Source: Verrucomicrobiia bacterium
GTDB taxonomy: Bacteria > Verrucomicrobiota > Verrucomicrobiia > Limisphaerales > JADLHS01
Direction of reading: 5' to 3'
DNA: 64,000 nt
Assembly: GCA_026125285.1 (NCBI GenBank)
Contig: JAHCLO010000003.1
Location: forward strand, 40,661 to 104,660
Part shown: piece by piece, positions 1 to 64,000 of the stretch
Layout of the letters: the number at the start of each line of letters is the position of its first letter
How positions within the stretch are numbered: position 1 is the first letter of the stretch
Position numbers and translations under genes: made by a program
Notes under the pieces: generated by a model
What the model was told of the DNA's origin: nothing
What the model saw: the letters and a program-made list of their open reading frames with translations, nothing else
Databases searched by the model: none

Positions 1-1305
1 GCGACTCAGGCTGGTTTGGGATTCATCGCAGGCGTATTGGAGGAACCGGCGCGTTTCCGCGTCGTCCAGCACGGCGGCACCGGCGTTTTCCAGGGCTTGG
101 ATCAGAGGCTGATAGACTGCTTCGACGGCAACGAGGTTGTGTTCCGAACCGCAGATCAGGCCGTTGTCGAAGGACTTGCTCAACACAATGCTGCTCGCCG
201 CCGCGACCACGTCGGCATCCGAGCAGACCAAAGCCGGTGCGTTGCCGGGACCGACCCCAATCGCGGGCCGGCCAGAGCTGTAGGCGGCTTTGACCATACT
301 GCTCCCACCCGTGGCAAGGATCAGAGATACGCCGGAATGTCGAAAGAACATCTCCGTCTTCTTGCGTGAATTCCGATCGCGCACCCATTGCACCAAATCC
401 GGCGGAGCGCCGTGATGCTGAAGAATCGGGAGCAGCAGCCTGCCGAAGGTGTCGCCCAGTTCCCGCGTGGAACGATGAAAACTCAATATGAGCGCGTTGC
501 GGCTTTTCAGGCAGATCAAGGTCTTGAAGATGGCGGTAGCCACCGGATTGGTGACAGGAATCAAACCGAAAACCACGCCGACCGGAGCAGCCCATTCACT
601 GACCTCGCGCTCGTTGCGGCTCAACAGTCCGGCGCCTTTGCGGCCCGCAAGATGACGGAAAACCCCCACGCTGGCCATTCGGTTCTTCAACGTCTTGTCC
701 GGGACGTTGCCCATGCGCGTGACCTGGACGGTCTGTTCCGCCAGTGGCCCGGCTTGCGCGGCAAACGTGCTGGCGATCTCTTCCAGCAAGCTGTCCATCC
801 GCTCCTCCGGCCAGTCGGTCAGTATGGGATACGCCGCTTGCGCCCGCGCAACCATGCGATCAACGTCCGCATCAGTTTCGTTGCCCAAGGCATCGGCGAG
901 CCGCGCGTTGGCCTGACGAAGTTTGAGGGCGGCCTGTTTGCCCAAGTAGGAAAGCAGGGTGATCAACTCCTGGGGCCGCTCCCGCGCCATTGCTTCCTGG
1001 TGCGTAAAATCAAACCGCCGTGCCTGCACGGCCGTGTGGGCGTACGCCGAGGCGGAACGCGGCTTCTGATCCAGCAACGCCAGTTCTCCCAAGACTTCTG
1101 ATCGGCCGACAAAACCCAGCACCGTGTCGGAATCAAGCTCTTCGCGCTCATGCTGGATGGCGACTACTCCGTCATCAATCACGTAAAAACAATCCGCCTC
1201 GTCGCCCTCGCGAAAGATCAGCGCACCCTTGTTGAATGAGACTGGCTCGAAGTACTCCGCCAGGCACTTGTCCCTCCCCAGGAATGTTGCGGTGCTGTTG
1301 CTCAT
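1..1305 (-). CDS. cNMP-binding (CAP effector) domain fused to acylating aldehyde dehydrogenase (AdhE N-terminal/EutE type); partial, C-terminus beyond window edge
   Basis: Not in supplied ORF track (no stop inside window). Own translation of minus strand from ATG (rc of 1303-1305), 435 codons open to position 1: MSNSTATFLGRDKCLAEYFEPVSFNKGALIFREGDEADCFYVIDDGVVAI...LGELALLDQKPRSASAYA (cNMP-binding fold incl. RSAS phosphate-binding cassette), then ...PVGVVFGLIPVTNPVATAIFKTLICLKSRNALILSFH...ILATGGSSMVKAAYSSGRPAIGVGPGNAP...LSKSFDNGLICGSEHN (catalytic Cys motif of acylating ALDHs). Confidence 0.75.
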   Translation of the reverse strand, partial: MSNSTATFLGRDKCLAEYFEPVSFNKGALIFREGDEADCFYVIDDGVVAIQHEREELDSDTVLGFVGRSEVLGELALLDQKPRSASAYAHTAVQARRFDFTHQEAMARERPQELITLLSYLGKQAALKLRQANARLADALGNETDADVDRMVARAQAAYPILTDWPEERMDSLLEEIASTFAAQAGPLAEQTVQVTRMGNVPDKTLKNRMASVGVFRHLAGRKGAGLLSRNEREVSEWAAPVGVVFGLIPVTNPVATAIFKTLICLKSRNALILSFHRSTRELGDTFGRLLLPILQHHGAPPDLVQWVRDRNSRKKTEMFFRHSGVSLILATGGSSMVKAAYSSGRPAIGVGPGNAPALVCSDADVVAAASSIVLSKSFDNGLICGSEHNLVAVEAVYQPLIQALENAGAAVLDDAETRRFLQYACDESQTSLSR

Positions 1306-1641
1306 GGGGCGAGGATCACCCTTCCATCTCCCGCCGCCGCATAAAGCGGGTTTTCTCGCTCGAACATTTGGGAAGTCGCTGAAGTCCAGTTGTCGCGCGT
1401 GACGTGTTGCCCGTTGCAGGAGCCGGAAGGGAGCACAACGCCGTGCCGGCGCGGCGGCAAGCCCCAATGTCGGGGGCGACACGTATGACAAAGCATGGCC
1501 AGTGCGTTGCAGCAAGAGTTGATGGAAACGCAGTCTATGGCGATTCGGCTGATTGGCAAGAGGGAACTAGCCATCGCGATTTCTGCAAAAAGACAATTTA
1601 CTTGAGCGCGGGTTTCGGTAGATTCCCGCGCAAGCACACTC

Positions 1642-3978
1642 TTGAAGACACGGTTTCTTAACCGCCCAGTGAACTGGATGGCATCGCATCCAGTACTGAC
1701 TCTTGCCGGCTGTCTGCTCATCACCGCCCTCCTCGCCGCGGGATTGCCCCGGCTGCGCTTTTCTAATGACATCGAGGTTTTTTTCGACCAGAGCAACCCA
1801 CAGCTCAAGGCCTATCGGGCGTTGGAGAACACCTACAATAAATGGGACAGCGTGTTGTTCGTGGTTTCTCCCGGCAATAGCAGCGTCTTCACCCGGGAGA
1901 ATCTGATGGCGGTGGAGTATCTCACCCAGGAGGCGTGGCAGCTTCCCTACTCGCGCCGGGTGGATTCGATCAACAACTTTCAGAACAGCTTCGCGCAGGA
2001 AGGCGACTTGATCGTGGAAGACCTTGTTCCTGACGCGGCGGCATTGTCCGATGAAGACCTTGAACGGGTGCAGCGGATTGCGTTGAGTGAGCCGTTGTTG
2101 GTGAACCGGTTGGTTTCGCCTTCCGGCCACGTCACCGGAGTCAATGTGCCGGTGCGCTTGCCAGGCAAGGACCCGTTGAAAGAGCAGCCGGAGGTAGCCC
2201 TGGCCGCGCGGCGGCTGGCCGCAGACGTGGAGGAGAAATTCCCGGGAACGCAAGTGCGGTTGACGGGGATCATCATGATCAACCAGGCGCTCGCCGAAGC
2301 CGGCGTCAAGGACATGGTCACCTTGATGCCCATTATGTTTGGGCTGATGCTCATTGGCTTTGCCATCCTGTTACGCACCTGGGCCTCAGCCCTGGCGGCT
2401 TTGATGGTGATCCTGTTTGCCAATCTGGCCGCCTACGGTCTGGCGGGCTGGTTGGGGATCATCATTTCACCGCCGGTTATTTCCGCCGCCAATATGATCA
2501 TGACGCTGGCGGTGGCCGACTCGGTTCACATCCTGACCACCTTCATGGAGAATTATCGCTCCGGCCTGAGCAAGTCCGCCGCGATGGCCGGGAGCCTGAC
2601 GACGAACTTCGGTCCGGTCTTTTTCACCAGCTTTACGACCTTCCTCGGATTTCTGAGTTTGAACACCAGCGATTCACCACCGTTTCGCGATTTGGGAAAC
2701 GTGGTGGCCGCCGGCGTATTGTTTGCGTGGATCCTCACCTACACCTTGTTGCCCGCGGCGATGCTCCTCCTGCCCGTGCGAACGCCGCGCATGTCCGCCA
2801 GCGGCGAACCAGCCTGGGGAGCCGCGCTGGGTCACTGGATTTGCCGAAATCGTAAGACGGTTCTGGTAGCCAGCACGGTGTTCACGCTCGTGCCGGCCGC
2901 GTTCATCATCCGCAACAAGACCGACGACGAATTTCTCACCTATTTCCACAAGGAAGTTCCCTTCCGCCAACATGCGGATTACGCCATCCAGAATCTGACC
3001 GGTTTTGAGTACATCCAATACTCGCTCGATTCAGGCGAGCCGGGCGGAATTTCCAACCCGGATTACCTGGCCAAAGTGGAGGCGTTTGCGGAGTGGTATG
3101 CGCGGCAACCGAAGGTGCGCCATGTCTTTGCCTACACCGACATCATCAAGCGGCTCAACCGCAACATGCATGAAGACAAACCGGAGGAGTATCGCATCCC
3201 GGAGGAGCGCGAACTGGCGGCGCAATGCCTGTTGCTGTACGAACTGTCGTTGCCCTTCGGCAAGGACCTGACGGACCAGATCAACCTGGATAAATCGGCC
3301 ACGTTGTTCCAGGTGAGTTTGGCGAACATCAGCAGCAACGAGATGCTGGACCTGGACCGGCGCGCGCGGGACTGGTTGCGCGAGAATGACCTTTCGCCGC
3401 AGAGCGAAGGCACCGGGCAGTCGTTGGTGTTCGCGCATATTGGCCTTCGCAACATTCGCAGTCTGCTGGGCGGCACGGTGGGAGCGCTGGTGTTGATCTC
3501 CTTGTGCATGATTTGGGTCACGCGCTCGTGGAAATTCGGACTCCTGAGCCTGCTCCCCAATCTGGCCCCCGCCGCCATCGCGTTCGGCATCTGGGGGATC
3601 TTCGTCGGCGAAGTCGGGCTGGCCCTGTCCGTGGTCATCGGCATGACCCTTGGGATCGTGGTGGATGACAGCATCCATTTGCTCAGTCATTATCTTGAAG
3701 CGCGGCGGGCCGGAGGATTGTCGCCGGAAGCCGCCGTGCAACGGACGCTGAAGGAATTGGTGAAGCCGATGGTCTCAAGCACTGTGATTCTGGTGGTGGG
3801 CTTCGGTGTGCTGGCTTTCTCGAACTTTGAACTGAATCGCGGCATGGGTCTGCTCAGTGCCGTGACCATCGCGGTCGCCCTGATCTTTGATCTCTTCGCC
3901 CTGCCGGCGCTACTGACAGCCATTGATCGCCGCACCAGTCCGTCAAGCTCGAAAGCCAGCCATGCCCTTCCGGGATGA
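1642..3978 (+). CDS. MMPL/RND-superfamily membrane exporter
   Basis: 778-aa ORF with two hydrophobic multi-helix blocks (...IIMINQALAEAGVKDMVTLMPIMFGLMLIGFAILL... and ...LAPAAIAFGIWGIFVGEVGLALSVVIGMTLGIVVDDSIHLLSHY...), each preceded by a large soluble loop, the MMPL/RND permease layout. TTG start at 1642, first ATG at 1678. Confidence 0.85.
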   Translation: MKTRFLNRPVNWMASHPVLTLAGCLLITALLAAGLPRLRFSNDIEVFFDQSNPQLKAYRALENTYNKWDSVLFVVSPGNSSVFTRENLMAVEYLTQEAWQLPYSRRVDSINNFQNSFAQEGDLIVEDLVPDAAALSDEDLERVQRIALSEPLLVNRLVSPSGHVTGVNVPVRLPGKDPLKEQPEVALAARRLAADVEEKFPGTQVRLTGIIMINQALAEAGVKDMVTLMPIMFGLMLIGFAILLRTWASALAALMVILFANLAAYGLAGWLGIIISPPVISAANMIMTLAVADSVHILTTFMENYRSGLSKSAAMAGSLTTNFGPVFFTSFTTFLGFLSLNTSDSPPFRDLGNVVAAGVLFAWILTYTLLPAAMLLLPVRTPRMSASGEPAWGAALGHWICRNRKTVLVASTVFTLVPAAFIIRNKTDDEFLTYFHKEVPFRQHADYAIQNLTGFEYIQYSLDSGEPGGISNPDYLAKVEAFAEWYARQPKVRHVFAYTDIIKRLNRNMHEDKPEEYRIPEERELAAQCLLLYELSLPFGKDLTDQINLDKSATLFQVSLANISSNEMLDLDRRARDWLRENDLSPQSEGTGQSLVFAHIGLRNIRSLLGGTVGALVLISLCMIWVTRSWKFGLLSLLPNLAPAAIAFGIWGIFVGEVGLALSVVIGMTLGIVVDDSIHLLSHYLEARRAGGLSPEAAVQRTLKELVKPMVSSTVILVVGFGVLAFSNFELNRGMGLLSAVTIAVALIFDLFALPALLTAIDRRTSPSSSKASHALPG

Positions 3979-4802
3979 TCCATTTACACTTTATGAAATA
4001 CTCACACCTCACACGTTCACGCGGCCTGCGCGCCGTGTTCCTCCTTACGCTGCTACCTGTGCTTCCGAGTTGGGCGCAGAAGGACCCAGTCGCGACCGGG
4101 CTGGAGATTGCCCAAGAAGCCAAGCGGCGCGACACAGGCTACCAGGATTTTGTCACGGAAGTGACCATGATCCTGCGCAACAAGGCGGGCCAGGAAAGCA
4201 GCCGCAAACTTCTCATCAAGACGATCGAGAACGAGAACAAAGGTGAGAAGAGCCTGCTCGTGTTTCAATCCCCGGCGGACATTGACGGCACCGCGCTCCT
4301 GACCTTTTCCTCGCGAACCGAAGCGGACGATCAATGGCTTTATCTGCCGGCCACCAAACGGGTGCGGCGCATCGCCACCGGCAGCAAAACCGGTTCGTTT
4401 GTGGGGAGCGAATTCACGTACGAGGATATCAGCCCGCAACAGGTGGAGAAGTACACCTATCGTTACATCCGCGACGAAGCCTTTGAGGGCCAGACCTGCT
4501 TTGTGGTGGAACGCTATCCCACCGATCCCAAGTCGGGCTACAAACGGCAGGTCACATGGCTGGACCAGGCCGAGTACCGTCCTTTGAAAGTTGATTTTTA
4601 CGACAGCAAAGATGCCCATGTCAAAACGCTCCACTTCCGCGGCTATCAGAAGTACCTCGACCGGTTTTGGCGGCCGGACGAATTGTTGATGGAGAACAAA
4701 CTTTCCGGCAAAAGCACCAAGCTAGTGTTCCAGAACTACAAGTTCCGCACCGGACTGAAGGAGGCCGATTTTGACCAGAACCTCCTCGACCGCCTGCGCT
4801 AA
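3975..4802 (+). CDS. LolA-like 'outer membrane lipoprotein-sorting' family protein
   Basis: 275-aa ORF overlapping the exporter stop by 4 nt; N-terminal signal peptide; motif DQWLYLPATKRVRRIATGSKTGSFVGSEFTYEDI typical of the LolA-like family often paired with MMPL exporters. Start may be ATG 3993. Confidence 0.75.
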   Translation: MIHLHFMKYSHLTRSRGLRAVFLLTLLPVLPSWAQKDPVATGLEIAQEAKRRDTGYQDFVTEVTMILRNKAGQESSRKLLIKTIENENKGEKSLLVFQSPADIDGTALLTFSSRTEADDQWLYLPATKRVRRIATGSKTGSFVGSEFTYEDISPQQVEKYTYRYIRDEAFEGQTCFVVERYPTDPKSGYKRQVTWLDQAEYRPLKVDFYDSKDAHVKTLHFRGYQKYLDRFWRPDELLMENKLSGKSTKLVFQNYKFRTGLKEADFDQNLLDRLR

Positions 4803-4820
4803 CCCCGGCGGGCAGAACCC

Positions 4821-6020
4821 ATGAGGGCATGGAAGTGCATCGCAATTGGTGCGAGCCTGCTACTGGGCGGTGCTGTCGCGTGGCCGGCGGAGCCGCGAGT
4901 GGGCGGTTACGCGGCGATGGAATTTCGCGGATTCCCGGTCGAGCCGCTTGACCGCCGTCAGAGCTACGCGGAACCTTCTTTCCAACTGCAACCAGAGTTC
5001 CGGCTGGATTGGGATCAACCGCGGCTCGGCGTTACTTTCACTCCATTCTTCCGTTATGACTACCGCGACTCGGAGCGGACGCACGCGGACGTTCGCGAGA
5101 TGAATTTATCCTGGCGACAGGGAAACTGGGACACCCGGTTCGGGGTAAGCAAAGTGTTCTGGGGCTCACTCGAAGCGGTGCATCTGGTGGATGTGATCAA
5201 CCAGAGCGACCTGGTCGAACATCCGGACGGTGAAGAGAAGCTGGGGCAGCCGATGCTCAATGTCAGTTACCAGTCGGAGATCGGCCGGTGGAGCTTCTTC
5301 TACCTGCCCTACTTTCGCGAGCGGACTTTTCCCGGCAAGGATGGGCGACTGCGGCTGCACCCGCGAGTGGTCAATGATGATCCGGTCTTTGAGTCGTCCC
5401 TGGAGGAATGGCACCCGGACTTCAGCCTGCGTTGGAGCCATTCGATTCAGAGCCTGGACTTGGGAGTTTATTACTTCCGGGGAACGACCCGCGAACCTGC
5501 CTATCGGTTGGCAGTGCGCGGCACGGAGCCGGTGCTCCGCCCCGTGTACGACATCGTCCACCAGGCCGGACTGGACCTGCAATGGGCGGTGTCCGACTGG
5601 CTATGGAAAGGCGAAGTGATGTTCCGCAGCGGGCAGGATCGTGACTTTTCCCGAGTGGGTTTCGGGTTTGAATACACGTTTCATGGAATTTTCGGTACGG
5701 CGGCCGACTTGGGCTACATCAATGAGTTTTACTACGATTCGATGGGGAACAACCTGCTGAATCCATACGAGCGGGATTTGGTGACCGGGGTGCGGCTGGC
5801 GTTCAACGACCTCAAGAGCACCACACTGCTGGCCGCGATCCTGACTGATGTGGTAGATGGCTCGAGCGTCCTCACCTTCGAGGCCACCCGACGGCTCAGG
5901 AAGAACTGGGTGTTGCGACTCGAAGCCTCGGCTTTCATTTCCATTCCCCGGGACGACTATCCCTTGAACAGTTTTCGCCGCGATCACTACCTCCAGTTGG
6001 GTCTGGAATATCATTTCTAA
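4821..6020 (+). CDS. putative outer-membrane beta-barrel protein, family unknown
   Basis: 399-aa ORF; signal peptide MRAWKCIAIGASLLLGGAVAWPA; Tyr/Phe/Trp-rich alternating segments; C-terminal ...LQLGLEYHF (aromatic terminal residue typical of OMPs); 18 nt downstream of the LolA-like gene. Confidence 0.5.
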   Translation: MRAWKCIAIGASLLLGGAVAWPAEPRVGGYAAMEFRGFPVEPLDRRQSYAEPSFQLQPEFRLDWDQPRLGVTFTPFFRYDYRDSERTHADVREMNLSWRQGNWDTRFGVSKVFWGSLEAVHLVDVINQSDLVEHPDGEEKLGQPMLNVSYQSEIGRWSFFYLPYFRERTFPGKDGRLRLHPRVVNDDPVFESSLEEWHPDFSLRWSHSIQSLDLGVYYFRGTTREPAYRLAVRGTEPVLRPVYDIVHQAGLDLQWAVSDWLWKGEVMFRSGQDRDFSRVGFGFEYTFHGIFGTAADLGYINEFYYDSMGNNLLNPYERDLVTGVRLAFNDLKSTTLLAAILTDVVDGSSVLTFEATRRLRKNWVLRLEASAFISIPRDDYPLNSFRRDHYLQLGLEYHF

Positions 6021-6139
6021 ACCAGGGGGCATTTTCGGGCGCAGCGTATCTGCTCACAACGACCTCACCGTGCAAGTTCTTGCTCACGATCAGGCTTTGC
6101 TCGCTGTTTGCGGTGGAGTCGCCCGGATTGTCTGGCGGC

Positions 6140-6445
6140 ATGACGCCTGAAAGACTATTGCATGAATTGCTGGGACTGGGGTTGAGCTGGGAAGTAATTG
6201 AAAGCCGTTTTGCGCGGGGAAGCGGGACGGTCTTTTTAGAGGTTCGCGAGACGCCGCGCTTGTGGGAGTCGGTACGCTGCCCCGAGGACGGGGGGCTGGT
6301 TTTCTGTTACGATCACACGGGGGTTTTGAGCGAGCGGCATCTCAATATTTTCCAACATCGCTGCGAGATCACGTGTCGGTTGCCGCGGGGGAAGTGCCGT
6401 CAGTGCGGGCAGGGGTTCCGGGTGCGGCCGCCGTGGGAAGGGTAG
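6140..6445 (+). pseudogene. ISL3-family transposase N-terminal fragment (zinc-finger region only)
   Basis: MTPERLLHELLGLGLSWEVIESRF...VRCPEDGGLVFCYDHTGVLSERHLNIFQHRCEITCRLPRGKCRQCGQGFRVRPPWEG* matches the ISL3 N-terminal layout (CPxxG...RHLNxFQH...RxxCxxCG...PW); ends after ~100 aa, no DDE domain follows. Confidence 0.65.
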
Positions 6446-6559
6446 AGCACGCCTTTCACTCACTTGGCAAACACCGGGCTCATTCCCCAGCAAATCACCT
6501 GGGGCAGCCCTCCTTTGTCACTTCTGTGGGATGACCGTGAAACTCTATTCCATCCCAAG

Positions 6560-7020
6560 AACGGTAGTAAAGATTCCAGCTTTGTGTGTCACACAGAGCA
6601 CGAAGTCCGAGCCGATGCGTTGCCAAGCCTCAGCTTTGAACGGCTTGTCGTAGATCAACATTTGGCGATAAGGAGAAGGCGCTGGCTGCGCGCCCAAACA
6701 CCGCGCCTGGGAGGGCGGAGTCTGCAGGCCATCATCGCGGGCGTGAACCGGAGCCTGCGGGGCTGGTAGGGGTATTTCCAGCACAGCCAGGCCAACACGT
6801 TTGCGACGGTGGACGGGTATGTGCGGAGACGCTTGAGGAGTCTGCTGGAAAAGCGACGCGGACGGACGCGCCACGGGAGGGGAAGGGTTGATGAATGAAT
6901 GGTTTGCCCGCCGTGGGCTGCTGTCCTTGGCAGCGGCACAAGCGTGGACGCGGATAATCGTAGGACTACAAACCCACTGACTGGAGAGCCGGATGCGGGA
7001 ATTCCGCCTGTCCGGTTACC
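6560..7020 (+). mobile_element. group II intron 3' remnant: degenerate maturase (domain X / C-terminal) coding tail plus ribozyme domain V
   Basis: Translation ...RAQTPRLGGRSLQAIIAGVNRSLRGW*GYFQHSQANTFATVDGYVRRRLRSLLEKRRGRTRHGRG...NEWFARRGLLSLAAAQAW resembles the conserved C-terminus of bacterial group II intron RT/maturases (...SLxxVIxxxNxxLRGWxxYFxH...RRRLR...WFxxxGLxSL) with an in-frame TAG. No RT fingers/palm region upstream. Domain V follows. Confidence 0.65.
6986..7019 (+). ncRNA. group II intron domain V-like hairpin
   Basis: GAGCCGGAUGCGGGAAUUCCGCCUGUCCGGUUAC: AGC triad near the 5' end, lower helix AGCCGGAU/GUCCGGUU, 2-nt bulge CU, upper helix GCGG(G)/(U)CCGC. Same architecture as consensus GAGCCGUAUGCGAUGAAAGUCGCACGUACGGUUC. 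Hand-folded only. Confidence 0.6.
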
Positions 7021-7308
7021 CCGAAAGTGCTTCGCAAGTCCTTGGAAATCAACAAACCCATTTTCATGCGAAGTAGTGGCCCGAAGGGCTGGTGGATTCG
7101 TGTGGAGCTTCGACCTCCAACAATGGACGCGCATCGGGGCCATGAACCGGCCTCGGATGGATTGCTTGATTATCAACAGCTTGCGAGTCCGATTCATAGA
7201 AAGATTTTCTCCCAGGGCGAGGCTTCAAACGCCCCTGGCCGCCGCTCATCAAGATGGATGACGCAGTGAGACAGAAGATGGAATGGCTTGATGCCGTAAA
7301 GTGAAACC

Positions 7309-7545
7309 ATGAGTGAGATCACTCGCATCCTTGAAAGGGCGCGAACCGGCGACCCTCAAGTTGCCGCAGAGTTGTTTCCGCTGGTCTATGACGAATTGCG
7401 CCGGGTGGCCGCTGCCAAGATGGCGCGCGAACCGGCGGGCCAGACACTTCGCCCAACTGCGCTGGTTCACGAGGCCTGGCTGCGGTCAGGTGGCGGCGGC
7501 CAACCCGCCCGCGCCAGTTCATCTTTTCATCCCGTCCTGGGATGA
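7309..7545 (+). pseudogene. truncated ECF sigma factor (region 2 N-terminal part only)
   Basis: First 59 aa collinear with the full-length ECF at 10503 (MSEITRILERARTGDPQVAAELFPLVYDELRRVAAAKMAREPAGQTLRPTALVHEAWLR vs MSDVTRILDAVQQGDAAAAKDLLPLVYEELRRLARSKMAQQASGHTLQPTALVHEAWLR), then diverges and stops at 78 aa; lacks rest of sigma-2 and all of sigma-4. Confidence 0.7.
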
Positions 7546-7602
7546 CTATGAATCAGTTTCCCTCTCAGTCGTGATCGGGAAAACATGTCACCTCGATACG
7601 CT

Positions 7603-7634
7603 TTGACCGTTTTGGTTGGGAAAAATCGTAAACC
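7603..7634 (+). promoter_or_regulatory. candidate ECF-type promoter upstream of kinase-sigma operon
   Basis: TTGACCGTTTTGGTTGGGAAAAATCGTAAACC; 25/32 ungapped identity to 11209-11240. TGACCGT (-35-like) and CGTAA (-10-like, ECF promoters typically carry CGT) about 18 nt apart; 27 nt upstream of ATG 7658. Confidence 0.4.
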
Positions 7635-7657
7635 TTGCTAGAAACAGCGGTGAGCCC

Positions 7658-10501
7658 ATGAGCGCAAAACGAGATCGCGAAGAGGAAATCTTCGATACCG
7701 CCCGCGAACTCGCCGCCGATGAGCGGGCCGCGTACCTCGCCGAGCAGTGTGGCCAGGACGCGGAGTTGCGCCAGCGGATTGAGGGAATGTTGGAGGTGGA
7801 CGCGGTAGCCGGGGATTTCTTCCAGACCAAGGCCGCGCCGCCATCAACCGGAATGGTTGCCGATGCCAGCCTGTCGCCCTTGATTGAAAAGGCCGGGGAC
7901 CGGATTGGCCGTTACAAGCTGCTTGAGCAGATTGGAGAAGGCGGCATGGGCCTGGTTTACATGGCGGAGCAGGATCAGCCGGTGCGGCGTTCGGTGGCGC
8001 TCAAGATTATCAAGCTGGGCATGGACACCCGCCAGGTGGTGGCGCGGTTCGAAGCTGAACGGCAGGCTCTGGCGATGATGAACCATCCTCATATCGCCAA
8101 GGTATTCGACGCGGGCGCGACGGATTCGGGACGGCCGTACTTTGTCATGGAACTCGTGCGCGGTATTCCCATCACGGAGTATTGCGATGTGAATTTCCTG
8201 CCCACCCGGCAGCGCCTTGATCTTTTCATTCTGGTTTGCCAGGCCGTCCAACATGCGCACCAAAAAGGAATCATCCACCGCGACCTCAAGCCTTCGAACA
8301 TCCTCGTCACTTTGAGCGACGGAGTGCCGTGGCCCATGATCATTGACTTTGGAATCGCCAAGGCCACCAATCAGCGGCTCACCGAGAAAACGCTTTTCAC
8401 CCATTTTGCGCAGATGATCGGCACGCCCGCCTACATGAGCCCGGAGCAGGCCGAAATGAGCAAGCTGGACGTGGACACGCGCACCGACATCTACGCGCTG
8501 GGGGTGCTGCTTTATGAGTTGCTGACGGGCACAACGCCATTTCCCACCAAGGAACTCCTGAGCCTTGGCTACCGCGAGATGCAGCGCACCATCGTGGAAA
8601 AAGAACCCCTGCGCCTGTCCACCCGCCTCAGCACCATGGCCAACGAGGAGCGAACGGTGGTGGCAAGAAATCGAAGCGTGGATGCTACCGCTTTGGCGAA
8701 GCTGTTTCGTGGAGACCTCGACTGGATCGCCATGAAGTGCCTCGAGAAGGATCGCGCCCGCCGTTACGAAACCGCCAACGGCTTGGCCGCCGACATCCAA
8801 CGGCACATGAACAACGAGCCGGTCGTAGCTCGTCCGCCCAGTCGTTGGTACGAGTTCCAGAAGACCGTCCGGCGCCACAAATTTGGCTTTGCGGCGGCGG
8901 CAGCGGTTATCCTTGTGCTGGCGATCGGCGTTTTAGTGAGCACCGTCCAAGCGCTGCGTGCCACCCGTGCGAAGAAGGAAACCGCCGAGACGCTCAAGCA
9001 AGTCTCCGCCGAGCGCGACGCCAAGGAGCAGGCGCTCAAAGACGCGGAGGCTATCTCAACGTTCCTCACCGAAGTCTTCCAAAGTCCGGACCCGACGCGT
9101 GACGGGCGCACCATCACCGTGGTCGAGAACCTCGACAGAGCCGCGACAAGGCTGGAGACCGACCTCGCCGATCAGCCCGGCCGCCGCGCCAAACTGCAGG
9201 ACACTCTGGCCAATACCTATGCTTCCCTTTCCATTTGGGGGGAAGCCAGGCGGTTGCGGGAGAAGGTACGGGATTATTACGTTGCCACCTACGGTCCGGA
9301 GCACCCTGATACCCTCGCGGCCATGTATAATCTGGCGGTTTCACGCCGACACGAGAACCTCCCGTTGATGGAGGAAGTATTGACTCTCCGCCGCAAAGTG
9401 CTCGGTCCAGAGCACCCCGATACGCTGCGCACGATGATCGCCACGGCACGTTTTTATGGTGACAACGGCCGCGAGGACGAGGCGCTCAGCGTTGCTGAAC
9501 AAGCTCTCGCTCTCAATCGCAAAGTGCTCGGCTCGGAACACCCAAACACGTTCGCCGCCATGTATACGCTGGCATTTTGCTACGCCTTTCACGGGCCCCC
9601 GGACGAATCGATCAAATCGATCGAACTGTTCGAAGAAGTTCTGACGCACCAGCGGAAGGTATTCGGGCCGAGGCATCCGACCACGATCGTCACGATGTGG
9701 AACCTGGGAGCAGCCCTTCGAATAGCCGGTCGGCAAACGGAAGGATTCCAGATGATGGAGGAGTCGCTAAAACTCCGGCGGGAAGTGCAAGGCGACGAGC
9801 ACGGCGACGCAAGGTGGGCGATCGAAAAATTAGCGGAATTCTACAAAATCACTGGCCACGGGGACAAAACGCTCCCCCTGTTCGAGGCGGCCGCCGTCAG
9901 TGAGCCAGAAGATATCTTTTCAGCGATGCGACTCGCCACCTCGCAATTGTGGTTCGGCTGGGACGCAAGCTACGCCACTACCGTCCGTCGAATGCTCGAT
10001 TGGACGAAAAGTGCCACGAACACTGATGACTTCGAGCGCGTAGCCAAGCTCGCCTGCCTGCGCCCCAGCTCCGACGTACCGACCCGGGAAGCCGCCCTCG
10101 CCCTTGCCCGTAAAGCCGTGGAGCTCGGCCGGGAGAACCAGGCCGGAATGCCCTGGTATCAGATGACCCTTGGCATGGCCGAATACCGGAGCGGCAATGA
10201 CGCGGAAGCAGTCGAGGCATTGACGCGGGCTCAGGCAGCAGCCTCGGTGGACGCGGAAGGGCACTACCGCGAGCTGATCCGGGGCACCGCCGGCTTCTAC
10301 CTTGCCATGAGCCTCTCCCGGCAAGGCAAGCAAGCCGAAGCCCGCGCGCTCTTCACCGCCACTGAGGCCGCGATGCAACCCTTCCCCGCCGACGAGCAGA
10401 AACTCCCTCACGAAGCCAACCACGACGACCTCATCCTCTGGCTGGCCTGTAAGGAAGCCAAGGCGATGCTGGCCCAACCCGACGGCGCGCCCAGAAAGTG
10501 A
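7658..10501 (+). CDS. Ser/Thr protein kinase with transmembrane segment and C-terminal TPR repeats
   Basis: Hanks kinase motifs GEGGMGLVYMA, VALKIIK, HRDLKPSNIL, DFGIAK, GTPAYMSPEQ; TM helix FGFAAAAAVILVLAIGVLV; repeated ...GPEHPDTL...YNLA... TPR-like units. ORF opens at 7616, ATG 7658 (MSAKRDREEEIF) preferred. Confidence 0.9.
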   Translation: MSAKRDREEEIFDTARELAADERAAYLAEQCGQDAELRQRIEGMLEVDAVAGDFFQTKAAPPSTGMVADASLSPLIEKAGDRIGRYKLLEQIGEGGMGLVYMAEQDQPVRRSVALKIIKLGMDTRQVVARFEAERQALAMMNHPHIAKVFDAGATDSGRPYFVMELVRGIPITEYCDVNFLPTRQRLDLFILVCQAVQHAHQKGIIHRDLKPSNILVTLSDGVPWPMIIDFGIAKATNQRLTEKTLFTHFAQMIGTPAYMSPEQAEMSKLDVDTRTDIYALGVLLYELLTGTTPFPTKELLSLGYREMQRTIVEKEPLRLSTRLSTMANEERTVVARNRSVDATALAKLFRGDLDWIAMKCLEKDRARRYETANGLAADIQRHMNNEPVVARPPSRWYEFQKTVRRHKFGFAAAAAVILVLAIGVLVSTVQALRATRAKKETAETLKQVSAERDAKEQALKDAEAISTFLTEVFQSPDPTRDGRTITVVENLDRAATRLETDLADQPGRRAKLQDTLANTYASLSIWGEARRLREKVRDYYVATYGPEHPDTLAAMYNLAVSRRHENLPLMEEVLTLRRKVLGPEHPDTLRTMIATARFYGDNGREDEALSVAEQALALNRKVLGSEHPNTFAAMYTLAFCYAFHGPPDESIKSIELFEEVLTHQRKVFGPRHPTTIVTMWNLGAALRIAGRQTEGFQMMEESLKLRREVQGDEHGDARWAIEKLAEFYKITGHGDKTLPLFEAAAVSEPEDIFSAMRLATSQLWFGWDASYATTVRRMLDWTKSATNTDDFERVAKLACLRPSSDVPTREAALALARKAVELGRENQAGMPWYQMTLGMAEYRSGNDAEAVEALTRAQAAASVDAEGHYRELIRGTAGFYLAMSLSRQGKQAEARALFTATEAAMQPFPADEQKLPHEANHDDLILWLACKEAKAMLAQPDGAPRK

Positions 10502-10502
10502 A

Positions 10503-11108
10503 ATGAGCGACGTGACACGCATCCTTGACGCAGTTCAACAAGGCGATGCCGCGGCGGCGAAAGACCTGTTGCCACTGGTCTATGAGGAGCTGCGCCGGTT
10601 GGCCCGTTCAAAAATGGCTCAGCAAGCCAGTGGGCACACCCTGCAGCCGACCGCGCTCGTGCATGAAGCCTGGCTGCGGCTGGTCGGCTCCGAGCGGCAG
10701 GGGTGGCACGGGCGGAGCCACTTTTTTGCTGCGGCGGCCGAAGCCATGCGCCACATCCTGGTGGACAGCGCCCGGCGCAAACGCCGCGCCAAACACGGCG
10801 GAGGACAAGAGCGGCTGGATGTGAACGAGGTCGAGATCGCCGCGGGCGCGGATGACGAAAGAATATTGTTGGTCCACGAAGCCCTCGAAAAGCTGGCCAT
10901 GGAGGACCCGATTCGCGCCAAAGTCGTCAAGTTGCACTATTTCGTTGGCCTGACCCACGCCGAGTCGGCCGAGATCCTGCAGATCTCCGAGAAATCCGTG
11001 CGTCGGCATTGGAACTACGCCCGCGTGTGGTTGTATCAAACCATTCAGTCCGCAAACGAACCTACCTCTTCCCAAGCGGTTAACCAGCCGGACCGGACCG
11101 GGGAATAG
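10503..11108 (+). CDS. ECF sigma factor of the kinase-associated type (TIGR02999-like)
   Basis: 201 aa; N-terminal TRILDAVQQGD...LLPLVYEELRRLA...ALVHEAWLRL and C-terminal HTH VKLHYFVGLTHAESAEILQISEKSVRRHWNYARVWL; ATG 1 nt after kinase stop. Confidence 0.9.
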   Translation: MSDVTRILDAVQQGDAAAAKDLLPLVYEELRRLARSKMAQQASGHTLQPTALVHEAWLRLVGSERQGWHGRSHFFAAAAEAMRHILVDSARRKRRAKHGGGQERLDVNEVEIAAGADDERILLVHEALEKLAMEDPIRAKVVKLHYFVGLTHAESAEILQISEKSVRRHWNYARVWLYQTIQSANEPTSSQAVNQPDRTGE

Positions 11109-11208
11109 TCGCGAGAATCCCTGAGGTTCATGTCCCCGTCTTCCTCCGCCGGAGGATTTTCCCTGGGCCAAGGAGCACTCTTCCCAGACGTTTAGATTTT
11201 TTCCCGTT

Positions 11209-11240
11209 GTGACCGTTTCAATCGGGAAAAAGCGTAATCC
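11209..11240 (+). promoter_or_regulatory. second copy of candidate ECF-type promoter, upstream of Calx-beta protein gene
   Basis: GTGACCGTTTCAATCGGGAAAAAGCGTAATCC; 25/32 identical to 7603-7634; 100 nt downstream of the sigma stop, 92 nt upstream of ATG 11332. Confidence 0.4.
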
Positions 11241-11280
11241 ATGGTGAAACCAATTTTCTAATGATGAACGCAACTCGAAT

Positions 11281-11331
11281 CCGGGCGGCTCGCCGCCCAA
11301 ACCAAACAACAAAAACTGAAAGGAAGATCAG
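11281..11331 (+). repeat. conserved 5' leader copy 1 (GC hairpin + CA-rich tract + RBS)
   Basis: ccgggcggctcgccgcccaaaccaaacaacaaaaactgaaaggaagatcag then ATG; first 18 nt identical to 16585-16602; GGGCGG-CUCG-CCGCCC hairpin. Confidence 0.7.
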
Positions 11332-12438
11332 ATGAAAAACATAATGACAGCCATGCGGCTCATCGCGGTTCACCTCCGGCCGGCCGCAAGTGTCGCATCA
11401 GAGGAAGGCCCGGTCGCAGGCCGGGACAAACATCCGAGGCCACGATCGAGACTCGCCCTATGGACCGCCGCTCTGGCGCTGGTGATCGCACTACTCCCGG
11501 TCGCTGCGTCCGCCCAGGAGGACGGAACGGTCACGATCAGCGGCACGTTCAGCATGGACTATATCAACGAAAGCGACCTGTACTGGTACTTCCCCGATCT
11601 CGTCGCGGTTTACTACAACGGGCACGAACACACCTGGACGCTCACGCTCCACGGCACAACCCAGACGCACGTCTCGACGGAAGTCGACTACGTGGAGTTG
11701 TTCCAAGACACGGAGATCCACGCAACGTCGTTCGAGCTCGAGTTCTTCGGACCCGACGCGGCCACGCTCAACCGCATCGTGAGCGAGCACCTCGCCGGAA
11801 GAGACGTCTGGATTTTCCTGCGGAACCACTACTTGTATTACAGCGACAACGACAACGCGGAATTTCACGTCGTTGTGGGGGGTCGCAACGGCGAATTGGG
11901 ATTCTCCACGCACCAGTTCGGATCCGGTACGCTCTTCCCGACCGACGCGGACAGCTACCCCGTCGTGAGCCCGATACCATTCTCGATCGAAACCGGATTC
12001 ACCGAACTGGGTTGGTTTGATATGTTTTCGGGTACCGGCGGCGCGATCGGGTCGCTGGCGGGCCTCGTGACTATTGAGGGGAGCGTGGGCGAAACACCCG
12101 TACCACCGACGCTGAGGATTGCCGACGGTTCCGTTGTGGAAGGCCACAAAGGCACGAGGCTGCTGAACCTCACAGTCACGCTCTCGTCGAGCAGCACCAG
12201 CCCAGTCACCGTGACCTATGCGACTGCCAACGTCACGGCCGTCGCGACGCAGGACTATACCGCAACCAAAGGCACATTGACCTTCCAGCCCGGAGTGACC
12301 AGCCGCGCGATTTCCATATCGGTCAAGGGAGATCGCAAGCGCGAACCGAACGAAACCTTCCTCGTGCAACTCTCAAATGCCGCAGGCGCGACCATCGCTG
12401 ACGGGGTCGCCACCGTCACCATCCTGAACGACGACTGA
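11332..12438 (+). CDS. secreted protein with C-terminal Calx-beta domain
   Basis: 368 aa; hydrophobic segment LALWTAALALVIALLPVAASAQE; C-terminal ...VTVTYATANVTAVATQDYTATKGTLTFQPGVTSRAISISVKGDRKREPNETFLVQLSNAAGATIADGVATVTILNDD fits the Calx-beta pattern; N-terminal ~230 aa unrecognised. Confidence 0.75.
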   Translation: MKNIMTAMRLIAVHLRPAASVASEEGPVAGRDKHPRPRSRLALWTAALALVIALLPVAASAQEDGTVTISGTFSMDYINESDLYWYFPDLVAVYYNGHEHTWTLTLHGTTQTHVSTEVDYVELFQDTEIHATSFELEFFGPDAATLNRIVSEHLAGRDVWIFLRNHYLYYSDNDNAEFHVVVGGRNGELGFSTHQFGSGTLFPTDADSYPVVSPIPFSIETGFTELGWFDMFSGTGGAIGSLAGLVTIEGSVGETPVPPTLRIADGSVVEGHKGTRLLNLTVTLSSSSTSPVTVTYATANVTAVATQDYTATKGTLTFQPGVTSRAISISVKGDRKREPNETFLVQLSNAAGATIADGVATVTILNDD

Positions 12439-12596
12439 ACGACCGCGCGGTCACACCGTAGTTGTCACAAGGATCGAATGAAAAGACGAACAGTAATGAG
12501 GCAATCATCCCTCTACAGCGCGCCGTTGTTTATCGCGCTGTTCAGCATTCTAGTGCCAAGCCGCCTTGTTGCCTTGGACTTGGAGCTGAGACTATT

Positions 12597-13212
12597 ATGA
12601 AATCAAAAATCCTGATTCCCCTGCTTACCCTGGCCTGCCTGCTGGCGATGCCGGCGAGGGCGCAGGTCAACTACGAGATTTACGGCAGCGTGGCTTATGT
12701 GGCGATCAGCCCCAATGCTTCCGGCAACGTTGTCATTGCTTCCAGCTACAACGGCTATCCTGTCGTCAGCATTGGGGATTTGGCGTTTTTCGAATGCACC
12801 AGCCTGACGAGTGTGACGATTCCCAACAGCGTCACCAGCATCGGGGCTTGGGCATTCTTCTCCTGCACCAACCTGACGAGCGTGATGATCCCCAACAGCG
12901 TCACCAGCATCGGGCCTCGGGCGTTTTCCTCCACCAGCCAGACGAGCGTGATGATCCCCGCCAGCGTTACCAACATCGGGTCGCTTGCGTTTTTCTCCGT
13001 CGGCCTGACCAATATTTCGGTGGATGCCGCCAATGCGGTTTACAGCAGTCTCGACGGGGTCTTGTTTAACAAGGCGCAAACGACGTTGATTCAATTTCCC
13101 AACGGGCGCGGCGGCAGTTACGCCATTCCCAACACTGTCACCAACATCGGGGCATATGCGTTTCAAGGCTGCAGCAGCCTGACGAGTGTGGTAATCCCCG
13201 GCAGCGTCACTA
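12597..13212 (+). pseudogene. BspA-type leucine-rich-repeat surface protein, 5' part (interrupted by IS630-family element)
   Basis: MKSKILIPLLTLACLLAMPARAQ signal, then 23-aa repeats CTSLTSVTIPNSVTSIGxxAF; reading frame leaves LRR sequence exactly at TA 13211-13212. Confidence 0.85.
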
Positions 13213-13240
13213 AATACAACGTCATAAGTAATTGCATATA

Positions 13241-13879
13241 TCAAATCCCACAAAGACGTCGCAGAGTGGCGTTAGGCCGGGACCAAAGGCGAAATGTTGG
13301 TTCGACCGCGGCAATGACTTCATCCAGAGCGGCGAAGTAGCGGTTATGAAGGCAGCGCCGCCGGATGAGCTTCCAGACACGTTCGATCGGATTGAGTTCC
13401 GGACTGTAGGGCGGCAGAAAGTGCAGACAAAAGTGCCCGGCCACTTCGTCGCGCCAAGCTTCGTGCAGACAGGCATGGTGATAACGGGCGTTGTCGATGA
13501 TGATTACCATCTTTCGACCTCCCCGACGATGGCGGCGCAGCTTCCGATAAAAGTCCCAGCAGGTTTGGGCATCAAACATTCCGTTGGGTCGGGACATCAC
13601 CAGCATGCCGTCGTTGAAGTTGCACGCTCCCGAAATAGCTGATGCTCTTTCGGTCGGAGCGTGAAGACAGATCGGGTCGTCCACTTCGGTGTGACCCACA
13701 TCCGGCAACGCGAGCCGTATTGTTAAAGTGAACTCATCCATCGCCCACAGATCGAGGTCGTTTCTGTGTGCCAGTGCGTGGAGTTTTTTTATGCGCAGCT
13801 GTAACAGGGGTCGGCTTTGGCCACTTGCGGACGGGGTTTGCGCAGACGAAAACCCAACTGCCGGAACAACCGCTGACAT
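13241..13879 (-). CDS. IS630-family transposase, DDE catalytic part
   Basis: 212 aa; WAMDEF..., MVIIIDNARYHHA, LPPYSPELNPIERVWK (D, D, E signature regions of DDE_3/IS630-Tc1 type). Confidence 0.8.
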   Translation of the reverse strand: MSAVVPAVGFSSAQTPSASGQSRPLLQLRIKKLHALAHRNDLDLWAMDEFTLTIRLALPDVGHTEVDDPICLHAPTERASAISGACNFNDGMLVMSRPNGMFDAQTCWDFYRKLRRHRRGGRKMVIIIDNARYHHACLHEAWRDEVAGHFCLHFLPPYSPELNPIERVWKLIRRRCLHNRYFAALDEVIAAVEPTFRLWSRPNATLRRLCGI

Positions 13880-13893
13880 TGGCGCACCTTAGC

Positions 13894-14283
13894 CTACCCC
13901 CAACTCTTCGCCCAGGAACGCAGACAGAGTCGGGCCATCCCACATCTGGTGTCGCCAGCCCATACTTTTCCGCTGTCGCGCAACGCCGCTTCCACCTTGG
14001 CCAGTTGCTGGTTGTTCAAACGACTGGGACGCCCGGGACGTTGACCTTCTGCCAAGCCGGCCAATCCCTCGGTTTCAAAACGCTGCACCCAGTTTACGAC
14101 GCTGTGGTGGCAATCACCCAGCAGTTGCGCCACCCGAGGGCAGGTCATGCCTTGAGCCACGAGCAATACGCCGTGGAGTCGGTGATCATAGCGCGACGCA
14201 TCGTTGCGCCGAATCTCATCTTGGAGCGCCATGATCATGTTTTCTTGGTCGGAGATAGTGAGCGGTTTCATCAACCGGACCAT
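13894..14283 (-). CDS. IS630-family transposase, N-terminal HTH part
   Basis: MVRLMKPLTISDQE...GMTCPRVAQLLGDCHHSVVNWVQRFETEGLAGLAEGQRPGRPSRL (paired HTH typical of IS630). ORF extends to 14307 inside the IR, so internal Met 14283 or 14271 preferred. Different frame from the DDE ORF. Confidence 0.7.
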   Translation of the reverse strand: MVRLMKPLTISDQENMIMALQDEIRRNDASRYDHRLHGVLLVAQGMTCPRVAQLLGDCHHSVVNWVQRFETEGLAGLAEGQRPGRPSRLNNQQLAKVEAALRDSGKVWAGDTRCGMARLCLRSWAKSWG

Positions 14284-14328
14284 ACTTCCGCCTGGCACTA
14301 TATGCAATTACTTATGACGTTGTGTTTA

Positions 14329-16502
14329 GCATCAGGGATGAGGCGTTTAACTTCTGCACCAGCCTGGCGACCGTGACGATCGGCAGTGGCGTCACCACCA
14401 TCGGGTTTAATGCGTTTTTCTACTGTACCAGCCTGACGAGCGTGACGCTCCCTGACAGTGTCACCAGCATCGGGAATGCTGCGTTTTCTTACTGCACCAG
14501 CCTGACGAACGTGACGCTCGGCAGCAATGTCACCAGCATCGGGCAATCCCTGTTTCGCAACTGCTACAGCCTGACGAACGTGACGATTCCCAACACCGTC
14601 ACCAACATCGGGAATCAGGCGTTTGAATATTGCACCAGCTTGACGAGTGTGGCGATTCCCAACAGCGTCACCAGCATCGGGAGTTCTGCGTTTTACTGGT
14701 GCACCAACCTGACGAACGTGACGCTCGGCAGCAGCGTCACCAGCATCGGGAATGGTGCGTTTCATTTCTGCACCAGATTGACAAGTGTGACGATTCCCAA
14801 CAGCGTCACCAGCATCGGGAGTTCTGTGTTTTCCTACTGCACCAGCCTGACGAACGTGACGATCGGCAGCAGCGTCACCAGCCTTGAGTTTGGTGCGTTT
14901 TCCCACTGTACCAACCTGACGAGTATGATCATCCCCAACAGCGTCACCAACATCGGGAATTGGGCGTTTTCCTCCTGCAGCAGCCTGACGAGCGTGGCGA
15001 TCCCCAACAGCGTCACCAGCATCGGGGTTGGGCCATTTTCCTCCTGCACCAGCCTGACCCATATTTCGGTGGATGCCGCCAATGCGGTTTACAGCAGTCT
15101 CGACGGGGTCTTGTTTGACAAAGCGCAAACGACGTTGATTCAGTTTCCTGGCGGGCGCGGTGGAGGTTACGCGATTCCCAACACCTTCACCCACATCGGG
15201 GATTCTGCGTTTGACGGCTGCAGCAGCCTGACGAGCGTGACGATCCCCGACAGCGTCACCCACATCGGGGATTCTGCGTTTAACGGCTGCAGCAGCCTGA
15301 CGAGCGTGACGATCCCCAACAGCGTCACCAGTATCGGGTTCTTTGGGGCGTTTTACAGCTGCACCAGTCTGACCAATATTTCGGTGGATGCCGCCAATGC
15401 GGTTTACAGCAGTCTCGACGGGGTCTTGTTTAACAAGGCGCGAACGACGTTGATTCAATTTCCCGGCGGGCGCGGCGGCAGTTACGCCATTCCCAACAGC
15501 GTCATCGACATCGAGACTGCTGCGTTTTCCTACTGCACCAGCCTGACGAGCGTGACGATCCCCAACAGCGTCACCACCATCAGGTATGACGCATTTGCCT
15601 ACTGCACCAGCCTGACGAGCGTGACGATCCCCAACAGCGTCAACAGCATTTGGGATCAGGCGTTTCTCAACTGCACCAGTCTGACGAACGTGACGATTCC
15701 CAACAGCGTCCCCGGCATCGGGGGTTTGATGTTTTACAACTGCACCAGTCTGACGAGCGTGACGATCGGCAGCAGCGTCACCTTCATCGGGGATTATGCG
15801 TTTTACAACTGCACCAGCCTGACGAGTGTGACGATTCCCAACAGCGTCGCCAGCATCGGGGGTAATGCGTTTTTCTTCTGCACCAGCCTGACCAATTTTT
15901 CAGTGGATGCCGCCAATGCGGTTTTCAGTAGTCTCGGCGGGGTCTTGTTTGACAAGGCGCAAACGACGTTGATTCAATTTCCCGGCGGGCGCGGCGGCAG
16001 TTACGCCCTCCCCAACAGCGTCACCAGTATCGGGGACTATGCGTTTTACAACAGCACCAGTCTGACCAGCGTCACGATCGGAAACGGCCTCACCAGCATC
16101 GGGCACTCTGCGTTCTATGAATGCACCAGCCTGACGAGCCTCACGTTTCTAGGCAATGCGCCGTCCGCAGGTTCGAGTATGTTCGCCAAGGTCGGCCCGG
16201 GCGCAAAGGTCTATTATTACTACGGCACCACCGGTTGGGGGCCAACGTATGGCGGATTGCCCACCGTGATGCTGGGCGCGCCCGCGCCGCAAGTCGGCGC
16301 TGGCAGCGCGGGCGTGCAACCGGGCGGTTACGGCTTCACCATCACCGGCATCGTCAATCAAACCATCGTGGTCGAAGCCAGCACCTATCTGACGAACTGG
16401 CAATCCATCTGGACCAGCACGCTGTCCGCCGTCTCCACCAATTTTGTGGATCCGCAATGGCTGAATCACCCGCGCCGCTTCTATCGCCTGCGGTCGCCGT
16501 AG
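14329..16502 (+). pseudogene. BspA-type leucine-rich-repeat surface protein, 3' part
   Basis: Continues ...SIRDEAFNFCTSLATVTIGSGVTTIG... 23-aa LRRs. Joining 13212 to 14329 gives ...IPGSVTSIRDEAFNFCTSL... and a 2790-nt (930-codon) uninterrupted frame. Confidence 0.85.
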
Positions 16503-16584
16503 GCAGACAAAAGGATCAACGCATGAAGTGTCGTTTGCCATCGTGAATTTCTGCTGCTCGGCTGCAGTGGAGCAACAAAGAAAA

Positions 16585-16634
16585 CCGGGCGGCTCGCCGC
16601 CCTAACCAAACACCAAAACCGAAAGGAACATCAC
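16585..16634 (+). repeat. conserved 5' leader copy 2
   Basis: ccgggcggctcgccgccctaaccaaacaccaaaaccgaaaggaacatcac then ATG; similarity to copy 1 continues ~45 nt into the coding region (MKNITTAIRLAAVQL vs MKNIMTAMRLIAVHL). Confidence 0.7.
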
Positions 16635-17471
16635 ATGAAGAACATAACAACAGCCATTCGGCTCGCAGCCGTCCAACTGGGGCTTGTCGCCACGGTTGCA
16701 CTCGCAGATCCCATGGCTGCTCTCCTCCCAGCCTCAGGCATCAGCCTGGAATTCATTGGCCAAGGGCGGGTTGTCACTCCCGCCGAAGTCTATCAGTACG
16801 GCTATTTCACCCACGTCGCAGGAGTGGAGAACGTCTTCAGCGGAACTCCGAACAACGCGTCCACCGCGTACTTTACCTTCATGAACAAACTGTCCACCAC
16901 GAGAGCAACGCCCCACGGCCCATTGACCATCGTGGATCGCAAAGGCACCGCGACGATCTATCTCAATCCCGCAGCCGGCGCGAATTTTGAAAATCCGGCA
17001 TCGTTTGAAGCTGGCACCCCGGTGTTGACGGCCAACCTCCGTCACCAGGTGATTCTCGATACTGCGAATGGCAACACGATCTTCATGAGCTTTGATCTCA
17101 CCGTGATTTCGGCGGAAACCTTCACCGTCGGGGATCAGAAGCACCGACTGGCCCGGCCCGGCCAGAAGATGACCTGGACCAACTACGGGCGTCCCAACAC
17201 CTCCACAACCCAGCCCGGACAATTCGTGTTCGCCGGGGTTGCCGTCAGCCACGACCCCGCCCCGCCCGGCCTGAGCATCAATCGCCCGGCTGATTCAAGC
17301 GCGCTCCGACTCGAAGTGGAAAACGCGCCCGGCACCCGCTCAGTCGTCGCGCTTTCTCCGAACCAGAAGGACCGGACGCTCTTAACGTCCGTGGATCATC
17401 AACTGGCAAAGGTCGTGATGACCGATGAGAGGACGCGCCCGTCAAAGTTCATTGGCACGATTGTGAAGTAA
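16635..17471 (+). CDS. secreted hypothetical protein
   Basis: 278-aa ORF, signal peptide MKNITTAIRLAAVQLGLVATVALA; no family recognised; shares leader and N-terminus with the 11332 gene. Confidence 0.6.
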   Translation: MKNITTAIRLAAVQLGLVATVALADPMAALLPASGISLEFIGQGRVVTPAEVYQYGYFTHVAGVENVFSGTPNNASTAYFTFMNKLSTTRATPHGPLTIVDRKGTATIYLNPAAGANFENPASFEAGTPVLTANLRHQVILDTANGNTIFMSFDLTVISAETFTVGDQKHRLARPGQKMTWTNYGRPNTSTTQPGQFVFAGVAVSHDPAPPGLSINRPADSSALRLEVENAPGTRSVVALSPNQKDRTLLTSVDHQLAKVVMTDERTRPSKFIGTIVK

Positions 17472-17501
17472 CTCATCTGGATCCTCTCAACATCGGCAAC
17501 C

Positions 17502-17543
17502 AGCCGCCGCTTCTCCACCTTGTCCGGTGAGGGGCGGCGGCGG
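17502..17543 (+). terminator. GC-rich imperfect hairpin downstream of 16635 gene (possible terminator)
   Basis: agccgccgc...gcggcggc arms flanking ~25 nt; no clear U-tract, so weak. Confidence 0.25.
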
Positions 17544-18061
17544 GCTTCACGCAATCCCCGTTTAGCAGGTGCAAACAAATGCCTCGCAACGTTTGCCTTC
17601 CAGACCGTCTCATCATGATGGATCGTTCGCCGCTCAATTCTCATTCACGATCGAGTCGCCATCACTGCTTCAGGCCAGACCCATGTGTTCCGCGACGGCA
17701 CTTGGCGCGACGGCCCCTGGGGCTGCCGGGCGGCGCGCCGCAGGGCCGACTGGCCGGGCGAGTCGAACCACGGTGGCGGGTTCCGGTGCGCCCTGCCGCC
17801 GGGTAACGCTGTCGGTTCCGACCCGGACCCATGAATAGCGGCATCGTTGTCCGAGTCCGCTCGCAGGTCTGACCACCCTTGGCATGGTGAGAATCAAGTG
17901 TCGCAGTAGTTCCAGCGAAGCCGGAAAGCAGCGCATCAGGTCATGCACATTCATGAGTCACTTCGGCTGAGGCGCGAAGCTCAACCGCAAGCCATCCCGC
18001 GCGCCACTCTGGTTTTGCCGATCTTCGTGGAAATGACGACCGCCCAAAAGCCGGCCAATTG

Positions 18062-18081
18062 TGTGTTGCGTATGCAACACA
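18062..18081. repeat. palindrome TGTGTTGC-GTAT-GCAACACA
   Basis: 8-bp arms; core TGTTGCGTATGCAACA differs at one base from the core of the 18572 palindrome. Confidence 0.7.
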
Positions 18082-18571
18082 AACTCGTCCACCGTCACGC
18101 GCGGCCTGCGTCGGTGTCTTCGGGGTTGAACGTGCGTCCGCCTGCGTCCAGCTACGGTGCGGCAAGTGGCTACGGCGGGACCGGCAGTTGGCGACTGGCC
18201 CACGCCTCGCTTGATCTCCAATGGCAGATGGGAAATTTCAGACCGCCACGCCTGTTGCCTCCGAGAATCCGCCGGCAGTATCCGCCCCGCCTGCGAGGAC
18301 GAAGCCGCTTCGGCGCGACGAAGGCCCGGCAGCAGCGAGTCGTGGGTCACGGCGTCCAGCCAGGCATCGCGCTCGATGAGTTGGTGCTCCTGCAACGTGG
18401 CGACCTGGCGCAGCAAGCCGTTGCGGTAGGCCCAGCTTTCATAGGAGTCCGTGAGTTTGCGAAAGGTCGGCCGCACGAGCAGGTCCGCCGACCAGAGCCG
18501 GAGGTTCAGGAATTCCTCGGTCTTGGGTTGCGTGACGGGAGCATCGGCCCAATGGCCCGAGAAGCGCAATG

Positions 18572-18603
18572 CAACCTTTTGTTGCATATGCAACAAAAGG
18601 TTG
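18572..18603. repeat. perfect 32-bp palindrome CAACCTTTTGTTGCAT|ATGCAACAAAAGGTTG
   Basis: Read directly; centre between 18587 and 18588; 121 nt upstream of argB ATG; possible operator. Confidence 0.8.
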
Positions 18604-18724
18604 TCATACCTCGGCGCATCTGGATGATGCCCGCACCTCGCGGTGTTGGTTGGCGGTGCGGCGGGTTACAGATTGAGTTCAGCCGGCAATCCCTGTTCAA
18701 TCAGCGGCGAAAGGTACTGACACC

Positions 18725-19606
18725 ATGCAAAACCTCATTGCCAAGGCCACAACGCTGCTGGAAGCGTTGCCGTACATCCAGAAATTCAGCGGCGAAACAT
18801 TCGTCGTGAAATACGGTGGCTCGTTCATGGACTCGCCCGATTCCGCGGTGCGCAACAGCGTGGCGCGCGACATCGTGTTTCTGGAGGCCGTTGAGATCAA
18901 CCCGGTGGTCGTTCACGGCGGTGGCAAAGCCATCACCCGCGCGATGGAGAAGGCCGGACTGAAGGCGAACTTCCTTCAGGGTATGAGAGTCACCGACGAG
19001 GCGACGGTGCAGATTGTGGACGACGTGTTGTCGCGGGAGATCAATCCCGAGGTTGTGGTCACCATCAATGCACTCGGCGGTGTGGCGAAGGGTTTCGCCG
19101 GGCCGGAGATTTTTCGCTGTCGCAAGATGTGGCTCGACGACCAGGAAAAGCCGGGCGCAAAGCTTGACGTGGGTTACGTGGGTGAGGTCATCGGTGTGAA
19201 CACGGCGCCATTGCTGGAGTGCATTGCCCGGGGCATTACACCGGTCATCAGTCCCACGGCACGCGGCGAGGATGGGAAGATTTACAATTGCAACGCCGAC
19301 GTGGCCGCAGCGCAAGTTGCCATCGCACTCAAGGCCAAGCGGTTGGTTTTCATGAGCGACGTGCCCGGCCTCATGCGTGATCCGAAAGATCCGGCCACGC
19401 TCATCGCGCATCTCCAGACGACCGAAGTGCCCGGCCTGAAAGCCGCGGGCATTGTGGACAAAGGCATGATTCCGAAGGTGGACAGCGCTGTCGCTGCCAT
19501 CCAATCCGGCGTGGAGAAAGTTTCCCTCGTGGACGGCCGCGTGCCGCACGCGGTGTTGCTGGAAATCTTCACGGACGCCGGCGTGGGCACGGAAGTGGTG
19601 CATTGA
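18725..19606 (+). CDS. argB: acetylglutamate kinase
   Basis: 293 aa; FVVKYGGSFM, VVVHGGGKAITRAMEKAGL, GMRVTDEATVQIV, amino-acid-kinase fold pattern typical of ArgB. Confidence 0.9.
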   Translation: MQNLIAKATTLLEALPYIQKFSGETFVVKYGGSFMDSPDSAVRNSVARDIVFLEAVEINPVVVHGGGKAITRAMEKAGLKANFLQGMRVTDEATVQIVDDVLSREINPEVVVTINALGGVAKGFAGPEIFRCRKMWLDDQEKPGAKLDVGYVGEVIGVNTAPLLECIARGITPVISPTARGEDGKIYNCNADVAAAQVAIALKAKRLVFMSDVPGLMRDPKDPATLIAHLQTTEVPGLKAAGIVDKGMIPKVDSAVAAIQSGVEKVSLVDGRVPHAVLLEIFTDAGVGTEVVH

Positions 19607-19636
19607 TTTGGCCGGTGCGGGTCGCGCGCGGGACGA

Positions 19637-20605
19637 TTACGTGGCGATTCCGTACCAAGGCCGGGTTCGCAGCGAACTGGACCGCGAGGTTGCGTCAATG
19701 ATCCGTTTGGCGAGCTTGGCGTTTTCTTCGATTTGCCAGTCGAACATGCCGACCAGGATGAAGTCCGCGCCATTGTTGATGGCGTGAGGAAATGCCGTGC
19801 GGGGTGGCAGTGCGCCCGCGGCCAGGATCTTGAAAGCGATCCAGGGTTTCTTCACTTTGGCCATGAACTCCACCACCGTTTGGGGATCGCGGCACCAGTA
19901 ATTGTCGTTCTGGCCCACGGCCGCCGTTTCCTCCGTTCGGGGAGCGGTGAAGTAGTCGTGCGTATGAAAAGTGCTCTGGTAAAAGTCCACGTCGAATTTG
20001 CGCCGTTCACATTCCACGACCACGCCAAAGTCGTGGGCAGCGACACCGGCCACGCGTTTGAGCGATTTAATCAAATGCACAGTTTCGCCGACCTTCTCGA
20101 ACCGGCCCTGTGCCAGCAAGCCTTCGGCGTTGTCGCCCGTGATATGAACGCCTACCGCGCCTTCATCCACCGCGCGGTGGATTTGCGAATAGCCGCCATT
20201 GGAATCGAGTCGGATTTGGGCGATCCACTTCATCTTCCCGCCCCGTTTCCAGTGGTTAAGAATGTGCGAGTTGTCGTCCATCACCCAGGTGTTGATGACG
20301 TTGATGCCGTGGGCCTCGGCGGTTTGGAGGGTTTCAGCGATCTTGGCCTCGGTGTTGTAACGGCGCATGAGCGTGGACACGTAACGCAAATCGCGGGCGT
20401 GCGCGTGGCCGGAGATGAGGTTGCCGCCGAGCATGAGGCGGCTGAATTCCACACCGCCAATCCAGCCCATTGGCAGCGCTCCAGTCACCACGGTGGCCGG
20501 AGCGGCTGACGGATCGCCGGGCTCGGCGCGCAACAACGCGGGCAGCGTGGCGGCGGCCAAGGCGGAAGTTCTCACGAAGTCACGACGGCTGACTGGCTTT
20601 TTCAT
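19637..20605 (-). CDS. TAT-signal hypothetical protein
   Basis: Start trimmed to MKKPVSRRDFVRTSALAAATLPALL (twin-arginine motif; ATG rc of 20603-20605); 322 aa; family not recognised. Confidence 0.6.
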   Translation of the reverse strand: MKKPVSRRDFVRTSALAAATLPALLRAEPGDPSAAPATVVTGALPMGWIGGVEFSRLMLGGNLISGHAHARDLRYVSTLMRRYNTEAKIAETLQTAEAHGINVINTWVMDDNSHILNHWKRGGKMKWIAQIRLDSNGGYSQIHRAVDEGAVGVHITGDNAEGLLAQGRFEKVGETVHLIKSLKRVAGVAAHDFGVVVECERRKFDVDFYQSTFHTHDYFTAPRTEETAAVGQNDNYWCRDPQTVVEFMAKVKKPWIAFKILAAGALPPRTAFPHAINNGADFILVGMFDWQIEENAKLAKRIIDATSRSSSLRTRPWYGIAT

Positions 20606-20770
20606 GGCAGGATGTTGTTGTTGTTTCACCCGGAAGCACCCGAAGCAACAAGAGCACAGACCAATTTGAATTTCAACTTCGATTTTCTTACGGCCGCCTT
20701 CCTTGCCGGGTTGCCGGAGGTGGTCATCAATTGAATTGAAGCCGGCACGCCGAGATGCAATTCTCTCATC

Positions 20771-21337
20771 GTGACGAATTTGGACGTCCATGTCCTGCGA
20801 GAGAATACCGGAACTTCCGGCGTGCTGGAGTCTGCTCGCACGGCCGCGACGGTGCTGGCGGACCACGATATCCCACACTTGGTCGTGGGAGGTTTAGCCG
20901 TGCAGGAACACGGCTATCCGCGCGTCACGATTGACGTGGACATGGTCGTGCCGGACGTGTTGGAGGCGGTGGAATTTCTCACGGCCAGTCTGCTGGGGCC
21001 GTTCCATCGCGTGCCGGAAGTTCACGACCGGGTGGAAGACCGGTGCAACGGTGTGTTCATTGACCTGTTGCCCGCAGGCAGAGTTTTGAAACCCGGCTGC
21101 AAGGTCCCATTTCCCCAGCCAGACAAAGTCGCCGGGGAGTTGCAGATCGTGGAGCTGGAGGAACTCATTTCACTCAAGCTGGACAGTTGGCAGGGCTCGC
21201 CGGTGCGCCGTCACCGAGACAAGACCGATGTGATTGAACTCATCCTGCGCCGCAAACTCCCACGCGATCTGCCAGTGAATCTCGCGATCAGCGCGCTCTA
21301 CCTCGAGACGTGGGATGCGCTCCAGGCCGAGAAGTGA
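20771..21337 (+). CDS. nucleotidyltransferase-fold protein (uncharacterised family)
   Basis: 188 aa; HLVVGGLAVQEHGYPRVTIDVDMVV fits the G[GS]...DxD minimal nucleotidyltransferase signature; C-terminal ...RHRDKTDVIELI. Confidence 0.5.
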   Translation: MTNLDVHVLRENTGTSGVLESARTAATVLADHDIPHLVVGGLAVQEHGYPRVTIDVDMVVPDVLEAVEFLTASLLGPFHRVPEVHDRVEDRCNGVFIDLLPAGRVLKPGCKVPFPQPDKVAGELQIVELEELISLKLDSWQGSPVRRHRDKTDVIELILRRKLPRDLPVNLAISALYLETWDALQAEK

Positions 21338-21424
21338 ATTTGCCATTTGTGAATCGCCATTTACGATTCCTGCGCGGTTGACCGAGAAGGGAAGCCCTCG
21401 CCAATCGCAGATTAAATCCGGCAC

Positions 21425-22714
21425 ATGAAAAACATCGTTCCACCACCGCCGCCGATTGTCCGAAACCAATTCGAGACGATCCGCGAGTTGTTCAGCAAGC
21501 ACGTCGTGCCGAGCTATGGCCGCTTCGACCTCGCGTTCAGCCACGGCGCGGGCAGTCACCTCTTCGATGTGAATGGCCGGCGTTATCTCGACCTGGGAGG
21601 CGGCATTGCGGTTTGTTCACTGGGCCACGCGCATCCCGCCATTACCGAAGCGCTGATCGCGCAGTCGCGCAAGCTCGTCCACACGTCGAACTTCTACTAT
21701 CACGAACCACAAGGTCGCCTGGCGCAGGCGCTGGTGAATTTGATCGGTCCGGGCAAATGCTTTTTCTGCAACAGCGGCGTCGAGGCGAATGAAGGCTTAT
21801 TCAAGCTCGCGCGCAAGTTCGGCCATGACGAAGGACGCTTTGAAGTTATCACCACGGTGAATTCGTTTCACGGTCGCACCCTGGCCGGCATCGCGGCCAC
21901 GGGGCAGGACAAGGTGAAGAAGGGCTTCGAGCCAATGGTGCCGGGTTTCCGGCAGGTGCCGTTCAACGACCTCGCGGCGATGCAGGCTGCTCTCTCACCG
22001 GCCACCGCCGCGATCATGATCGAAGGGGTCCAGGGCGAAGGCGGTGTCACTCCCGCCACCCCCGAATACCTGCTCGGACTGCGACGTTTGTGCGACGAGA
22101 AGAACCTGTTGCTGCTGATGGACGGCGTGCAGTGCGGACACTTTCGCACGGGCCGGTTTCAGAGTTTTCAGCGCATTCTCGAAGGTGTACCCGGAGGCGA
22201 ACCATTTCTGCCTGACGGCATCTCGATGGCAAAATCTTTGGGCGGCGGGTTTCCCATGGGGGCCTTCTGGGTGCGGTCGCCTTACGCGGATTTGTTGGGT
22301 GCCGGCACGCACGGCACCACTTACGGCGGCTCGCCGCTGGCATGCGCCGTGGCATTGAAGGTCCTGGAGGTTATCCACCAGGAAAAGCTCGAAGCCAATG
22401 CCCGGGAAGTTGGTGAGTTCCTCGAAACAGGTTTGCAGCGACTGGCGGCGAAGTATCCGGGCGTCATTCAAACCGTGCGCGGGCTGGGACTGATGATTGG
22501 CGTGGAACTCGCGCTGGATATTCCACGCCTGCCCGGTGATCCATCCAAGAGCCAGGCGGTGCGGCTTGCCAACTTGCTACACGCGGCGGGATTGCTGACC
22601 ATTCCGGCCGGCGCGCAGATTCTCCGACTCCTGCCGGCGCTCAATCTGCAACGCGCCGAGGCCGAGGCGGGATTGCGCATCCTTGAATCGGTGATTGCCA
22701 AACTGACTGCCTGA
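21425..22714 (+). CDS. argD: acetylornithine aminotransferase (class III PLP aminotransferase)
   Basis: 429 aa; GGGIAVCSLGHAHP, FFCNSGVEANEGLFKLAR, LLLMDGVQCGHFRTGRF, ISMAKSLGGGFP (PLP lysine context); adjacent to argF. Confidence 0.85.
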   Translation: MKNIVPPPPPIVRNQFETIRELFSKHVVPSYGRFDLAFSHGAGSHLFDVNGRRYLDLGGGIAVCSLGHAHPAITEALIAQSRKLVHTSNFYYHEPQGRLAQALVNLIGPGKCFFCNSGVEANEGLFKLARKFGHDEGRFEVITTVNSFHGRTLAGIAATGQDKVKKGFEPMVPGFRQVPFNDLAAMQAALSPATAAIMIEGVQGEGGVTPATPEYLLGLRRLCDEKNLLLLMDGVQCGHFRTGRFQSFQRILEGVPGGEPFLPDGISMAKSLGGGFPMGAFWVRSPYADLLGAGTHGTTYGGSPLACAVALKVLEVIHQEKLEANAREVGEFLETGLQRLAAKYPGVIQTVRGLGLMIGVELALDIPRLPGDPSKSQAVRLANLLHAAGLLTIPAGAQILRLLPALNLQRAEAEAGLRILESVIAKLTA

Positions 22715-22751
22715 GCCGATACAAACAACGGTGGCAGCACGCGTTTTTGAC

Positions 22752-23648
22752 ATGAAACATCTCCTGAGCATTGAACAACTCAACCGCGCGGACATGGAAC
22801 AACTCCTGGCCGCCGCCGCGGTGATGAAACGCGAGCGGGGCCGGCACCCAACGAAACCATTGGCTGGCCAGACTTGGGCGCTTATTTTCTCGAAATCCTC
22901 CACGCGCACCCGCGTGTCGTTTGAGGTTGGCATCGCCGAACTGGGCGGCCGGCCCATGTTCCTCAGCGCGGTGGACATTCAACTGGGCCGCGGCGAGCCG
23001 GTGAAAGACACGGCGCGGGTGCTGGGCCGCATGGTGCAGGGCGCGATCTTTCGCACGTTCGCGCAACGCGACGTGGAGGAATTCGCCCATTACTCGGGCA
23101 TCCCCACGATCAATGCGCTCACCGACGAGGAACATCCCTGCCAGATTCTGGCGGACGTCCTCACGATTGAGGAGAAGCTCGCCTCCCTCGCCGGCAAGGT
23201 GGTGGCCTTCATCGGTGACGGCGCGTGCAACGTGGCCAACTCGTGGATATTTGCGGCGGCGAAACTGGGTTTTGAATTGCGCATCGCCGCGCCGCAGGAG
23301 TTTCAGCCGGACCCTGCCTTGTTGCAGCGCGCCGGCGGAAAGGTCGTTTGCACGGCGGATTTGGCCTCCGCCGCCCGTGGCGCCGATGTGCTCTACACGG
23401 ATGTCTGGGTTTCGATGGGCAAGGAGGACGAATCCGCCGAGCGGATCAAGGCGCTGGCGGGTTACCAGATCAATCAAACGGTGGTGCAGCTCGCCAAACC
23501 CGGGGCGCTGGTCATGCACTGCCTGCCGGCATATCGCGGCAAGGAGATTGACGACGAAACCTTCGAGGCCAATGCCGAGACGATCTTCACCCAAGCGGAA
23601 AACCGGTTGCACGCGCAGAAGGCGATCTTGCAGTGGGCGGTGGCGTAA
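22752..23648 (+). CDS. argF: ornithine carbamoyltransferase
   Basis: FSKSSTRTRVSFE, HPCQILAD, HCLPAYRG motifs; ORF opens at GTG 22731, ATG 22752 (MKHLLSIEQL) preferred. Confidence 0.9.
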   Translation: MKHLLSIEQLNRADMEQLLAAAAVMKRERGRHPTKPLAGQTWALIFSKSSTRTRVSFEVGIAELGGRPMFLSAVDIQLGRGEPVKDTARVLGRMVQGAIFRTFAQRDVEEFAHYSGIPTINALTDEEHPCQILADVLTIEEKLASLAGKVVAFIGDGACNVANSWIFAAAKLGFELRIAAPQEFQPDPALLQRAGGKVVCTADLASAARGADVLYTDVWVSMGKEDESAERIKALAGYQINQTVVQLAKPGALVMHCLPAYRGKEIDDETFEANAETIFTQAENRLHAQKAILQWAVA

Positions 23649-23740
23649 GCCAAACCAGGTTGCTCCCAGCCACCCCGCGATGGGATTGCAGCCGGCATTT
23701 CATGGTTGGAGTCAGACAGCGCCGAAGGCATCTTTCGGGA

Positions 23741-24700
23741 ATGAATCCGAAGACTGACGGCAGTCGTGCCCGGCGGCCAGTTCCAAATGCGAGCTGGTAC
23801 GTGGCGCTGTTGCTTTTGGCAGCCGCGTCCGCCCCGGTGCAAGCAGCAAAGTCGTCCCAGCCCGCTCCGGCATCTTCGAATTCCGTCGCTCCCGCCACAG
23901 CGACCTCGCCCTACGCGCGCATTGTGACCGTGGGCGCCAGCGTGACGGCGGGATTCACGGAGTCCGAACCTTTGGGCGGCCCGAACACCACGCGCCTGCG
24001 TCTCGATCGTTATGTGGATGCCGCGCTGAATGTGCCGCACACGCCGGTTACGAACCTGGGCAATACATTCTTCTTTCTGCATCCAGAACTGATGGGGCGA
24101 CGCCAAATGGAGCAGGCTCAAAATCACCGGCCAACCCTCGTCATCGCATTGGATTTCCTGTTCTGGTTCTTGTATGGCGAAGGCAAGACCGATGCCGACC
24201 GTTTGACGCGGTTTGAGCAAGGTTTACGGCTGCTCGAAACCGTGGAAGGTCCGCTCGTGCTGGGCGACATTCCGGACGCTTCGGCAGCCGTGAACGGAAT
24301 GTTGCGTCCAGAGCAAATGCCCAGCACGAGTGCCTTGGTGGCGGCCAACCGGCGGCTCGAGGAATGGGCTGCGGGCCGACCGCGCGTGGTGACGGTTAAA
24401 CTGTCCGAGTTCATGCGCAACGCTTTGGCCAACCACGCGATCAAGCTTCGCGGTCACACCCTGCCCGCCGGTCAAACGCGCCGGCTGATTCAGGACGATC
24501 TGCTTCATGCCAGTCCCCACGGTTGTGCGGCGCTGGCGTTGGCCGCACTCGAGGCGATCCAGGCCACGCGCCCGGAAAGCACCTCCGAGGAACTGCGCCG
24601 CGATCCCAATGAAGTGTATCAACTGGTTATGAAGTCATTGAAGGCGGCTGCGGACAGCGCCGCGAAACCTGCCGCGCCCAAGTCGTCCGCCTCGGAGTAG
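23741..24700 (+). CDS. secreted SGNH/GDSL-like hydrolase family protein (tentative)
   Basis: Start trimmed to MNPKTDGSRARRPVPNASWYVALLLLAAASAPVQA; IVTVGASVTAGF (block I-like) and DDLLHASPHG (DxxH block V-like). Confidence 0.45.
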   Translation: MNPKTDGSRARRPVPNASWYVALLLLAAASAPVQAAKSSQPAPASSNSVAPATATSPYARIVTVGASVTAGFTESEPLGGPNTTRLRLDRYVDAALNVPHTPVTNLGNTFFFLHPELMGRRQMEQAQNHRPTLVIALDFLFWFLYGEGKTDADRLTRFEQGLRLLETVEGPLVLGDIPDASAAVNGMLRPEQMPSTSALVAANRRLEEWAAGRPRVVTVKLSEFMRNALANHAIKLRGHTLPAGQTRRLIQDDLLHASPHGCAALALAALEAIQATRPESTSEELRRDPNEVYQLVMKSLKAAADSAAKPAAPKSSASE

Positions 24701-24808
24701 GATTTCAATCCGCGAGTGCAACATCCGCGCGTCTCCATGCTGAACGGGTTCCTGCGCCGGTGTTTTCGCGCCTTTTCTTGATTCCATTTCGACGTTAGAG
24801 TCCGGCCG

Positions 24809-25552
24809 ATGTCGGACACGCTGGCGGTCAACGAAATTTACCTGAGTTTGCAGGGCGAGAGCACCTTCGCCGGCCTGCCGTGTGTCTTTGTGCGCCTCAC
24901 GGCCTGCAATCTGCGCTGCTCCTATTGCGACACCGCGTATGCTTTTACGGAAGGAGGAAGAATGGCGCTGGTGGAGGTGCTGGCGCAAGTGCGCAGGCTC
25001 GCCGCGCCATTTTCAGATCCGAAAGCCGAAAGCCGAAAGCCGAAATTGCCGCTGGTTGAACTCACGGGCGGCGAGCCGTTGCTCCAGCAAAATTCTCTGC
25101 CGCTGATGGCGCAGCTTTGCGATGAGGGCTTCACTGTGCTCGTGGAAACCAGTGGCGCGCTGGACATCTCGGACGTTGACCCGCGCGTGCGACGGATCAT
25201 GGATTTGAAATGTCCGAGCAGCGGCGAAGTGACGCGCAATCGCTGGGAGAATGTGTCGCAGCTCAAGGCCACCGATGAAATCAAATTCGTCATCGGCACG
25301 GCGGAGGATTACGACTGGGCGAAGCAGCAGATCGTCGAGCACAAGCTGGACTTGCTTTGTCCGCTGCTCATGTCCTGGGTGCATCCGCTGCGGCCGGAGC
25401 AACAGGACAAATCGCTCAAGCCCGTACCCGCCGGTCAGACGCCCATCACGCGCCAGGCTTTGGTGGAGCGCATCATCGCGGACGCGTTGCCGGTGCGCTT
25501 CCAGGTGCAACTGCACAAAATCATCTGGCCGCCGGAACAGCGGGGAGTTTAG
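24809..25552 (+). CDS. queE: 7-carboxy-7-deazaguanine synthase (radical SAM)
   Basis: EIYLSLQGESTFAGLPCVFVRLTACNLRCSYCDTAYAF, the QueE N-terminal CxxxCxxC cluster context; 247 aa. Confidence 0.85.
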   Translation: MSDTLAVNEIYLSLQGESTFAGLPCVFVRLTACNLRCSYCDTAYAFTEGGRMALVEVLAQVRRLAAPFSDPKAESRKPKLPLVELTGGEPLLQQNSLPLMAQLCDEGFTVLVETSGALDISDVDPRVRRIMDLKCPSSGEVTRNRWENVSQLKATDEIKFVIGTAEDYDWAKQQIVEHKLDLLCPLLMSWVHPLRPEQQDKSLKPVPAGQTPITRQALVERIIADALPVRFQVQLHKIIWPPEQRGV

Positions 25553-25553
25553 C

Positions 25554-25708
25554 CACAGATGAACACAGATGGACACGGATTTGGAAGGAGCGCGGGCTTT
25601 AGCCCGCTTCAACTTCCGTCAATCACCGGCGTTCGCACGGTGAAGCGGACTGAAGTCCGCGCCCCCTCACTCCTTGGCCTTATCCGTGTTCATCCGTGTT
25701 CATTCATC
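25554..25708. repeat. nested imperfect inverted-repeat element filling the queE/aminotransferase intergenic space
   Basis: Outer arms 25559-25580 atgaacacagatggacacggat vs rc of 25682-25703 (20/22). Inner arms 25590-25611 gcgcgggctttagcccgcttca vs rc of 25641-25662 (19/22). Confidence 0.75.
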
Positions 25709-25716
25709 GCTAAGTA

Positions 25717-27069
25717 ATGAATTCCGAACGAACCTTCGCCCTGTTGCGCGACTACGAATCGCGAAACGTTACGTTGCTTGATCCGGACGGATCGTGGCCC
25801 ATCGTGTGGGAATGCGCGAAGGGAGTTCACGTCTGGGACGCGCAGGGGAAAAAGTATCTCGACCTCACGGCGGCGTTCGGTGTGGCGGCGGCGGGCCACG
25901 CGAATCCACGCGTCGTCCGCGCCGGGCAGCGGCAGATGGCAAAGCTGCTCCACGCAATGGGCGACGTGCATCCGCACGCGCTCAAGGCACAACTGGCCCG
26001 GGAGTTGAGCCGGATCACGTTCGAGCGTTGGTCACGCATCACTCATCACGCATCACGAGTCAGCGGCAAGACAATCTTCTGCAACTCCGGTTTCGAGGCC
26101 GTGGAAGCCGCTCTCAAAACCGCGCTGCTGGCCACCGGCAAGCGTGGCGTCATTGCGTTCGAGGGTGCTTATCATGGTTTGGGCTACGGCGCGTTGAACG
26201 CCACGCATCGCGACCACTTTCGCGGAGCGTTCCGCTCGCAACTGCGCGAGTTCGGACATTTCGTTCCTTTTCCTGTAGCAGCCGACGGGAGTCGGCTCCA
26301 ATCAAAGTCCGGGAAAAAGAATGAGCCGACTCACGTCGGCTGCCACGAAGTCGTGAAACGAATCCGCCGGATTCTCAGTCGTGAAAAGATCGGCGCGATG
26401 CTCGTCGAGCCGGTTCAGGCGCGGGGCGGCATCAACGTTCCGCCGCCAGAATTTCTGCCCTTGTTGCGCAGCCTCTGCGACGAGCACGGCGCGTTGCTCA
26501 TCCTCGACGAGATTTACACCGGCTTCGGCCGGACGGGAAAGTGGTTCGCGTGCGAGCATAGCCGCGTCATGCCGGACCTCGTTTGCCTGGGCAAGGCGCT
26601 TACCGGTGGCTTCCCGCTGTCCGCGTGTGTGGGACGCGCCGATGTGATGGACGCCGCGTGGCCGGTGTCGCAAGGCGAGGCCATTCACACCAGCACATTC
26701 CTCGGGCATCCCGTCGGTTGCGCGATGGCGCTGGCACAAATCGCCGAAGTCCGCCGGCTGAAACTTTGGCAGCGCAGCGCGAGATTGGGAAAACTCTTGT
26801 TGGCCGAACTTCAATCCGCCGTCGGCCATCGGCCATCGGTCGTGAGCGCGCGCGGTCTGGGGCTGATGGCTGGCTTGGAGTTGCGGCGCGCGGACGGTTC
26901 GCCGGCCACGGCCGAGTCGCTGCGCCTTATCAAAGCCATGCTGCGCCGCGGTTATATTCTGCTGCCCGAAGGTGAGCATGCGAACGTGATCAGCTTCACC
27001 CCCCCGCTGACGATTTCCGAGCCACAGTTGCGGCGGACGGTGGCAACGCTCGAAGAGGTGCTGTCATGA
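25717..27069 (+). CDS. class III PLP-dependent aminotransferase (substrate unknown)
   Basis: 450 aa; IFCNSGFEAVEAALK, LILDEIYTGFGRTGKWF, CLGKALTGGFP; carries two repeat-derived insertions (see findings). Confidence 0.8.
   Translation: MNSERTFALLRDYESRNVTLLDPDGSWPIVWECAKGVHVWDAQGKKYLDLTAAFGVAAAGHANPRVVRAGQRQMAKLLHAMGDVHPHALKAQLARELSRITFERWSRITHHASRVSGKTIFCNSGFEAVEAALKTALLATGKRGVIAFEGAYHGLGYGALNATHRDHFRGAFRSQLREFGHFVPFPVAADGSRLQSKSGKKNEPTHVGCHEVVKRIRRILSREKIGAMLVEPVQARGGINVPPPEFLPLLRSLCDEHGALLILDEIYTGFGRTGKWFACEHSRVMPDLVCLGKALTGGFPLSACVGRADVMDAAWPVSQGEAIHTSTFLGHPVGCAMALAQIAEVRRLKLWQRSARLGKLLLAELQSAVGHRPSVVSARGLGLMAGLELRRADGSPATAESLRLIKAMLRRGYILLPEGEHANVISFTPPLTISEPQLRRTVATLEEVLS
26278..26343 (+). 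repeat. in-frame 66-nt insertion of two GCCGAC-N4-GTCGGC hairpin units inside aminotransferase CDS
   Basis: gcaGCCGACgggaGTCGGCtc (26278-26298) and gaGCCGACtcacGTCGGCtgc (26323-26343); arms 20/21 complementary; encodes AADGSRLQSKSGKKNEPTHVGC. Confidence 0.75.
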
Positions 27070-28064
27070 AGCTCTCAGAAATGCGCGCCGTGCTGGCCGA
27101 ACGCGGGATTCAACTCACGAAATCCCTGGGGCAAAACTTTCTGCACGACGCGCAGCAACTCGGGCGCATCGTGACGGCGGCGGAGCTAAAGCCGACAGAT
27201 AAGGTGCTGGAAATCGGTCCGGGTCTGGGGCCGTTGACGGAGCTACTGCTGGCGCAAGCCGGGCACGTGTTGGCGATCGAGAAAGACGCCCGGTTGGTGG
27301 CGGTGTTGCGGGAACGATTTGGTTCGTCGCTCGCCCTCACCCCGGCCCTCTCCCCCGGGGAGAGGGGGAACGAGGCGCAGGTCAATCTGATGCCAGCATC
27401 CAACTCTGAACAGCACGCAAAACAGCGACTCCCTCTCCTTGGGGAGAGGGCCGGGGTGAGGGAGGACGTTGAGCCGAAATCCGAAATCCGAAGTCCGAAA
27501 TGGGAATTGCTGCACGCCGACGCGCTGGACTTTTTGCGGCGGGAGGCGCGGGATTGGAGCGATTGGAAACTCGTGGCCAATCTGCCGTACTCCGTGGCGT
27601 CTCCGATTCTGGTGGAACTGGCGCTGACCCCGAAACGCCCCGAACGCATGGTGGTGACGTTGCAACTGGAAGTGGCGCAGCGCTTGATGGCCGGCACGGA
27701 CAACGACGATTACGGCGTGCTGACGCTGTTGGTGCAACTTGATTACGAACCGCGCGGCTGGTTCAAGATTCCGGCGGTTTGTTTTTTTCCCGTGCCGGAC
27801 GTGGGCTCGGCGTGCGTCACACTCGTCCGCCGCGCGCAGCCGTTGCTGCCAGAGACGCACCGGGCCGCGTTCGTGAAGATCGTGAAACGCGCGTTCTCGC
27901 AACGACGGAAAATGATGCTCAAGCTCCTGAAACAAGATTGGACGGCGGAGGCGCTCGAACCCGCGTTTGCAGAGCTGCAAATCTCACCGCAGGAGCGCGC
28001 GGAAAAGTTGAGCTTGGAACAATTCGTTGACCTGACTCATCATCTGGTGTCGCCGCACGAATGA
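27066..28064 (+). CDS. rsmA: 16S rRNA (adenine1518/1519-N6)-dimethyltransferase with ~60-aa repeat-derived insertion
   Basis: LTKSLGQNFLHD, VLEIGPGLGPLTELL, NLPYSVASPIL, RRKM motifs of KsgA/RsmA; 332 aa versus the usual ~260-290. Confidence 0.85.
   Translation: MKLSEMRAVLAERGIQLTKSLGQNFLHDAQQLGRIVTAAELKPTDKVLEIGPGLGPLTELLLAQAGHVLAIEKDARLVAVLRERFGSSLALTPALSPGERGNEAQVNLMPASNSEQHAKQRLPLLGERAGVREDVEPKSEIRSPKWELLHADALDFLRREARDWSDWKLVANLPYSVASPILVELALTPKRPERMVVTLQLEVAQRLMAGTDNDDYGVLTLLVQLDYEPRGWFKIPAVCFFPVPDVGSACVTLVRRAQPLLPETHRAAFVKIVKRAFSQRRKMMLKLLKQDWTAEALEPAFAELQISPQERAEKLSLEQFVDLTHHLVSPHE
27334..27501 (+). repeat. palindromic element plus CCGAAAT heptamer tract inserted in-frame in rsmA
   Basis: Perfect 22-nt inverted repeat ccctcaccccggccctctcccc (27334-27355) / ggggagagggccggggtgaggg (27441-27462), 85 nt apart; followed by ccgaaat ccgaaat ccgaagt ccgaaat (27474-27501). 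Confidence 0.8.
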
Positions 28065-28891
28065 AACGTCCCAAGACGCCAAAACAACCGCTGCTGCCCG
28101 GCGCCGGAAAGCTCAGTCTCGGCCCACGACCGGCCCGGCGGTATTTGGAAGCCGTGCGTTTGGAACGCGAGGCGGTGTCTGACTTCGACCAATACCCCTT
28201 CTCGATTCCAAGCATCCGGCATCTAACCCGATTGGAATTTCATCCGGCGGTGACGTTCTTTATCGGTGAAAACGGTTCCGGCAAATCCACGTTGCTGGAA
28301 GCGATCGCGGTCAAAGCGGGTTTCAGCGCCGAGGGCGGGGACAGGCAATTGCAGTTCGGCACGCATGACACCCATTCGCCGCTGCACAACTGCCTGCGAC
28401 TCGAGCGGAGTCTGGGGCGACCTACGGACGGCTTCTTTCTTCGCGCGGAGAGCTTTTACAACGTGGCGAGCGCGCTGGAGGCAATGGGTTCGTCTTTTCA
28501 CGCCTACGGGGGCAAGTCACTCCACAAGCAGTCTCACGGCGAATCATTTCTAGCGGTGCTGAAGGAACGCTTGCAAGGTGGCGGGGTGTATCTCTTCGAT
28601 GAGCCGGAAGCCGCGCTTTCCCCCCAGCGACAATTGAGCGTGCTCACGCTCATGCACCGGCTGGTACATCATCAGTCCCAGTTGGTCATTGCGACCCACT
28701 CGCCGATCCTGCTTGCGTATCCGAACGCCCGCATATTTCAGTTCGAGGAATGGGGGATTTCCGAAGTTAACTACACGGATACGGAGCACTTCTTGATCAC
28801 GCGGGATTTCCTGAACCGTCATGAGCGAATGTTGGAAATTCTACTCGACGCCGAGGACGCGGACTTGGAAGCAACCAAATGGAAGTTATGA
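28061..28891 (+). CDS. ABC-type/AAA ATPase-fold protein, function unknown
   Basis: Walker A FFIGENGSGKSTLLEAI, Q-loop/signature-like SHGESF, Walker B VYLFDEPEAALSP, H-loop IATHSPILL; ATGA overlap with rsmA stop. Confidence 0.7.
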   Translation: MKRPKTPKQPLLPGAGKLSLGPRPARRYLEAVRLEREAVSDFDQYPFSIPSIRHLTRLEFHPAVTFFIGENGSGKSTLLEAIAVKAGFSAEGGDRQLQFGTHDTHSPLHNCLRLERSLGRPTDGFFLRAESFYNVASALEAMGSSFHAYGGKSLHKQSHGESFLAVLKERLQGGGVYLFDEPEAALSPQRQLSVLTLMHRLVHHQSQLVIATHSPILLAYPNARIFQFEEWGISEVNYTDTEHFLITRDFLNRHERMLEILLDAEDADLEATKWKL

Positions 28892-29406
28892 GCGAAGATA
28901 TTTTCGATGTCGTCAATGAGCACGATGAAGTGATTGATCAGCAGCCGCGGAGCGAGGTCCACGCGCGGGGGCTGTTGCATCGCGCAACGCACGTGCTGGT
29001 GTTCAATGCGCGCGGCGAGGTGTTTCTCCAGAAGCGTTCGCTGAAGAAGGATCGCCAGCCCGGCGTGTGGGATTCGTCGGCGTCCGGCCACGTGGATGCG
29101 GGCGAAGCGTACGACGCCTGCGCCGTGCGGGAGTTGCGCGAGGAAATCGGCCTGCAACTCGAACAGCCGCCGGAGCGATTGTTCAAACTCGAAGCGAGCG
29201 AAGAGACCGATCAGGAATTCATGTGGGTCTATCGCTGTGAGGCTGAAGGGCCGTTTACCTTGCAGCCCGAGGAAATTGACGAGGGCCGCTGGATCACGCC
29301 AGCGCAATTGACGCGCTGGATGAACGAGCGTCCCCAGGACTTTGCCAGCGCGCTGTTGTGCATTTGGCGACGGGTGGGCCATTTGCCTGGATGCGGGGTT
29401 GCTTGA
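28879..29406 (+). CDS. NUDIX hydrolase (Idi/YfcD-like)
   Basis: Nudix box GHVDAGEAYDACAVRELREEIGL; 175 aa; overlaps the ATPase gene by 13 nt. Confidence 0.8.
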   Translation: MEVMSEDIFDVVNEHDEVIDQQPRSEVHARGLLHRATHVLVFNARGEVFLQKRSLKKDRQPGVWDSSASGHVDAGEAYDACAVRELREEIGLQLEQPPERLFKLEASEETDQEFMWVYRCEAEGPFTLQPEEIDEGRWITPAQLTRWMNERPQDFASALLCIWRRVGHLPGCGVA

Positions 29407-29455
29407 CGCGCTGCGTGGCATTGACTAGCTTGCGGCATCGCTGGAACAAGCATTT

Positions 29456-30085
29456 ATGAATAACTTTTTAGTGCCGATCGTAGTGGAGCAAACCGGGCGC
29501 GGGGAGCGCAGTTGGGATATTTACTCGCGGCTGCTCGTGGACCGCATCATCTTCCTGGGCACGCCGGTGGACGACACAGTTTCCAATATCATCATCGCGC
29601 AACTGCTCTTCCTCCAGATGACCGACGCGAAGAAGGACGTGCATCTGTACATCAATTCGCCCGGCGGCAGCGTGACCGCGGGCCTGGCGATTTACGACAC
29701 CATGCAGTTTCTCACCTGCGACGTGAACACCTATTGCATCGGGCAGGCGGCGAGCATGGGCGCGGTGCTGCTGGCGGCCGGGACGAAGGGCAAACGTTAT
29801 GCGCTGCCGAACGCGCGCATCATGATTCACCAACCTTGGGGCGGCGTGCAGGGCCAGGCCACGGACATCAGCATCCAAGCCAAGGAAATCCTGCGGCTCA
29901 AGGATCGCCTCAATGAGATTCTCGGCAAACACTGCGGGCGCACCGCCGAAGACCTGACACGCGATACGGATCGCGACAATTTCATGAGCGCCGAGGAGGC
30001 GCAGAAATACGGCCTGGTGGATCAAGTGGTCCAGTCCCGGAAAGAAATCAGCACCCTCGCGGAAAAAAGTTCGGTGAGCATTTAA
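29456..30085 (+). CDS. clpP: ATP-dependent Clp protease proteolytic subunit
   Basis: [53 protein letters not shown]. Confidence 0.95.
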
Positions 30086-30149
30086 GGGCAACCGCCGGGC
30101 AGCCGCGACGGAAGAATCGCAACCTGAAATCCCCTGATCGAGAGATTAT

Positions 30150-31451
30150 ATGGCACGTCCTTCTCACATTACGATGTGCAGCTTCTGCGGCAAGTCGCAC
30201 TCCGATGTGCGGAAGCTCATCGCCGGGCCGGGGGTTTACATTTGCGATAACTGCATCATTCTCTGCAAGAATGTTCTCGACCGAGAACTTCAGTTGCAGA
30301 CCCGCCGGCATCATCCAAGACTCACGGTGCCGCGTCCCGCCGAGATCAAACGCCAGCTTGACCTGCATTGCGTCGGTCAGGACCAGGCGAAAAAGACGCT
30401 CGCGGTGGCCGTGCATAACCACTATAAGCGCATCCAGCAGGAATCCTCGGCCCCGGAAGAAGGCGGCACGCCCGACCGGCCCGCGGCGGAGAGACGGCCC
30501 CACGCCGAAGTGGAGATCGAGAAGAGCAATATTCTCATGATTGGGCCGACCGGCTCGGGCAAGACCTTGCTGGCGCGCTCCCTCGCCCGGATTCTGGAAG
30601 TGCCTTTTGCCATGGCCGACGCCACCACCCTTACCGAGGCTGGGTACGTGGGCGAGGACGTGGAGAACATTATCTTGCGCCTGCTGCAAAACGCGGATTA
30701 CGACGTCAAGCGCGCCCAGCGCGGGATCATTTACATTGACGAGATTGACAAGATCACGCGCAAGTCGGAAGGCCCCTCCATTACCCGGGACGTCTCGGGC
30801 GAAGGCGTGCAGCAGGCGTTGCTGAAAATTCTGGAAGGTACGGTCTGCAATGTGCCGCCGCAGGGCGGGCGGAAGCACCCACAGCAGGAGTACATCCGGG
30901 TGGACACTTCTCACATCCTGTTCATCTGCGGCGGAGCCTTCGTGGGCATGGAAAAGATCATCCACCGGCGGCTCGGCCGGAATGTGATGGGATTCGGCGC
31001 CGTGGAAGAATCCAGCCGTGCCGCCACCGTGGCCCGCGATCAAATCCTGCAACAAGTCGAGCCGGAGGATCTGCTGGGGTTCGGATTCATTCCTGAATTC
31101 ATCGGGCGACTGCCGGTGATGACCACGTTGGCCGAATTGACGGAAGACCAGTTGGTTTCGATTTTGACCGATCCCAAAAACGCCTTGACCAAGCAGTATG
31201 CCAAGTTGCTGGCAATGGAGGGCGCGGACCTGGAGTTTTCACCCGAAGCACTTCGCGAACTCGCCGCGCAAGCCATGAAGAAGGGCACGGGCGCGCGGGC
31301 GTTGCGCGGTCTGATCGAGAGGTTGATGCTCGACGTGATGTACGACGTACCTGAGAGCGGCGATATCCTGAACATTAAGATCACCAGGCCGGTTGTGCTG
31401 GGCGAGAGCAAGCCGATTATTCGGCGGAAACAGGATCAAGCGGCGGCGTGA
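30150..31451 (+). CDS. clpX: ATP-dependent Clp protease ATP-binding subunit ClpX
   Basis: Zinc-finger CSFCGKS...CDNC, Walker [28 protein letters not shown] sensor region. Confidence 0.95.
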
Positions 31452-31581
31452 GAGAACTGACGTCAGCGGGACAAACTTGCGGCTCGAACAGTAAGTAATG
31501 CCTCGCCTGGCTGGCCCGCCGGTTCGCGAAGCGGTTGGAGGCTGCAAGTGAGGACTCCCTGACCACGAGCGGGCTGGGAAT

Positions 31582-32067
31582 TCAATCCCGGAAATTCACG
31601 AATTGCACCGGCACGGGAAACTCCTTTGCCCGCACCGCGGCAATCACCGCCTGCAATTCGTCCCGGCTCTTGCCGGTGACGCGCACTTCGTCGCCTTGAA
31701 TCTGGGCCGTTACCTTGGATTTGCCGTCGCGGATGAAACCGGTGATCTGCTTGGCGACGGTGGACTCGATACCTTGCTTGATTTTGATGACCTGACGCCC
31801 GTGGCCCAGCGGCGAGATTTCCGGCTCGGCCTTCTCAACGCTCTTGAGACTGATGCCGCGCTTGGCGAGCCGGCCCAGGATCATGTCTGCCAGCGTGCGG
31901 AGTTTGAACTGGTCCTCGGCGGCGAGTTTGATTTCGCTTTTGTCGAGGGTGATGGATGCGGTGCTGCCCTTGAAATCGAAGCGGGTGGCCAGTTCTTTCC
32001 GGGCCTGGTTGACGGCGTTCTCGATTTCCATCGAGTTCACTTTGGAGACAATATCAAACGAAGGCAT
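31582..32067 (-). CDS. yajQ: YajQ-family nucleotide-binding protein (UPF0234)
   Basis: Start trimmed to MPSFDIVSKVNSMEIENAVNQARKELATRFDFKGS (ATG rc of 32065-32067); 161 aa. Confidence 0.85.
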   Translation of the reverse strand: MPSFDIVSKVNSMEIENAVNQARKELATRFDFKGSTASITLDKSEIKLAAEDQFKLRTLADMILGRLAKRGISLKSVEKAEPEISPLGHGRQVIKIKQGIESTVAKQITGFIRDGKSKVTAQIQGDEVRVTGKSRDELQAVIAAVRAKEFPVPVQFVNFRD

Positions 32068-32272
32068 GGGTGCAGGATAGATCGAGCACGAACCAAGGAA
32101 AGGCGGAATTTGATGGCGACCGAGCACTGAGAGGCGAGACGGGGGGCAAAGGAAAAGTTGGCGCAGGAAAGTCGCTTTACTTGGGGACGGAACTTCCTAC
32201 CTTGTTCCTCAGGGAACGCCGTTGTGGCGCAGTAATTTTTGAATTTGAATCCATGCCGAACTCCTTGGCGCA

Positions 32273-32431
32273 ATGAACCGACTGGCAATTATTAAAGAGT
32301 TTTTGACGTTTCTACGTGAGCGCAAGAGATGGTGGATTGCGCCGATCGTCATTTTCCTGCTGGTGCTGGGTGTGGTGTTGGTATTGGCCAAGGGTTCGCC
32401 CCTGGCGCCGTTCATCTACAGTTTGTTTTAG
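32273..32431 (+). CDS. DUF5989-family small membrane protein (52 aa)
   Basis: Below the ORF-track size cutoff; own translation MNRLAIIKEFLTFLRERKRWWIAPIVIFLLVLGVVLVLAKGSPLAPFIYSLF*; matches the remembered DUF5989 pattern (...EFxxFLRxRKKWWLxPI...LAPFIYxLF). Confidence 0.7.
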   Translation: MNRLAIIKEFLTFLRERKRWWIAPIVIFLLVLGVVLVLAKGSPLAPFIYSLF

Positions 32432-32515
32432 GGAACCCACGCGCGGATTCGGCTTCTCGGTGATGGGATCCGGCCTCGCGCGAGGTTTTTGACCCGTAAT
32501 GATTGTCGACGTCTT

Positions 32516-34417
32516 ATGAACCGAGAAGCTGCGGATCGTTGGTGTGAACGCGGCATTCTGGGTCTGGTGCTGGCCATTCTGATGTTTGGCCCGCTGGCAA
32601 CGGGCGCCGTCGGACGATGGGAATTCCTGGTGATCCAGGGGCTGACGCTTGGGGTGCTGTTGCTCTGGGGAGTGCGGCTGTGGATGAGTCGCCGGCCACA
32701 AATCCTCTGGCCACCCATCTGCTGGTTCGTGGTGGCATTCACGGCGTACGCCATCGGGCGCTACTTGACGTGTGACATCGAGTACATCGGGCGAAAAGAA
32801 CTCCTCCGGGTGGTGGTCTATGCCATTTTGTTTTTCGCCATCCTGAACAACCTGCATCGGCAGGAATCCACGCAGGTCATCAGTTTCACCATGATATTTC
32901 TGGCGCTGGGCCTCTCGCTTTACGCCAGCTACCAGTTTCTATCCGGCTCGGATCGCATCTGGAATTTCGCCGCCTTTTACAAAGGGCGTGCTTCGGGAAC
33001 GTATATTTCACCGAATCACCTGGCCGGATTCCTGGAGATGCTGCTTCCGCTGGCGCTGGCTTACACCCTGGCGGGCCGGGGGAAACCAGTGGTGAAGGTA
33101 TTTCTAGGTTATGCCGCGTTGATGATGGTCGCGGGGATTGGTGTGACGTTGTCGCGCGGAGGGTGGGTGTCTGCCGGGGTGGCGCTGATCGTACTTTTCG
33201 GGGTGCTGGTCTTGCATCGGAATTATCGGCTGCCGGCATTGATCTTGATGGTGCTTCTAATCGGCGCCGGATCATTCCTGCTGTTCAAAACCGATCAACT
33301 CACCGCACGCATCCAGGCAGGGATGGAAGCAGGGAAGAATTTTGAAGTAAACACGCGTTACGAGTTGTGGAATGCGGCGTTTCGGATGTGGCGGGAGCAT
33401 GTCTGGTTGGGTGTGGGTCCTGGACACTTTGACCATCGGTTTGGGGAATTTCGCCCGGAGGCGGTGCAGCGTCGGCCGCAGCGGGTTCATAATGAATACC
33501 TCAATACGCTGGTGGACTGGGGGGTGGTCGGTGCGGGGATTGTCGCGCTGGCTTTGGGCGCATTGTTTGTTGGTTTAGTGCGAACCTGGAAACATGTCCG
33601 CAAACCGGAAAGAGAATTCCGATCGAATCACAGCAACAAGTTTGCGTTCGTAATTGGGGCGGCGGCCGGGCTGCTGGCGCTGGTGATTCATTCGGTTGTG
33701 GAATTCAATCTGCAGATTCCCGCCAACGCCATTCTCGCGGTCAGTCTCATGGCGCTGCTTTCGAGCCATTTGCGCTTTGCCACGGAGCGATACTGGGTAG
33801 GACTTGGAACACCGGGTAAACTGCTGGGCACCGGCGCATTGCTGGTGGCGTTCGCGTGGCTGAGTCACCAGGAAGTCCGGTTGAGCCGGGAATACGCCCG
33901 GCTGCAGCAAGCGCATAGCGTTCCGTTCCTTTCTGACGCATGGTTTGCGGCGATGGAAAGTGCCGCCAGCATTGAACCATCCAACTTTGAAACCAGCTAC
34001 GCCATTGGGGAGGCCTTCCGGCTGCGGAGTTTTGAAGGGGGCGAGGATTACGAAGAGTTGGCCACCCAGGCCATGACGTGGTTCGCCCGCGGCATGAGGA
34101 CCAACCCGTTTGATGGCTACAATCACTTGCGTTATGGGATGTGCTTGAACTGGCTGGATCGCTCGGAGGAGGCGGAGTCGTTCTTCTGGAGGGCCGAAGA
34201 ACTTGACCCGAATGGTTATTTCACCTTGGCTCATGTCGGATGGCATTACCTGCAGACTGGCAATTATGCGGCGGCCAAACCTTGGTTTGAGCGTTCGTTG
34301 AGGCTGCAATGGAAGGATAACGACATGGCAGTAAAAAACTTGGAAGTCATCAATGCGCGAATGTTGGAGGAAGCATCGAAACCAGTGACGATTCCCAAGG
34401 CAAAGCTGCCTGAGTGA
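32516..34417 (+). CDS. O-antigen ligase (Wzy_C)-like polytopic membrane protein with C-terminal TPR domain
   Basis: ~10 TM segments; ...TLSRGGWVSAGVALIVL...YELWNAAFRMWREHVWLGVGPGHF...HNEYLNTLVDWGVVG (Wzy_C/O-antigen-ligase loop); soluble tail with TPR-like YFTLAHVGWHYLQTGNYAAAKPWFERSL. ORF opens at TTG 32489. Confidence 0.75.
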   Translation: MNREAADRWCERGILGLVLAILMFGPLATGAVGRWEFLVIQGLTLGVLLLWGVRLWMSRRPQILWPPICWFVVAFTAYAIGRYLTCDIEYIGRKELLRVVVYAILFFAILNNLHRQESTQVISFTMIFLALGLSLYASYQFLSGSDRIWNFAAFYKGRASGTYISPNHLAGFLEMLLPLALAYTLAGRGKPVVKVFLGYAALMMVAGIGVTLSRGGWVSAGVALIVLFGVLVLHRNYRLPALILMVLLIGAGSFLLFKTDQLTARIQAGMEAGKNFEVNTRYELWNAAFRMWREHVWLGVGPGHFDHRFGEFRPEAVQRRPQRVHNEYLNTLVDWGVVGAGIVALALGALFVGLVRTWKHVRKPEREFRSNHSNKFAFVIGAAAGLLALVIHSVVEFNLQIPANAILAVSLMALLSSHLRFATERYWVGLGTPGKLLGTGALLVAFAWLSHQEVRLSREYARLQQAHSVPFLSDAWFAAMESAASIEPSNFETSYAIGEAFRLRSFEGGEDYEELATQAMTWFARGMRTNPFDGYNHLRYGMCLNWLDRSEEAESFFWRAEELDPNGYFTLAHVGWHYLQTGNYAAAKPWFERSLRLQWKDNDMAVKNLEVINARMLEEASKPVTIPKAKLPE

Positions 34418-34531
34418 ACCTCCAAAACCGGGCAATTTGGCATGTTTCGCTTCATTCCCGGCAAAGGAATCGCGAAGCGGTTAAGTCTTTGTGCCGCCGA
34501 CAGAAGGGGCAGATTTTTTATGAATATTCGG

Positions 34532-34559
34532 TTGACATTCCGCGACACAACCCTAGACT
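34532..34559 (+). promoter_or_regulatory. sigma-70-like promoter candidate for FecR-domain gene
   Basis: TTGACA (34532-34537), 16-nt spacer, TAGACT (34554-34559); 38 nt upstream of ATG 34597. Confidence 0.4.
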
Positions 34560-34596
34560 GGCAGCAGATTAACAACATTGTTGGATCAGGAGCCTT

Positions 34597-35475
34597 ATGA
34601 AACAAACACGAACGCTCGCAAACTGGTTCATCGCCTGCGCAATCGCGTGCGCGATGGTTACGACTGCAACCGCAGAATCGGTCAAAGACCGCACCGGCAA
34701 GGTAGTAAGGATTAAAGGTGCAGCTCGTTACTCAACTGGCAACAATGTTTGGCAACCGCTCAAGGTTGGCACAGTCCTCAGATCGGGTAACGTGGTGCAA
34801 ACCGCCGCCGGCTCGTTTGTGGACATTGTGATCAATGAATCCGCTTCCGCCCCCTCACCTCGCGGTGCGGCAGCCGCGTCTCCAACCCCGCTGCACAGCC
34901 AACCGGCTTCCGCTCAGGATGTCGTGCGCGTGTTGGAAGATTCCGTGCTGGCGATTGATAAACTGACTGCGGTACAGACCGGCGCGGACAAGGTAACGGA
35001 AACGCAACTTGACCTTCGCAGCGGCAAGATTTTTGGCACGGTTAAGAAGATGTCTGCGGCTTCGAGATTCGAAGTGAAGATTCCCAACGGCGTGGCCGGT
35101 GTCCGCGGAACGGTCTATTTCATCAGTGCCGACGGCGTGATCTCGGTGGTGAGCGGTTCAATGGTACTGGCTTACACCAAAGGTGACGAAGTAGTTACGC
35201 AGGTGATCTCAAGCGGTTGGCAGTTTGATACGCGCACGGGCCAGTTGACGCCGATTCCGCCAGGCGCCATGGCGCAGTTCCGCGAATGGTTGTCGGAAAC
35301 ACGCTACGTGGACTATATCGTGCCTCAGATACCGCGAGATTACACGGTTTATCCTGTGTCCATCCATGACCGTGGCGATTCCAGTACTGGCAACGGCACC
35401 GATGGTGGCGGAGGAACTGGCAATAATGGCGAGACCGGAGGTGAAACCGGTGGAGAACCTAATGGAGGTTCGTAA
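34597..35475 (+). CDS. secreted FecR-domain protein
   Basis: Signal peptide; ...KVVRIKGAARYSTGNNVWQPLKVGTVLRSGNVVQTAAGSFVDIV... and ...FEVKIPNGVAGVRGTVYFISADG (FecR-like beta-rich pattern); Gly-rich tail. Confidence 0.65.
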   Translation: MKQTRTLANWFIACAIACAMVTTATAESVKDRTGKVVRIKGAARYSTGNNVWQPLKVGTVLRSGNVVQTAAGSFVDIVINESASAPSPRGAAAASPTPLHSQPASAQDVVRVLEDSVLAIDKLTAVQTGADKVTETQLDLRSGKIFGTVKKMSAASRFEVKIPNGVAGVRGTVYFISADGVISVVSGSMVLAYTKGDEVVTQVISSGWQFDTRTGQLTPIPPGAMAQFREWLSETRYVDYIVPQIPRDYTVYPVSIHDRGDSSTGNGTDGGGGTGNNGETGGETGGEPNGGS

Positions 35476-35501
35476 CAAAAGGTCGTAGTCTGAATTTCCA
35501 A

Positions 35502-35540
35502 AACCAGAGCAGCCTTGAGTTGCTCTGGTTTTTTCGTTTT
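35502..35540 (+). terminator. rho-independent terminator-like hairpin
   Basis: AACCAGAGCA (35502-35511) / TGCTCTGGTT (35521-35530), 10-bp stem, 9-nt loop, followed by TTTTCGTTTT. Confidence 0.6.
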
Positions 35541-35551
35541 GTTCAGCGCCG

Positions 35552-37855
35552 GTGAAGCTCACGCCCTACAAACCGGCCCCGGTATTGATCACCGCGTGCG
35601 TGATCCTGCTGGTAATCCTGCTCCGGGTGCTTCATTTGGACCTGTTCGACCGCTTGGAACGCATGACTTACGACATGCGCGTTCGTGCGGCACTGAAGTT
35701 TTCTCAGCCCTCGGCCACGAATCTTGGTTTCGTTTACATAGATGAGGAGAGCATTGACCAGGTGCGCACCAATGCGGTTGGATTCAGATTCGGCTTGTAC
35801 TGGCCGCGGCAGGTTTACGGAAGACTGATTCAAGAGCTTGCCTTGCAGGGGGCCAAGGCGGTTGCCTTCGACGTGGTTTTCGGTGAGTTGCGCCAGGATC
35901 ATGCGTCGGTGGAAATGGCTGACGGCAGCTTCATCGAGTCGGACGAATTCTTCGCACGGCAGATGCGACAGGCTGAAAACGTAATCCTCGCCACCACGTC
36001 GGACCTCGAAATGCCGGTTCTATTCGCCAGCAATGCCGCCGCCGTCGGTGATATTACCACGGACAAAGACTCGGACGGGATTCTGCGGCGTGCCAAGGCG
36101 TTTCGCATCCAGCGACATTGGCATGCAGCCTTTCGCCAGGTGGCGGCTGACCCCGAATACGGCATTGATCTCAGCCGCGCCCGGATTGAGCCAGGGCGGA
36201 TTGTGCTGCCGCAAGCCAACGGTGATGAAGTCGAAATCCCAGTGGACCAGGACAACAATTTCGATCTGGCTGATTTCGGCACCCCGCCTCCAGGTGTGCC
36301 TCCGACTGCGCGCGCGTTCACCGAGGAGCGGATTTGGCACATGGGCATCGTTCTCGCCGCCCAGGAAATGGGCCTGGACTTGGAAAGCGCAGAGATTGCG
36401 CTTGATCGTGGGCGCATCACCCTGCGCGCTCCTGACGGTGTGCAACGGGTAATCCCGGTGGATGCGGGCGGCTATTTCTATGTGGACTGGCGGTTGCCAC
36501 CGACTGCCGCGGCACTCGAACGAGAACCGATTCATTCGTTGCTCGCACAGTATAAGCGCCGGATTGATGGCGAGCCCGTTGAATTCCGTGATAACTGGAG
36601 GGACAAACTCGTCGTGGTTGGCTCGAACGTCCGCAGCGGCAACGATCTGACTGATCGGGGGGCCACCCCGCTGGAAAAGGACACCTTGCTGGTGAGCAAG
36701 CACTGGAATGTAGCAAACTCCATCATCACCGGGCGTTTTGTGCAGCGAACCTCATTGGCGACTGATTGCGCGCTGATCGCCTTGCTGAGTGTGGTGACGG
36801 CCGTGCTGACTTGGCGACTTCGCGTGTTTTCAGCTGCCGGGGGCATTGTTTTTCTGGCTTTGGCCTACGGCGGTGCGGCCTTCTTCCTCTATGCCCAAAG
36901 CGGTTATTGGTTGCCCTTGGTTCTGCCCATTATCGGCGCGGTTCTCGTTGAGCATGGCCTGCTGGTCACTTATCGCGTCGTCTTTGAACAGCGCGAACAG
37001 CGCCGCGTGAAATCTGTGTTTGCCCGAGTGGTATCGCCGAATGTCGCCAGCGAATTGCTGGGCATGGAACGGCTGGCGCTGGGTGGCGCACGGCGCGACG
37101 TCACCGTGCTGTTCGCCGACGTACGCGGGTTCACGGAATTGACTGACACGTCGCATGAAAACGTGGCTGCCTACGTACGCGAGCATCAACTGGCCGGCGA
37201 GGCGGCGGAGTTATGTTTTGACGAAGCCGCGCGTGAGACGCTGAACACCGTGAATCTGTATTTGGCCCGAGTGGCCGATTCGGTCAAACAACATAACGGC
37301 ACGCTCGACAAGTACATTGGTGATTGCGTGATGGCATTCTGGGGTGCGCCCACTCCCAACCCCCAACACGCGGTGGCTTGCGTGCGCTCCGCCATAGACG
37401 CCCAACGCGCCATTCATGAACTGAATCAGCGGCGCACGGAACAAAACCGTCTGTTGCAACAGGAGAATCAGGCGCGTATTTCCGCTGGCCTGCCGCCCAA
37501 ACCACTGCACGCGACCCTGGCGCTCGGCACCGGCATCAATAGCGGCCCCGTTACCGTGGGTTTGATGGGCTCCGACGCGCACATCTACAACTACACGGTC
37601 TTTGGTCGCGAAGTTAATCTGGCCAGCCGGCTTGAGACAGTATCCGGTCGTGGGCGTATTGTGATAAGTGAAGCCACCTATCAGTCTTTGCAGCGAGATG
37701 ATCCGGCACTGGCCGCGACCTGCATCGAACTGCCGCCCGCCACCGTCAAAGGCTTCCGTACGGCCATCAAGAATTACGAAGTGCCCTGGTTGCCCGTGAC
37801 GGACGCTCACGCCCCGGCTCAGATCATGCCGCGTTCGACTCCGTCAGGGGAGTAA
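35552..37855 (+). CDS. CHASE2 sensor domain / class III adenylate (guanylate) cyclase
   Basis: GTG start; N-terminal TM + large periplasmic region + 3 TM (CHASE2 layout); catalytic VTVLFADVRGFTELTD, KYIGDCVMAFWGAP, GINSGPVTVGLMG, YTVFGREVNLASRLE. Confidence 0.85.
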   Translation: MKLTPYKPAPVLITACVILLVILLRVLHLDLFDRLERMTYDMRVRAALKFSQPSATNLGFVYIDEESIDQVRTNAVGFRFGLYWPRQVYGRLIQELALQGAKAVAFDVVFGELRQDHASVEMADGSFIESDEFFARQMRQAENVILATTSDLEMPVLFASNAAAVGDITTDKDSDGILRRAKAFRIQRHWHAAFRQVAADPEYGIDLSRARIEPGRIVLPQANGDEVEIPVDQDNNFDLADFGTPPPGVPPTARAFTEERIWHMGIVLAAQEMGLDLESAEIALDRGRITLRAPDGVQRVIPVDAGGYFYVDWRLPPTAAALEREPIHSLLAQYKRRIDGEPVEFRDNWRDKLVVVGSNVRSGNDLTDRGATPLEKDTLLVSKHWNVANSIITGRFVQRTSLATDCALIALLSVVTAVLTWRLRVFSAAGGIVFLALAYGGAAFFLYAQSGYWLPLVLPIIGAVLVEHGLLVTYRVVFEQREQRRVKSVFARVVSPNVASELLGMERLALGGARRDVTVLFADVRGFTELTDTSHENVAAYVREHQLAGEAAELCFDEAARETLNTVNLYLARVADSVKQHNGTLDKYIGDCVMAFWGAPTPNPQHAVACVRSAIDAQRAIHELNQRRTEQNRLLQQENQARISAGLPPKPLHATLALGTGINSGPVTVGLMGSDAHIYNYTVFGREVNLASRLETVSGRGRIVISEATYQSLQRDDPALAATCIELPPATVKGFRTAIKNYEVPWLPVTDAHAPAQIMPRSTPSGE

Positions 37856-37927
37856 ACGCGCCGCACGCAAGGCGCTGGCCGCGCTTTTCTTCCTCGTCAT
37901 TCAACCCGTGCTTGCTACATTGCGGCC

Positions 37928-38425
37928 ATGCGCACGGTGATTTACCCCGGCAGTTTTGACCCGCTGACCAACGGCCATCTGGACGTGGTCCAGCGGGCCG
38001 CCAAGCTGTTTGACCGGGTAGTGGTGGCTGTGGCCAAAAGCGAGGATAAGCGTCCGCTGTTCACGCTGGATGAAAGATTGGCTCTGGTGGAGCGTTCCGT
38101 GAAAAACCTACCCAACGTCAAGGCCGACGCGTTTGACGGCCTGCTCATCCACTACGTTGAGAAGCAAGGCGCACTGGCCGTGGTGCGCGGATTGCGCGCC
38201 GTTTCAGACTTTGAATTTGAATTCCAACTGGCGTTGATGAACCGCAAGTTGAACGAACGCGTGGAAACGATCTTCATGATGCCCAAGGACACCTACACTT
38301 TCCTCAGTTCGCGGATCGTGAAGGAAATCGCGCGTTTGGGCGGAGATGTCAGCGCCTTCGTGCCGGCCCATGTGCGGCAGGCTTTGTCGGCCAAACTGGC
38401 CGCTCTGCCAGTCCAGGAGAACTGA
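37928..38425 (+). CDS. coaD: phosphopantetheine adenylyltransferase
   Basis: VIYPGSFDPLTNGHLDVVQRA, ...RGLRAVSDFEFEFQLALMN... Confidence 0.9.
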   Translation: MRTVIYPGSFDPLTNGHLDVVQRAAKLFDRVVVAVAKSEDKRPLFTLDERLALVERSVKNLPNVKADAFDGLLIHYVEKQGALAVVRGLRAVSDFEFEFQLALMNRKLNERVETIFMMPKDTYTFLSSRIVKEIARLGGDVSAFVPAHVRQALSAKLAALPVQEN

Positions 38426-38429
38426 ATCC

Positions 38430-38912
38430 ATGTCGTTGCTCGTCAACCTGTGCCATCTGCTTGAGCGCGAACTTGTCTTACGAGGTGAGTTGCCGAGCGA
38501 TGAGTTGGACCTCGAAACCTTGGACGACCTGATTCAGGTGGACGGCCCGGTTCGCTACGAGTTGGAGGTTCAGAAACTTGATCAGAGTCTGTTGATATGC
38601 GGGGACTTGCGCGTGAAACTTGCCTGCCAATGCGCGCGCTGCCTCAAGTCCTTTCAACGTATGCTGGAGCTCCCAGGATGGACCTGCCACCTGCCATTGG
38701 CGGGCGAGGAACGTGTCATCGTGGCCAACGACTGCGTGGACTTGACGCCCTATATCCGCGAAGATATTCTCCTTGAGCTTCCGCAGCATCCGTTGTGCAA
38801 GCCGGAGTGTCGGGGGTTGCAGCAGAAACTGACCTCAACCAAAAAACAAAACAGCGGCCGGAGAGCAACAGGTTCTTCCCATTGGGCCGAATTGGACAAA
38901 CTGAAACTTTAG
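38430..38912 (+). CDS. yceD: YceD/DUF177 family protein
   Basis: Start trimmed to MSLLVNLCHLLE; CQCARCLKSF ... PLCKPECRGL cysteine pairs; canonical position upstream of rpmF-plsX-fabH. Confidence 0.7.
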   Translation: MSLLVNLCHLLERELVLRGELPSDELDLETLDDLIQVDGPVRYELEVQKLDQSLLICGDLRVKLACQCARCLKSFQRMLELPGWTCHLPLAGEERVIVANDCVDLTPYIREDILLELPQHPLCKPECRGLQQKLTSTKKQNSGRRATGSSHWAELDKLKL

Positions 38913-38925
38913 AATCGAGTGAATT

Positions 38926-39114
38926 ATGGGTGTTCCCAAGCGTAAACCTTCGCGAAGCCGCCAGCGTATGCGCCGTGCGTACAACAGCGTGCTCAAGCTT
39001 CCTCAACTCAGCACCTGCCCGCAGTGCGCTTCTCCCTATGTTCCCCACCGGGTTTGCCCGGCCTGCGGTTATTACAAGGGACGTCAGGTTTTGACCATTA
39101 CGGCCGGCACCTGA
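38926..39114 (+). CDS. rpmF: 50S ribosomal protein L32
   Basis: MGVPKRKPSRSRQRMRRA...CPQCASPYVPHRVCPACGYYKGRQV. Confidence 0.9.
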   Translation: MGVPKRKPSRSRQRMRRAYNSVLKLPQLSTCPQCASPYVPHRVCPACGYYKGRQVLTITAGT

Positions 39115-39154
39115 CCGCCGCGGCGCCACACCGGCGTTTCCGCGAGTCATAGCT

Positions 39155-40192
39155 ATGCGCATCGCAGTGGATGTCATGGGTGGCGACCACGGCTGCGGGG
39201 TGGTCATCCAGGGTGTTAAACTCGCCCTCCAAGCCGACGACCGCATTGCCGCCATCCTCCTGGTCGGCCAGCAAGACCAAATCCGTACTGCGCTTGCTGA
39301 AGCCGGTCTGCAGGACGATCGCATCTCCGTGGTCCACGCCAGCGAAGTCCTGACCATGGACGACAAACCGCTGGAAGGCATCCGGCGGAAGAAAGATTCC
39401 TCCATGGTCCGCGCCATTGATCTGGCGCGGGAGGACAAGGCGGACGCCATCATCTCTCCCGGCAACACCGGTGCCCTCGTGGCCGGCTCCATGAAACTGC
39501 GCCGGCTGGAAGGCGTGGAGCGTCCGGCCATCGCCGCGCGAATGCCCTCGCGCAACAGCGACTTCGTGCTTCTGGACGCCGGCGCCAACCCCGTTTGCGA
39601 ACCTCTGCATCTGGCCCAATTCGCGGTTATGGGGAGCGTTTACGCCCGCGAAATCCTCGGCCTTGAGAAGCCCCGCGTCGGCGTGTTGAGCAACGGTTCG
39701 GAATCGAGCAAGGGGAACGAGTTGACCCGCGAAGCCGCGCGGCGGTGCGCCCAACTCGATTTGAATTTCATCGGCTACGTGGAGGGTTTCCATCTTTTCG
39801 AGGATGCGGTGGACGTGGTGGTGGCCGACGGGTTCACCGGCAACGTGGTGTTGAAGACGGCGGAGAGCTTGGGTTACGCCATGATGCATCTGCTCAAGCG
39901 CGAGCTTACTGCCAGTCCCGTGCGCAAGTTCGGCGCGCTGCTTTGTCAGGACGCTTTGCGGGCGCTCAAACGCCGCTTGGACCCGGAAGTTTATGGCGGA
40001 GCCGTCTTGTTGGGACTCAATGGCAACGTGATCAAAGCCCACGGTTCGGCCCGGGAGCGCGCCATTATGAACGCCATCCGGGTGGCGGCCGAAGAAATCC
40101 GGCACGGCGTTAATCAAATCATTTCCGAAAAGATCGCGCGGGCGAACGAACGCCTGGCCACCGCCACCGCGCCCGTTTCCCTTGCCACATGA
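39155..40192 (+). CDS. plsX: phosphate acyltransferase PlsX
   Basis: MRIAVDVMGGDHG, ISPGNTGALVA, FIGYVEG, DGFTGNVVLKT. Confidence 0.9.
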   Translation: MRIAVDVMGGDHGCGVVIQGVKLALQADDRIAAILLVGQQDQIRTALAEAGLQDDRISVVHASEVLTMDDKPLEGIRRKKDSSMVRAIDLAREDKADAIISPGNTGALVAGSMKLRRLEGVERPAIAARMPSRNSDFVLLDAGANPVCEPLHLAQFAVMGSVYAREILGLEKPRVGVLSNGSESSKGNELTREAARRCAQLDLNFIGYVEGFHLFEDAVDVVVADGFTGNVVLKTAESLGYAMMHLLKRELTASPVRKFGALLCQDALRALKRRLDPEVYGGAVLLGLNGNVIKAHGSARERAIMNAIRVAAEEIRHGVNQIISEKIARANERLATATAPVSLAT

Positions 40193-41226
40193 GCCCTTCA
40201 AGTTCTCCCAAATTCAAGAATCCACGGGCTCGCCATAATTTCCAAGGACGGACCGGTTCCATCACCGGCGTGGGCGCCTACGTGCCCACCCGGGTGCTGA
40301 CCAATTCCGACTTGGAGAAGATGGTGGACACTTCCGACGAATGGATCACCACCCGAACCGGAATCAAGGAACGCCGCATCGCTGCTGCCGATGAGTTCAC
40401 CTCCGACATGGCCAGCAAGGCAGCTCAACGCGCGATGAAGGCCGCCGGTGTCACAGGTGAACAGATTGACCTCATCATCGTAGCCACGATCACGCCGGAT
40501 ATGGTGTTTCCATCCACCGCCTGTCTCGTGCAGCAGAAGATCGGTGCGCGGCGTGCCGCCGCCTTCGATCTCGAAGCCGCTTGTTCCGGCTTCATCTACG
40601 GACTCGAAATCGCCCAGCAGTTCATCATGTCGCAGACCTACGACACCGTGCTCGTCATCGGCGCGGAGAAACTCTCCTCCATCGTGGATTGGAAGGACCG
40701 CAACACCTGCGTCCTTTTCGGCGACGGGGCGGGAGCTGCCATACTGCAGAACCGCGCAAATTCGCATGGACTGCTCACCGCGGTGATGGGTGCGGACGGC
40801 GACAAGTCCGATCTGTTGTACATGCCCGGTGGCGGCAGCCGCTGTCCGGCCTCGATGGAATCAGTCTCCGGGCGGCTGCATTTCCTGCGCATGGAAGGCA
40901 AGGAAACCTTCAAGCACGCGGTTCAGGCCATGGTCAAAGCCGCCAAGGAAACGCTGCGCCGTTGCGAGGTCAATATCTCCCAGGTCAAATGCATTATCCC
41001 GCATCAAGCGAACCGACGTATCATTGATGCGGTGGGGGAAAGACTGGGTGCGACGCCGGGGCAGCTCTTCGTCAATCTGGATCGTTACGGGAACACCTCG
41101 GCGGCGTCTGTCGCCATCGCGTTGGACGAGGCGGTGAACTCCGGTCGGATTCAGCGCGGCGAACTGATCCTGCTGGTGGTTTTTGGTGGCGGGCTCACCT
41201 GGGGCGCGGCGCTGATTGAGTGGTGA
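40189..41226 (+). CDS. fabH: 3-oxoacyl-ACP synthase III
   Basis: TSDEWITTRTGIKERR, active-site AACSGFIYGL, IPHQANRRI, GNTSAASV; ATGA overlap with plsX. Confidence 0.9.
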   Translation: MSPSSSPKFKNPRARHNFQGRTGSITGVGAYVPTRVLTNSDLEKMVDTSDEWITTRTGIKERRIAAADEFTSDMASKAAQRAMKAAGVTGEQIDLIIVATITPDMVFPSTACLVQQKIGARRAAAFDLEAACSGFIYGLEIAQQFIMSQTYDTVLVIGAEKLSSIVDWKDRNTCVLFGDGAGAAILQNRANSHGLLTAVMGADGDKSDLLYMPGGGSRCPASMESVSGRLHFLRMEGKETFKHAVQAMVKAAKETLRRCEVNISQVKCIIPHQANRRIIDAVGERLGATPGQLFVNLDRYGNTSAASVAIALDEAVNSGRIQRGELILLVVFGGGLTWGAALIEW

Positions 41227-41616
41227 ACGCAACCAACGACCGATTGTTCTGCCAACCGGACGGTTGGCTGCGACGCCCTGCGATGGCCGAACCGGATTGT
41301 TCAAGCGACTCACCAACCGCCGCAAATCCAACGGGTGAGCGGGCAACGCCCCACAATCGAATGTCGGCGTTGGGGTTAAATTTGGTGGAAGCCCCTGCCG
41401 CGTGAACGCGTCGGGCTATCCCTGCCAATGTTCGACTCGTTAAACGACAGAACAAGAAGGCGGGAAGTGCCCATGGACGCAAGGCGGGTTCGGGATCAGT
41501 CGCTCGCAGGATTATCGCCACGCAAGTTCCGCAATGGCTCGCGCCCGTGTGTGGCAGGCAGCCGAGCCAGGTCTGAACTCAACTCTCGAAGCCCACGCAG
41601 CCAATTGACCCAAACG

Positions 41617-42171
41617 TCATTTGAAGATGACACTCGCTGTGGAATCCTCGCGGTAAGTGACTTCGCGTCCGGGCGTCCATTCGCCGTTCTTGAAGTACTC
41701 GGTCTTGGTGTAGAGCGTTCCGTCGGGGCGCACCTCCGCAGTGCTGCGAACTTCAGTGATGCCGCCGGCGTTTCCGGTAACCGTTTCATGCGAATGGACC
41801 TTGCCATCCTTAAAGGTCATCGTCCCTGCGGTCCGAAAACCCGCCGTGGTGAAATAGTGGTAGGCTACGGTCTTCTTCTCCTCGTCCCACATCACGATGG
41901 ATTCGCCGCCATAAGCCCCGTCGTTGACCGAATGTAGAACGCGAACCGCCTTTCCATTCAATGCGCGCTCCCAGCGCGAAACATCCACGATGGGTTTGTC
42001 GGGGGTGGAATTCTTGAATTCTCCCTTCCAGGTTTTCCCCAACCAAGGCCGCAGCGGCTCCAGGTTTGGATCAAGCGAAGGTTGTTCCGACGCCAGGAGA
42101 TTCAGCGCCAGGCCAAACGCGCCGACCCACGCAAGCCAGCGGCGACGAGAGTTGAACAGTTCGGTTTTCAT
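41617..42171 (-). CDS. secreted hypothetical protein
   Basis: 184 aa, signal peptide ...WLAWVGAFGLALNLLA; beta-rich; family not recognised. Confidence 0.55.
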   Translation of the reverse strand: MKTELFNSRRRWLAWVGAFGLALNLLASEQPSLDPNLEPLRPWLGKTWKGEFKNSTPDKPIVDVSRWERALNGKAVRVLHSVNDGAYGGESIVMWDEEKKTVAYHYFTTAGFRTAGTMTFKDGKVHSHETVTGNAGGITEVRSTAEVRPDGTLYTKTEYFKNGEWTPGREVTYREDSTASVIFK

Positions 42172-42243
42172 GGATGCATTCCTTTCGATACAGTTTGTTT
42201 GTCGGCACCGCGCTGGGTCCTTCTACGGCCATTCAACGCGAAA

Positions 42244-43632
42244 TCACGCGCCCGGATGACGCCACGGGGCGCGGTACGGCCGCCGCAACAGCTTTGTGGC
42301 TTCGCGGTCCCCTACCACCACGCGTTTCTTTGGATCGTAAACCACGGGCCGGCCTGTTTGCATGGCGATATTCGCAAGAATGCAACTGGCGGTGGAAATA
42401 TGGCCCTCCTCGATATCCGCCACCGGGCGACCACGCTTTTCGATGGCGTCGAGAAAATCCAGCATGTGCCGGCGCGTGGCCGGCGCGGCGTTCAGTTCAT
42501 TGTCCCTTTCTGTCACGTCTTCCGGATACTGCTCGCGTTCAAAAAGACACTCGAAACGAATGGGCTTCGCGTTGCGGTCGTGCGGGATGAAATCCGCGCG
42601 CATGGTGCTGGCCTTGAGCGTGCCCTTCTCACCGTAGATGAACCAGGCCCACGGATAATCCGGGTCCGGCGGCGTACCCCAGGTGCGGTGTTGCCACACG
42701 GCATTGAGATTATCGAACTCGAAGGTCGCCGCCTGCGTGTCCGCGATGTTGGATTTGCCATCCTTCTGCACGTAAATGCCGCCCGCCGACGTGATGCGTT
42801 TCGGCCACCCGAGGCCCAGCATCCAGCGCACGGTATCAAGCGTATGCACGCACATGTCCCCCATGATGCCGTTGCCGTATTCCATGAAGGTGCGCCACCA
42901 GCGCCGGTGCGGCAGATCATCGTAGGGCCGCAAAGGAGCGGGACCGGTCCACATCTCGTAATCCAGAAAATCCGGCACGGGCTGCACGGGTGGATTGCCG
43001 TTGGCGCGCATGTGATAATAACAGCACATCTCGACGTGGCCGATCTTCCCCAGCAGACCGGCCTCGATGATTTGCTTTTTCGCTTCGATTAGATGCGGCG
43101 TACTCTTGCGTTGCGTACCAATCTGCACCACACGCTTGTACTTGCGCGCCGCGTCCAACATCGCCTCACCTTCGCGAACGTCCACACTGATGGGCTTCTG
43201 GCAATAAACGTCCGCGCCGGCCTCGACTGCGGCAATCGCCTGCAATGCGTGCCAGTGGTCCGGCGAACCGATCACGACAATGTCGCACTGCTGTTGCTTG
43301 AGCAACTCGCGGTAGTCGTTGTAAGTCGGCGGACGCTTCTTCGATTTCTGGCGCTGGCTGGCGATCTCCACCGCTTCGGCGAGCATGTTCTTATCTGGAT
43401 CGCAGATGCCCACGATCTCGACCGGCGCCACCTGTACCAGCCGCCAGAGATCGCTCTTGCCGTACCACCCGGCACCGATCAAGCCGACGCGCCGCGGCTT
43501 GCTGTTGAGGAGGTCCAACCCGCGCGCGCCCAATGCGGACAACGCAAGTGTTGCAGACAGGCCCTGAAGAAAACGGCGGCGGCTGATATTGAAGCTCGCG
43601 CCAGAAGGAAGCGTGGCAGGCGAATTTTTCAT
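42244..43632 (-). CDS. TAT-exported Gfo/Idh/MocA-family oxidoreductase
   Basis: Start trimmed to MKNSPATLPSGASFNISRRRFLQGLSATLALSALGA (ATG rc of 43630-43632); Rossmann VGLIGAGWYG; ...DHWHALQ...EKP-like CQKPIS. Confidence 0.8.
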   Translation of the reverse strand: MKNSPATLPSGASFNISRRRFLQGLSATLALSALGARGLDLLNSKPRRVGLIGAGWYGKSDLWRLVQVAPVEIVGICDPDKNMLAEAVEIASQRQKSKKRPPTYNDYRELLKQQQCDIVVIGSPDHWHALQAIAAVEAGADVYCQKPISVDVREGEAMLDAARKYKRVVQIGTQRKSTPHLIEAKKQIIEAGLLGKIGHVEMCCYYHMRANGNPPVQPVPDFLDYEMWTGPAPLRPYDDLPHRRWWRTFMEYGNGIMGDMCVHTLDTVRWMLGLGWPKRITSAGGIYVQKDGKSNIADTQAATFEFDNLNAVWQHRTWGTPPDPDYPWAWFIYGEKGTLKASTMRADFIPHDRNAKPIRFECLFEREQYPEDVTERDNELNAAPATRRHMLDFLDAIEKRGRPVADIEEGHISTASCILANIAMQTGRPVVYDPKKRVVVGDREATKLLRRPYRAPWRHPGA

Positions 43633-43750
43633 GGCCCGAGTATTAACCACAAGCCGCGCCTGGCGCAACCATGCTCTGCGCGGTCTCGCCCTAGTCAATC
43701 CGCCGCCGACTTATGCGATCCACCTCCATCAAGCGCGCCACCAGTTGCGC

Positions 43751-44461
43751 TCAACGCCCCAGTTTTTGGAAGCGCACAATGTAATTCTGCTGGAGCAGGT
43801 CCACCTCGCCGACCTTGCGGAATCCCACGGCTTCAATCTCGCGTTCAAACACCTCCTGGCCCGCGCGGACGTGATTCATCGTCCACTCCGAACTGATGCC
43901 GGGAATACGTTTGAAATCCACCAAGACTACTTCGCCACCGCGGCGCAGGGCGCGGTGCAAGGAGGTCATGGTGCTCTGCGGAAACTCGAAATGATGATAG
44001 GTATCGCAGATGAACGCGACGTCCACCGAGTTCGGCGGCAACGCCACGCTCCGCTCGGTGCAAACTACCGCGCGCACGTTGTTCAAACCAGCGGCCCGAG
44101 ACCGCTGCTCGATGTGTTTCACAAAACCCGGGGCAATGTCCACCGCGTAAACCGTTCCTTTCGCGCCGACCGCCTCGGCAAACAGTGGCGTGAACAAGCC
44201 CGTTCCAGCGCCGATATCCGCCACACTCATGCCGGGACGTAGTCCGACTGCTTTCGCAATGGCGGCGCGCTGGTCGTAAATTTCCCGTCCTTCCCGTTCA
44301 AACCGCTCGACCCATTGCGTGACAGGCAAATCCGGTTTGAGAAACTCCGCGTTGACACCGGGTTTGATGCTGGACTCCGCCGGTGACGGCGCGGGTGCGC
44401 GGCAAGCCGTCAACGCGGTAATCGCCAGCGTTGCCAGGAGCAGGTTACAGGTTTTCTTCAT
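43751..44461 (-). CDS. class I SAM-dependent methyltransferase with lipoprotein-type signal
   Basis: MKKTCNLLLATLAITALTAC lipobox; SAM motif I VADIGAGTGLFT; 236 aa. Confidence 0.7.
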   Translation of the reverse strand: MKKTCNLLLATLAITALTACRAPAPSPAESSIKPGVNAEFLKPDLPVTQWVERFEREGREIYDQRAAIAKAVGLRPGMSVADIGAGTGLFTPLFAEAVGAKGTVYAVDIAPGFVKHIEQRSRAAGLNNVRAVVCTERSVALPPNSVDVAFICDTYHHFEFPQSTMTSLHRALRRGGEVVLVDFKRIPGISSEWTMNHVRAGQEVFEREIEAVGFRKVGEVDLLQQNYIVRFQKLGR

Positions 44462-44868
44462 GGTTCAAGCTTTGAACAACAGTTGCTACCCAGAGCACAG
44501 AGTCGGTTCGCGGAGGCTCTCCTGCTCGGACCGCCGGAAGCGCACGCGTATGCCGCAGAACCAGATCCACCGCACTTGATTTCAAGGCGGCAGTTTTACT
44601 AAGGCTACCCGACGGAGATTGAATCACTTCGCGTGCTCTACGGCAACACCGCACAGCCGTCCACCCGCGGGCACAACTTGGGTTCGGGTGGCTGCACCAG
44701 GCGAATCGCAGCGCCTGAACGCCCCAGACGTCAGGCCTTCGATTCAGCGGACCAGGATTTCGTGGCCTTTCCGGGCGACGGGCGATGGCGGCGTCCAGGT
44801 ATTTGGACCGATCCGGTAAGCGCACGTCCCGCCGTGGTGCAGCCCGTAACCGGGAGATATACCGCCGA

Positions 44869-45783
44869 TCAATCCTGATCTCCCTCCACCGCCTCGATAA
44901 CGGCCTCGATGAAACTTAACGCCGCAGGAGTATCCACTCGGCTACTTGAGGCGTGAGCCACGTCATGAATGTCGCCGCCCGAAACGACGGCCACCAACGT
45001 GAGCTGTCCGGTGACGGAATCCTGCCAGAAGATCGGTCCGCCAGAGTCGTGGTCGGCGTTGCCGCCGTAACCCCGCGCCCAAACCGTGGAAAGCAACAAC
45101 CAATCCGAACGCAATGCCTTGAAGCCACTGTGGGTGAACCGCCGCAGTCCGTCGGGCCGGTCTTCCGCGCGTGAGGGAGGAAAGGTGATGTGCCGGCCGT
45201 AGCCAACCACCGGGAAGTGCGCTGCCCCGCTGGACACATTCCGCAATTGACCGGCTTGGAGCAGGTCATCCAACAGAAATGGGCTTGGCAGTTGCCCCAA
45301 CGGCACATCCGTCACCGGTTCCTTCAGAATCACCACTCCGATGTCCGGCAAGCCCGCAACCCCGCCGGGCACTTCAGCGAAGCGCGAATCATAAGCCGGA
45401 TGTTTGGCAATGGCCGCAACCTCGAGCCAGGTGGCCGGATCGTAGGCGTTCACGCCAAAGCTCACACGCAGGTCATCCAGCGTGCCCAGGCCCGCCGCCA
45501 CAGCCCGCTCGACTTGATCCACCAAATGGCCCGCCGTCAGCAATACACGAGGGTGGATCAGTGTGCCGGAGGAGAAGACGTGTGGGGCGGGGTATTCTGG
45601 ATAGTCCGGAAGATCGTTGACCAGAACTACCGCGCCCACGTTGGCGTGGCGGTTATCCGTGTCCACCTCGCCATTGGTGATGGCGGGGGCAGGCAAAGTC
45701 GCCGCCGCAAGCAGTGTTACAGGCAGGAGAGCCCGCCAGGTGTGGCGGCGGGTCAGAGCAGTTGAGCGTGATTTCATGATCAA
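44869..45783 (-). CDS. secreted trypsin-like (S1) serine protease
   Basis: Signal peptide; LTAGHLV (His), ...DHDSGGPIF (Ser) catalytic contexts. Confidence 0.7.
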   Translation of the reverse strand: MIMKSRSTALTRRHTWRALLPVTLLAAATLPAPAITNGEVDTDNRHANVGAVVLVNDLPDYPEYPAPHVFSSGTLIHPRVLLTAGHLVDQVERAVAAGLGTLDDLRVSFGVNAYDPATWLEVAAIAKHPAYDSRFAEVPGGVAGLPDIGVVILKEPVTDVPLGQLPSPFLLDDLLQAGQLRNVSSGAAHFPVVGYGRHITFPPSRAEDRPDGLRRFTHSGFKALRSDWLLLSTVWARGYGGNADHDSGGPIFWQDSVTGQLTLVAVVSGGDIHDVAHASSSRVDTPAALSFIEAVIEAVEGDQD

Positions 45784-45838
45784 AGATTCTTGGGGATTGG
45801 GTTATGAGTCGGGCTTCGGTGTGATGAAACGGCAATCT

Positions 45839-46267
45839 TCAAGAGCATCGCTCCCAGAGGATGACGACGGGATCCCAATCGCCGATCTGGATCACGCCGA
45901 CAATGTTTCCTTGTTCATCCAGCGCCACAATGCCGGTGCAGACGGTCCGCGTGCGGATCGTGCCGCGGGGATTGTAGCCATCGAAACTGGTTTTACCGCG
46001 GCTGGTGGTGGTCACGACGAGTTTCAGCATGCCGTCGGATGAAATGCTTCCCGAGTATTCCTCCTTGTAGAAAACGTTTTCCACACTGCCGCTGATCTTG
46101 CCGCTGCTGGAAATGACCAATCCCGAGATGTTAAGCCCATGCGGATCCGAGTCGCACCACGTTCCAGCAAAGGGACTGGGAGCGGCTTTGGCGGCCAGAG
46201 CCGGCCAGCCCAGCCCAATGATACCCGCAAGCAAGAGTGTGGTCAGATGATGTTTGATGGTTTTCAT
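45839..46267 (-). CDS. secreted hypothetical protein
   Basis: 142 aa; signal peptide MKTIKHHLTTLLLAGIIGLGWPALAAKA; CA-rich leader upstream. Confidence 0.5.
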   Translation of the reverse strand: MKTIKHHLTTLLLAGIIGLGWPALAAKAAPSPFAGTWCDSDPHGLNISGLVISSSGKISGSVENVFYKEEYSGSISSDGMLKLVVTTTSRGKTSFDGYNPRGTIRTRTVCTGIVALDEQGNIVGVIQIGDWDPVVILWERCS

Positions 46268-46401
46268 GTTTGTTCGTGTTTGGTTGATTTTTTATTTGGT
46301 TGGTTTTTGGCTTTCACCCTCTACAACGAAGAAACCGGAAGAAGGTCACGCGACAATCGTTCACCGCCACGGCCGTCGGCCGTCAGGGGGTAAGCAACCC
46401 G

Positions 46402-49400
46402 TCAAGGGTTGGTGGGCGGCAAGCTGCTTTCCGCCGAGGATGGGGCCGGTCTTGAAGCAGTTTCGTCCGTATTGACGATGCCCAAGGCTTCGCGAAAGAG
46501 CATGCGTGCCATGAGCCAGTCATGCCAATCATTGTCGAGGAAGGGCGGCCCTGCGGGTGGATCGGCAGCATGTGAGAGGATCGCTCGACCGAGGTTGAGG
46601 AATTTGGCCGCTTCCTGGGGCCGGCCCAGATGATGGAAGATCAGGCCGCCCAGCGAATAGGCGAATGCGTCGTAGGGGAATACTCCTCTCGGGGGGGCGC
46701 AACGGGTAAACCATTCCGTGGCTTGGGCATGGTTACCGCCGCGAAATTCGGCCAGCGTCTTGGCGAGCAAGAAATAAACGTAATACGAGTGTCTCTCGGT
46801 GCCGGCAATGGTTCGGTTGGCCAAAGCGAGAGCATCGTTCAAATCGGCACCCAACGTGGGCACGAGGAGGCCGGCCTTGGCGATACGTTCCAGCACCTCT
46901 GGCTGGTCGCTGTCTCCGAAGCGGGCGAGCATTTCGCGCCAGGTCTTGCGGTAGCTCGTTTCGTCTCCCACCTGAAGATGGAGGATCACAGCGCGGTACC
47001 AATTAAAGTGATCGCCGGGATCCAACTCCAGCACGCAGACGATGGCGGCGCGGGCATCCTGCCACCGCCCCAAGCGGGCACAGGCATCAGCCAGTGCCAT
47101 GTGGGCAGCCGCAGACTGCGGTTCGATCTGTGCCTTCTCCTGCGCGCGCTTCACCAACTCAGTCGAGCGTGATGCTGCGCGAAGCGCCGCCTGCATTGAG
47201 GCAGCCCGCTGGTCGCCCGGATTAACCCGGAGGGCTTCGCGAATCACGGCCTCAGCTTCCGGCTGTCGCCCCAGCCGGAGAAGCGTTTCGGTGAGAGCCA
47301 AATAGGGCTCGAGGAAGTCGGGTTGCGCTTCAATCGCTGCCCGAAGTTCAGGTTCCGCGGCGGCATATTCGCCCAGGACGAACAGTTGCCCGGCCAGGTT
47401 GTACCGCGTAATGGCGCGGGTAGGAACAACGCGGACCGCCTCCCGGTAAGCAGCAATCGCCTCCTGAACTCGACCTTGTTCTTGCAGAACGAAGCCCAGG
47501 CCCTGATGCGCTGAGTCGGCGACCGGGTCGCGGCGAAGCGCCTCACGGAAGATTGCCTCGGCTTCGTCCCATCGGCCCTGTTCCGATAGGAGCGTCGCCA
47601 GGCTGAGGTGCGTCTTGGACCCGGTGATGCCCAGGCGAATGGCTTCGCGATATTCGGCTTCGGCCTCCGCCACCTCCCCTTCGTACAAAAGGACCGTGGC
47701 TAGGTCAGCCCGTTCCGCCGGGTGATCGGGCGCCAGATGCACGGCTTGGCGGAACACTTCTTTGGCATCGGCCCACCGCCCCTGTTGCAGGAGAAAACCG
47801 CCCAAGTGGTACAGGTGGTGAGGGTCGTCAGGTTTCAGACGGATGGCCTCCCGGAATTTCAGTTCGGCATTCCGGGCATCGCCCCGGGCCAAAAGCACGC
47901 CGCCTAACACCCGGTGAGACAGTGCAAAGTCGGGTTGCATCCGGATGGCCTCCCGCAGTTCTTCCTCTGCTTCCTCGAGACGATTGCATTTCAAGAGGGC
48001 AATTCCCAGGTTAATCCGGAAGACAGGGCGACGCGGGCACAGCGCCAGAGCGGCTCGAAAACATTCCACCGCCCGTTCGGGACTTACGGGCAGAAGACAC
48101 GCACCCAATTGCTGGTGCAGCCAATAGTCACCCGGGTGGTGCCTACATGCATGGGTGAGGATGTCCACCGCGAGCGGACGCTCATCGGCAAGCTGCAGCA
48201 GACTGCTAATGAGCAGGATCGTGTGTGGCGCTTGCTCCGCCAATTCTGGTTGTCGAGCCAGAAACCGGAGGGTTTCCTTGTCGGCACGCTGGTAGGCGTC
48301 AAGAAGTCGTTCCCGCCACGGAGCGGGGTCGCATTGTCGCGCAACCGCGATCAAGTGCTCCCGGCCCGGAAGTCTTCCCGTTTCCTTGACTTCCAGCCAA
48401 TCATCCAAGCCGAAGACGAGTTGAGCATGGATCGCAGAGGCGCGGACGCGTCGCCCGACTTCATCGGGGGTGAGGGATTCCAAATCCAACCCATATCGCC
48501 GGAAGGCAGCCTGGTAGGCACGATCGCCGGCGAGATAGTCGAAATGGTCATCCTTCACCTCGCTGCGCTCGAAGCGGATCTCCTCCAAGCGCTCCGCCAT
48601 TTCCAGGTCCCGGCGCAGCGCAAGCACCTGTCGATCAAGTTTGGATCTGCCTTCCCCCGGCGGGATCAGGTCCTCGGCACGTCTCAACGCCGCAGACGCT
48701 TCGAGCAACTTGTGGTTATGGATGGCCTCAGCCCCGTCGGCGAGCGCTTGGGAGATGCGTTGATCGAATGCCAACTGGCGCACGATTCGATCCCGCACCG
48801 ACCACCCGATGCCGACGACCATGGCTAGGAGTGCAATCAGGGCGAGCGAGGCGGCTACCAGCGATACCCGATGCCGCCGGGCAAATTTCTTCAGCCGATA
48901 GGAAGTCGAGGGTGGGCCTGCCCGCACCGGCTGGTCGCGGAGATAACGCTCCAAGTCTCGCGCCAGTGCGCCGGCCGACTCGTAGCGCCGGTCACGCTCC
49001 TTCTCCAGGCATTTCATGACGATCCAGTCGAGTTCGCCGCGCAGGGCGGTCGTCAGACTCCGCGGCTCCAGTCCCCGGCGGGCCGCGTTCGCGGGCAAGG
49101 TCGCTGAACTCGCCAATCGCGCGCTGGGTTTGGCCGGCTCCTCCTGGCGAATGATGCGCAACACCTCGTCGAACGCCGCCGAACGCAACCGCTCCCTCGC
49201 AAAGGGCCGCTCTCCGGTAAGCAGCTCGTAGAGGAGCACTCCAAGCGAATACAGGTCCGACCGGGTGTCAACGTTTGAGTGATCGAGCCGGGCCTGCTCG
49301 GGGCTCATGTAGTCTATGGTGCCAACGATCTGACCTGCCTGGGTGAAGACTGTGTGTTCGGTCAATGGGTCGCCGATCGCCTTGGCCAGACCAAAGTCAA

Positions 49401-49995
49401 TGACTTTGGCCGCTGGTCGCCCGTCCAGTTCGGTGACGAGCACGTTCGACGGTTTGAGGTCGCGGTGAAGGATTCCCTTTTGATGGGCGTGTTGCACGGC
49501 CTGACAAACGGGAATCATCAAAGCCAGCCGCTCCCGCAGGGAAAGCCGGCGCCGGTCACAGAACTCGGTGATGGGCGCGCCCTGGACCAGCTCCATCACG
49601 AAATACGGCCGGCCCTGCTGGGTGGTGCCGGCGTCCAACACCCGCGCAATGTGCGGATGGTCCATCAAAGCCAACGCCTGCCGCTCCGCTTCAAACCGCG
49701 CGATCACGCGTCGGCTGTCCATGCCCGGTTTGATGAGCTTGAGCGCGACCCGCCTTTGGATCGGCTCGGTTTGCTCGGCCAGAAAGACCGCGCCCATCCC
49801 GCCCTCGGCGAGTAGTTCCAGCAGACGATACGCGCCGATCTCCGTCCCTACCGCGACAACCGCTTCCCGGGTCTCGCGCGCCAGGTCTGCCGGGAACGCG
49901 GCGAACACCTTGAGCAAGCAGCGGGGGCAAAATCCACCCGGCGCGTCACTTGGAAGTGACGCGTGGCACACCGGACATACTTGTGCCGTACTCAT
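46402..49995 (-). CDS. Ser/Thr protein kinase with N-terminal zinc-ribbon-like motif, TM segment and long TPR array
   Basis: 1197 aa; CPVCHASLPSDAPGGFCPRCL; GGMGAVFLAE, VALKLIK, HRDLKPSNVL, DFGLAK; TM LVAASLALIALLAMVVGIGW; many 34-aa A/L/Y-rich repeats (...AIAAYREAVRVVP...). Confidence 0.9.
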   Translation of the reverse strand: MSTAQVCPVCHASLPSDAPGGFCPRCLLKVFAAFPADLARETREAVVAVGTEIGAYRLLELLAEGGMGAVFLAEQTEPIQRRVALKLIKPGMDSRRVIARFEAERQALALMDHPHIARVLDAGTTQQGRPYFVMELVQGAPITEFCDRRRLSLRERLALMIPVCQAVQHAHQKGILHRDLKPSNVLVTELDGRPAAKVIDFGLAKAIGDPLTEHTVFTQAGQIVGTIDYMSPEQARLDHSNVDTRSDLYSLGVLLYELLTGERPFARERLRSAAFDEVLRIIRQEEPAKPSARLASSATLPANAARRGLEPRSLTTALRGELDWIVMKCLEKERDRRYESAGALARDLERYLRDQPVRAGPPSTSYRLKKFARRHRVSLVAASLALIALLAMVVGIGWSVRDRIVRQLAFDQRISQALADGAEAIHNHKLLEASAALRRAEDLIPPGEGRSKLDRQVLALRRDLEMAERLEEIRFERSEVKDDHFDYLAGDRAYQAAFRRYGLDLESLTPDEVGRRVRASAIHAQLVFGLDDWLEVKETGRLPGREHLIAVARQCDPAPWRERLLDAYQRADKETLRFLARQPELAEQAPHTILLISSLLQLADERPLAVDILTHACRHHPGDYWLHQQLGACLLPVSPERAVECFRAALALCPRRPVFRINLGIALLKCNRLEEAEEELREAIRMQPDFALSHRVLGGVLLARGDARNAELKFREAIRLKPDDPHHLYHLGGFLLQQGRWADAKEVFRQAVHLAPDHPAERADLATVLLYEGEVAEAEAEYREAIRLGITGSKTHLSLATLLSEQGRWDEAEAIFREALRRDPVADSAHQGLGFVLQEQGRVQEAIAAYREAVRVVPTRAITRYNLAGQLFVLGEYAAAEPELRAAIEAQPDFLEPYLALTETLLRLGRQPEAEAVIREALRVNPGDQRAASMQAALRAASRSTELVKRAQEKAQIEPQSAAAHMALADACARLGRWQDARAAIVCVLELDPGDHFNWYRAVILHLQVGDETSYRKTWREMLARFGDSDQPEVLERIAKAGLLVPTLGADLNDALALANRTIAGTERHSYYVYFLLAKTLAEFRGGNHAQATEWFTRCAPPRGVFPYDAFAYSLGGLIFHHLGRPQEAAKFLNLGRAILSHAADPPAGPPFLDNDWHDWLMARMLFREALGIVNTDETASRPAPSSAESSLPPTNP

Positions 49996-50101
49996 TAAAC
50001 CTGCGCCTAAACGTGCAAAACCGTCCGCATTTGAGCTTACGATAAATCCACGTCAAAGTCACAATTGAAGCCATCATCGCGCCTCGGTGTGGTCGCCATT
50101 G

Positions 50102-50851
50102 TCAATTCATCAACACCGTGAACAAATGCCGCACTTCATCCTCAACGTCCTGCTCTGACGCCACCGTGCTCGCAATCTCATCCCGGAAAATCTCCCGGCC
50201 GCGCTGGCGCAATCGCAGCACCGCCATTTTCACCGCGCCTTCCGTCATGCCCAGACGCCTGCCGATTTCCGCGTAAGATGGGCTGGCATCGTCCGCGAGC
50301 AGGAAGGGTTGCAACTGGGCAAAACGTTCCGCTGTGCGGGCATCGGCGGCTTCGGCCTTGAGTCGTTCGAGCACACGTTCCAGCACCATCATGGCCCAGC
50401 GCCGTTCATACAGGGTTTCCGGGTCACGGCGGTCCACCGGTTCGATGCGATACCGTTCCTCGGCCGTCTGGACTTCGAGGGGAATGGTGATGACCGTGCC
50501 GCCGCGTTTCTGCGCGGTTTGCTTGCGCCGTTCGTCGGCGAGAAAATTGCGCAGCGCGGTCAGCAGAAAGGAGCGGAATTTGCCTCTGGCGGGATGAACC
50601 GCGGCCAGCCGCTGGTTCTGGAGCAGGTGCGCGAAGAAGCCCTGGACGGCATCCTGCGCGTCCGCCGGCGATTGTCCGGTGCGCCGTAGGTAGGCGTAAA
50701 GCGGATACCAATACGAAGTGCATAATGTCGCCAGGGCCTGATCCGCCTGCGGCGAAGCGGTGTCCCCCGCCGCCAGCACGACACTCCAATGGGTGGTCGC
50801 GAAAACCCCGGCGGTACGAGGCACAGTAGTGGCGGACTGATTCTCGGGCAT
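50102..50851 (-). CDS. ECF-type sigma-70 factor
   Basis: Start trimmed to MPENQSATTV (ATG rc of 50849-50851); THWSVVLAAG N-terminus, sigma-2 (YWYPLYAYLRR...DAQDAVQGFF) and sigma-4 HTH (SYAEIGRRLGMTEGAVKMAVLRLRQR); immediately upstream of the kinase. Confidence 0.85.
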   Translation of the reverse strand: MPENQSATTVPRTAGVFATTHWSVVLAAGDTASPQADQALATLCTSYWYPLYAYLRRTGQSPADAQDAVQGFFAHLLQNQRLAAVHPARGKFRSFLLTALRNFLADERRKQTAQKRGGTVITIPLEVQTAEERYRIEPVDRRDPETLYERRWAMMVLERVLERLKAEAADARTAERFAQLQPFLLADDASPSYAEIGRRLGMTEGAVKMAVLRLRQRGREIFRDEIASTVASEQDVEDEVRHLFTVLMN

Positions 50852-50984
50852 GGCACAGCCTAACAAACCAGGAGGGCCATTGGGAAGTTTGCAACTTCGG
50901 CGCCAAGGTGAGAAAGTAAGGATCAAATCCACGACCATCACTGTAGGCACCGCAGAGCGCATCGTCCTCCGTCCAACTGATCGG

Positions 50985-52196
50985 CTAATTGTCGCTGCCC
51001 GTGGTGCCACGTCGGAGGGTTTCCTCGGGCGACCAACGGGCTTCCTTGATGACCGGTTTTGGCGTCAGATTATCTGGGGTATTCATCGCAGCAATGATCG
51101 GCTCGAAGAACGGACGCAAGGGATCGTAATGCGCGCCCCCAGGCTTGCGCGGCCACGATTTCCCGGCGCGGGCCACCACCAGGTCAAGCGACGGCACCAC
51201 GAAAATCACGCTGTCGTAAAGCCCCCACGACCAGAACGCGTCGCGCGGCACGTTGGCTAGTGCGCCATCGGCGTTGTTCCACCAGAGCAAACCGTAGTGT
51301 TTCGGTGCAGCCGGGCCGGCTTCGTTGAGCGAATTGGGATGAACAGGCAGGTCCGCGAACGCGGGCACCGGCCGGCGTACCTTCTCCACAAATTCCCGCG
51401 GTAGCAATTGCTCCTCCCGCCAGCGCCCTCCGCGCAACATCAGCAGGCCGGTGCGCGCCATGGCGTCCACGTTTGCACTGATGCCGGCGCCGAATTCGCG
51501 CCGGCCGATACCCTCGATAAGCGCCGGCCGGTATTGATTTTTGCGCCAGACAAGATCGTCGCGCCGGATGCCGATCGGTGTGAATACGCGCTCGAACAGC
51601 AAATCATCCAAGTCGCGCCGGTAGGCAAGCGTGAGGCACTCGGCCAGCCAGTTCGGACCACTGTCGCTGTAATCCCACATCGTGCCGGGACGAAAAGATT
51701 GTCGGGTGAATCCGCCCGGTTTTTCAAAACCGGCGGTGTGCGTTGCCAGATGAAGCAAGGTGATTTCAGCGAGCCAGCCGGTATTCGTGTTTGTGTCCGG
51801 CGGGGTGCCGAGCGTCGGATGCACCGGTTGTGCGCGATCCTCCATGCGCAACTGGCCATCTTTCACGGCCAGCCCAAACGCAATGGAACCGAAAGATTTG
51901 GTTGTGGATTTCAGATCGTAACGCTGCCGGACATCTCCCCACGCCATTACGAGCCGCCCGTGGCGTGTGATGTAACCCGATCCACCCGCCGACCGCGCAT
52001 AATCACGCGCCGACTTCAAGCCTGCACCATCCATACCCACTTCAGCGGGTGAGGCTTCATTCCAGGTCGTATCCGGCCAAAACTCCACTCCGGGCAGGGG
52101 TTGGGCCGGCAGAACAGTCAACGCAATGAAGCTGGCCAGAAGTGGCATTCGGGCGGCCGCCCGGATTCGTGCAAGTACAGCATATCTGCGGTTCAT
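50985..52196 (-). CDS. serine hydrolase of the beta-lactamase/transpeptidase fold
   Basis: Start trimmed to MNRRYAVLARIRAAARMPLLASFIALTVLPA (ATG rc of 52194-52196); SxxK motif in DLKSTTKSFGS. Confidence 0.65.
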   Translation of the reverse strand: MNRRYAVLARIRAAARMPLLASFIALTVLPAQPLPGVEFWPDTTWNEASPAEVGMDGAGLKSARDYARSAGGSGYITRHGRLVMAWGDVRQRYDLKSTTKSFGSIAFGLAVKDGQLRMEDRAQPVHPTLGTPPDTNTNTGWLAEITLLHLATHTAGFEKPGGFTRQSFRPGTMWDYSDSGPNWLAECLTLAYRRDLDDLLFERVFTPIGIRRDDLVWRKNQYRPALIEGIGRREFGAGISANVDAMARTGLLMLRGGRWREEQLLPREFVEKVRRPVPAFADLPVHPNSLNEAGPAAPKHYGLLWWNNADGALANVPRDAFWSWGLYDSVIFVVPSLDLVVARAGKSWPRKPGGAHYDPLRPFFEPIIAAMNTPDNLTPKPVIKEARWSPEETLRRGTTGSDN

Positions 52197-52293
52197 GCCC
52201 GCATTGAGAAGGAATCGCAGCCCCGGCGCAAGCACTGGAAGCAGCGCCTCTGGAAGAGTCGTGATGGTTGAGCAGGGGCGTGAGCGAAGCGGT

Positions 52294-53901
52294 TCAGTCT
52301 GTCTCCCGGGGAAGGTTCGCCACAAACTTCTTCCACAACTCGATTTCGACGTAGAGTTCGAGGAAACTGCCCGGACGCAATTCGTAGAGGCCGGTCATGA
52401 GATACGCCTTGTCGGATTTGTCATCCAACCGCGCCTGAAGCTTGGGCGAAGCGATGATGATGGGTGCGTAGGGATCGGTTGGAACGCCATCCCACCAGCC
52501 CACGTGTGCAAAACGACGCAAGTACCAGGGCAGAGGCAGATAGCTGTCGGGCGAAAACACCTTGATCACAGTTTCGTATCCGTCGGGCGACGTGCGAGCA
52601 ATGGCGTCAACGCGCTCCACAAGCTTCAGCAGGTTCACCGAAGTGTGGGCGTAAACGTAAGGATTCCTTCGATCAGCGGCATACGGCTGACTGGCACGCC
52701 AAGCCTGCCAAACCAGATGCCCGGTGCCGGCGAGTAATGCGGTGGCAACGATGCTGACCGTGAGTTTGCGTCGGCACAATTGCCACAGCGCCGCCGCGCC
52801 AATGCCGGCCAGCAGAATCATGCCGAGTTGAAAGTTCAACAGGCACCACGGTGTTTTGTAGGAGATGACGGTGTAAATTGCCGTGAGGATGACTGTGTAG
52901 AAGGTGAGAAAGCGGGCGAGGGTGGCGCTGCCGAGGATCGTCCGATTGCTACAGAACGCCACGGCCATGCCGACCAATGCCAGCACCAGGATCAATCCTT
53001 CGCTCCACAGCGGACCTTTGGGTGATTGAAACCAGAACAGCCGCTCGAAGTAAAACGTCCACGGATGAATGTGCGGCGATTGACCTCCGGCGCGATCCAG
53101 CCACGGCAGGTAAGTGAGCACCGAATCCAGCGGCCCACGGGCGTTGGTGAAGAAGGAGGTGAACAGCACGAGTGACACGCCCATCGCCACCAGTGCAGCC
53201 AGTGCCACGTGTCGCCCGTTCCAAAATGCCAGAAATGGGCGCAGGGTGAATGGGGAAGCCTGGCGCGTCCCGGTTTCGCCGGGAAGCACAGCGGACCTGC
53301 GCCGTCGCCACGCGTTCCACCAAACTGTGGCCAACATGGCCAGACCCATCGCGGCCCCGGACAGCACAAAGGTTTCCTTGGTGGCATACATCAGCCCGAA
53401 GCCGAGTCCCGCGAGCGCCGCCCACAGCGCCCGGCGCGTTTCCACATACCGCCAGCCCGCAGCCAGGGTAAACAGGGTGAGAAACACCAACAGCATTTCG
53501 TGGATGAAATAGCGGCTGTAGAAAACCATGGCGGGCGAAACGGCGAGGAAAACTGCTGCCCAGATGGTGGCCCCGCGCCCCAACCCCTGCGCCAATGGCA
53601 GTAGCAGCAGAATCAACCCCGTGCCAAACACCACCGGTGCCAGGCGCAGTGTGATTTCGGTCAACTCCGTCGCGTTGCGCGCGGAGCTTAACCAAAGAAA
53701 AGGCAGGGAGAAATAATAGAGCGTCGGCCCGTGGAACTCGTCGGGGTCATAGGCATAAACGCCTTTTTCCCACAACTCGACCAGCTTGTAGGCGTTGATG
53801 CCCTCATCGTTGTGCAGCGGGCGGGCATCCAACCGGGGGAGGCGCAACGCCAGCGCACCGGCGACTGCCAGCAGCACCGCCAGTGCGCCCCAACGGTTCA
53901 T
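52294..53901 (-). CDS. GT39/ArnT-like (PMT_2) polytopic glycosyltransferase
   Basis: 535 aa, >10 TM; N-terminal LRLPRLDARPLHNDEGINAYK...DEFHGPTLYY loop typical of dolichyl/undecaprenyl-phosphate-sugar transferases. Confidence 0.7.
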   Translation of the reverse strand: MNRWGALAVLLAVAGALALRLPRLDARPLHNDEGINAYKLVELWEKGVYAYDPDEFHGPTLYYFSLPFLWLSSARNATELTEITLRLAPVVFGTGLILLLLPLAQGLGRGATIWAAVFLAVSPAMVFYSRYFIHEMLLVFLTLFTLAAGWRYVETRRALWAALAGLGFGLMYATKETFVLSGAAMGLAMLATVWWNAWRRRRSAVLPGETGTRQASPFTLRPFLAFWNGRHVALAALVAMGVSLVLFTSFFTNARGPLDSVLTYLPWLDRAGGQSPHIHPWTFYFERLFWFQSPKGPLWSEGLILVLALVGMAVAFCSNRTILGSATLARFLTFYTVILTAIYTVISYKTPWCLLNFQLGMILLAGIGAAALWQLCRRKLTVSIVATALLAGTGHLVWQAWRASQPYAADRRNPYVYAHTSVNLLKLVERVDAIARTSPDGYETVIKVFSPDSYLPLPWYLRRFAHVGWWDGVPTDPYAPIIIASPKLQARLDDKSDKAYLMTGLYELRPGSFLELYVEIELWKKFVANLPRETD

Positions 53902-54596
53902 TTGGCCGGCAGAGCGTAAATCTCAATCTCCTGCCAGCAATTCAACGCGCTCAACGTGCCGCCGCGTGTGTAGCCACGGACGTAGCGCCCCTTGACGCCC
54001 TTCACTTCCACGATTCTGCCTTCGTGGGTTTCGAAGTATTCGCGATCGGTGCCCACCCCCAGGCCGGAGGAGTTGTCCACGTCATTGTTGAACACCGTGA
54101 CCACGTCCTTTTGAAATTCCGGGTCGTTGGAAACTTGCAGGATGACATCGTGCATCACCTGGATGTACCGGTGGTCATGCCACATGACGATGGCGTGAAT
54201 TTCATAGACTTCACCCAAGTCCACCTGAATCCATTGCGTGCCCCGGCGCATTTCCACCGCGTCGTAGTCAAACGCCTCCTTCTTGCCGTCGGTAATCTGG
54301 TTGAGTTCGCCGCTGAACGGTTTGACGCTGCTGGTCACCGGTTTGCCCAAGGCAACGTTCTGCACGCCTTTGGTAACCATGAATGGCGGACGGGGTTTGT
54401 CGGAAAGGGGATCAATGTTCGGCCCCAGGGGCAGGTCCTCCGGCGTACCCTTGAGCGTGGGTGCGGGGAGACTCAACCGCAGGACTTCTTTGGCGTCATT
54501 GCCCAGGGCGGATTGGGAGAATTGCACGGCGTTCAGGACCACGGCCGCAACCAGGGCCGCCGCGAGGCTCGATTTCAATTTCAGCATGTTTTTCAT
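53898..54596 (-). CDS. secreted discoidin (F5/8 type C)-like carbohydrate-binding domain protein
   Basis: Signal peptide; ...NVALGKPVTSS...ITDG...WIQVDLGEVYEIHAIVMWH...EIEIYA pattern of galactose-binding-like domains; ATGA overlap with the GT39 gene. Confidence 0.65.
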   Translation of the reverse strand: MKNMLKLKSSLAAALVAAVVLNAVQFSQSALGNDAKEVLRLSLPAPTLKGTPEDLPLGPNIDPLSDKPRPPFMVTKGVQNVALGKPVTSSVKPFSGELNQITDGKKEAFDYDAVEMRRGTQWIQVDLGEVYEIHAIVMWHDHRYIQVMHDVILQVSNDPEFQKDVVTVFNNDVDNSSGLGVGTDREYFETHEGRIVEVKGVKGRYVRGYTRGGTLSALNCWQEIEIYALPAK

Positions 54597-54685
54597 AGTT
54601 AGCTTCGTTTCGCTGACGTTACGTTAACGGAACACCCCAGCGCGTTCAAAATCAATTTTGCAGACGCGCTCAAGCGCCCACGTAT

Positions 54686-55435
54686 TCACCCGGCAGGGGA
54701 GGTCTTCAGCCGGACGACTTCGGCGTGGAGTTGGCGTGCGAGGTCCTTGCGGTTGCTCGCGTTGCGCACCGCCGGCGCAAACCGGACCCGGACATTGACC
54801 TGCTGCTTGGTCATGAGTCGGAGCAAGTGGCGGAAAAATGTCATGTCATCCCAATAACACACGTCATCCGTCGCTGTTCCGTCTGTGACCGCATACTCGA
54901 CGTATGCCGCCGTCAACTGGCATGTGGAGTCACACACGGGTTCGAGCAGCGAGGACCGGAACGGTAGAATCTGCTGCCCGTTGGAAGTGGTACCTTCAGG
55001 GAATAAAACCACCAACTGCTCCTGGCGTAACACGTCACGAATCTCGTCACCGATGCGCCCCACCTCCGTACGCCGCGCGCGCCGGACAAAGATGGTCCCA
55101 GCCATCCGGGCAAACCAGCCAAACACGGGCCAGTGCTTGATCTCACTCTTGGATACGAACACTGCCGGGGCGATTGCGGCAAAAACCAGAATGTCGAGGT
55201 AACTCAGATGGTTGCTTACCAACAAGCCGGTCCGTGGGCTGGGACCTTCGGTTTCAATCCTAGGGATCAGCAGTCGCAAGACGCTCTGGGAAGCACGATG
55301 CAGCCACAACGCTCGTTCCCCCAACGGCAGCGACCCGCCGTAACGCCACGCGAGCCACGCATAATCCCAACCCGCGCAAGCCAGTTTGGCGACGAGGCAC
55401 AGCAGGCGAAAGACCAGGCGTGTAAATTTCCGCAT
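54686..55435 (-). CDS. plsC: 1-acyl-sn-glycerol-3-phosphate acyltransferase
   Basis: NHLSYLD (HX4D), FPEGTTS motifs; N-terminal TM. Confidence 0.8.
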   Translation of the reverse strand: MRKFTRLVFRLLCLVAKLACAGWDYAWLAWRYGGSLPLGERALWLHRASQSVLRLLIPRIETEGPSPRTGLLVSNHLSYLDILVFAAIAPAVFVSKSEIKHWPVFGWFARMAGTIFVRRARRTEVGRIGDEIRDVLRQEQLVVLFPEGTTSNGQQILPFRSSLLEPVCDSTCQLTAAYVEYAVTDGTATDDVCYWDDMTFFRHLLRLMTKQQVNVRVRFAPAVRNASNRKDLARQLHAEVVRLKTSPAG

Positions 55436-55775
55436 TACAGGCCTCAGTGAAGCTGAGGGATGCCACGCAGGTGGTTATCGCCCGGCAGCGACCGGCGAAT
55501 GCGCGGAGAGCCGGAGTCTCGACTGACAACCTCCCGGGTCTCCAAGCCGGATTTGGCAAGCTGCCAGCGGACGACAGGCGCGACACCTGATCCACTACAG
55601 TCTGCAAGGCTCGACAATTGACCGGTCATACGCTGGTTTCAATGCGGTTCACTCTGCCAGTTGCCCGCCTTTGCTGGCAATTCATTATGCACGGTTGCGC
55701 GGCAGTCGCGCGCCATCGGCAACGCCGGCAAGTTTCAGGTTGCGATATTGCCATTTGCATTCCTATTGTCGGGAT

Positions 55776-56336
55776 ATGAAACGATTTTCCTTTTTCTTGG
55801 CGGTGCTCCTTCTTTGGGGCGGATTCGATGCCTGCGCCCAGGACGCGGCGACGGAGGAACGGTTGAACCGGCTCAATGGTCTGGTGCAGGACCTCCTCGA
55901 AGACAAGGCCATTCAGAAGCGGCAGATTGAAAGTCTAACTCGTGAGGTTCAAACGTTGCGCGAACAACTGGCCCGCCCGGTCGGCAACTTTGCCAGCCAG
56001 GAGGAATTGCGGAAGCTTGCCGAGAAGCTCCAGGAAGTGGACCGGAAGCGCGAAGCCGACAAGGAACTCATTCTCAAAGAATTTGAGAAGCTCGTGAAAC
56101 TGGTGGCCAGCCGCAAACCTGCCCCGCCGGCCACGCCCCCAACCGCACCCGGCGGCGAAGGCAAGTTCTTTGAATACACCGTTGCCCAGGGCGACACGCT
56201 GTCTGCCATCATGCAGGCCTACCGCGACCAGGGCGTCAAGGTGACGTTGAAACAAATCCTGGATGCAAATCCGGGTTTGGTGCCGGAACGAATGCCGGTA
56301 GGACAGAAGATCTTCATCCCGGCGCCGGACAAATGA
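55776..56336 (+). CDS. secreted coiled-coil protein with C-terminal LysM domain
   Basis: Start trimmed to MKRFSFFLAVLLLWGG; YTVAQGDTLSAIMQAY...ILDANPGL...GQKIFIP LysM pattern. Confidence 0.7.
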   Translation: MKRFSFFLAVLLLWGGFDACAQDAATEERLNRLNGLVQDLLEDKAIQKRQIESLTREVQTLREQLARPVGNFASQEELRKLAEKLQEVDRKREADKELILKEFEKLVKLVASRKPAPPATPPTAPGGEGKFFEYTVAQGDTLSAIMQAYRDQGVKVTLKQILDANPGLVPERMPVGQKIFIPAPDK

Positions 56337-56390
56337 GAGAAGCGTCGGGAACTAATTTGTCGAAGATTCCCGGCGGAGGGAGTTTGGGGT

Positions 56391-58232
56391 ATGAAATCAC
56401 AGGTCTATCTGAGATTGGGATTGGTCCTCGCGGGTGTGGCAATGGCCATGTTGCCGTTCACCCGCGCGATGGCCACAACGACTAATCTCGCAACACTCCG
56501 ATCGGGTCATCCGCGATTGATCGTGCTCGCCGACGACCTTGCGCGCATCCGGCAATTCATCGAATCCGACGCCACGGCGCGCCAGTATCATCAACGGGTG
56601 ATCGCCCACGGCGAAGCCATCCTGCGCCAACCACCGGTCGAGCGCATCCTGATCGGGCCACGTTTGCTGGACAAGAGTCGCACCGTTGTGGACCGCCTTT
56701 ATACGCTCGGACTTTTGCATCGGTTGGATGGGCAAGCAAAGTGGCGGGACCGCGCCGTGAGCGAAATGCTGGCCGTGGCCGGGTTCAAGGACTGGAATCC
56801 TTCCCACTTTCTGGACGTGGCGGAAATGACGCACGGCATGGCCATTGGCTACGACTGGTTCTATGACGCACTCACGCCGGAACAACGCGGGACCATCGAA
56901 ACCGCCATGGTGGAGAAGGGCCTGCTCGAAGCAAAGCAGGCGCACGAGCGCAACGTGGGCTGGGCGAGGTCGCCCGACAATTGGAACAACGTTTGCAACG
57001 GCGGCATCACCGTGGGCGCGCTGGCCGTGGCGGACCGCGAACCGGAACTGGCCAACTGGCTCGTGAGCCGGATGCGTGACTCGGTCCCCAAGGCGCTGGC
57101 TTCCTACGCTCCAGACGGCGCGTGGCGGGAGGGGCCGGGTTATTGGGGTTATGCCACCCGCTACACCGTTTATCTTCTGGCGGCGCTGGAGAGCGCCTTG
57201 GGCACTGACTTCAGCCTCGGTGCCTCACCGGGTTTGTCGGACGCCGGCACGCATCGTCTTCACATCACCGGCCCGACCGGCCTATTCTTCAATTTTGCGG
57301 ATTGCGGCGAATCCGCGAATGATGATCCCGTTTTGTTCTGGCTCGCGCGGCGATACAACCAGCCGGTGCTGGCCGCTGCCCAACGGCAATTCGTTGGCGA
57401 ACGCGGCGCCACCCGCGACTTGATGTGGTTTGACCCGCGCGGTTCGCTGAATGACATCCGACGCCTGCCGTTGGACGCGCATTTTAAGAACATCCACGTC
57501 GCCGTCATGCGTTCGGCGTGGCAGGATTCGGAAGCCATTTATGTGGGATTCAAGGGCGGCGACAACCAAGCCGGTCACGCGCATCTCGATCTCGGCACGT
57601 TTGTGCTGGATGCCTTGGGCGAACGCTGGGCAGCCGAACTGGGAGCCGATGACTACAACATGCCCGGTTACTTTGGCAGTCAGCGTTGGACCTATTATCG
57701 CCTGAAAACCGAGGGACAAAACACACTCACCTTGAATGGCGCGAACCAGAATACGCGAGCTACCGCGCCCATTATCAATTTTGCTTCCTCGCCGGCCAAT
57801 GCGCTGGCAGTGGCGGATTTGACCAAAGCCTACGAATCCGCGGGGGCGACTCGCGTCTGGCGGGGCGTGGCATTGTGCGATGGCCGCAGTCGGGTTCTGG
57901 TGCAGGACGAGCTTGAATTGGCCAAACCGGCGGACGTGGTCTGGACGATGCATACCCAGGCGGAAGTCACAACCGAGGGCGCCCGCGCCACGTTGCGAAA
58001 GGGCGGCAAAATCCTGGAGGTGCGAATTCTCTCGCCGGTGGACGCTCAGTTCAGTTTTGAGGAAGTCGAATTGGCGCGTCCACAACGTCCGGCGCGCGGG
58101 ATGGGCAAATTGCTGGTGCGCCTGTCTGAACAACAAGGCGCGGTTCGTATCGCTGTCGTGCTGCAACCGGGTTCGACTCCTGGCGCGGTGACGTTGTCAC
58201 CGCTGGCGGAGTGGAAAGGGTCAACTCCGTAG
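56391..58232 (+). CDS. heparinase II/III family polysaccharide lyase-like protein
   Basis: 613 aa; signal peptide; alpha/alpha toroid N-half (HFLDVAEMTHGMAIGYDWFYD) and GHAHLDLGTFVLDALGERWAAELG typical of the heparinase II/III C-terminal domain. Confidence 0.75.
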   Translation: MKSQVYLRLGLVLAGVAMAMLPFTRAMATTTNLATLRSGHPRLIVLADDLARIRQFIESDATARQYHQRVIAHGEAILRQPPVERILIGPRLLDKSRTVVDRLYTLGLLHRLDGQAKWRDRAVSEMLAVAGFKDWNPSHFLDVAEMTHGMAIGYDWFYDALTPEQRGTIETAMVEKGLLEAKQAHERNVGWARSPDNWNNVCNGGITVGALAVADREPELANWLVSRMRDSVPKALASYAPDGAWREGPGYWGYATRYTVYLLAALESALGTDFSLGASPGLSDAGTHRLHITGPTGLFFNFADCGESANDDPVLFWLARRYNQPVLAAAQRQFVGERGATRDLMWFDPRGSLNDIRRLPLDAHFKNIHVAVMRSAWQDSEAIYVGFKGGDNQAGHAHLDLGTFVLDALGERWAAELGADDYNMPGYFGSQRWTYYRLKTEGQNTLTLNGANQNTRATAPIINFASSPANALAVADLTKAYESAGATRVWRGVALCDGRSRVLVQDELELAKPADVVWTMHTQAEVTTEGARATLRKGGKILEVRILSPVDAQFSFEEVELARPQRPARGMGKLLVRLSEQQGAVRIAVVLQPGSTPGAVTLSPLAEWKGSTP

Positions 58233-59012
58233 CATAAGCAGAATCACCAACCCAAGTCCGATTCGATACCACCCGAACGCCTCGAACGTGTGGGTTTGCA
58301 CATAGCGCAGCAGCCATTTGACGGCGATGAAGGATACAACAGCGGCAACGACCGATCCCAGCAGCAGGAGTCCCCAGTCTTCACCAGGGCCCTCGCTCGG
58401 CTGGCGCAGTTCTTTGAAGATCTTCCATCCTCCCGCTGCCAGCATGGTGGGGATGCCGACGAGGAAGGAGAACTCCGTGGCGGCAGGCCGGCTCAAGCCG
58501 AGCATCAACGCCAGCAAAATGGTCGAACCCGAACGCGAAGTGCCCGGAAAGATTGCGGCCAGTAATTGGGCCAGTCCGACGGCGATCACCACGTGCCAGC
58601 CAATGTCGTCGCGCAAGGGCTTGCCACGCAGCCAGCGTTCCACGCCAACGAATAACAGGCCGCCCACCAACAACGCCACGGCCACGGGCAGCGGATCTTC
58701 GGGCAGCTTGAACTTCATTTTATCGAGGATCAAGCCGCCTACGCCAGTCAGGGCAAACGCTACCAGGATTTTCAGCAGGTAGCTGCGCGTATCCGCCTCC
58801 CGCCACTTGAAAACGAACTGCTTTAGGCGCTCGGGAAAGAGGGGCAATACGGCCAGAACGGCACCGCATTGGATGACGATGTTGAACAGGTCGCTCTGTT
58901 TCAGGCCGAGTCCCTGCTGGGCCAGCAGCAGATGACCGGTAGAGGACACGGGAATGAACTCGGTGATTCCTTCGATGATCCCCAGTAGAATGACGGCAAT
59001 CCAGTCAGGCAT
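58221..59012 (-). CDS. uppP: undecaprenyl-diphosphate phosphatase
   Basis: ILLGIIEGITEFIPVSSTGHLLL, ...PGTSRSGSTI... Confidence 0.9.
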   Translation of the reverse strand: MPDWIAVILLGIIEGITEFIPVSSTGHLLLAQQGLGLKQSDLFNIVIQCGAVLAVLPLFPERLKQFVFKWREADTRSYLLKILVAFALTGVGGLILDKMKFKLPEDPLPVAVALLVGGLLFVGVERWLRGKPLRDDIGWHVVIAVGLAQLLAAIFPGTSRSGSTILLALMLGLSRPAATEFSFLVGIPTMLAAGGWKIFKELRQPSEGPGEDWGLLLLGSVVAAVVSFIAVKWLLRYVQTHTFEAFGWYRIGLGLVILLMLRS

Positions 59013-59102
59013 GAATGAGTCAGGTGCAAGAACGCCGATGATGACCTGCAGGGCAAGTCGTTGGGTTGCTTCCGGGCATCAAATGGTGGCGCAAGGTCAG
59101 GG

Positions 59103-59510
59103 CTACTTGTTCTTCTTTCCGAAAAACGATTCGAGCGGCGATTTGGAGACTTCTTCGTGCTGCCGGACCTTGAGCTGGCCGAGGATGGAGTGCCAGCCGA
59201 TGTAGATTTTGTGCCACTGGTTCTCAACGTTGCGCAGCGCACCTTCGCTCATTTCACTGAGGTAACGGAGCGAGGGCGAGTTGCCGATCAGCGCGTGGAC
59301 CTCCTCCTTGGTGGGGGAGGCGATTTCGATAGCGGCCAGGATGAGTTCAAGTTCCTGGACCAGGATGCTCTTGATTTCCAGAAACTGGTTCTCGTCCTCG
59401 GGACCAAATTTCTTGGCGCGCGCCTGATTGACGAAGTTGTTGAATTGTTTCCAGCACTCGAGGTAATTCTCCATCTGCTGGATGAGTGGGTCCAATTTCT
59501 TGTTGCTCAT
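59103..59510 (-). CDS. hypothetical helical protein
   Basis: Start trimmed to MSNKKLDPLIQQMENYLECWKQF (ATG rc of 59508-59510); 135 aa; no family recognised; last gene of the REC-PATAN operon before uppP. Confidence 0.5.
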   Translation of the reverse strand: MSNKKLDPLIQQMENYLECWKQFNNFVNQARAKKFGPEDENQFLEIKSILVQELELILAAIEIASPTKEEVHALIGNSPSLRYLSEMSEGALRNVENQWHKIYIGWHSILGQLKVRQHEEVSKSPLESFFGKKNK

Positions 59511-59523
59511 AAGTACGGAAGAG

Positions 59524-59832
59524 TCACGGTTGTTTGACGGGACCGCTAAGGGTCTGCAATGCCAGATAGACGATGGCACCTCCGCGCAACTCGCGCGCGG
59601 TGATCTTAAGGGCCGGATAACACACGATCAATTCCGCCAAGGGGACCTGGGCGGTTTGCGCCTCGCGAAATGTGCTTAGGATATTGCGGCCAATCTCCGC
59701 CACCAATTCGGCGGGGAACGTAGAGGGCAGCGTGGTTACCACCAACCGCCCGCTGCGGTCCAGCGTGAAGCTGCCCGAGGTCAGGCGCAACAACTCCGGC
59801 GCGGGCTTCGAGAAGAGATTCAGGAACCCCAT
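59524..59832 (-). CDS. small protein with roadblock/LC7-like sequence pattern (tentative)
   Basis: Start trimmed to MGFLNLFSK (ATG rc of 59830-59832), overlapping the regulator stop by 13 nt; ...GSFTLDRSGRLVVTTLPSTFPAELVAEIGRNILSTF...LIVCYPALKITARELRGGAIVYLAL. Confidence 0.45.
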   Translation of the reverse strand: MGFLNLFSKPAPELLRLTSGSFTLDRSGRLVVTTLPSTFPAELVAEIGRNILSTFREAQTAQVPLAELIVCYPALKITARELRGGAIVYLALQTLSGPVKQP

Positions 59833-60896
59833 AACGCGAGAATCTTTCTCATACGCTCTTGCAGCGTCTCCGCCGAAAGCGACTGCACCCAACCGACGCA
59901 TAATTGAGCGTCACCTTGTTCAGCGAGCGCCACGTGTCGCTGCCACCCCAGGCCGTGGATCTGATTGACGGGACCGGCCTGCAACTGATCGCCGAGGGTG
60001 CGAAACCGGTTCAGGGTCGCATGCGACCAGGCCGCGAGCCGCTGGGGATTTTCCAAGCCGCGCGCTTCAAACTTGGTGGGCTCGGCGGTCTTGACTGCAA
60101 GGACAAATTCAACGCCGCTTTCCTGGATCAATGCGCCCAAACCGGTGACGGGAGCATCCGGGGTCGCGCCTTCGGTGGGGGGCGATGCAGTGGCGCTGTG
60201 CCGGGATTCGTCTATGGCTTGGGCGGTTTCCAGCAACAACGCATTGTAAGATTTGAAAATAGTCTGTGGACGGCTCGGCTCTGCCGGCAGAGATTCGAAA
60301 TTACCGGCTTTCCAAGCCAGAATCTTTTGGAACGCTTCCTCCCCGCGCGCGCCGTCGGTCTCGGCGTCAATCACCTCGCCCTCGTTGATCCATATTCGAC
60401 CGGAGAGAGGGCCGTTGGTAATGCGCAGCACGGAGGAGCTTTGCGAGATGCATTCCAGTTGAACGATGTCCACCAGGCTCTTGCTTTGGACGCCGCGGAA
60501 TCCCGCCTCCAGTTCGCGTCCCAACAACGATTCGAGACATTCAAGGAACAGTTTGGTTTCCTCCTCCGATCCGGGCTTCTGCCAGAACAAATCCACGCCC
60601 AGCGCATAGACGCGCGAACGGAATTGCTCCTCCGCCACCGAAGTGAGCACCACGGTGCGCAGTTCGGGATGTTTGCGGCGGACGATGGACAACACCTGCA
60701 AGCCGTCCATTTTCGGCATCTTCAGGTCCGTGATCAGCAAGCTGAAGGGTTCACTCTCCAGCATGGCGATCGCCCGCGCCCCCGACGAGGCGGTGCGAAT
60801 CTCCGGCCGGCTCGGAAGCTGGCCGAGTATCTCACGGTAAACATCCAGCAAGTCCGGATCATCATCCAGCAGCAGGATTTTGTGGCGTGTGTCCAT
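59820..60896 (-). CDS. response regulator: REC + PATAN (DUF4388) + C-terminal roadblock-like region
   Basis: KILLLDDDPDLL...LLITDLKMPKMDG...VVLTS (REC); FRGVQSKSLVDIVQLECISQSSSVLRITNGPLSGRIWINEGEVIDAETDGARGEEAFQKILAWKAGNFES (DUF4388/PATAN pattern); tail GVEFVLAVKTAEP... Confidence 0.8.
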   Translation of the reverse strand: MDTRHKILLLDDDPDLLDVYREILGQLPSRPEIRTASSGARAIAMLESEPFSLLITDLKMPKMDGLQVLSIVRRKHPELRTVVLTSVAEEQFRSRVYALGVDLFWQKPGSEEETKLFLECLESLLGRELEAGFRGVQSKSLVDIVQLECISQSSSVLRITNGPLSGRIWINEGEVIDAETDGARGEEAFQKILAWKAGNFESLPAEPSRPQTIFKSYNALLLETAQAIDESRHSATASPPTEGATPDAPVTGLGALIQESGVEFVLAVKTAEPTKFEARGLENPQRLAAWSHATLNRFRTLGDQLQAGPVNQIHGLGWQRHVALAEQGDAQLCVGWVQSLSAETLQERMRKILALWGS

Positions 60897-61393
60897 TTCT
60901 GATGCCTCAACGGCTAATCCGCGTGTCCAGTAAACTCAAGCTCGAAAGCGAAGGGCTTTCAGCACGCTTAAAGCAAATGGTATTCCCACGGACGACTCGC
61001 TAGAGTTTTTCCGGCTCAGTTCCGCGTGCTTGCCGGATCAGACAGCCCATGCTGATCAACTTCATTCTTCCGCAAAAGCGCGCACACGTCGAGCAGCAAT
61101 ATGGACAACCAGTCCACCGATGGGACAACCCATTCAAGTCCCACCAACGCGCGAAAAATTCGGACCTCCCGTCTGCCCGGCCCCGTGGCGTCCACGGTAA
61201 CCGTCATTCCCCTCAGTGGCACGGTATCTGCGAGAACCGCGCTCGAAGTTCAAAGTAGATAAAGGCCAATCAATGAATCAAGTTCCGACCATCGCGCCGC
61301 GCGAGTGCTCCCATGGGAAAGCGCTCCCCCCGCGCATTGGTCGCCGTACCGCCCGCCTCAATTCCTGGGCAGGCCCAGAATGATGTACCGACC

Positions 61394-63115
61394 ATGAGTG
61401 CTACCACCGACGGAGGCAAATCCAAGTTTTTCGGCTTCTTGAGAGGAATCTTCCGCAAGTCGGAGGCGGACGAACTGCCCACTGAACCATGCGCCAGTGG
61501 CATGCCGCCCGCGATGCCCGCGCCCTCTCACTCGACCGCCGTTCGTGCAACGGGTTCAACCAACGGCAACGGCCCACGTGCCAGCAATGGGCACGGGTCC
61601 GGCGCGAATGTCTCGCGGCGCAATGTGGCTACGATACCAGTGTCGCTTTCAGCTGTCCTTGCCGGTCTGCCCTTGGAATTGCGCGCCAAGGTCAAAGAAA
61701 CCGAGGTGGGGGATCTCACCCTCCCGGTGCCGCTCGACAAGATTCTTTCCCAACTCTCACAAGGCAGCGTCAAGATTCCCTACCTCGAGGTCCGCATGGC
61801 CGTCCCCCATGTGTTTGACGGCAGCACCGATGGCGACCGCATTCCCGTGGCCTTACCGCTCGGTGAGATTCTGTCCCAAATCAATCCCGCTTTGCTGGTG
61901 CGTCGTACCGCGCAGAAGCAAGTTGAGGTACCGGCGGATATTGTCAGTCCGTTTGACGCGAAGGGAGAGGGATTAGTATTCTCGGTGGGGAACGCAAAGC
62001 CGGTGACACCCGCTGCACCGCGCCAAGCTGCGCCCGCGCCGGCAACCCCGGCGCGTGGCTCAATTTCTTCCGTGCCCACGCCGACGCCTCCCACCGCGTC
62101 CGCCCCGATCCAGATGCCCAGAATCAATCGGCCCGCGCTCACACCGACCGCTCCGGCGTCACCCGTGGTTCCAGCCACGCCAATCCGCCTGCCCGTTCCA
62201 CCGGCCGCCGCGACGCCGGCTCCCCGACCTTCGCCGCCGCCAGCCAATGCCGATTCCTTGACGGTCCCGCTCAAAAGCCTGGCCGAGAGTTGGCCGGATT
62301 CTCTGCGACAGGAAATTGTGCAATCAAATTTGGTGGATGCGCAACTGGCCGTTCCGTGTGACTTGATTGAGAATGCGCTCAAACGTGGCCGCGCGGCTTT
62401 TACCTGGAAAATCCTGCGTTCCTGGATCACTCCCGCTCTGGTGAGTTCCGCCTCCGTGCAGGACGAGACTGAATTGGAATTACCCCTGAGAGTCATCGCT
62501 CCCCTGTTCCTGGCGCGGCAAAAATCCTGGGCCAAACCGCATCAGAAGGTCACACTCGACGACGGCATCCCGAATCTGTTCTTTGGCTTTCCCAAGCCGG
62601 AAGCGCCGCTGCCGGCCATCACTTCTACACCGGGTGCCGCGGTCGGACCAGTCAACAAACCGGTGGATACGAACTACTACGTTTGGGACGACCACGCGGA
62701 ACTGACCCGGTGCGACGACACGGAGTACAAACGCAAGGTGCCTTCGGGCACTGATTTCGTAGCCCGTTATGCTACGCCGAACGAGATAGTGTCCCGGGCG
62801 GCGGCGCTGGACGGCGTGGCAGGCGCATTGATCGCGCTGCCCGACGGCCTGATGGTGGCCAACCGCATTCCGCCGGAGTTGAACGGGGACACCCTGGCGG
62901 CGTTCCTACCTCAGATTTTTGCCAAGGTGAGCCAATGCACCAAGGAACTGCGCATGGGAGAACTGAACAACCTGAATTTCACCGTTGGCAACGTGCCCTG
63001 GAAAATCTTCCGCGTGAACGCCATTTTCTTTGCTGCCTTCGGGCGTGCCGCCGAGGCGCTGCCCACGGCGCAGTTGGCGGCGCTCGCGTCCGAACTCGAT
63101 CGAAAGAACAAATAA
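61394..63115 (+). CDS. proline-rich multidomain protein with two internal ~90-aa repeats and C-terminal roadblock/LC7-like domain
   Basis: ORF opens at 61313, ATG 61394 (MSATTDGGKSKFFGFL) preferred; C-terminus AALDGVAGALIALPDGLMVANRIPPELNGDTLAAFLPQIFAKV...NFTVGNVPWKIFRVNAIFFAAFG; 7 nt upstream of mglA. Confidence 0.7.
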   Translation: MSATTDGGKSKFFGFLRGIFRKSEADELPTEPCASGMPPAMPAPSHSTAVRATGSTNGNGPRASNGHGSGANVSRRNVATIPVSLSAVLAGLPLELRAKVKETEVGDLTLPVPLDKILSQLSQGSVKIPYLEVRMAVPHVFDGSTDGDRIPVALPLGEILSQINPALLVRRTAQKQVEVPADIVSPFDAKGEGLVFSVGNAKPVTPAAPRQAAPAPATPARGSISSVPTPTPPTASAPIQMPRINRPALTPTAPASPVVPATPIRLPVPPAAATPAPRPSPPPANADSLTVPLKSLAESWPDSLRQEIVQSNLVDAQLAVPCDLIENALKRGRAAFTWKILRSWITPALVSSASVQDETELELPLRVIAPLFLARQKSWAKPHQKVTLDDGIPNLFFGFPKPEAPLPAITSTPGAAVGPVNKPVDTNYYVWDDHAELTRCDDTEYKRKVPSGTDFVARYATPNEIVSRAAALDGVAGALIALPDGLMVANRIPPELNGDTLAAFLPQIFAKVSQCTKELRMGELNNLNFTVGNVPWKIFRVNAIFFAAFGRAAEALPTAQLAALASELDRKNK

Positions 63116-63122
63116 GGATTCT

Positions 63123-63737
63123 ATGGCCATCATCAACCAAGCCACCAAGGAACTGCAGGTCAAAATCGTCTATTACGGCCCGGCCATGGGCGGTAAGACC
63201 ACGAACCTGGTGCAAGTTCATGACCACGTGCAAACCGCCGCCGGCAACAAGGGCAAGCTGGTCTCCCTGGCCACCAGTTCGGATCGTACCTTGTTTTTCG
63301 ATTTCCTGCCCATCGAGGCCATGTCCATCAAGGGCTTCAAAACCAAGTTCCAACTCTACACCGTGCCCGGGCAGGTGATCTACAATACCACGCGCCAACT
63401 CGTGCTCCGCGGGGTGGATGGCATCGTGTTCGTGGCGGATTCGCAATACGAGAAGATGCAGGAAAACGTCGAAAGCTTCCAGAACCTCATGGACAACCTC
63501 AAGAGTCTGAAGCTCAATCTCGAAGAAATTCCGTACGTGTTGCAGTACAACAAGCGCGACCTCCCCAACGTGGCCCCGGTGGAGTATCTCGAATTCCTCC
63601 TGAACAACCGGGAAATCCAGGTGCCCTCCTTCAGTTCGGTGGCGCACAAGTGCGAGGGCGTGTTTGAATCCCTGAACATGATCACTCGCCTGCTACTCAA
63701 CAAATTCATCAATCAAAGCGTGCCGCAGTACGCATGA
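63123..63737 (+). CDS. mglA: MglA-type Ras-like small GTPase
   Basis: MAIINQATKELQVKIVYYGPAMGGKTTNL...DRTLFFDFLP...FQLYTVPGQVIYNTTRQLVLRGVDGIVFVADSQ...IPYVLQYNKRDLPN, collinear with Myxococcus MglA as I recall it. Confidence 0.9.
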   Translation: MAIINQATKELQVKIVYYGPAMGGKTTNLVQVHDHVQTAAGNKGKLVSLATSSDRTLFFDFLPIEAMSIKGFKTKFQLYTVPGQVIYNTTRQLVLRGVDGIVFVADSQYEKMQENVESFQNLMDNLKSLKLNLEEIPYVLQYNKRDLPNVAPVEYLEFLLNNREIQVPSFSSVAHKCEGVFESLNMITRLLLNKFINQSVPQYA

Positions 63738-63738
63738 C

Positions 63739-64000
63739 ATGGCCACTCTGCCCCAACTCCTCGAGGAAGACATCCGCTTGCTCGACGATGTGCTGCGCGA
63801 GTTCCTGCGGCACAGCGATGCCCTGACCGCCCTGCTCATTGACAAGGGCGGGTTCCTTATCACGCATCAGGGCGATTCCCGCCAATTCGACCTCACCACC
63901 ATTGGCGCCCTGGCCTCCGGCGCTTTCCTGGCCAATCAGACCATCGCCAGTCTCGTCAACGAGGAAAGTTTCGACAGCGTTTATCAGCAGGGTGAAACCG
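63739..64000 (+). CDS. mglB: MglB-type roadblock/LC7 protein (partial, runs off window)
   Basis: Not in ORF track; own translation MATLPQLLEEDIRLLDDVLREFLRHSDALTALLIDKGGFLITHQGDSRQFDLTTIGALASGAFLANQTIASLVNEESFDSVYQQGET..., collinear with MglB (...VFLVDKNGQLISSAGQTQNIDTTSLASLTAGNVAA...); ATG 1 nt after mglA stop. Confidence 0.8.
   Translation, partial: MATLPQLLEEDIRLLDDVLREFLRHSDALTALLIDKGGFLITHQGDSRQFDLTTIGALASGAFLANQTIASLVNEESFDSVYQQGET

Follow-up and report, generated by a model that had tools for sequence, protein, structure and literature searches.

The window analysed here is a 64,000-nucleotide stretch of a contig from a Verrucomicrobiia bacterium. Its left end carries, on the minus strand, the 5' 74% of a gene (1..1305; amino acids 1–435 of 590) that fuses a cyclic nucleotide-binding (CNB) domain to an aldehyde dehydrogenase (ALDH), hereafter CNB-ALDH. 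As the first-pass annotation had reported, the frame runs uninterrupted for 435 codons; its ATG is at 1305–1303. It is cut by the left edge of the window, which leaves the last 155 codons outside, and it is missing from the ORF list because frames left open at an end are not listed there. The full-length protein, P0001 (590 amino acids), is 100% identical to the part in the window; it consists of a cNMP-binding domain, a helical linker of approximately 45 residues, and a complete AdhE-N/EutE-type acylating ALDH. Divergent to CNB-ALDH lies a trio of plus-strand genes encoding an MMPL-type transporter, a LolA-like protein and a 399-residue protein, and a CHASE2-class III nucleotide cyclase is encoded further along the window.

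CNB-ALDH is a genuine and intact fusion, not an artefact of assembly or frameshift. Three independent metagenome studies yielded contigs over this region that show no indels and, at the junction, no differences. A stop or frameshift between the two domains, which would have undone the fusion, was looked for and is absent from the independent contigs over the junction. A single independent metagenome contig spans positions 10–1461 with zero differences from the window, and a metatranscriptome contig maps inside the gene; an exact 47-mer of the window start had no match in metagenome contigs. Both domains are present in 120 of the 120 best database relatives (49–88% identity), nearly all of which are 585–636 amino acids long.

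The CNB β-barrel domain (1009..1242, minus strand; amino acids 22–99) was identified by Pfam, by PDB sequence matches and by the strands of the AF2 model. Its score for cNMP_binding (PF00027, residues 22–99) is 58.0 bits against a cut-off of 27.5, and PF00027 is found in all full-length relatives. A PDB sequence search matched it to a CNB domain of PKA RI-alpha (E ~5e-17) and to M. tuberculosis CRP, and the NCBIfam CRP model aligns residues 26–138 to CRP positions 30–138. The CNB motif quoted in the first-pass annotation, FREGDEADCFYVIDDG, is found in the window translation. The AF2 model places strands over residues 20–99, followed by helices at 100–109 and 111–140 with pLDDT mostly 80–95, and so predicts the eight-stranded β-barrel and B/C helices of the CNB fold. 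The phosphate-binding cassette, GELALLDQKPRSASAYA (1039..1089, minus strand; amino acids 73–89), contains Gly73, Glu74, Arg83 and Ala85, which are invariant among 27 aligned family members. In GELALLDQKPRSASA the canonical elements are in place: Gly-Glu for the ribose 2'-OH, followed by the phosphate-binding Arg and [Ser/Thr/Ala]-Ala. The cassette fits the canonical bacterial consensus of Kannan et al. 2007 (PMC2246266). Among the 72 CNB-ALDHs from the fetched loci, 64 (89%) keep both the Glu and the Arg, and 8 have lost either one. The Arg is replaced by His in a Solirubrobacterales-type subclade and in one Calothrix member, and the CNB barrel is missing from some Acidobacteriota members, which retain the helix region alone. 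Regulation is therefore not universal in the family.

The linker (871..1008, minus strand; amino acids 100–145) is equivalent to the CNB B/C helices according to the AF2 model and its invariant columns. It had been described as helical and about 50 residues long; the helical character stands in the model, and the length is closer to 45. Lys128-Leu129-Arg130 is invariant in the 27-member alignment, and pLDDT dips at residues 131–140. The CNB domain of CNB-ALDH is most likely a cAMP receptor. That the ligand is cAMP is only suggested, by the CAP-like Arg-Ser-Ala of the cassette and by the adenylate-type cyclase in the window. This cyclase (35552..37855, plus strand), a candidate source of the ligand, was correctly recognized in the first-pass annotation and scores 106 bits for CHASE2 and 78 bits for Guanylate_cyc in Pfam. 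Its gene is not adjacent to CNB-ALDH but 34 kb away. The purine-specifying positions carry Lys and Thr, within LDKYIGD and NYTVFG respectively, and the K/T pair is the signature of class IIIb adenylate cyclases. Across the family, a class III cyclase lies within 7 kb of CNB-ALDH in 9 of 83 loci, and is directly adjacent in several.

The CoA-acylating ALDH domain occupies positions 1..870 of the minus strand (amino acids 146–435 in the window, continuing to residue 582), as delimited by Pfam, alignment and Foldseek. Aldedh is matched at residues 142–408 with 71.2 bits against a cut-off of 23; the pairing of a cNMP domain with an AdhE-N/EutE-type ALDH bearing FDNGLICGSE, read at first from the letters alone, is thus borne out by both Pfam cut-offs and by the motifs. 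The catalytic motif FDNGLICGSE (142..171, minus strand; amino acids 379–388) contains the nucleophile Cys385, whose codon is at 151–153, and FDNGLIC(GSE) aligns opposite FDNGVVC(ASE) of AdhE. In the PDB sequence search the ALDH part matched the AdhE ALDH domains 7dag and 3my7 (E ~5e-57), and residues 146–582 of P0001 align end to end with the acetylating ACDH 5j78 (300 bits) and with AdhE ALDH domains. The AF2 model of CNB-ALDH (pLDDT 84) superposes on 5j78 and 3k9d with a target-normalised Foldseek TM score of 0.87, and on SucD (8cei) with 0.88–0.89; E values of these matches are ~1e-42 to 1e-37. Cys385, His508, Glu476-Lys477, the GVGPGN loop and G556-C557-G558 are invariant in the 27-member alignment; among the locus copies, 78 of 83 have the Cys motif and 79 of 83 have GHT. 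The superfamily domain, the catalytic motifs and a complete, superposable fold are all found, and the ALDH is predicted to be a complete and catalytically competent member of the AdhE-N/EutE clade.

The catalytic domain (residues 146–582) is shared with AdhE-N (7dag, 6ahc, 3my7), Geobacillus thermoglucosidasius ACDH (5j78) and EutE. These acetylating ALDHs are 33–38% identical to CNB-ALDH in Foldseek (TM 0.87) and have the Cys nucleophile, GHT and TLGCG in common with it, but AdhE, 5j78 and EutE carry no CNB domain and CNB-ALDH lacks the iron-ADH half of AdhE. That such a half might follow beyond the window, as in full AdhE, had been raised in the first-pass annotation and is not the case: the protein ends at residue 590, and the next gene in the relatives, encoding a CNB-patatin, begins approximately 20 bp downstream. 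A full bifunctional AdhE (NF010378) was rejected on length (590 versus ~870 residues) and on the match itself, which covers only positions 11–451 of the 872 in the model at 433 bits. The closest NCBIfam models are AdhE, EutE, SauS and PRK15398, and the top PDB matches are all acylating enzymes; CNB-ALDH nevertheless scores far under every equivalog cut-off (AdhE, 433 versus 951 bits; EutE, TIGR02518, 366 versus 620; SauS, NF047625, 307 versus 600), and the EutE and SauS identities were likewise rejected. The neighbourhood survey of the family loci found no recurrent eut or sau genes. The interconversion of acetyl-CoA and acetaldehyde proposed earlier is not supported as the specific reaction by these scores; that substrate pair is a guess from the nearest homologue. 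Aminotransferases neighbouring or fused to CNB-ALDH in some members resemble putrescine and GABA transaminases, which suggests 4-aminobutanal or succinate semialdehyde as the substrate in those members. The alternative identity of phosphoethanolamine phospho-lyase for these aminotransferases found no support, in view of the same resemblance.

The intergenic region from which CNB-ALDH and the MMPL gene diverge (1306..1641) is highly conserved over the MMPL-proximal ~250 bp. Compared with L001, a relative of 88% identity, its mean column identity is 86%, rising to ~93% in the MMPL-proximal part. It has a single sigma-70-like site (1559–1532, minus strand). Control of the divergent promoter through a CRP box was considered and rejected; the intergenic region has no site, and the window as a whole has 15 matches against 21.7 expected. 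No Rfam RNA or riboswitch was detected in the conserved block, either at the gathering threshold or with the limit relaxed to E <= 1. The MMPL/HAE3-type RND transporter (1642..3978, plus strand) scores 117 bits for Pfam MMPL and falls in the NCBIfam HAE3 subfamily, and 19 of 83 loci have an MMPL gene no further than 7 kb from the ALDH. It is followed by a LolA-like/TP_0789-like protein of the periplasmic lipid-carrier type (3975..4802, plus strand; Pfam LolA_like, 204 bits; DUF1329, weak), whose gene is conserved together with MMPL in eight loci from four phyla. The 399-residue third member (4821..6020, plus strand) is co-conserved with both and has no Pfam or NCBIfam match; its signal-like N-terminus and C-terminal ...LGLEYHF indicate that it is probably an outer-membrane barrel.

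Genes beyond the left edge were inferred from the four closest relatives (88–90% identity), which have an identical seven-gene layout with which the window agrees up to its edge. In these relatives CNB-ALDH is the first gene of an operon that continues, after ~20 bp, with a CNB-NTE/patatin lipase, an NDH-2-like-CNB flavoprotein and a lipoprotein, and that diverges from the MMPL, LolA-like and putative outer-membrane-barrel trio. Both partner architectures exceed the Pfam cut-offs (CNB, NTE_Ploop and Patatin; Pyr_redox_2, NDH2_C and CNB). The cassettes are canonical in all three enzymes, and their CNB domains are only 26–28% identical to each other. Because the CNB domains of the three enzymes are unrelated to each other and each retains an intact cassette, a single messenger could control all of them post-translationally. 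Neighbours were counted with tblastn and phmmer probes, which replaced a crude six-frame gene calling that under-called high-GC loci (68 of 83 ALDH ORFs found). Among the 52 of 83 fetched loci that were evaluable, that is, with flanks of 3.5 kb or more on either side, 29 have the CNB-patatin (NTE-type) lipase and/or the NDH-2-like-CNB flavoprotein within 7 kb of CNB-ALDH (CNB-patatin in 25, NDH-2-like-CNB in 23, both in 19). At least two CNB ORFs occur in 39 of the 83 loci. Gene order and orientation of the cluster differ between phyla. Neither partner gene is present in ~44% of the evaluable loci, which indicates that the ALDH can work alone.

Relatives of CNB-ALDH are found in at least 495 species-level genomes from approximately 10 phyla. 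Sizing the family by E-value with residues 1–200 against the 50% representatives was confounded, since the stretches of multi-CNB-repeat proteins add up; single-stretch matches were counted in its place and give an approximate figure. Identity is at least 45% inside the family and ~35% to characterised enzymes, and the family forms its own clade; databases annotate it merely as "aldehyde dehydrogenase family protein". Carriers include many aerobes of soil and activated sludge, and among those in culture are Albimonas sp. CAU 1670 and Pseudonocardia sp. TRM90224. The fusion, presented at first as an isolated oddity, belongs to a conserved cluster of CNB-fused enzymes. The same core also occurs in the further fusions CNB-ALDH-Pyr_redox_2, CNB-ALDH-SDR and CNB-ALDH-aminotransferase, each variant being a single 50%-cluster representative, with miscalled genes possible among them. 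These Rosetta-stone variants appear to tie the ALDH physically to the NDH-2-like partner and to aldehyde-producing enzymes. No description of CNB-ALDH or of the three-enzyme CNB cluster was found in the literature searched, and CNB-ALDH is not among the 30 cNMP-domain families of the 2007 census (Kannan et al. 2007, PMC2246266). The statement in the first-pass annotation that no characterised example is known agrees with this, and the family is widespread in bacteria and apparently unstudied.

Among the closest known systems is mycobacterial Pat/KATmt (Rv0998, MSMEG_5458), likewise a metabolic enzyme fused to a CNB domain that lies at the N-terminus and has a canonical cassette. In both, cAMP control of acyl-CoA-related metabolism is direct and transcription-independent, although for CNB-ALDH it is predicted. 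cAMP activates Pat by relieving autoinhibition. The NCBIfam Pat model matches the CNB domain of CNB-ALDH (40 bits) and that of the NDH-2-like partner. Pat differs in its output, a GNAT acetyltransferase acting on proteins (acetyl-CoA synthetase); the likeness is confined to the CNB domain, and we know of no multi-CNB-enzyme operon containing Pat. Bdellovibrio Bd1971 (6hq2–6hq7), a cAMP-sensing EAL phosphodiesterase, also has an N-terminal CNB sensor, which is a direct PDB sequence match of CNB-ALDH (E ~1e-9). Its output is a c-di-GMP phosphodiesterase and belongs to signalling, in contrast to the central-metabolic ALDH; the Bd1971 paper (PMC6717892) reports that nucleotide pathways converge in an enzyme that senses cAMP. 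As for the operon partners, their architectures are those of NTE/PNPLA6-type CNB-patatin esterases and of the "Bact_Pyrredox" CNB family (PMC2246266). The published Bact_Pyrredox consensus GEMGLISGRRRGATVRA resembles the cassette GEVAVFRGIRRTATVRA of the NDH-2-like partner (Kannan et al. 2007, PMC2246266), but in that class the CNB domains come in tandem and the partner here carries a single one. In the literature searched, neither architecture was found tied to an ALDH or to a three-enzyme CNB operon.

We propose, with moderate confidence, that CNB-ALDH performs a cAMP-gated aldehyde-to-acyl-CoA step in a co-regulated lipid and redox module. Allosteric control of the ALDH by cAMP or cGMP had been put forward in the first-pass annotation. 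A nucleotide bound in the phosphate-binding cassette would shift the C-helix that bears the invariant Lys-Leu-Arg, and this shift would free the ALDH from autoinhibition or faulty assembly. The AF2 model comes without inter-domain confidence, so this allosteric path is conjecture. Once switched on, the ALDH would convert aldehyde, CoA and NAD+ to acyl-CoA and NADH. The CNB-patatin lipase may free lipid-derived material, the ALDH may turn the resulting aldehyde into acyl-CoA, and the NDH-2-like enzyme may hand the electrons of NADH to quinone. In this scheme we infer cAMP as the ligand, activation and not inhibition as its effect, the oxidative direction, the identity of the aldehyde and the lipid connection. 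The last of these is drawn from the MMPL (19 of 83 loci), patatin and LolA-like partners. AdhE/EutE-type enzymes are usually short-chain specific, a habit that fits poorly with fatty aldehydes derived from a lipase.

The enzyme might instead run in the reductive direction, as a cNMP-gated acyl-CoA reductase that consumes NADH and makes an aldehyde destined for an alcohol, wax, amine or signal. In that case NADH would be drained by the ALDH and by the NDH-2-like enzyme in parallel, as through a redox-relief valve, and the two would not form a producer–consumer pair. The closest characterised homologues, the AdhE ALDH domain, the succinyl-CoA reductase SucD and PduP, work reductively in vivo in many organisms; the CNB-ALDH-SDR variant mimics the AdhE layout from acyl-CoA through aldehyde to alcohol, and the fused aminotransferase could equally aminate an aldehyde product. 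However, the Pyr_redox_2/NDH-2-like fusion and the frequent NDH-2-like neighbour are more easily explained by an NADH-making ALDH, alcohol dehydrogenase is not a recurrent neighbour in the family loci, and many carriers live aerobically in soil and activated sludge. We consider the reductive direction rather unlikely.

A smaller chance is given to the reading that the CNB fold binds a ligand other than cAMP or cGMP, or serves only to dimerise or scaffold the ALDH. Other ligands are bound by NtcA, CooA and FNR-type members of the fold, and eukaryotic NTE has CNB domains that, to our knowledge, are not established as cAMP binders. The loss of the cassette Glu or Arg in 8 of 72 members points the same way, and the helix-only Acidobacteriota members suggest a structural role of the helix. 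Non-nucleotide ligands are found in many CNB-fold proteins (families 17–21 of Kannan et al. 2007, PMC2246266), but these families lack the Gly-Glu...Arg-[ST]-Ala pattern, and CNB-ALDH keeps the cassette (27 of 27 aligned members; 89% of the wider sample). The cyclase genes adjoining CNB-ALDH in several loci also favour a cyclic nucleotide.

Very improbable, in our judgement, is a role in anti-phage defence or abortive infection of the Pycsar or CBASS kind, in which a cNMP made upon infection would trigger killing or arrest through CNB-fused effectors, here a patatin phospholipase and an NAD(H)-consuming enzyme. Effectors of Pycsar systems carry CNB domains, a patatin serves as an effector in CBASS, and Pycsar shares the logic of a cyclase product read by CNB domains fused to effectors. 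In PADLOC, weak matches linked the CNB domains to PycTIR and PycC models and the cyclase to PycC, and 9 of 83 loci have a cyclase no more than 7 kb away. These matches reach at most 54 bits and cover generic CNB and cyclase domains only, leaving the ALDH and flavoprotein parts uncovered, with no system-level match, and the cyclase of the window lies 34 kb off; membership of Pycsar or CBASS was rejected on this basis. The family is vertically widespread with stable, housekeeping-like synteny with the MMPL/LolA-like set, whereas defence islands are patchy; its outputs are metabolic, and mobile-element or defence neighbours are not recurrent in the family loci. The cyclase of the window has CHASE2 and the purine-type Lys and is not a pyrimidine cyclase. 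That the fusion arose from adjacent genes joined by sequencing or assembly error, or is a pseudogene, would agree with an ORF cut at the edge of a window of metagenome origin, yet is hardly credible given the identical sequence across the junction in three independent studies, an architecture and length common to hundreds of homologues, functional residues invariant in both halves and a metatranscriptome contig inside the gene.

The preferred reading, a cAMP-gated aldehyde-to-acyl-CoA step, can be extended to a bolder one that we regard as possible but doubtful. The operon would constitute a transcription-independent "cAMP regulon", in which three unrelated enzymes with independently acquired sensors answer to one switch and run an unrecognised pathway of lipid turnover or lipid damage, coupled to a lipid conduit of the MMPL, LolA-like and barrel proteins, in approximately 10 phyla. 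In such a pathway, lipid from membranes or stores would be deacylated, the aldehyde derived from it would become acyl-CoA, and the NADH would go to quinone.

Most of what is understood of cAMP signalling in bacteria concerns transcription factors of the CRP type, and for direct allosteric control of enzymes by cAMP we know of very few cases, mycobacterial Pat and Bd1971 among them. CNB-ALDH adds an aldehyde-to-acyl-CoA enzyme class whose cAMP-type sensor is intact and which occurs in hundreds of species from about 10 phyla, repeatedly clustered, and even fused, with two other sensor-bearing enzyme types. The conserved cluster shifts the question from a single fusion to a set of CNB-fused enzymes. 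If the sensors work, the cluster would be a compact case in which a second messenger controls an entire short pathway by acting on its proteins, and it may offer a cAMP-switchable acyl-CoA/aldehyde module for metabolic engineering. If true, the proposed scheme would also provide an entry into the cAMP physiology of the poorly studied Verrucomicrobiota, Gemmatimonadota, Chloroflexota and Solirubrobacterales.

The gene at positions 1–1305 on the minus strand encodes a cyclic-nucleotide-binding (CNB) domain followed by a CoA-acylating aldehyde dehydrogenase (ALDH). Its 435 stop-free codons run from an ATG at 1305–1303 to the left edge, where the frame is open, and it is absent from the ORF listing because ORFs running off an end were omitted there. 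In Pfam, cNMP_binding (PF00027) covers aa 22–99 (58.0 bits; cut-off 27.5) and Aldedh (PF00171) covers aa 142–408 of the window part (71.2 bits; cut-off 23). In PDB sequence searches, the CNB part matches the CNB domain of PKA RI-alpha (E ~5e-17) and mycobacterial CRP, and the best matches of the ALDH part are the AdhE ALDH domains 7dag and 3my7 (E ~5e-57). FDNGLIC of the window ALDH lies opposite FDNGVVC of the AdhE domains. The translation contains the phosphate-binding cassette GELALLDQKPRSASAYA (1039–1089, minus strand) and the catalytic motif FDNGLICGSE (142–171, minus strand; Cys385 codon at 151–153). The first-pass annotation had described an uninterrupted 435-codon minus-strand frame, missed by the ORF track, that joins a complete CNB domain to an AdhE-N/EutE-type ALDH; all of this holds, as does every motif that it quoted.

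A database protein of 590 aa (P0001), 100% identical to the window translation, provides the full length. It has no iron-ADH domain, so the downstream extension to a full AdhE that had been considered is absent. P0001 aligns with the NCBIfam AdhE model only at positions 11–451 of 872 (433 bits vs a cut-off of 951), and is far below the cut-offs for EutE (366 vs 620 bits) and SauS (307 vs 600 bits). Judged by sequence, it belongs to the acylating-ALDH clade but lies outside these three equivalogs. The ALDH domain is complete: over its entire length (residues 146–582), taking in the EK, GHT and TLGCG motifs, it can be aligned with the characterised acetylating acetaldehyde dehydrogenase of Geobacillus thermoglucosidasius (5j78, 300 bits) as well as with AdhE ALDH domains. 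In an AlphaFold2 model based on 27 aligned sequences (mean pLDDT 84.4, pTM 0.73), a beta-barrel (aa 20–99) and two helices (100–109 and 111–140) precede an ALDH fold from residue 146, with confidence dipping at aa 131–140. Target-normalised TM scores in Foldseek were 0.87 to 5j78 and 3k9d and 0.88–0.89 to the succinyl-CoA reductase SucD. Segment 553–575, which has low model confidence and a highly conserved sequence, is presumably a subunit-swapped element whose position a monomer model cannot capture. The acylating-ALDH active site and fold are intact, and the enzyme is very likely catalytically active; acetaldehyde is a tentative candidate for its substrate.

CNB-ALDH is a conserved family rather than a one-off, and the fusion is under strong selection. 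All 120 best matches (49–88% identity) have PF00027 and PF00171, nearly all with 585–636 aa, and those that are named are called "aldehyde dehydrogenase family protein" or carry a generic COG label. Scanning a single genome for each species yielded at least 495 confirmed relatives, and the best 80 are spread over Chloroflexota, Gemmatimonadota, Verrucomicrobiota, Actinomycetota, Planctomycetota, Bacteroidota, Alpha- and Gammaproteobacteria, Cyanobacteria, Acidobacteriota, KSB1 and others. Invariant in a 27-member alignment are Gly73, Glu74, Arg83 and Ala85 of the cassette, Lys128-Leu129-Arg130 (KLR) on the long helix of a rigid helical connector, and, in the ALDH domain, Cys385, His508, Glu476-Lys477 and the glycine-rich GVGPGN loop.

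Four contigs with ALDHs 88–90% identical to that of the window share one layout. A 399-aa protein, a LolA-like gene and MMPL lie on one strand; divergently, with gaps of 5–24 bp, lie CNB-ALDH, CNB-NTE_Ploop-Patatin (CNB-patatin), Pyr_redox_2-NDH2_C-CNB (NDH-2-like-CNB) and a 781-aa lipoprotein. The partner-gene domains exceed Pfam cut-offs in two relatives sharing only 55% identity. Since the MMPL, LolA-like and 399-aa genes at 1642–6020 have the same order as in these relatives, it is a strong inference that the left flank of the window organism continues with the same genes. We probed 83 loci (L001–L083) with tblastn and calculated partner rates on the 52 that have 3.5 kb or more of flank on each side. 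CNB-patatin lies within 7 kb of the ALDH in 25/52 loci and NDH-2-like-CNB in 23/52, either in 29/52 and both in 19/52. The order is ALDH-PAT-NDH in Verrucomicrobiota and Gemmatimonadota, PAT-NDH-ALDH in some Actinomycetota and NDH-ALDH in others; this variation favours a functional link over inherited synteny. At least two CNB-domain ORFs are present in 39 of the 83 loci and three in 21. The three CNB domains of one operon share only 26–28% mutual identity, and all possess a canonical cassette (GELALLDQKPRSASA, GEMALLGGSIRGATV and GEVAVFRGIRRTATV); the three enzymes are independent fusions that arrived by convergence at one kind of ligand site. CNB-ALDH is likely to form a functional module with the two partners.

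Other neighbours within 7 kb include MMPL transporters (19/83 loci), Ser/Thr kinases (11/83), class III cyclases (9/83, several directly adjoining the ALDH) and class III aminotransferases (6/83). The complete MMPL/LolA-like/399-aa trio occurs at 8 loci in four phyla. The 399-aa protein (4821–6020, plus strand) matches nothing in Pfam or NCBIfam. Its N-terminus resembles a signal sequence, and its C-terminal LGLEYHF is of the type seen in outer-membrane barrels; with MMPL (HAE3) and the LolA-like protein it seems to make up an uncharacterised envelope lipid conduit of three parts. The divergent intergenic region (1306–1674, especially ~1400–1640), beside the MMPL start, shares ~93% identity with its counterpart in a relative whose proteins match at only 88%, an unusual degree of conservation for non-coding DNA. 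Searches of this region gave neither an Rfam family nor a CRP box and only one weak sigma-70-like site; it may serve the MMPL operon as a 5' leader or a regulatory element. The 781-aa predicted lipoprotein (15328–17673, plus strand, in the close relative's locus L001) has an LSGC lipobox and a single CxxCH-like cytochrome c motif, and is the fourth operon gene only in Verrucomicrobiota-type loci (L001, L011, L031, L084 and L085). The window also encodes two large Ser/Thr protein kinases with TPR arrays (7616–10501, plus strand; 46402–49995, minus strand) and a 726-aa BspA-type leucine-rich-repeat protein (14322–16502, plus strand; LRR_5, 595 bits) unrelated to CNB-ALDH.

Searching aa 1–200 against 1.84 billion 50%-identity representatives gave single-stretch matches over CNB, linker and ALDH start in ~50 of the best 150, and Pfam scans of unusually long or offset ones revealed further fusions: CNB-ALDH-Pyr_redox_2 (P0135), CNB-ALDH-SDR (P0139), CNB-ALDH-class III aminotransferase (P0149), FHA-CNB-ALDH (P0156) and SRPBCC-CNB-ALDH (P0138). 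Each is one 50%-cluster representative known from a protein record only and should be read with caution. P0135 physically joins the ALDH to the flavoprotein family that often neighbours it; the family is thus connected to the NDH-2-like flavoprotein by linkage and by fusion, and to CNB-patatin by linkage. The enzymes added in P0139 and P0149 make or consume aldehydes. Because the aminotransferase of P0149 is closest to the NCBIfam putrescine aminotransferase model and one neighbouring aminotransferase exceeds the GABA-transaminase cut-off (524.7 vs 506.65 bits), the aldehyde substrate probably differs between members, with 4-aminobutanal or succinate semialdehyde in some. Kinase genes at 11/83 loci and the phospho-Thr-binding FHA domain of one variant raise the possibility that kinase and cAMP signalling interact.

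We favour the oxidative direction, in which aldehyde, CoA and NAD+ would yield acyl-CoA and NADH, and the NADH would be handed to the NDH-2-like enzyme. The ALDH-Pyr_redox_2 fusion fits this best, as does the lack of a recurrent alcohol dehydrogenase partner; no recurrent alcohol dehydrogenase, eut or pdu neighbours were found among the 83 loci. An acyl-CoA reductase acting as a parallel NADH sink is plausible, but we consider it rather unlikely. Lipid turnover is the candidate upstream source, suggested by the association with patatin, MMPL and LolA-like genes, although enzymes of the AdhE/EutE type usually act on short chains, which fits poorly with lipase products. A bolder, speculative reading is that the operon encodes a cAMP regulon acting post-translationally on lipid and redox turnover.

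The ligand is most likely cAMP, although selectivity cannot be read confidently from sequence. The CHASE2 class III cyclase noted earlier is confirmed by Pfam at 35552–37855 (plus strand), and has Lys (LDKYIGD) and Thr (NYTVFG) at the purine-specifying positions. Lys/Thr at these positions characterises class IIIb adenylate cyclases, Spirulina CyaC and soluble AC among them, whereas guanylate cyclases carry Glu there together with Cys or Arg. The Lys/Thr pair and the Arg-Ser-Ala of the CNB-ALDH cassette, which is the CAP pattern, favour cAMP. Cyclases of the same architecture directly adjoin CNB-ALDH in several Actinomycetota loci, e.g., L073. Regulation of CNB-ALDH by a cyclic nucleotide is probable. 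A non-nucleotide ligand or a purely structural CNB domain is improbable, since the cassette, invariant in the 27-member alignment, is missing in non-nucleotide CNB families (PMC2246266). Among 74 copies with an alignable CNB region, two were incomplete or masked, and 64 of the remaining 72 keep both the cassette Glu and Arg; the window cassette is intact and in this canonical majority. The exceptions are mostly a Solirubrobacterales-type subclade (L039, L041, L050, L052 and L063) and one Calothrix member (L061), with Arg replaced by His and in some also Glu by Asp or His, suggesting that the ligand may have changed or been lost. In Acidobacteriota loci L069, L071, L075, L077, L080 and L081 the CNB beta-barrel is missing. 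L075 and L077 retain the segment aligned to aa 104–145 (C-helix), which hints that in this clade of ALDHs the helix has a structural role that does not depend on the sensor.

We propose that cAMP binding would reposition the C-helix. The NCBIfam CRP model aligns at positions 30–138 with aa 26–138, which places KLR approximately on the adenine-contacting segment of the CRP C-helix. The shift would relieve ALDH autoinhibition, as the analogous cases of Pat, PKA-R, Epac and Bd1971 suggest.

A Pycsar/CBASS-like defence system is very unlikely, as PADLOC matches are weak and to generic domains only, and the CNB-ALDH synteny is housekeeping-like. An artefactual fusion is practically excluded by independent metagenome contigs identical across the gene. 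The window sequence is present in many activated-sludge metagenomes; contigs of three independent studies cover the gene with 0 indels and 0 substitutions, one (10–1461) spans the domain junction with zero differences, and a metatranscriptome contig maps to 367–566. No stop or frameshift separates the domains, and CNB-ALDH is, virtually beyond doubt, a real, intact fusion gene.

CNB domains fused to enzymes are already known from mycobacterial Pat, Bd1971 and NTE-type patatins, and CNB-ALDH may act in the Pat mode, as a cAMP-gated enzyme. A "Bact_Pyrredox" CNB class is also known (Kannan et al. 2007, PMC2246266), and this census of 30 CNB families has no ALDH class; "dehydrogenase" is absent from its main text. 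We found no published CNB-ALDH or three-enzyme cluster in full-text searches of literature mostly outside the subscription journals. The first-pass annotation knew of no characterised example, and our search agrees; of its proviso that the architecture might prove common and already characterised, the first half is true of the databases and no description was found for the second. Its sequence observation stands, and its interpretation, direct control of acetyl-CoA/acetaldehyde interconversion by cAMP or cGMP, is supported in part. The signalling principle is known; the ALDH output domain and the multi-sensor operon arrangement are new here. The existence of CNB-ALDH is unsurprising for an architecture common in databases. 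Its interest is that it is uncharacterised, broadly distributed, directly testable and set in a coherent multi-CNB module.

Follow-up and report, generated by a model that had tools for sequence, protein, structure and literature searches.

An in-frame palindromic repeat with BoxC/TMECO-like arms in the rsmA gene of a Verrucomicrobiota bacterium

The DNA analysed here is a stretch of 64,000 nt, called the window below, with positions counted from its first letter. It comes from a Verrucomicrobiia bacterium (Limisphaerales; JADLHS01) and corresponds to positions 40,661-104,660 on the forward strand of contig JAHCLO010000003.1 (assembly GCA_026125285.1, 95% complete). The host is a soil-type, free-living member of the Verrucomicrobiota with a GC-rich genome of 7 Mb. 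The rsmA/ksgA coding sequence is found at 27066..28064 on the plus strand as an intact open frame of 332 amino acids that carries an insertion. Its product scores 214 bits against TIGR00755, the NCBIfam ksgA equivalog (cut-off 171), and the Pfam RrnaAD match is divided into two stretches with the insert between them. In the alignment no variation is seen in the motifs for catalysis and SAM binding, GQNF (residues 22-25), ExGxGxG (49-55), E72/D74 and NLPY (172-175). Comparison of the predicted model with KsgA structures gives target-normalised TM-scores of 0.79-0.90 (Foldseek, E = 1e-23). Profile, motifs and predicted fold all identify the host gene as that of the 16S rRNA dimethyltransferase RsmA/KsgA.

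Alignment with insert-free RsmA orthologues delimits the extra coding segment to residues 86-145 (GSSLALTPALSPGERG...LPLLGERAGVREDVEPKSEIRSPK; 27321..27500, plus strand). These 60 codons are located between ...LRERF and WELLHAD. An earlier interpretation made from the letters only (the sequence-only reading) had put the protein at ~50-60 residues longer than usual with the frame kept, in good agreement with this count. The matched stretches of insert-free orthologues are ~266-275 aa, compared with the 332 aa here. Outgroup RsmA proteins lack the segment and have 3-6 residues at the site, and the range is 3-12 residues when many RsmA proteins of the family are included. KsgA of B. subtilis (6IFS) aligns to query residues 7-85 and 140-327, which places the insert at a loop where this protein has 4 residues of its own. 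In the AlphaFold2 model the pLDDT falls below 50 at residues 89-139, between a helix (75-86) and a strand (145-150), and exceeds 90 in the core. The insert is predicted to form a disordered surface loop on a confidently folded KsgA core.

The insert is largely made up by a composite palindromic repeat of 161 nt at 27318..27478, which is defined by its arms, its folding and its family and has no assigned strand. It consists of two inverted BoxC/TMECO-type units around a unique interior of 64 nt. A perfect 22-nt inverted repeat, CCCTCACCCCGGCCCTCTCCCC, is formed by 27334-27355 on the plus strand and 27441-27462 on the minus strand; no match was obtained in 100 shuffles. The arms extend to 38 nt (27318-27355 and 27441-27478) with 82% complementarity, and a local hairpin of 10 bp is found within each arm. 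The left unit (27334..27366, minus strand), C-rich on the plus strand, reads CCCTCACCC-CGG-CCCTCTCCC-CCG-GGGAGAGGG and matches the strict TMECO consensus. The right unit (27431..27462, plus strand), G-rich on the plus strand, reads CCCTCTCC-TTG-GGGAGAGGG-CCG-GGGTGAGGG with a type B loop CCG, and matches when a C-stem of 8 nt is allowed. The interior between them (27367..27430, plus strand) is homologous among rsmA orthologues, where its evolution appears weakly constrained and of the coding type. It is unique in the genome, as blastn of 27369-27428 returns only the self-hit and no sibling copy. The element is followed by a heptanucleotide tract, (CCGAAAT)x4, at 27474..27501 on the plus strand, which belongs to a separate repeat class and is read as PKSEIRSPK. 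Its units are CCGAAAT, CCGAAAT, CCGAAGT and CCGAAAT. Genome-wide there are 41 such tracts, and 28 lie inside predicted ORFs, mostly read as SEIRNPK. The palindromic repeat in an open rsmA frame, the perfect inverted repeat with locally folding arms and the four-unit tract had all been recognised in the sequence-only reading, and the coordinates of the inverted repeat are confirmed here.

The element folds strongly both as RNA (-103.8 kcal/mol, z = -9.2) and as DNA (-48.7 kcal/mol, z = -6.1). RNAalifold on the 129-class and 169-class family copies recovers the terminal stems only, and the interior shows no conserved structure. An Rfam search across the window gives nothing at the gathering score. 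The right unit has a sub-threshold match to whalefall-1 (29.7 bits against a gathering score of 37), and such matches range overall from 25 to 30 bits against the same 37. Rfam matches of family copies to long-hairpin microRNAs are considered spurious.

The arms resemble a repeat described from E. coli under the names BoxC, PIT and TMECO, whose consensus is CCCTCNCCC-N3-6-GGGNGAGGG-N3-GGGNGAGGG for C-stem, G-stem and G-stem (Holder et al. 2015, PMC4666352, with references to older studies by Bergler and by Hoyne/Maher). This consensus has 49 strict and 83 relaxed matches in the genome and none in the reversed-sequence control. Twenty-one of the 49 strict matches lie inside predicted genes. When 27425-27470 is used as blastn query, 4517 of 5426 E. 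coli genomes give matches, at a median of 6 places each and mostly at 90-95% identity, the best being 97% over 34 nt. One E. coli inverted pair, downstream of hrpB, has a G-rich unit, an 18-nt spacer and a C-rich unit. By inspection, the present arms and the E. coli motif have an identical triad at the variable position (T, A, T), and the triplex is putative here. From consensus and matches, both arms are identified as copies of the BoxC/PIT/TMECO intrastrand-triplex motif.

The 22-mer is far from unique. It has 34 exact copies in the genome and 142 with up to 3 mismatches, mostly intergenic. We found 49 arm pairs and analysed the 46 with an arm spacing of at most 200 nt, of which 27 are intergenic and 15 lie inside predicted genes. 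Pfam names ValS, DnaE, PurL, a NuoE/F-like protein and a GH9 enzyme as hosts of the other in-frame copies. One domain match spans the element in ValS and in the GH9 enzyme, and the AIRS match of PurL is split into stretches. In the intergenic copies the conserved inverted ends reach ~20 nt past the 22-mer; across the family the interiors are highly diverged and the ends constant. A repeat element in a surface loop of a housekeeping enzyme, as had been proposed, is supported by this genome-wide family, the KsgA core and the predicted disordered loop. Neither of the two results that would have spoken against that proposal, a unique 22-mer or a homologous segment in distant orthologues, was obtained. 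The proposal that the same style of element occurs in three neighbouring genes does not hold, since those are other repeat families and the 22-mer family is found in the window only at rsmA. Intergenic copies show no orientation bias relative to their flanking genes (14 versus 11). The in-gene copies are biased (13 versus 2), for which a TGA in one of the frames of one orientation can account. The suggested bias for in-frame survival is best read as a selection filter, through which only frame-keeping copies in permissive loops persist. RAYT/Y1 transposases were considered as mobiliser and rejected, as no arm, with up to 5 mismatches allowed, lies within 1.5 kb of any of the 11 PF01797 genes in the genome. 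No autonomous parent element is identified among the Y1 transposase genes examined.

At least six other genomes, from at least four GTDB genera, carry the same insertion in rsmA with a homologous interior, giving seven rsmA genes in total. All seven copies have an open frame, and the indel lengths are always divisible by 3, also for a nested insertion of 129 nt in genome G017. In G011 only the first 21 nt of the element are left in rsmA, a deletion remnant. The interior has identities of 0.67, 0.66 and 0.48 at codon positions 1, 2 and 3 and an amino-acid identity of 0.42, a substitution pattern that has the form expected of coding sequence. This pattern bears on the idea that the element is excised, like an intron or intein, on the way to the mature protein. 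Strong secondary structure and a sharply bounded insertion would fit such removal, but we regard it as very unlikely: the interior diverges in a codon-position-dependent way with in-frame indels only, no Rfam intron family is matched, and the 61-aa insert peptide has no NCBIfam family at E <= 0.01 and no intein-like motifs by eye.

At the sequence level the copies in these rsmA genes clearly share ancestry. Homologous segments in other genera could also be taken to mean that the segment is an ancestral RsmA loop; an assembly artefact was considered as well. Yet the short loop is found in all genomes of other families of the order and in the solved KsgA structures, the arms belong to a genome-wide repeat, and the segment is at the same position in seven independent assemblies. 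Both readings are hardly credible. The RsmA tree mixes genes that bear the element with genes that lack it, in places with strong support, as where L031 groups with L042, L043 and L045 at 99/99. This history needs several clean losses or allele exchange. We infer one gain with later losses as the direction of events. The copy in rsmA is old, being common to several genera, and does not provide evidence for present activity of the family, which had been proposed earlier. The same rsmA position holds heptamer arrays with other unit sequences in relatives, and also other, unrelated repeat families. Judged from these genomes, the RsmA loop is a hot spot for repeat insertion.

The most probable explanation, which we hold with good though not full confidence, is that the element is a non-autonomous palindromic repeat built from BoxC units, which was inserted once in the RsmA loop and is tolerated and translated there. 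Our verdict is that of selfish DNA similar to the Rickettsia palindromic elements (RPE), translated as a disordered loop. Two inverted BoxC/PIT/TMECO units would have entered the Rossmann domain a single time, in the loop that connects strand beta-3 with the helix following strand beta-2. This would have taken place in a forebear of several genera in this family of Verrucomicrobiota. The insertion would have taken place next to a heptanucleotide array, itself present in the loop of relatives. A frame-keeping length, the lack of a stop in the used frame and the permissive loop would have allowed it to persist, and tolerance is the likely reason for its persistence. The element would be transcribed and translated with rsmA to give a disordered loop of ~50-60 residues rich in Pro, Gly, Glu and Arg, and the methyltransferase core would be unaffected. 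Actual translation of the insert is probable. The element would then have been inherited, with complete or partial deletion in some lineages, and in one lineage a second element would have inserted into it. The same family would have done likewise in other housekeeping genes of the genome.

Tolerated junk alone is insufficient, because the arms are far more conserved than the synonymous sites of the host gene. Across six orthologues, 23 of 30 third codon positions are invariant in the arms (77%), against 57 of 270 in the core (21%; Fisher p = 2e-9). In pairwise comparison the synonymous-type sites have an identity of 0.90-0.91 for the arms and 0.62-0.63 for the core, and the left unit is almost invariant across the six orthologues. 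The ValS copy shows the same arm pattern between two genera. The aligned copies thus display strong nucleotide-level conservation of the arms. A possible addition to the main explanation, and not a replacement of it, is that the arms are kept by a nucleic-acid-level role in rsmA or in the genome. Tentative candidates for such a role include a site bound by some conserved factor, a hairpin that tunes rsmA expression through RNase III or translational pausing, and a structure for replication or repair. The invariant third positions, the synonymous-type identities and the ValS copy all speak for it. In addition, the motif is nearly identical in E. coli, and the mRNA could form a hairpin of -104 kcal/mol. 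The rsmA copies also share deviations from the family consensus (GAGGGAGGAC, the loop TTGG and GGGAGAACGA), which argue for constraint in place and not for copying from family members. Against this, BoxC/PIT/TMECO in E. coli is reported to have no known function, no promoter or terminator activity and no stable triplex detected in vivo (PMC4666352). The rsmA copy has also been deleted in many lineages without apparent harm, and the right arm is decaying in G016 and G017, genomes with few family copies.

The same decay bears on concerted evolution, by which gene conversion from other copies would reset the arms with no selection on the rsmA copy. Strict TMECO matches number 0-121 per relative genome, offering dozens of potential donors, and the most degraded rsmA right arms are those of the copy-poor G016 (9 family copies) and G017 (2). 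However, G018 has 113 copies and still carries two changes in its rsmA right arm, and gene conversion should erase the rsmA-specific non-consensus states, which are common to six genomes. We consider it unlikely as the cause. A protein-level cause appears less likely still, namely that the inserted peptide has been exapted for a new property of RsmA, for example an interaction surface. The insert is retained while the RsmA core is only ~77-79% identical, and the arm-encoded peptides LTPALSPGER and LLGERAGVRED are conserved among the orthologues. This peptide conservation is, however, explained by the nucleotide-level conservation of the arms. Moreover, the interior is just 42% identical, the segment is predicted to be disordered, several lineages have lost the insert and others hold unrelated repeats in its place.

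Returning to the tolerated and translated repeat, we suggest with reserve that BoxC/TMECO units may bear direct sequence-specific constraint wherever they are located, even inside essential frames. If so, BoxC/TMECO would be working nucleic-acid modules from Enterobacteria to Verrucomicrobiota and not inert debris, for example as the site of a conserved protein or as a structure for replication, repair or their own copying. On this reading it is also conceivable that the local instability ascribed to the motif in E. coli makes certain protein loops hot spots of further repeat insertion and of deletion. In-frame copies carry a neutral yardstick in the third positions of the host codons, and this yardstick shows constraint. 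The synonymous sites of the host gene thereby serve as a built-in control, which indicates that something besides protein coding holds the motif constant. BoxC/TMECO is an abundant repeat of E. coli whose role has been open for thirty years. The rsmA case joins it with in-frame selfish DNA, which became known in Rickettsia in 2000 and in one verrucomicrobium in 2013, and extends its reach to a distant phylum and into essential genes. The loops of RsmA and ValS, reused by unrelated repeat families, are natural test beds for how proteins tolerate and acquire new segments. In Verrucomicrobiota genomes, such insertions can also confuse domain calls and quality filters that rely on length.

A close parallel in behaviour is provided by RPE-1 and its relatives in Rickettsia (Ogata et al. 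2000, summarised by PMC10969869 and PMC3733652). In both systems palindromic repeats of ~100-150 nt are found in frame in unrelated housekeeping genes and are read through, here by prediction, to give added surface peptides that the fold can accommodate. The two are not related in sequence. The insert peptide has no match at the above threshold in NCBIfam, a library that includes an RPE1 model, TIGR01045. The host is here a free-living bacterium with a GC-rich genome of 7 Mb, nucleotide-level conservation of the arms extends across genera, and the same loops are shared by several repeat families with no relation to each other.

A further comparison is with intragenic REP elements and REP dimers (REPINs) that carry GTAG or CGTC tags, among whose hosts is the verrucomicrobium Opitutus terrae (Di Nocera et al. 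2013, PMC3733652). Like these, the present element consists of two hairpin units in inverted arrangement that can fold into one long hairpin, and most copies of its family fall between co-directional genes, with fewer in frame inside genes, the replication gene DnaE among them. Unlike these, the family consensus has no GTAG tag beside the hairpins. The outer consensus ...ACGCTCG / CGrGCGT... appears to yield CGTC in some copies only, such as the left end in rsmA. The 11 Y1-transposase (RAYT-like) genes all lack the arms within 1.5 kb, and the units are of the triplex-type BoxC motif and not simple REP hairpins. Bacterial MITEs such as the Correia element and the Coxiella QMITE (reviewed in PMC10969869) share with the family the short non-coding form, long terminal inverted repeats (38 nt in rsmA), many copies and occasional in-frame ORF fusions. 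They differ from it in that no consistent direct repeat, as expected for a target-site duplication, is visible outside the ends of the 46 copies, whose exact ends are uncertain, and no related transposase-bearing element is found among the Y1 transposases examined. The constancy of the ends beside highly diverged interiors is a further difference.

For BoxC/TMECO in E. coli MG1655, a location outside genes is reported for every copy, and a survey reported the motif in Proteobacteria (PMC4666352), whereas here the host belongs to the Verrucomicrobiota and copies lie in frame within essential genes. Compared with the single E. coli pair described above, the units face outward around an interior of 64-105 nt and are accompanied by ~16-20 nt of further conserved inverted sequence. 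Shared features are the fit to the consensus, including the type B 'CCG' second loop, the high copy number with strong over-representation and inverted pairs, the very patchy presence among related genomes, and an unstable neighbourhood with deletions and nested insertions.

The host gene is a real and intact rsmA (ksgA). Its open frame on the forward strand (27066-28064) encodes 332 aa, and the protein scores 214 bits against the NCBIfam ksgA equivalog model (cut-off 171). An alignment of 30 orthologues shows no variation in the SAM-binding and catalytic motifs GQNF, ExGxGxG, E72/D74 and NLPY, and the insert divides the match to the Pfam RrnaAD domain into two stretches. In the AlphaFold2 model the core is confident (pLDDT mostly >90) and Foldseek matches it to KsgA structures (E ~1e-23, target-normalised TM-score of up to 0.90). 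Residues 89-139, located between helix 75-86 and strand 145-150, have pLDDT <50. In the alignment with Bacillus subtilis KsgA (6IFS), residues 7-85 and 140-327 are covered, and the B. subtilis protein has only four residues between them. Therefore, the extra segment is aa 86-145, in a loop on the surface of the Rossmann domain; a surface loop had been proposed from the sequence alone. The sequence-only reading had also considered that distant orthologues might carry a homologous segment. Apart from the four residues in 6IFS, a loop of 6 residues is found in genomes from other families of the same order, and some family members keep a minimal 'FPQLN' loop.

The insert carries a palindromic element of 161 nt (27318-27478). 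The 22-mer CCCTCACCCCGGCCCTCTCCCC on the forward strand at 27334-27355 has its exact reverse complement at 27441-27462, and no such 22-nt inverted repeat occurs in 100 shuffles of the sequence. The perfect repeat noticed earlier is thus present, and its true arms are longer, each of 38 nt (27318-27355 and 27441-27478), with 82% complementarity. The expected local folding of the arms is borne out by a 10-bp hairpin within each of them (CCCTCTCCCC/GGGGAGAGGG). As a single strand, the whole element forms one long hairpin, with -103.8 kcal/mol as RNA (z = -9.2) and -48.7 kcal/mol as DNA (z = -6.1). The element is followed by the four-unit tract described earlier, located at 27474-27501 and composed of CCGAAAT with one CCGAAGT, and the reading frame is preserved throughout, as claimed. 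At its end, rsmA overlaps an ABC-type ATPase-like ORF of 276 aa by ATGA (28061-28064), and this ORF and a NUDIX-like ORF have 13 nt in common (28879-28891).

The 22-mer is not unique in the genome (7.16-Mb assembly, 60% GC, 79 contigs), in line with the repeat family supposed by the sequence-only reading: 34 exact copies and 142 with up to 3 mismatches are observed. Forty-nine copies are paired from plus arm to minus arm, mainly with spacings of 127-129 nt and 168-171 nt; the rsmA copy has the shortest spacing, 107 nt. An alignment of 46 copies reveals a conserved left end (...ACGCTCG-CCCTCACCCYGRCCCTCTCCCC-CGGGGAGAGGG...) and a conserved right end (...TTCTCCCTCTCC-YGG-GGGAGAGGGCCGGGGTGAGGG-CGRGCGT...), with diverged interiors in which no consensus structure was found. 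According to our own simple codon-usage gene caller, which is crude and covers 77.5% of the genome, 27 of these 46 copies are intergenic, 4 lie over gene ends and 15 are within genes. Eleven of the 15 also pass a stricter test, having a frame open through the element and coding-like flanks on both sides. The long-class copies are nearly all intergenic and the genic copies are the short ones. By Pfam, the host proteins include ValS, DnaE, PurL, a NuoE/F-like protein, a GH9 glycosidase, a DNA methylase and an FtsX-type permease; one domain match runs across the element in ValS and in GH9, and the AIRS domain match of PurL is broken into several stretches. DnaE is a single open frame of 1518 aa (C37:17525-22081, L079) with a BoxC-pair copy at aa 348-402. 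It also holds an in-frame match to the IS200/RAYT-type tyrosine transposase domain (PF01797, Y1_Tnp; 28 bits, C37:20687-20911), located between the finger and HHH domains with hairpin-repeat peptides on its flanks.

Judged by sequence, the element is a member of the BoxC/TMECO motif family, also named PIT. The TMECO consensus is CCCTCNCCC-N3-6-GGGNGAGGG-N3-GGGNGAGGG, with 3610 copies of 'extraordinary' mutual identity in 262 proteobacterial genomes; no tie to known mobile elements and no function were assigned, and local instability was raised (Holder et al. 2015, PMC4666352). The left arm in rsmA fits this consensus strictly, and the right arm fits when an 8-nt C-stem is allowed, with a 'type B' CCG loop. 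Strict matches number 49 in the genome against 0 in the reversed-sequence control. While TMECO is strictly intergenic in E. coli MG1655 (PMC4666352), 21 of the 49 strict matches here are within predicted genes. The right arm is matched in 4517 of 5426 complete E. coli genomes with up to 97% identity over 34 nt, and the one match site examined is an inverted pair downstream of hrpB. Among Verrucomicrobiota the distribution is very patchy: the motif is present in 7 of 151 evenly drawn genomes, 4 of them with 36-49 copies, and in 31 of the 41 closest relatives, with 0 to 121 copies each. The right BoxC unit (27429-27467; L064-L068, L075) repeatedly matches Rfam whalefall-1 (RF01762) below threshold (25-30 bits; gathering score 37), and this 'RNA motif' from metagenomes may be related to the BoxC/TMECO repeat.

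The same element occupies the same rsmA site in five related genomes (G006, G008, G016, G017, G018) and one further MAG (L031), spanning at least 4 GTDB genera; all genomes compared are metagenome-assembled. Several public MAG records (L032, L033, L035, L037, L041, L047) are titled 'uncultured Bifidobacterium sp.' or 'Bifidobacteriaceae', which appears to be a labelling error, since RsmA identity and synteny clearly place them in this verrucomicrobial family. The interiors of the rsmA copies can be aligned with one another and no second copy of this interior was found within the window's genome, which points to a single origin. When the loop is left out of the RsmA tree, genes with the element are interspersed with genes that lack it, with partly strong support and many nodes unresolved, so that the history needs several losses or some allele exchange. 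Direct evidence of loss comes from G011, where rsmA retains no more of the element than its first 21 nt (TTTGGTTCAACGCTCGCCCTC), joined to the gene's own heptamer array. In G017 (L006 / L046) a second, unrelated palindromic hairpin repeat of 129 nt (...RSPDRLDSNPDLQQADLEIGAPR...) is nested within the element with the frame kept.

The frame is kept in all seven rsmA copies and every length difference is a multiple of three. Interior identity is 0.48 at third codon positions versus 0.67 and 0.66 at first and second positions, the pattern expected of a segment that is translated under weak constraint. The insert is thus probably read as protein, on this indirect evidence; it has no match to intron families in Rfam, and its peptide has none to protein families in NCBIfam.

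The arms behave differently from the core. Among six orthologous copies, third-position identity at codons encoding the same residue is 0.91 and 0.90 in the arms, 0.91 in the heptamer tract, 0.62-0.63 in the rsmA core and 0.45 in the interior. Third positions invariant in all six amount to 23/30, 5/10, 57/270 and 2/20 codons, respectively (arms versus core, Fisher p = 2e-9). The same arm-versus-core contrast is seen for the ValS copy between the window's genome and G008. The arms may be kept by constraint in place, as the rsmA copies depart from the family consensus in a shared way (...GAGGGAGGAC..., loop TTGG, ...GGGAGAACGA...). Because of these shared states, resetting from other copies by gene conversion is not an obvious cause. 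However, some family-dependent maintenance may also keep them, as the two most degraded right arms belong to genomes with few family members, G016 and G017, the latter with a decaying right BoxC arm and 2 strict TMECO matches.

The rsmA loop is a hot spot for repeats. In some relatives, including both same-genus genomes with a readable loop (G001, G003), it holds a 'VGQASRLSP...ETGATPVL' hairpin; in others an 'ESRLQPVGR...GGTPN' hairpin or a single BoxC-like unit ('LTPSLSSSDGERV..GEG'). Heptanucleotide arrays in the loop differ in unit by lineage (TTCAAAA, CTCAAAA, TCCACAA, CTCCGCA, CTTCCAA, CCGAAAT), and the frame is open in every array-bearing locus (L040, L024, L017, L015, L014, L019, L012, L036). 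A second hot spot is the ValS loop between FKVQVAE and WLTIATTRPET (G000:C23:202120-205512, L078; relatives L085-L114). At least 5 repeat families occupy it across different relatives. These relatives carry a BoxC pair, a single BoxC-like unit, a 'VVGQAPSP...' repeat, a 'DATPSS...DGGVAAT' repeat, other segments, or nothing; the ancestral state is a 4-residue loop. In the window's genome, a further repeat-derived insertion splits the anticodon-binding domain of ValS. This genome has 41 CCGAAAT-type tracts; 28 fall within predicted ORFs, where the usual reading is SEIRNPK. In queE (24809-25552), an in-frame (CCGAAAG)x3 plus CCGAAAT tract at 25019-25046 is read PKAESRKPKL. The class III aminotransferase (25717-27069) contains ...SRLQSKSGKKNEPTHVGCH... 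in its translation around 26278-26343. This resembles an in-frame copy of a different, GTAG-type family of hairpin repeats, with its sense strand ending ...GTTGCTAC.

Most likely, a non-autonomous element made up of two BoxC units in inverted orientation was inserted once into a permissive rsmA loop that also houses a slippage-prone heptamer array. The insertion would have survived because the frame stayed open, being translated as a disordered loop, and would later have been passed on by descent, lost in whole or in part in some lineages and invaded by a second element in one. Element copies have no visible target duplication, and intergenic copies are without orientation bias. A tyrosine transposase was considered as mobiliser and rejected: none of the 11 such genes in the genome is associated with the element.

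In the cited literature we found no description of BoxC/TMECO units in Verrucomicrobiota, of such units in frame in essential genes, of their conservation beyond synonymous drift across genera, or of the same protein loops used repeatedly by several repeat families. The phenomenon itself, a palindromic repeat in frame in genes, is the same as that of the Rickettsia RPE and of the intragenic REPs, which were described in species including the verrucomicrobium Opitutus terrae (Di Nocera et al., PMC3733652).

Follow-up and report, generated by a model that had tools for sequence, protein, structure and literature searches.

The window (the whole stretch of DNA analysed, 64,000 nt) ends with a six-gene cassette that is real and tightly conserved in soil and freshwater Verrucomicrobiota. 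We regard it, with a probability of about 0.6, as a self-contained, Verrucomicrobiota-specific signalling cassette centred on a Myxococcus-type (Group 1) MglA and its GTPase-activating protein (GAP) MglB.

Organization and conservation of the locus

The locus consists of two divergent operons, g3-g2-g1 on the minus strand and g4-mglA-mglB on the plus strand. The minus-strand operon comprises g3 (59820 to 60896, 358 aa), encoding a response regulator with REC, PATAN and a probable roadblock-like tail, g2 (59524 to 59832, 102 aa), encoding a predicted roadblock-fold protein, and, as its last gene, g1 (59103 to 59510, 135 aa). The gene calls of g1, g2 and g3 recur identically in relatives, where the g1 open reading frame is again called at 135 aa. 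Because g2 and g3 overlap by 13 nt, their translation may be coupled. On the plus strand, g4 (61394 to 63115, 573 aa) encodes a multidomain protein with a C-terminal Roadblock/LC7 domain. Its stop codon (63113 to 63115) lies 7 nt before the ATG of mglA (63123 to 63737, 204 aa), which encodes the small GTPase. A single nucleotide separates the TGA stop codon of mglA (63735 to 63737) from the ATG of the GAP gene mglB (63739). The latter is partial (63739 to 64000), with the first 87 of its 159 codons inside the window. A first-pass annotation of the letters had placed six genes at these coordinates, including the approximately 573-aa gene ending 7 nt before mglA, the mglA-then-mglB order with its 1-nt spacing, and the divergent operon of a regulator gene, an overlapping 102-aa gene and a 135-aa gene. 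All of these positions held.

Conservation of the neighbourhood had been set beforehand as the test against chance adjacency. Each of the 60 genome loci whose flanking sequence was long enough contained all six genes (60 of 60), and the order and strands of the genes were unchanged in every inspected locus having room for them. Contigs from JGI, ENA and Logan whose flanks differ showed the same layout. While the flanks change between lineages, the six genes stay together down to 40–55% protein identity, and the genes 3' of mglB are unrelated and variable between loci. In one locus (L051), g4-mglA-mglB was present without g3-g2-g1 directly upstream; another (L061) showed no match to g1–g3 within its mere 1.2 kb or so of upstream sequence. 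The g4 product was 100% identical to KIS67_04220 (NCBI), a protein of a Verrucomicrobiae bacterium MAG, in agreement with the PVC-like genome suspected earlier. We counted at least 1398 g4 homologues and at least 144 g4-encoding genomes at the species level. Nearly all of 80 listed loci carried Verrucomicrobiota-type titles, the exceptions being some mislabelled records.

MglA and MglB

The mglA product carries the motifs GPAMGGKT, DRT, TVPGQ and NKRD, so that the P-loop, PGQ switch II and NKRD motif were correctly read as intact. It matched MglA of M. xanthus (E = 2e-63, 54% identity) and of T. thermophilus (E = 9e-60) in the PDB. Group 1 MglA proteins are defined by the DRT intrinsic arginine and the TVPGQ G3 motif (PMC4316618), and the protein is assigned to Group 1 by its sequence because it has both. 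MglA was the most conserved protein, with a mean pairwise identity of 89% across loci.

The partial MglB in the window matched Robl_LC7 (3.9e-6) and the NCBIfam MglB model (1e-6). The complete gene on a near-identical contig (L001:10617-11096) encodes 159 aa, and residues 6 to 150 of its product matched solved MglB structures in the PDB (2e-13), which bears out the earlier call of an MglB-type gene. The mean pairwise identity of the MglB core was 67%. These searches match both MglA and MglB to characterised proteins at orthologue grade.

Additional roadblock proteins encoded by g4 and g2

The g4 protein begins with an amphipathic motif, KFFGFLRGIFRK (nt 61424 to 61459, plus strand, as are all g4 features), followed by domain A (about 61640 to 61990), a Pro-rich linker (about 61991 to 62260), domain B (about 62264 to 62590), a variable linker with the sequence DTNYYVWDD, and the C-terminal Roadblock/LC7 domain (about 62756 to 63112). 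Domain B is a repeat of domain A (hhalign probability 97.2%, E = 3.4e-11), and no relatives of characterised function were detected for this domain. The protein had been described as a proline-rich repeat protein; the linkers are indeed Pro-rich, but the repeat consists of two structured domains of approximately 110 aa. The C-terminus of the window protein scored 17.7 bits against Pfam Robl_LC7, under the cut-off of 23. However, 23 of 23 g4 homologues tested matched this family (best 7.5e-6), and a profile built from the C-terminus alone matched solved Robl_LC7 proteins in the PDB (1.2e-6, 0.003 and 0.004). These profile searches identify the last 110 aa or so as a Roadblock/LC7 domain, as first proposed. 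With a mean pairwise identity of 77%, it is second only to MglA.

The 102-aa g2 protein had no match in Pfam. Its AlphaFold2 model (pLDDT 84.7, pTM 0.72) showed a beta-beta-alpha-beta-beta-beta topology, and the top 50 PDB matches in Foldseek were all roadblock, LC7, MglB or LAMTOR proteins (E about 1e-4, TM 0.5–0.63), LAMTOR2, 3, 4 and 5 being among the best. The model thus assigns g2 a roadblock fold and upholds the first reading of this protein. The family is small, with 212 cluster representatives among 1.84e9 proteins.

The g4 motif was found in at least 101 of 120 homologues, and the N-terminus of g2 is a nearly invariant MG[FL]LNLFSKP. The GFLxxLF motif common to both resembles the membrane-targeting sequence of E. 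coli MinD, KGFLKRLFGG (PMC5471200), and by this resemblance is a putative membrane anchor.

The g1 protein (mean pairwise identity 67% across 60 loci) had no match in Pfam, NCBIfam or the PDB, nor with RomX (8ZNA) in a sequence comparison. Naturally fused g2-g1 proteins of approximately 238 aa (P0391, P0397, P0490 and P0499) arise in several independent clusters as Rosetta-stone proteins; the cluster of P0490 comprises 16 members, drawn from several sources. A g3-g2 fusion was found in one case (P0479).

The REC-PATAN regulator g3

The g3 protein contains a REC domain (residues about 5 to 125, nt 60522 to 60884, minus strand; Pfam Response_reg 5e-20) and a PATAN domain (residues 140 to 231, nt 60204 to 60479, minus strand; DUF4388/PatA_N 4e-15). 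Both matches exceed the curated Pfam cut-offs, so the proposed REC+PATAN regulator was recovered. The phospho-acceptor residues D11, D12, D57, T85 and K107 were invariant in 63 homologues, and g3 is, by sequence, a phosphorylatable REC-PATAN protein.

The tail (residues 252 to 357, nt 59826 to 60143, minus strand) was modelled as alpha-beta-beta-alpha-beta-beta-beta-alpha with a pLDDT of 70–80, and its elements are collinear with those of g2 when shifted by about 245 residues. For PATAN, the pLDDT of the model was below 50. Sequence, profile and fold searches gave no match supporting a roadblock assignment of the tail, and the first non-REC structural match of the g3 model was a longin-domain protein (probability 0.87). 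Judged from its predicted topology, the tail is probably roadblock-like, as originally proposed. Of the "up to four" roadblock-type partners suggested for the GTPase, three are retained (MglB, the g4 C-terminus and g2), and the fourth, the g3 tail, is probable by topology.

An operator-like element between the operons

The divergent promoter region contains an element at 61103 to 61127 of the plus strand, GGACAACCAGTCCACCGATGGGACA, composed of a palindrome (TGGAC-N5-GTCCA) and a third half-site (TGrGACA). It occurs once in the window, against a chance expectation of 0. The exact degenerate pattern was found in 51 of 94 loci and a relaxed pattern in 62 of 94, as one copy per locus and invariably on the g4 strand, even where the locus proteins share only about 50% identity. 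The half-sites were invariant and the spacer variable, and a search of Rfam gave no match. The sequence pattern marks the element as operator-like and module-specific.

Comparison with known systems

A close counterpart in parts is the M. xanthus polarity module (MglA, MglB, MglC, RomR, RomX/RomY). Both systems have a Group 1 MglA with the same intrinsic arginine and TVPGQ motif, an MglB roadblock GAP, a REC-domain protein, a protein with a Pro-rich linker and a small accessory protein. Further roadblock partners are MglC in M. xanthus (PMC10329633) and g2, the g4 C-terminus and probably the g3 tail here. However, the cassette has no RomR, RomX or RomY orthologues. Its REC protein carries PATAN and a roadblock-like tail instead of the Pro-rich/Glu-rich C-terminus of RomR, and its Pro-rich protein, g4, lacks REC but possesses a roadblock domain in addition to the duplicated novel domain. 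Here mglA precedes mglB instead of following it, and the parts are in one locus, whereas they are dispersed in Myxococcus.

Like g3, the cyanobacterial regulators PatA, PixG, PilG and TaxP combine PATAN/DUF4388 with a phosphorylatable receiver. The domain order is REC-PATAN in g3 but PATAN-REC in PatA-type regulators, g3 has an additional C-terminal domain of approximately 105 aa with roadblock-like topology, and neither a pilB nor a GspE gene was observed near the cassette. The mglA and mglB genes are adjacent also in Thermus thermophilus, whose solved complex was strongly matched. In Thermus the pair is not known to have further partner genes beside it, whereas the cassette adds four conserved genes and a promoter-region element specific to it. 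In the eukaryotic Rag GTPase-Ragulator (LAMTOR), several roadblock-fold subunits likewise surround a small GTPase (Rag there, MglA-type here), and the scaffold is membrane-anchored by lipidated LAMTOR1, compared with the putative N-terminal anchor of g4 and g2; this likeness is one of design, with homology limited to the roadblock fold. The actinobacterial conservon (CvnA-D) is also a multi-gene cassette of an MglA-family GTPase, a roadblock protein and two-component-type signalling (PMC4316618), but its MglA belongs to Group 2, and neither a histidine kinase nor a CvnC-type gene is present here.

Alternative readings

The output of the same cassette might be envelope growth, division or shape, through positioning of peptidoglycan or lipid-carrier machinery, instead of motility. 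We consider this unlikely, although several neighbours point that way. In 39 of 63 loci, g1 is followed immediately, on the same strand, by the undecaprenyl-diphosphate phosphatase gene bacA/uppP, and this arrangement recurs in L093 and L094, two distant loci. LysM and glycosyltransferase genes often adjoin the cassette, and no pilus or gliding genes were found in the window or the inspected flanks. The cultured relatives in this group are coccoid, a shape in which front-rear polarity of motility is less obvious. However, bacA is missing beside g1 in 24 of 63 loci and thus lies outside the conserved core. To our knowledge, all characterised Group 1 MglA proteins act on motility, predation or pilus polarity, and the roles known so far for PATAN domains are in pili and heterocyst pattern formation.

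It is quite improbable that the cassette is a conservon-like unit in which the GTPase and roadblock proteins relay the REC signal to gene expression, with the intergenic site forming an autoregulatory loop. The strongly conserved operator-like site would fit such a loop, and MglA/MglB homologues are tied to two-component signalling and DNA-binding proteins in the conservon and in Group 3 MglA systems (PMC4316618). Nevertheless, Pfam and NCBIfam searches revealed no recognisable DNA-binding domain in any of the six proteins, the cassette has no histidine kinase, the MglA hallmarks are those of Group 1 and not of Group 2 or 3, and an upstream operator shows merely that the operon is regulated. 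A functional unit of mglA-mglB only, with the four other genes adjacent through vertical inheritance in one clade, is very improbable and largely refuted. Synteny counts within a single phylum are inflated by shared ancestry, and the operons are not adjacent in L051; against this stand the persistence of all six genes despite differing flanks and low protein identity, the MglB fold shared by two, and probably a third, of the four additional proteins, the tight junctions, the g2-g1 fusions and the conserved element in the shared promoter region.

Proposed model

Our preferred reading, at a probability of roughly 60%, is a membrane-associated GTPase switch, regulated by phosphorylation, that places a cell-envelope machine in a spatial, polarity-type manner. 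MglA would switch between its GTP-bound and GDP-bound states, with hydrolysis relying on its intrinsic arginine finger and glutamine and being accelerated by an MglB dimer. The g4 protein probably dimerises via its roadblock domain and contacts MglA or MglB directly, as an MglC-like adaptor or second regulator; its MinD-like motif would tether the complex to the membrane, and its novel-domain pair and Pro-rich linkers would recruit other factors. A kinase encoded outside the cassette would phosphorylate g3, whose tail probably partners g2, which would act jointly with g1. Phosphorylation may then cause the roadblock scaffold to assemble, disassemble or relocate, shifting the sites where MglA-GTP can exist. 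In M. xanthus, RomR/MglC/MglB roadblock complexes establish polarity (PMC10329633). PATAN may link the switch to an effector such as the type IV pilus ATPase, as in cyanobacteria, where the pilus motor ATPase is a binding target of PATAN response regulators (bioRxiv 10.1101/2021.06.11.447907). Against the model, neither the window nor the inspected flanks contained genes for type IV pili, gliding, chemosensory proteins or a histidine kinase.

Some of this is already known in general. PATAN genes near mglA/mglB homologues appear in published comparative genomics (PMC4316618; bioRxiv 10.1101/2021.06.11.447907), the linkage having been noted by Makarova et al. 2006 and by Wuichet and Sogaard-Andersen 2015 (PMC4316618). 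MglA genes coupled to two MglB-type genes are known (PMC4316618), as are extra roadblock partners such as MglC, the third in Myxococcus (PMC10329633). We found no description of this six-gene architecture in the searchable literature, consistent with the first-pass view that the locus combines such parts in a different way. What is new is an MglA/MglB pair ringed by two, probably three, extra roadblock-fold proteins together with a REC-PATAN regulator.

Gene organization of the cassette

Gene calls on the window placed two divergent operons in 59103-64000, separated by an intergenic region of 497 nt. On the minus strand, g3 (59820-60896, 358 aa) is followed by g2 (59524-59832, 102 aa), whose first 13 nt are shared with the 3' end of g3, and by g1 (59103-59510, 135 aa), which begins 13 nt past g2. 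On the plus strand, g4 (61394-63115, 573 aa) is followed after 7 nt by mglA (63123-63737, 204 aa), and the start codon of mglB (from 63739) lies 1 nt past the mglA stop. Since mglB leaves the window, the near-identical contig L001 was used for the sequence beyond the right edge. The full length of MglB is 159 aa in contigs with identical MglA. Relatives carry different, unrelated genes downstream of mglB (alanine dehydrogenase and BrkB in some, a CDGSH zinc finger protein with a GDSL lipase in others), and thus the cassette was considered to end with mglB. The gene coordinates and spacings of the first-pass annotation were all correct, and the three intact GTPase motifs that it had read in mglA were all found (GPAMGGKT, TVPGQ, and NKRD).

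To the right of mglB, the variable stretch L001:15846-19083 carries genes for a Fic protein and an N6/N4 DNA methyltransferase along with a split BglII-type endonuclease. It looks like a restriction-modification islet and is absent in other relatives.

MglA and MglB

MglA is a single-domain Ras-like GTPase of 204 aa (criterion, 240 aa or less) with G1 GPAMGGKT and G4 NKRD, and its Pfam Arf and Ras matches exceeded the cut-off. In the PDB search, it matched the solved MglA proteins of M. xanthus (E = 2e-63) and T. thermophilus (9e-60), and it shares 54% identity with M. xanthus MglA. The intrinsic arginine beside the G2 threonine is present, as SSDRTLFFDF aligns with TETDRTLFFDF of M. xanthus. 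G3 is TVPGQ, not DxxGQ or GTPGQ, and LYTVPGQV belongs to a fully conserved stretch in the alignment of 79 locus sequences. The arginine by the G2 threonine (DRT) and the G3 sequence TVPGQ are hallmarks of Group 1 MglA (PMC4316618, Wuichet & Sogaard-Andersen 2015). By these motifs and the identity to M. xanthus MglA, the protein is of the Group 1 type. The Verrucomicrobia members in the 2015 survey were of Group 5 only (PMC4316618).

MglB matched Robl_LC7 at 3.9e-6 and the NCBIfam MglB model at 1e-6, the latter under the cut-off of that equivalog, and it matched solved MglB proteins in the PDB at 2e-13 over residues 6-150. By sequence similarity, MglA and MglB belong to the families after which they are named.

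Additional roadblock domains in the cassette

The first-pass annotation had counted up to four roadblock-type partners for the GTPase, namely MglB, the g4 C-terminus, g2, and the g3 tail. We evaluated each of them by profile and fold searches.

The window g4 scored 17.7 bits on Robl_LC7, under the Pfam cut-off of 23. All of the 23 g4 homologues tested matched Robl_LC7 (best, 7.5e-6), and a profile of the C-terminal 125 residues matched three solved Robl_LC7 proteins (1.2e-6, 0.003, and 0.004). As the homologues and the family profile agreed, the g4 C-terminus was accepted as a Roadblock/LC7 domain. The mean pairwise identity was 89% for MglA, 77% for the g4 roadblock domain, and 67% for the MglB core. 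Conservation of the g4 roadblock domain is thus second only to MglA within the cassette, suggesting that this domain touches the GTPase or its GAP.

For g2, no family match was detected at the sequence level by Pfam or by hhalign against the g3 tail, the g4 roadblock domain, and MglB. The AlphaFold model of g2 had a pLDDT of 84.7 and a pTM of 0.72, and its best 50 PDB matches by Foldseek were all roadblock, LC7, MglB, or LAMTOR chains (TM 0.5-0.63). Helix alpha-1 of the roadblock sandwich (alpha-beta-beta-alpha-beta-beta-beta) is shrunk to one turn in the model. On this predicted structure, g2 is a member of the roadblock superfamily, with the relationship visible at the fold level only.

In g3, Response_reg (5e-20, residues 7-113) was above the Pfam cut-off, and PATAN (DUF4388/PatA_N, PF14332) matched residues 140-231 at 4e-15 (56.4 bits; cut-off, 25). 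PATAN was carried by all 120 g3 homologues listed, and a PDB search with this region gave no significant match. D11, D12, D57, T85, and K107 were invariant across 63 homologues, and therefore g3 should be phosphorylatable. The tail (residues 252-357) was predicted to fold as alpha-beta-beta-alpha-beta-beta-beta-alpha with a pLDDT of 70-80, and in the predicted models its secondary-structure elements run in the same order as those of g2, shifted by approximately 245 residues. When the whole g3 model was searched against the PDB by fold, receiver-domain matches filled the top 50 and swamped any tail match, and one weak longin-domain match was obtained from the viral library. The profile of the tail had no significant PDB match and no similarity to g2, the g4 roadblock domain, or MglB, and hhalign gave no significant pair among these four. 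The g3 tail is probably a third extra roadblock domain, judging from its predicted topology. Thus, the count of four holds for MglB, g4, and g2, and for the g3 tail it is backed by topology but by neither fold nor profile matches.

Unannotated regions of g4, g2, and g1

Two domains of approximately 110 aa each precede the roadblock domain of g4: domain A (about 61640-61990, plus strand) and domain B (about 62264-62590, plus strand). The two are homologues of one another by hhalign (97.2%, E 3.4e-11) and share the recurrent pattern LPLxEIL...G.VKI...LPL...L..R. The linkers separating the structured domains of g4 are Pro-rich and variable. No Pfam or PDB relative of the A/B domain was found, and from its sequence it looks like an undescribed domain family. 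The N-terminus of g4 carries the motif KFFGFLRGIFRK (61424-61459, plus strand), which at least 101 of 120 homologues share.

The profile search of 1.84 billion representative proteins yielded only 212 relatives of g2. Several of these are natural g2-g1 fusions of approximately 238 aa, and one fusion cluster contains 16 members from NCBI, JGI, ENA, and Logan, with the other cassette genes intact at its locus. A single g3-g2 fusion (protein cluster representative P0479) may be an artefact. The g1 sequence had no match in Pfam, NCBIfam, or PDB, and its profile found no PDB match, including RomX (8ZNA).

The N-terminus of g2 is MGFLNLFSKP (59803-59832, minus strand; family motif MG[FL]LNLFSKP). 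A GFLxxLF core is common to the N-termini of g4 and g2 and to the MinD sequence KGFLKRLFGG. F-x-basic-basic tails are found at the C-termini of g1 (SFFGKKNK) and MglB (SVFKRKG). These tails and the GFLxxLF N-termini may be membrane-binding or shared docking motifs.

Conservation and distribution

At least 1398 g4 homologues were detected, and a scan of one genome per species gave at least 144 g4-encoding genomes. Nearly all of the 80 loci listed were labelled Verrucomicrobiota, Limisphaerales, Pedosphaera, or 'subdivision 3', and the cassette carriers seen were nearly all uncultured MAGs. The six window proteins served as queries against ORFs called in 90 fetched loci. Flanking sequence was sufficient in 60 genome loci, and all 60 contained the six genes; gene order and strands were identical in every inspected locus with room. 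The outer flanks of the cassette vary among lineages. The identity of g2, g3, and g4 to the window proteins drops to 39-60% in these loci, indicating that the synteny does not merely reflect recent common descent. The association of the six genes is beyond chance, and the chance adjacency that the first-pass annotation had named as an alternative is disfavoured.

L051 is a clear exception, in which g3-g2-g1 is not located upstream of g4-mglA-mglB; L061, with only approximately 1.2 kb of upstream sequence, may be a second one. L091 appeared to encode a stand-alone 140-aa protein of the g4 C-terminal type. The g4 orthologue at this locus is full-length and interrupted by a run of N (L091:5626-6831 and 5273-5695), and the short protein was rejected as an assembly-gap artefact. 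The cassette was also found at 40-60% identity in L011, L012, L014, L016, L020, L052, L059, L061, L072, L088, and others, which bear non-Verrucomicrobiota titles such as Bifidobacterium, Bifidobacteriaceae, Acidiferrales, Sulfopaludibacter, Pseudomonadales, and Limnocylindrales. These loci probably have wrong MAG titles, or come from contaminated bins.

Candidate operator between the two operons

A 25-nt operator-like element, GGACAACCAGTCCACCGATGGGACA (61103-61127, plus strand, i.e., the g4 strand), is located in the intergenic region. Its consensus, tGGACAaCCAGTCCAncGaTGrGACAa, comprises a palindrome (TGGAC-N5-GTCCA) and a third half-site. Loci that carry the element have one copy, always in the orientation of g4; the exact degenerate pattern detected it in 51 of 94 loci and a relaxed pattern in 62 of 94, including distant lineages and L051. 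One copy was found in the 64-kb window against 0 expected by chance, and the element was absent from all other fetched sequence. Because the half-sites are constant and the spacer is variable, a protein-binding DNA site is favoured over an RNA hairpin, and Rfam had no match in 58000-64000. Scans for sigma-70 promoters and terminators gave hits at chance level.

Proposed function and alternative outputs

The cassette would work like the polarity module of M. xanthus. MglB dimers speed GTP hydrolysis by placing the arginine and glutamine of MglA itself, and roadblock domains function as dimers. By analogy, the MglB dimer of the cassette would accelerate GTP hydrolysis by MglA, g4 would form a homodimer through its roadblock domain and bind MglA or MglB, and the g3 tail would pair with g2. 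The 13-nt overlap of g3 and g2 suggests coupled translation. g2 would act jointly with g1. A kinase encoded elsewhere would phosphorylate D57 of g3, the assembly or location of the scaffold would change, and the sites at which MglA-GTP persists would change with it. The membrane-targeting sequence of E. coli MinD is KGFLKRLFGG (PMC5471200), and, judging from the resemblance of g4 and g2 to it in the GFLxxLF core, the scaffold may sit on the membrane.

In a more far-reaching and less likely reading, the cassette would encode a bacterial membrane-anchored multi-roadblock GTPase scaffold of Ragulator-like design, whose parts are not orthologous to RomR, RomX, and MglC. We assign this reading a probability of roughly one in four. 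The MinD-like amphipathic N-termini would tether g4 and g2 to the membrane. The dimers of the g4 roadblock domain, of g2 with the g3 tail, and of MglB would stack into one assembly, and phosphorylation of the REC-PATAN protein would remodel this assembly and so gate MglA. The likeness to Rag-Ragulator is at the level of design, in which a membrane anchor carries several roadblock subunits that surround a small GTPase.

The output of the cassette was considered from the PATAN domain of g3 and from the flanking genes. A binding partner of the PATAN domain in Synechocystis is the pilus extension ATPase (bioRxiv 10.1101/2021.06.11.447907), and a type IV pilus output is therefore our default guess by analogy. 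Pfam detected no pilus or gliding gene on 20 large ORFs of the window, pilB was not found in the window, and no pilus, gliding, chemosensory, or kinase gene was found among the large ORFs of the window or in the inspected flanks of relatives. An output related to the envelope or growth is kept open as a rival, in favour of which bacA/uppP (undecaprenyl-diphosphate phosphatase; 58221-59012, minus strand), 90 nt downstream of g1 in the window, directly follows g1 in 39 of 63 loci, as it does in the distant L093 and L094. bacA may be co-transcribed with g1, or this may be just retained synteny. A defence system was also considered, and PADLOC gave no relevant match.

Other signalling genes in the window have no evident link to the cassette. 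They encode two large Ser/Thr protein kinases with long TPR arrays (7616-10501, plus strand; 46402-49995, minus strand) and a CHASE2-adenylate/guanylate cyclase (35552-37855, plus strand).

Comparison with known systems

The Myxococcus roadblock protein MglC bridges RomR and MglB, building the high-GAP pole (PMC10329633). RomR consists of REC, a Pro-rich region, and a Glu-rich C-terminus, and RomX is a three-helix protein; none of the cassette proteins has the RomR architecture, and at the sequence level the cassette contains no orthologue of RomR or RomX. In PatA, PATAN precedes REC, whereas g3, which has a true PATAN domain, has the order REC-PATAN and an extra tail. Actinobacterial conservons include the histidine kinase CvnA, CvnC, and a Group 2 MglA. 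The six cassette proteins contain no kinase domain and the MglA motifs are those of Group 1, and membership in this class was rejected.

PATAN genes near mglA/mglB homologues were reportedly noted by Makarova et al. in 2006. They were also reported in 2015, and some Group 1 MglA genes are coupled to two MglB-type genes (PMC4316618). Thus, the components, the general PATAN-MglAB linkage, and extra roadblock partners are already known, and the cassette is not a new kind of system. No description of the cassette, experimental descriptions included, was found in full-text searches, which had most subscription papers outside their reach. The fixed six-gene architecture, the REC-PATAN-roadblock-like fusion of g3, g4 with its duplicated novel domain and highly conserved roadblock domain, the g2 and g1 families with their fusion, and the module-specific operator-like site appear to be undescribed. 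The overall interpretation in the first-pass annotation, an MglA/MglB module with extra roadblock-type partners in a different architecture, was upheld, with three of the four roadblock assignments established and that of the g3 tail probable.

Among bacterial polarity switches built on a small GTPase, MglA/MglB is to our knowledge the best understood, with mechanistic knowledge almost all from Myxococcus, and we know of no function for MglA in Verrucomicrobiota. The Myxococcus partners are scattered over the genome and were discovered one by one. Here, one cassette holds every candidate partner across at least 144 species-level g4-encoding genomes: a phospho-input protein, two (probably three) extra roadblock domains, a sometimes-fused small accessory protein, and a specific promoter-region element. 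By its motifs, MglA of the Group 1 type is extended to Verrucomicrobiota, for which the 2015 survey had Group 5 only, and three unannotated protein families are defined (g1, g2, and the g4 A/B domain). If the scaffold reading is true, the cassette would amount to a polarity or positioning system packed compactly into one locus, and would include a previously unrecognised duplicated domain (g4 A/B). To a specialist, the cassette would be useful as a compact natural variant and would not come as a surprise, and it offers a ready-made parts list for roadblock control of a small GTPase outside Myxococcus.
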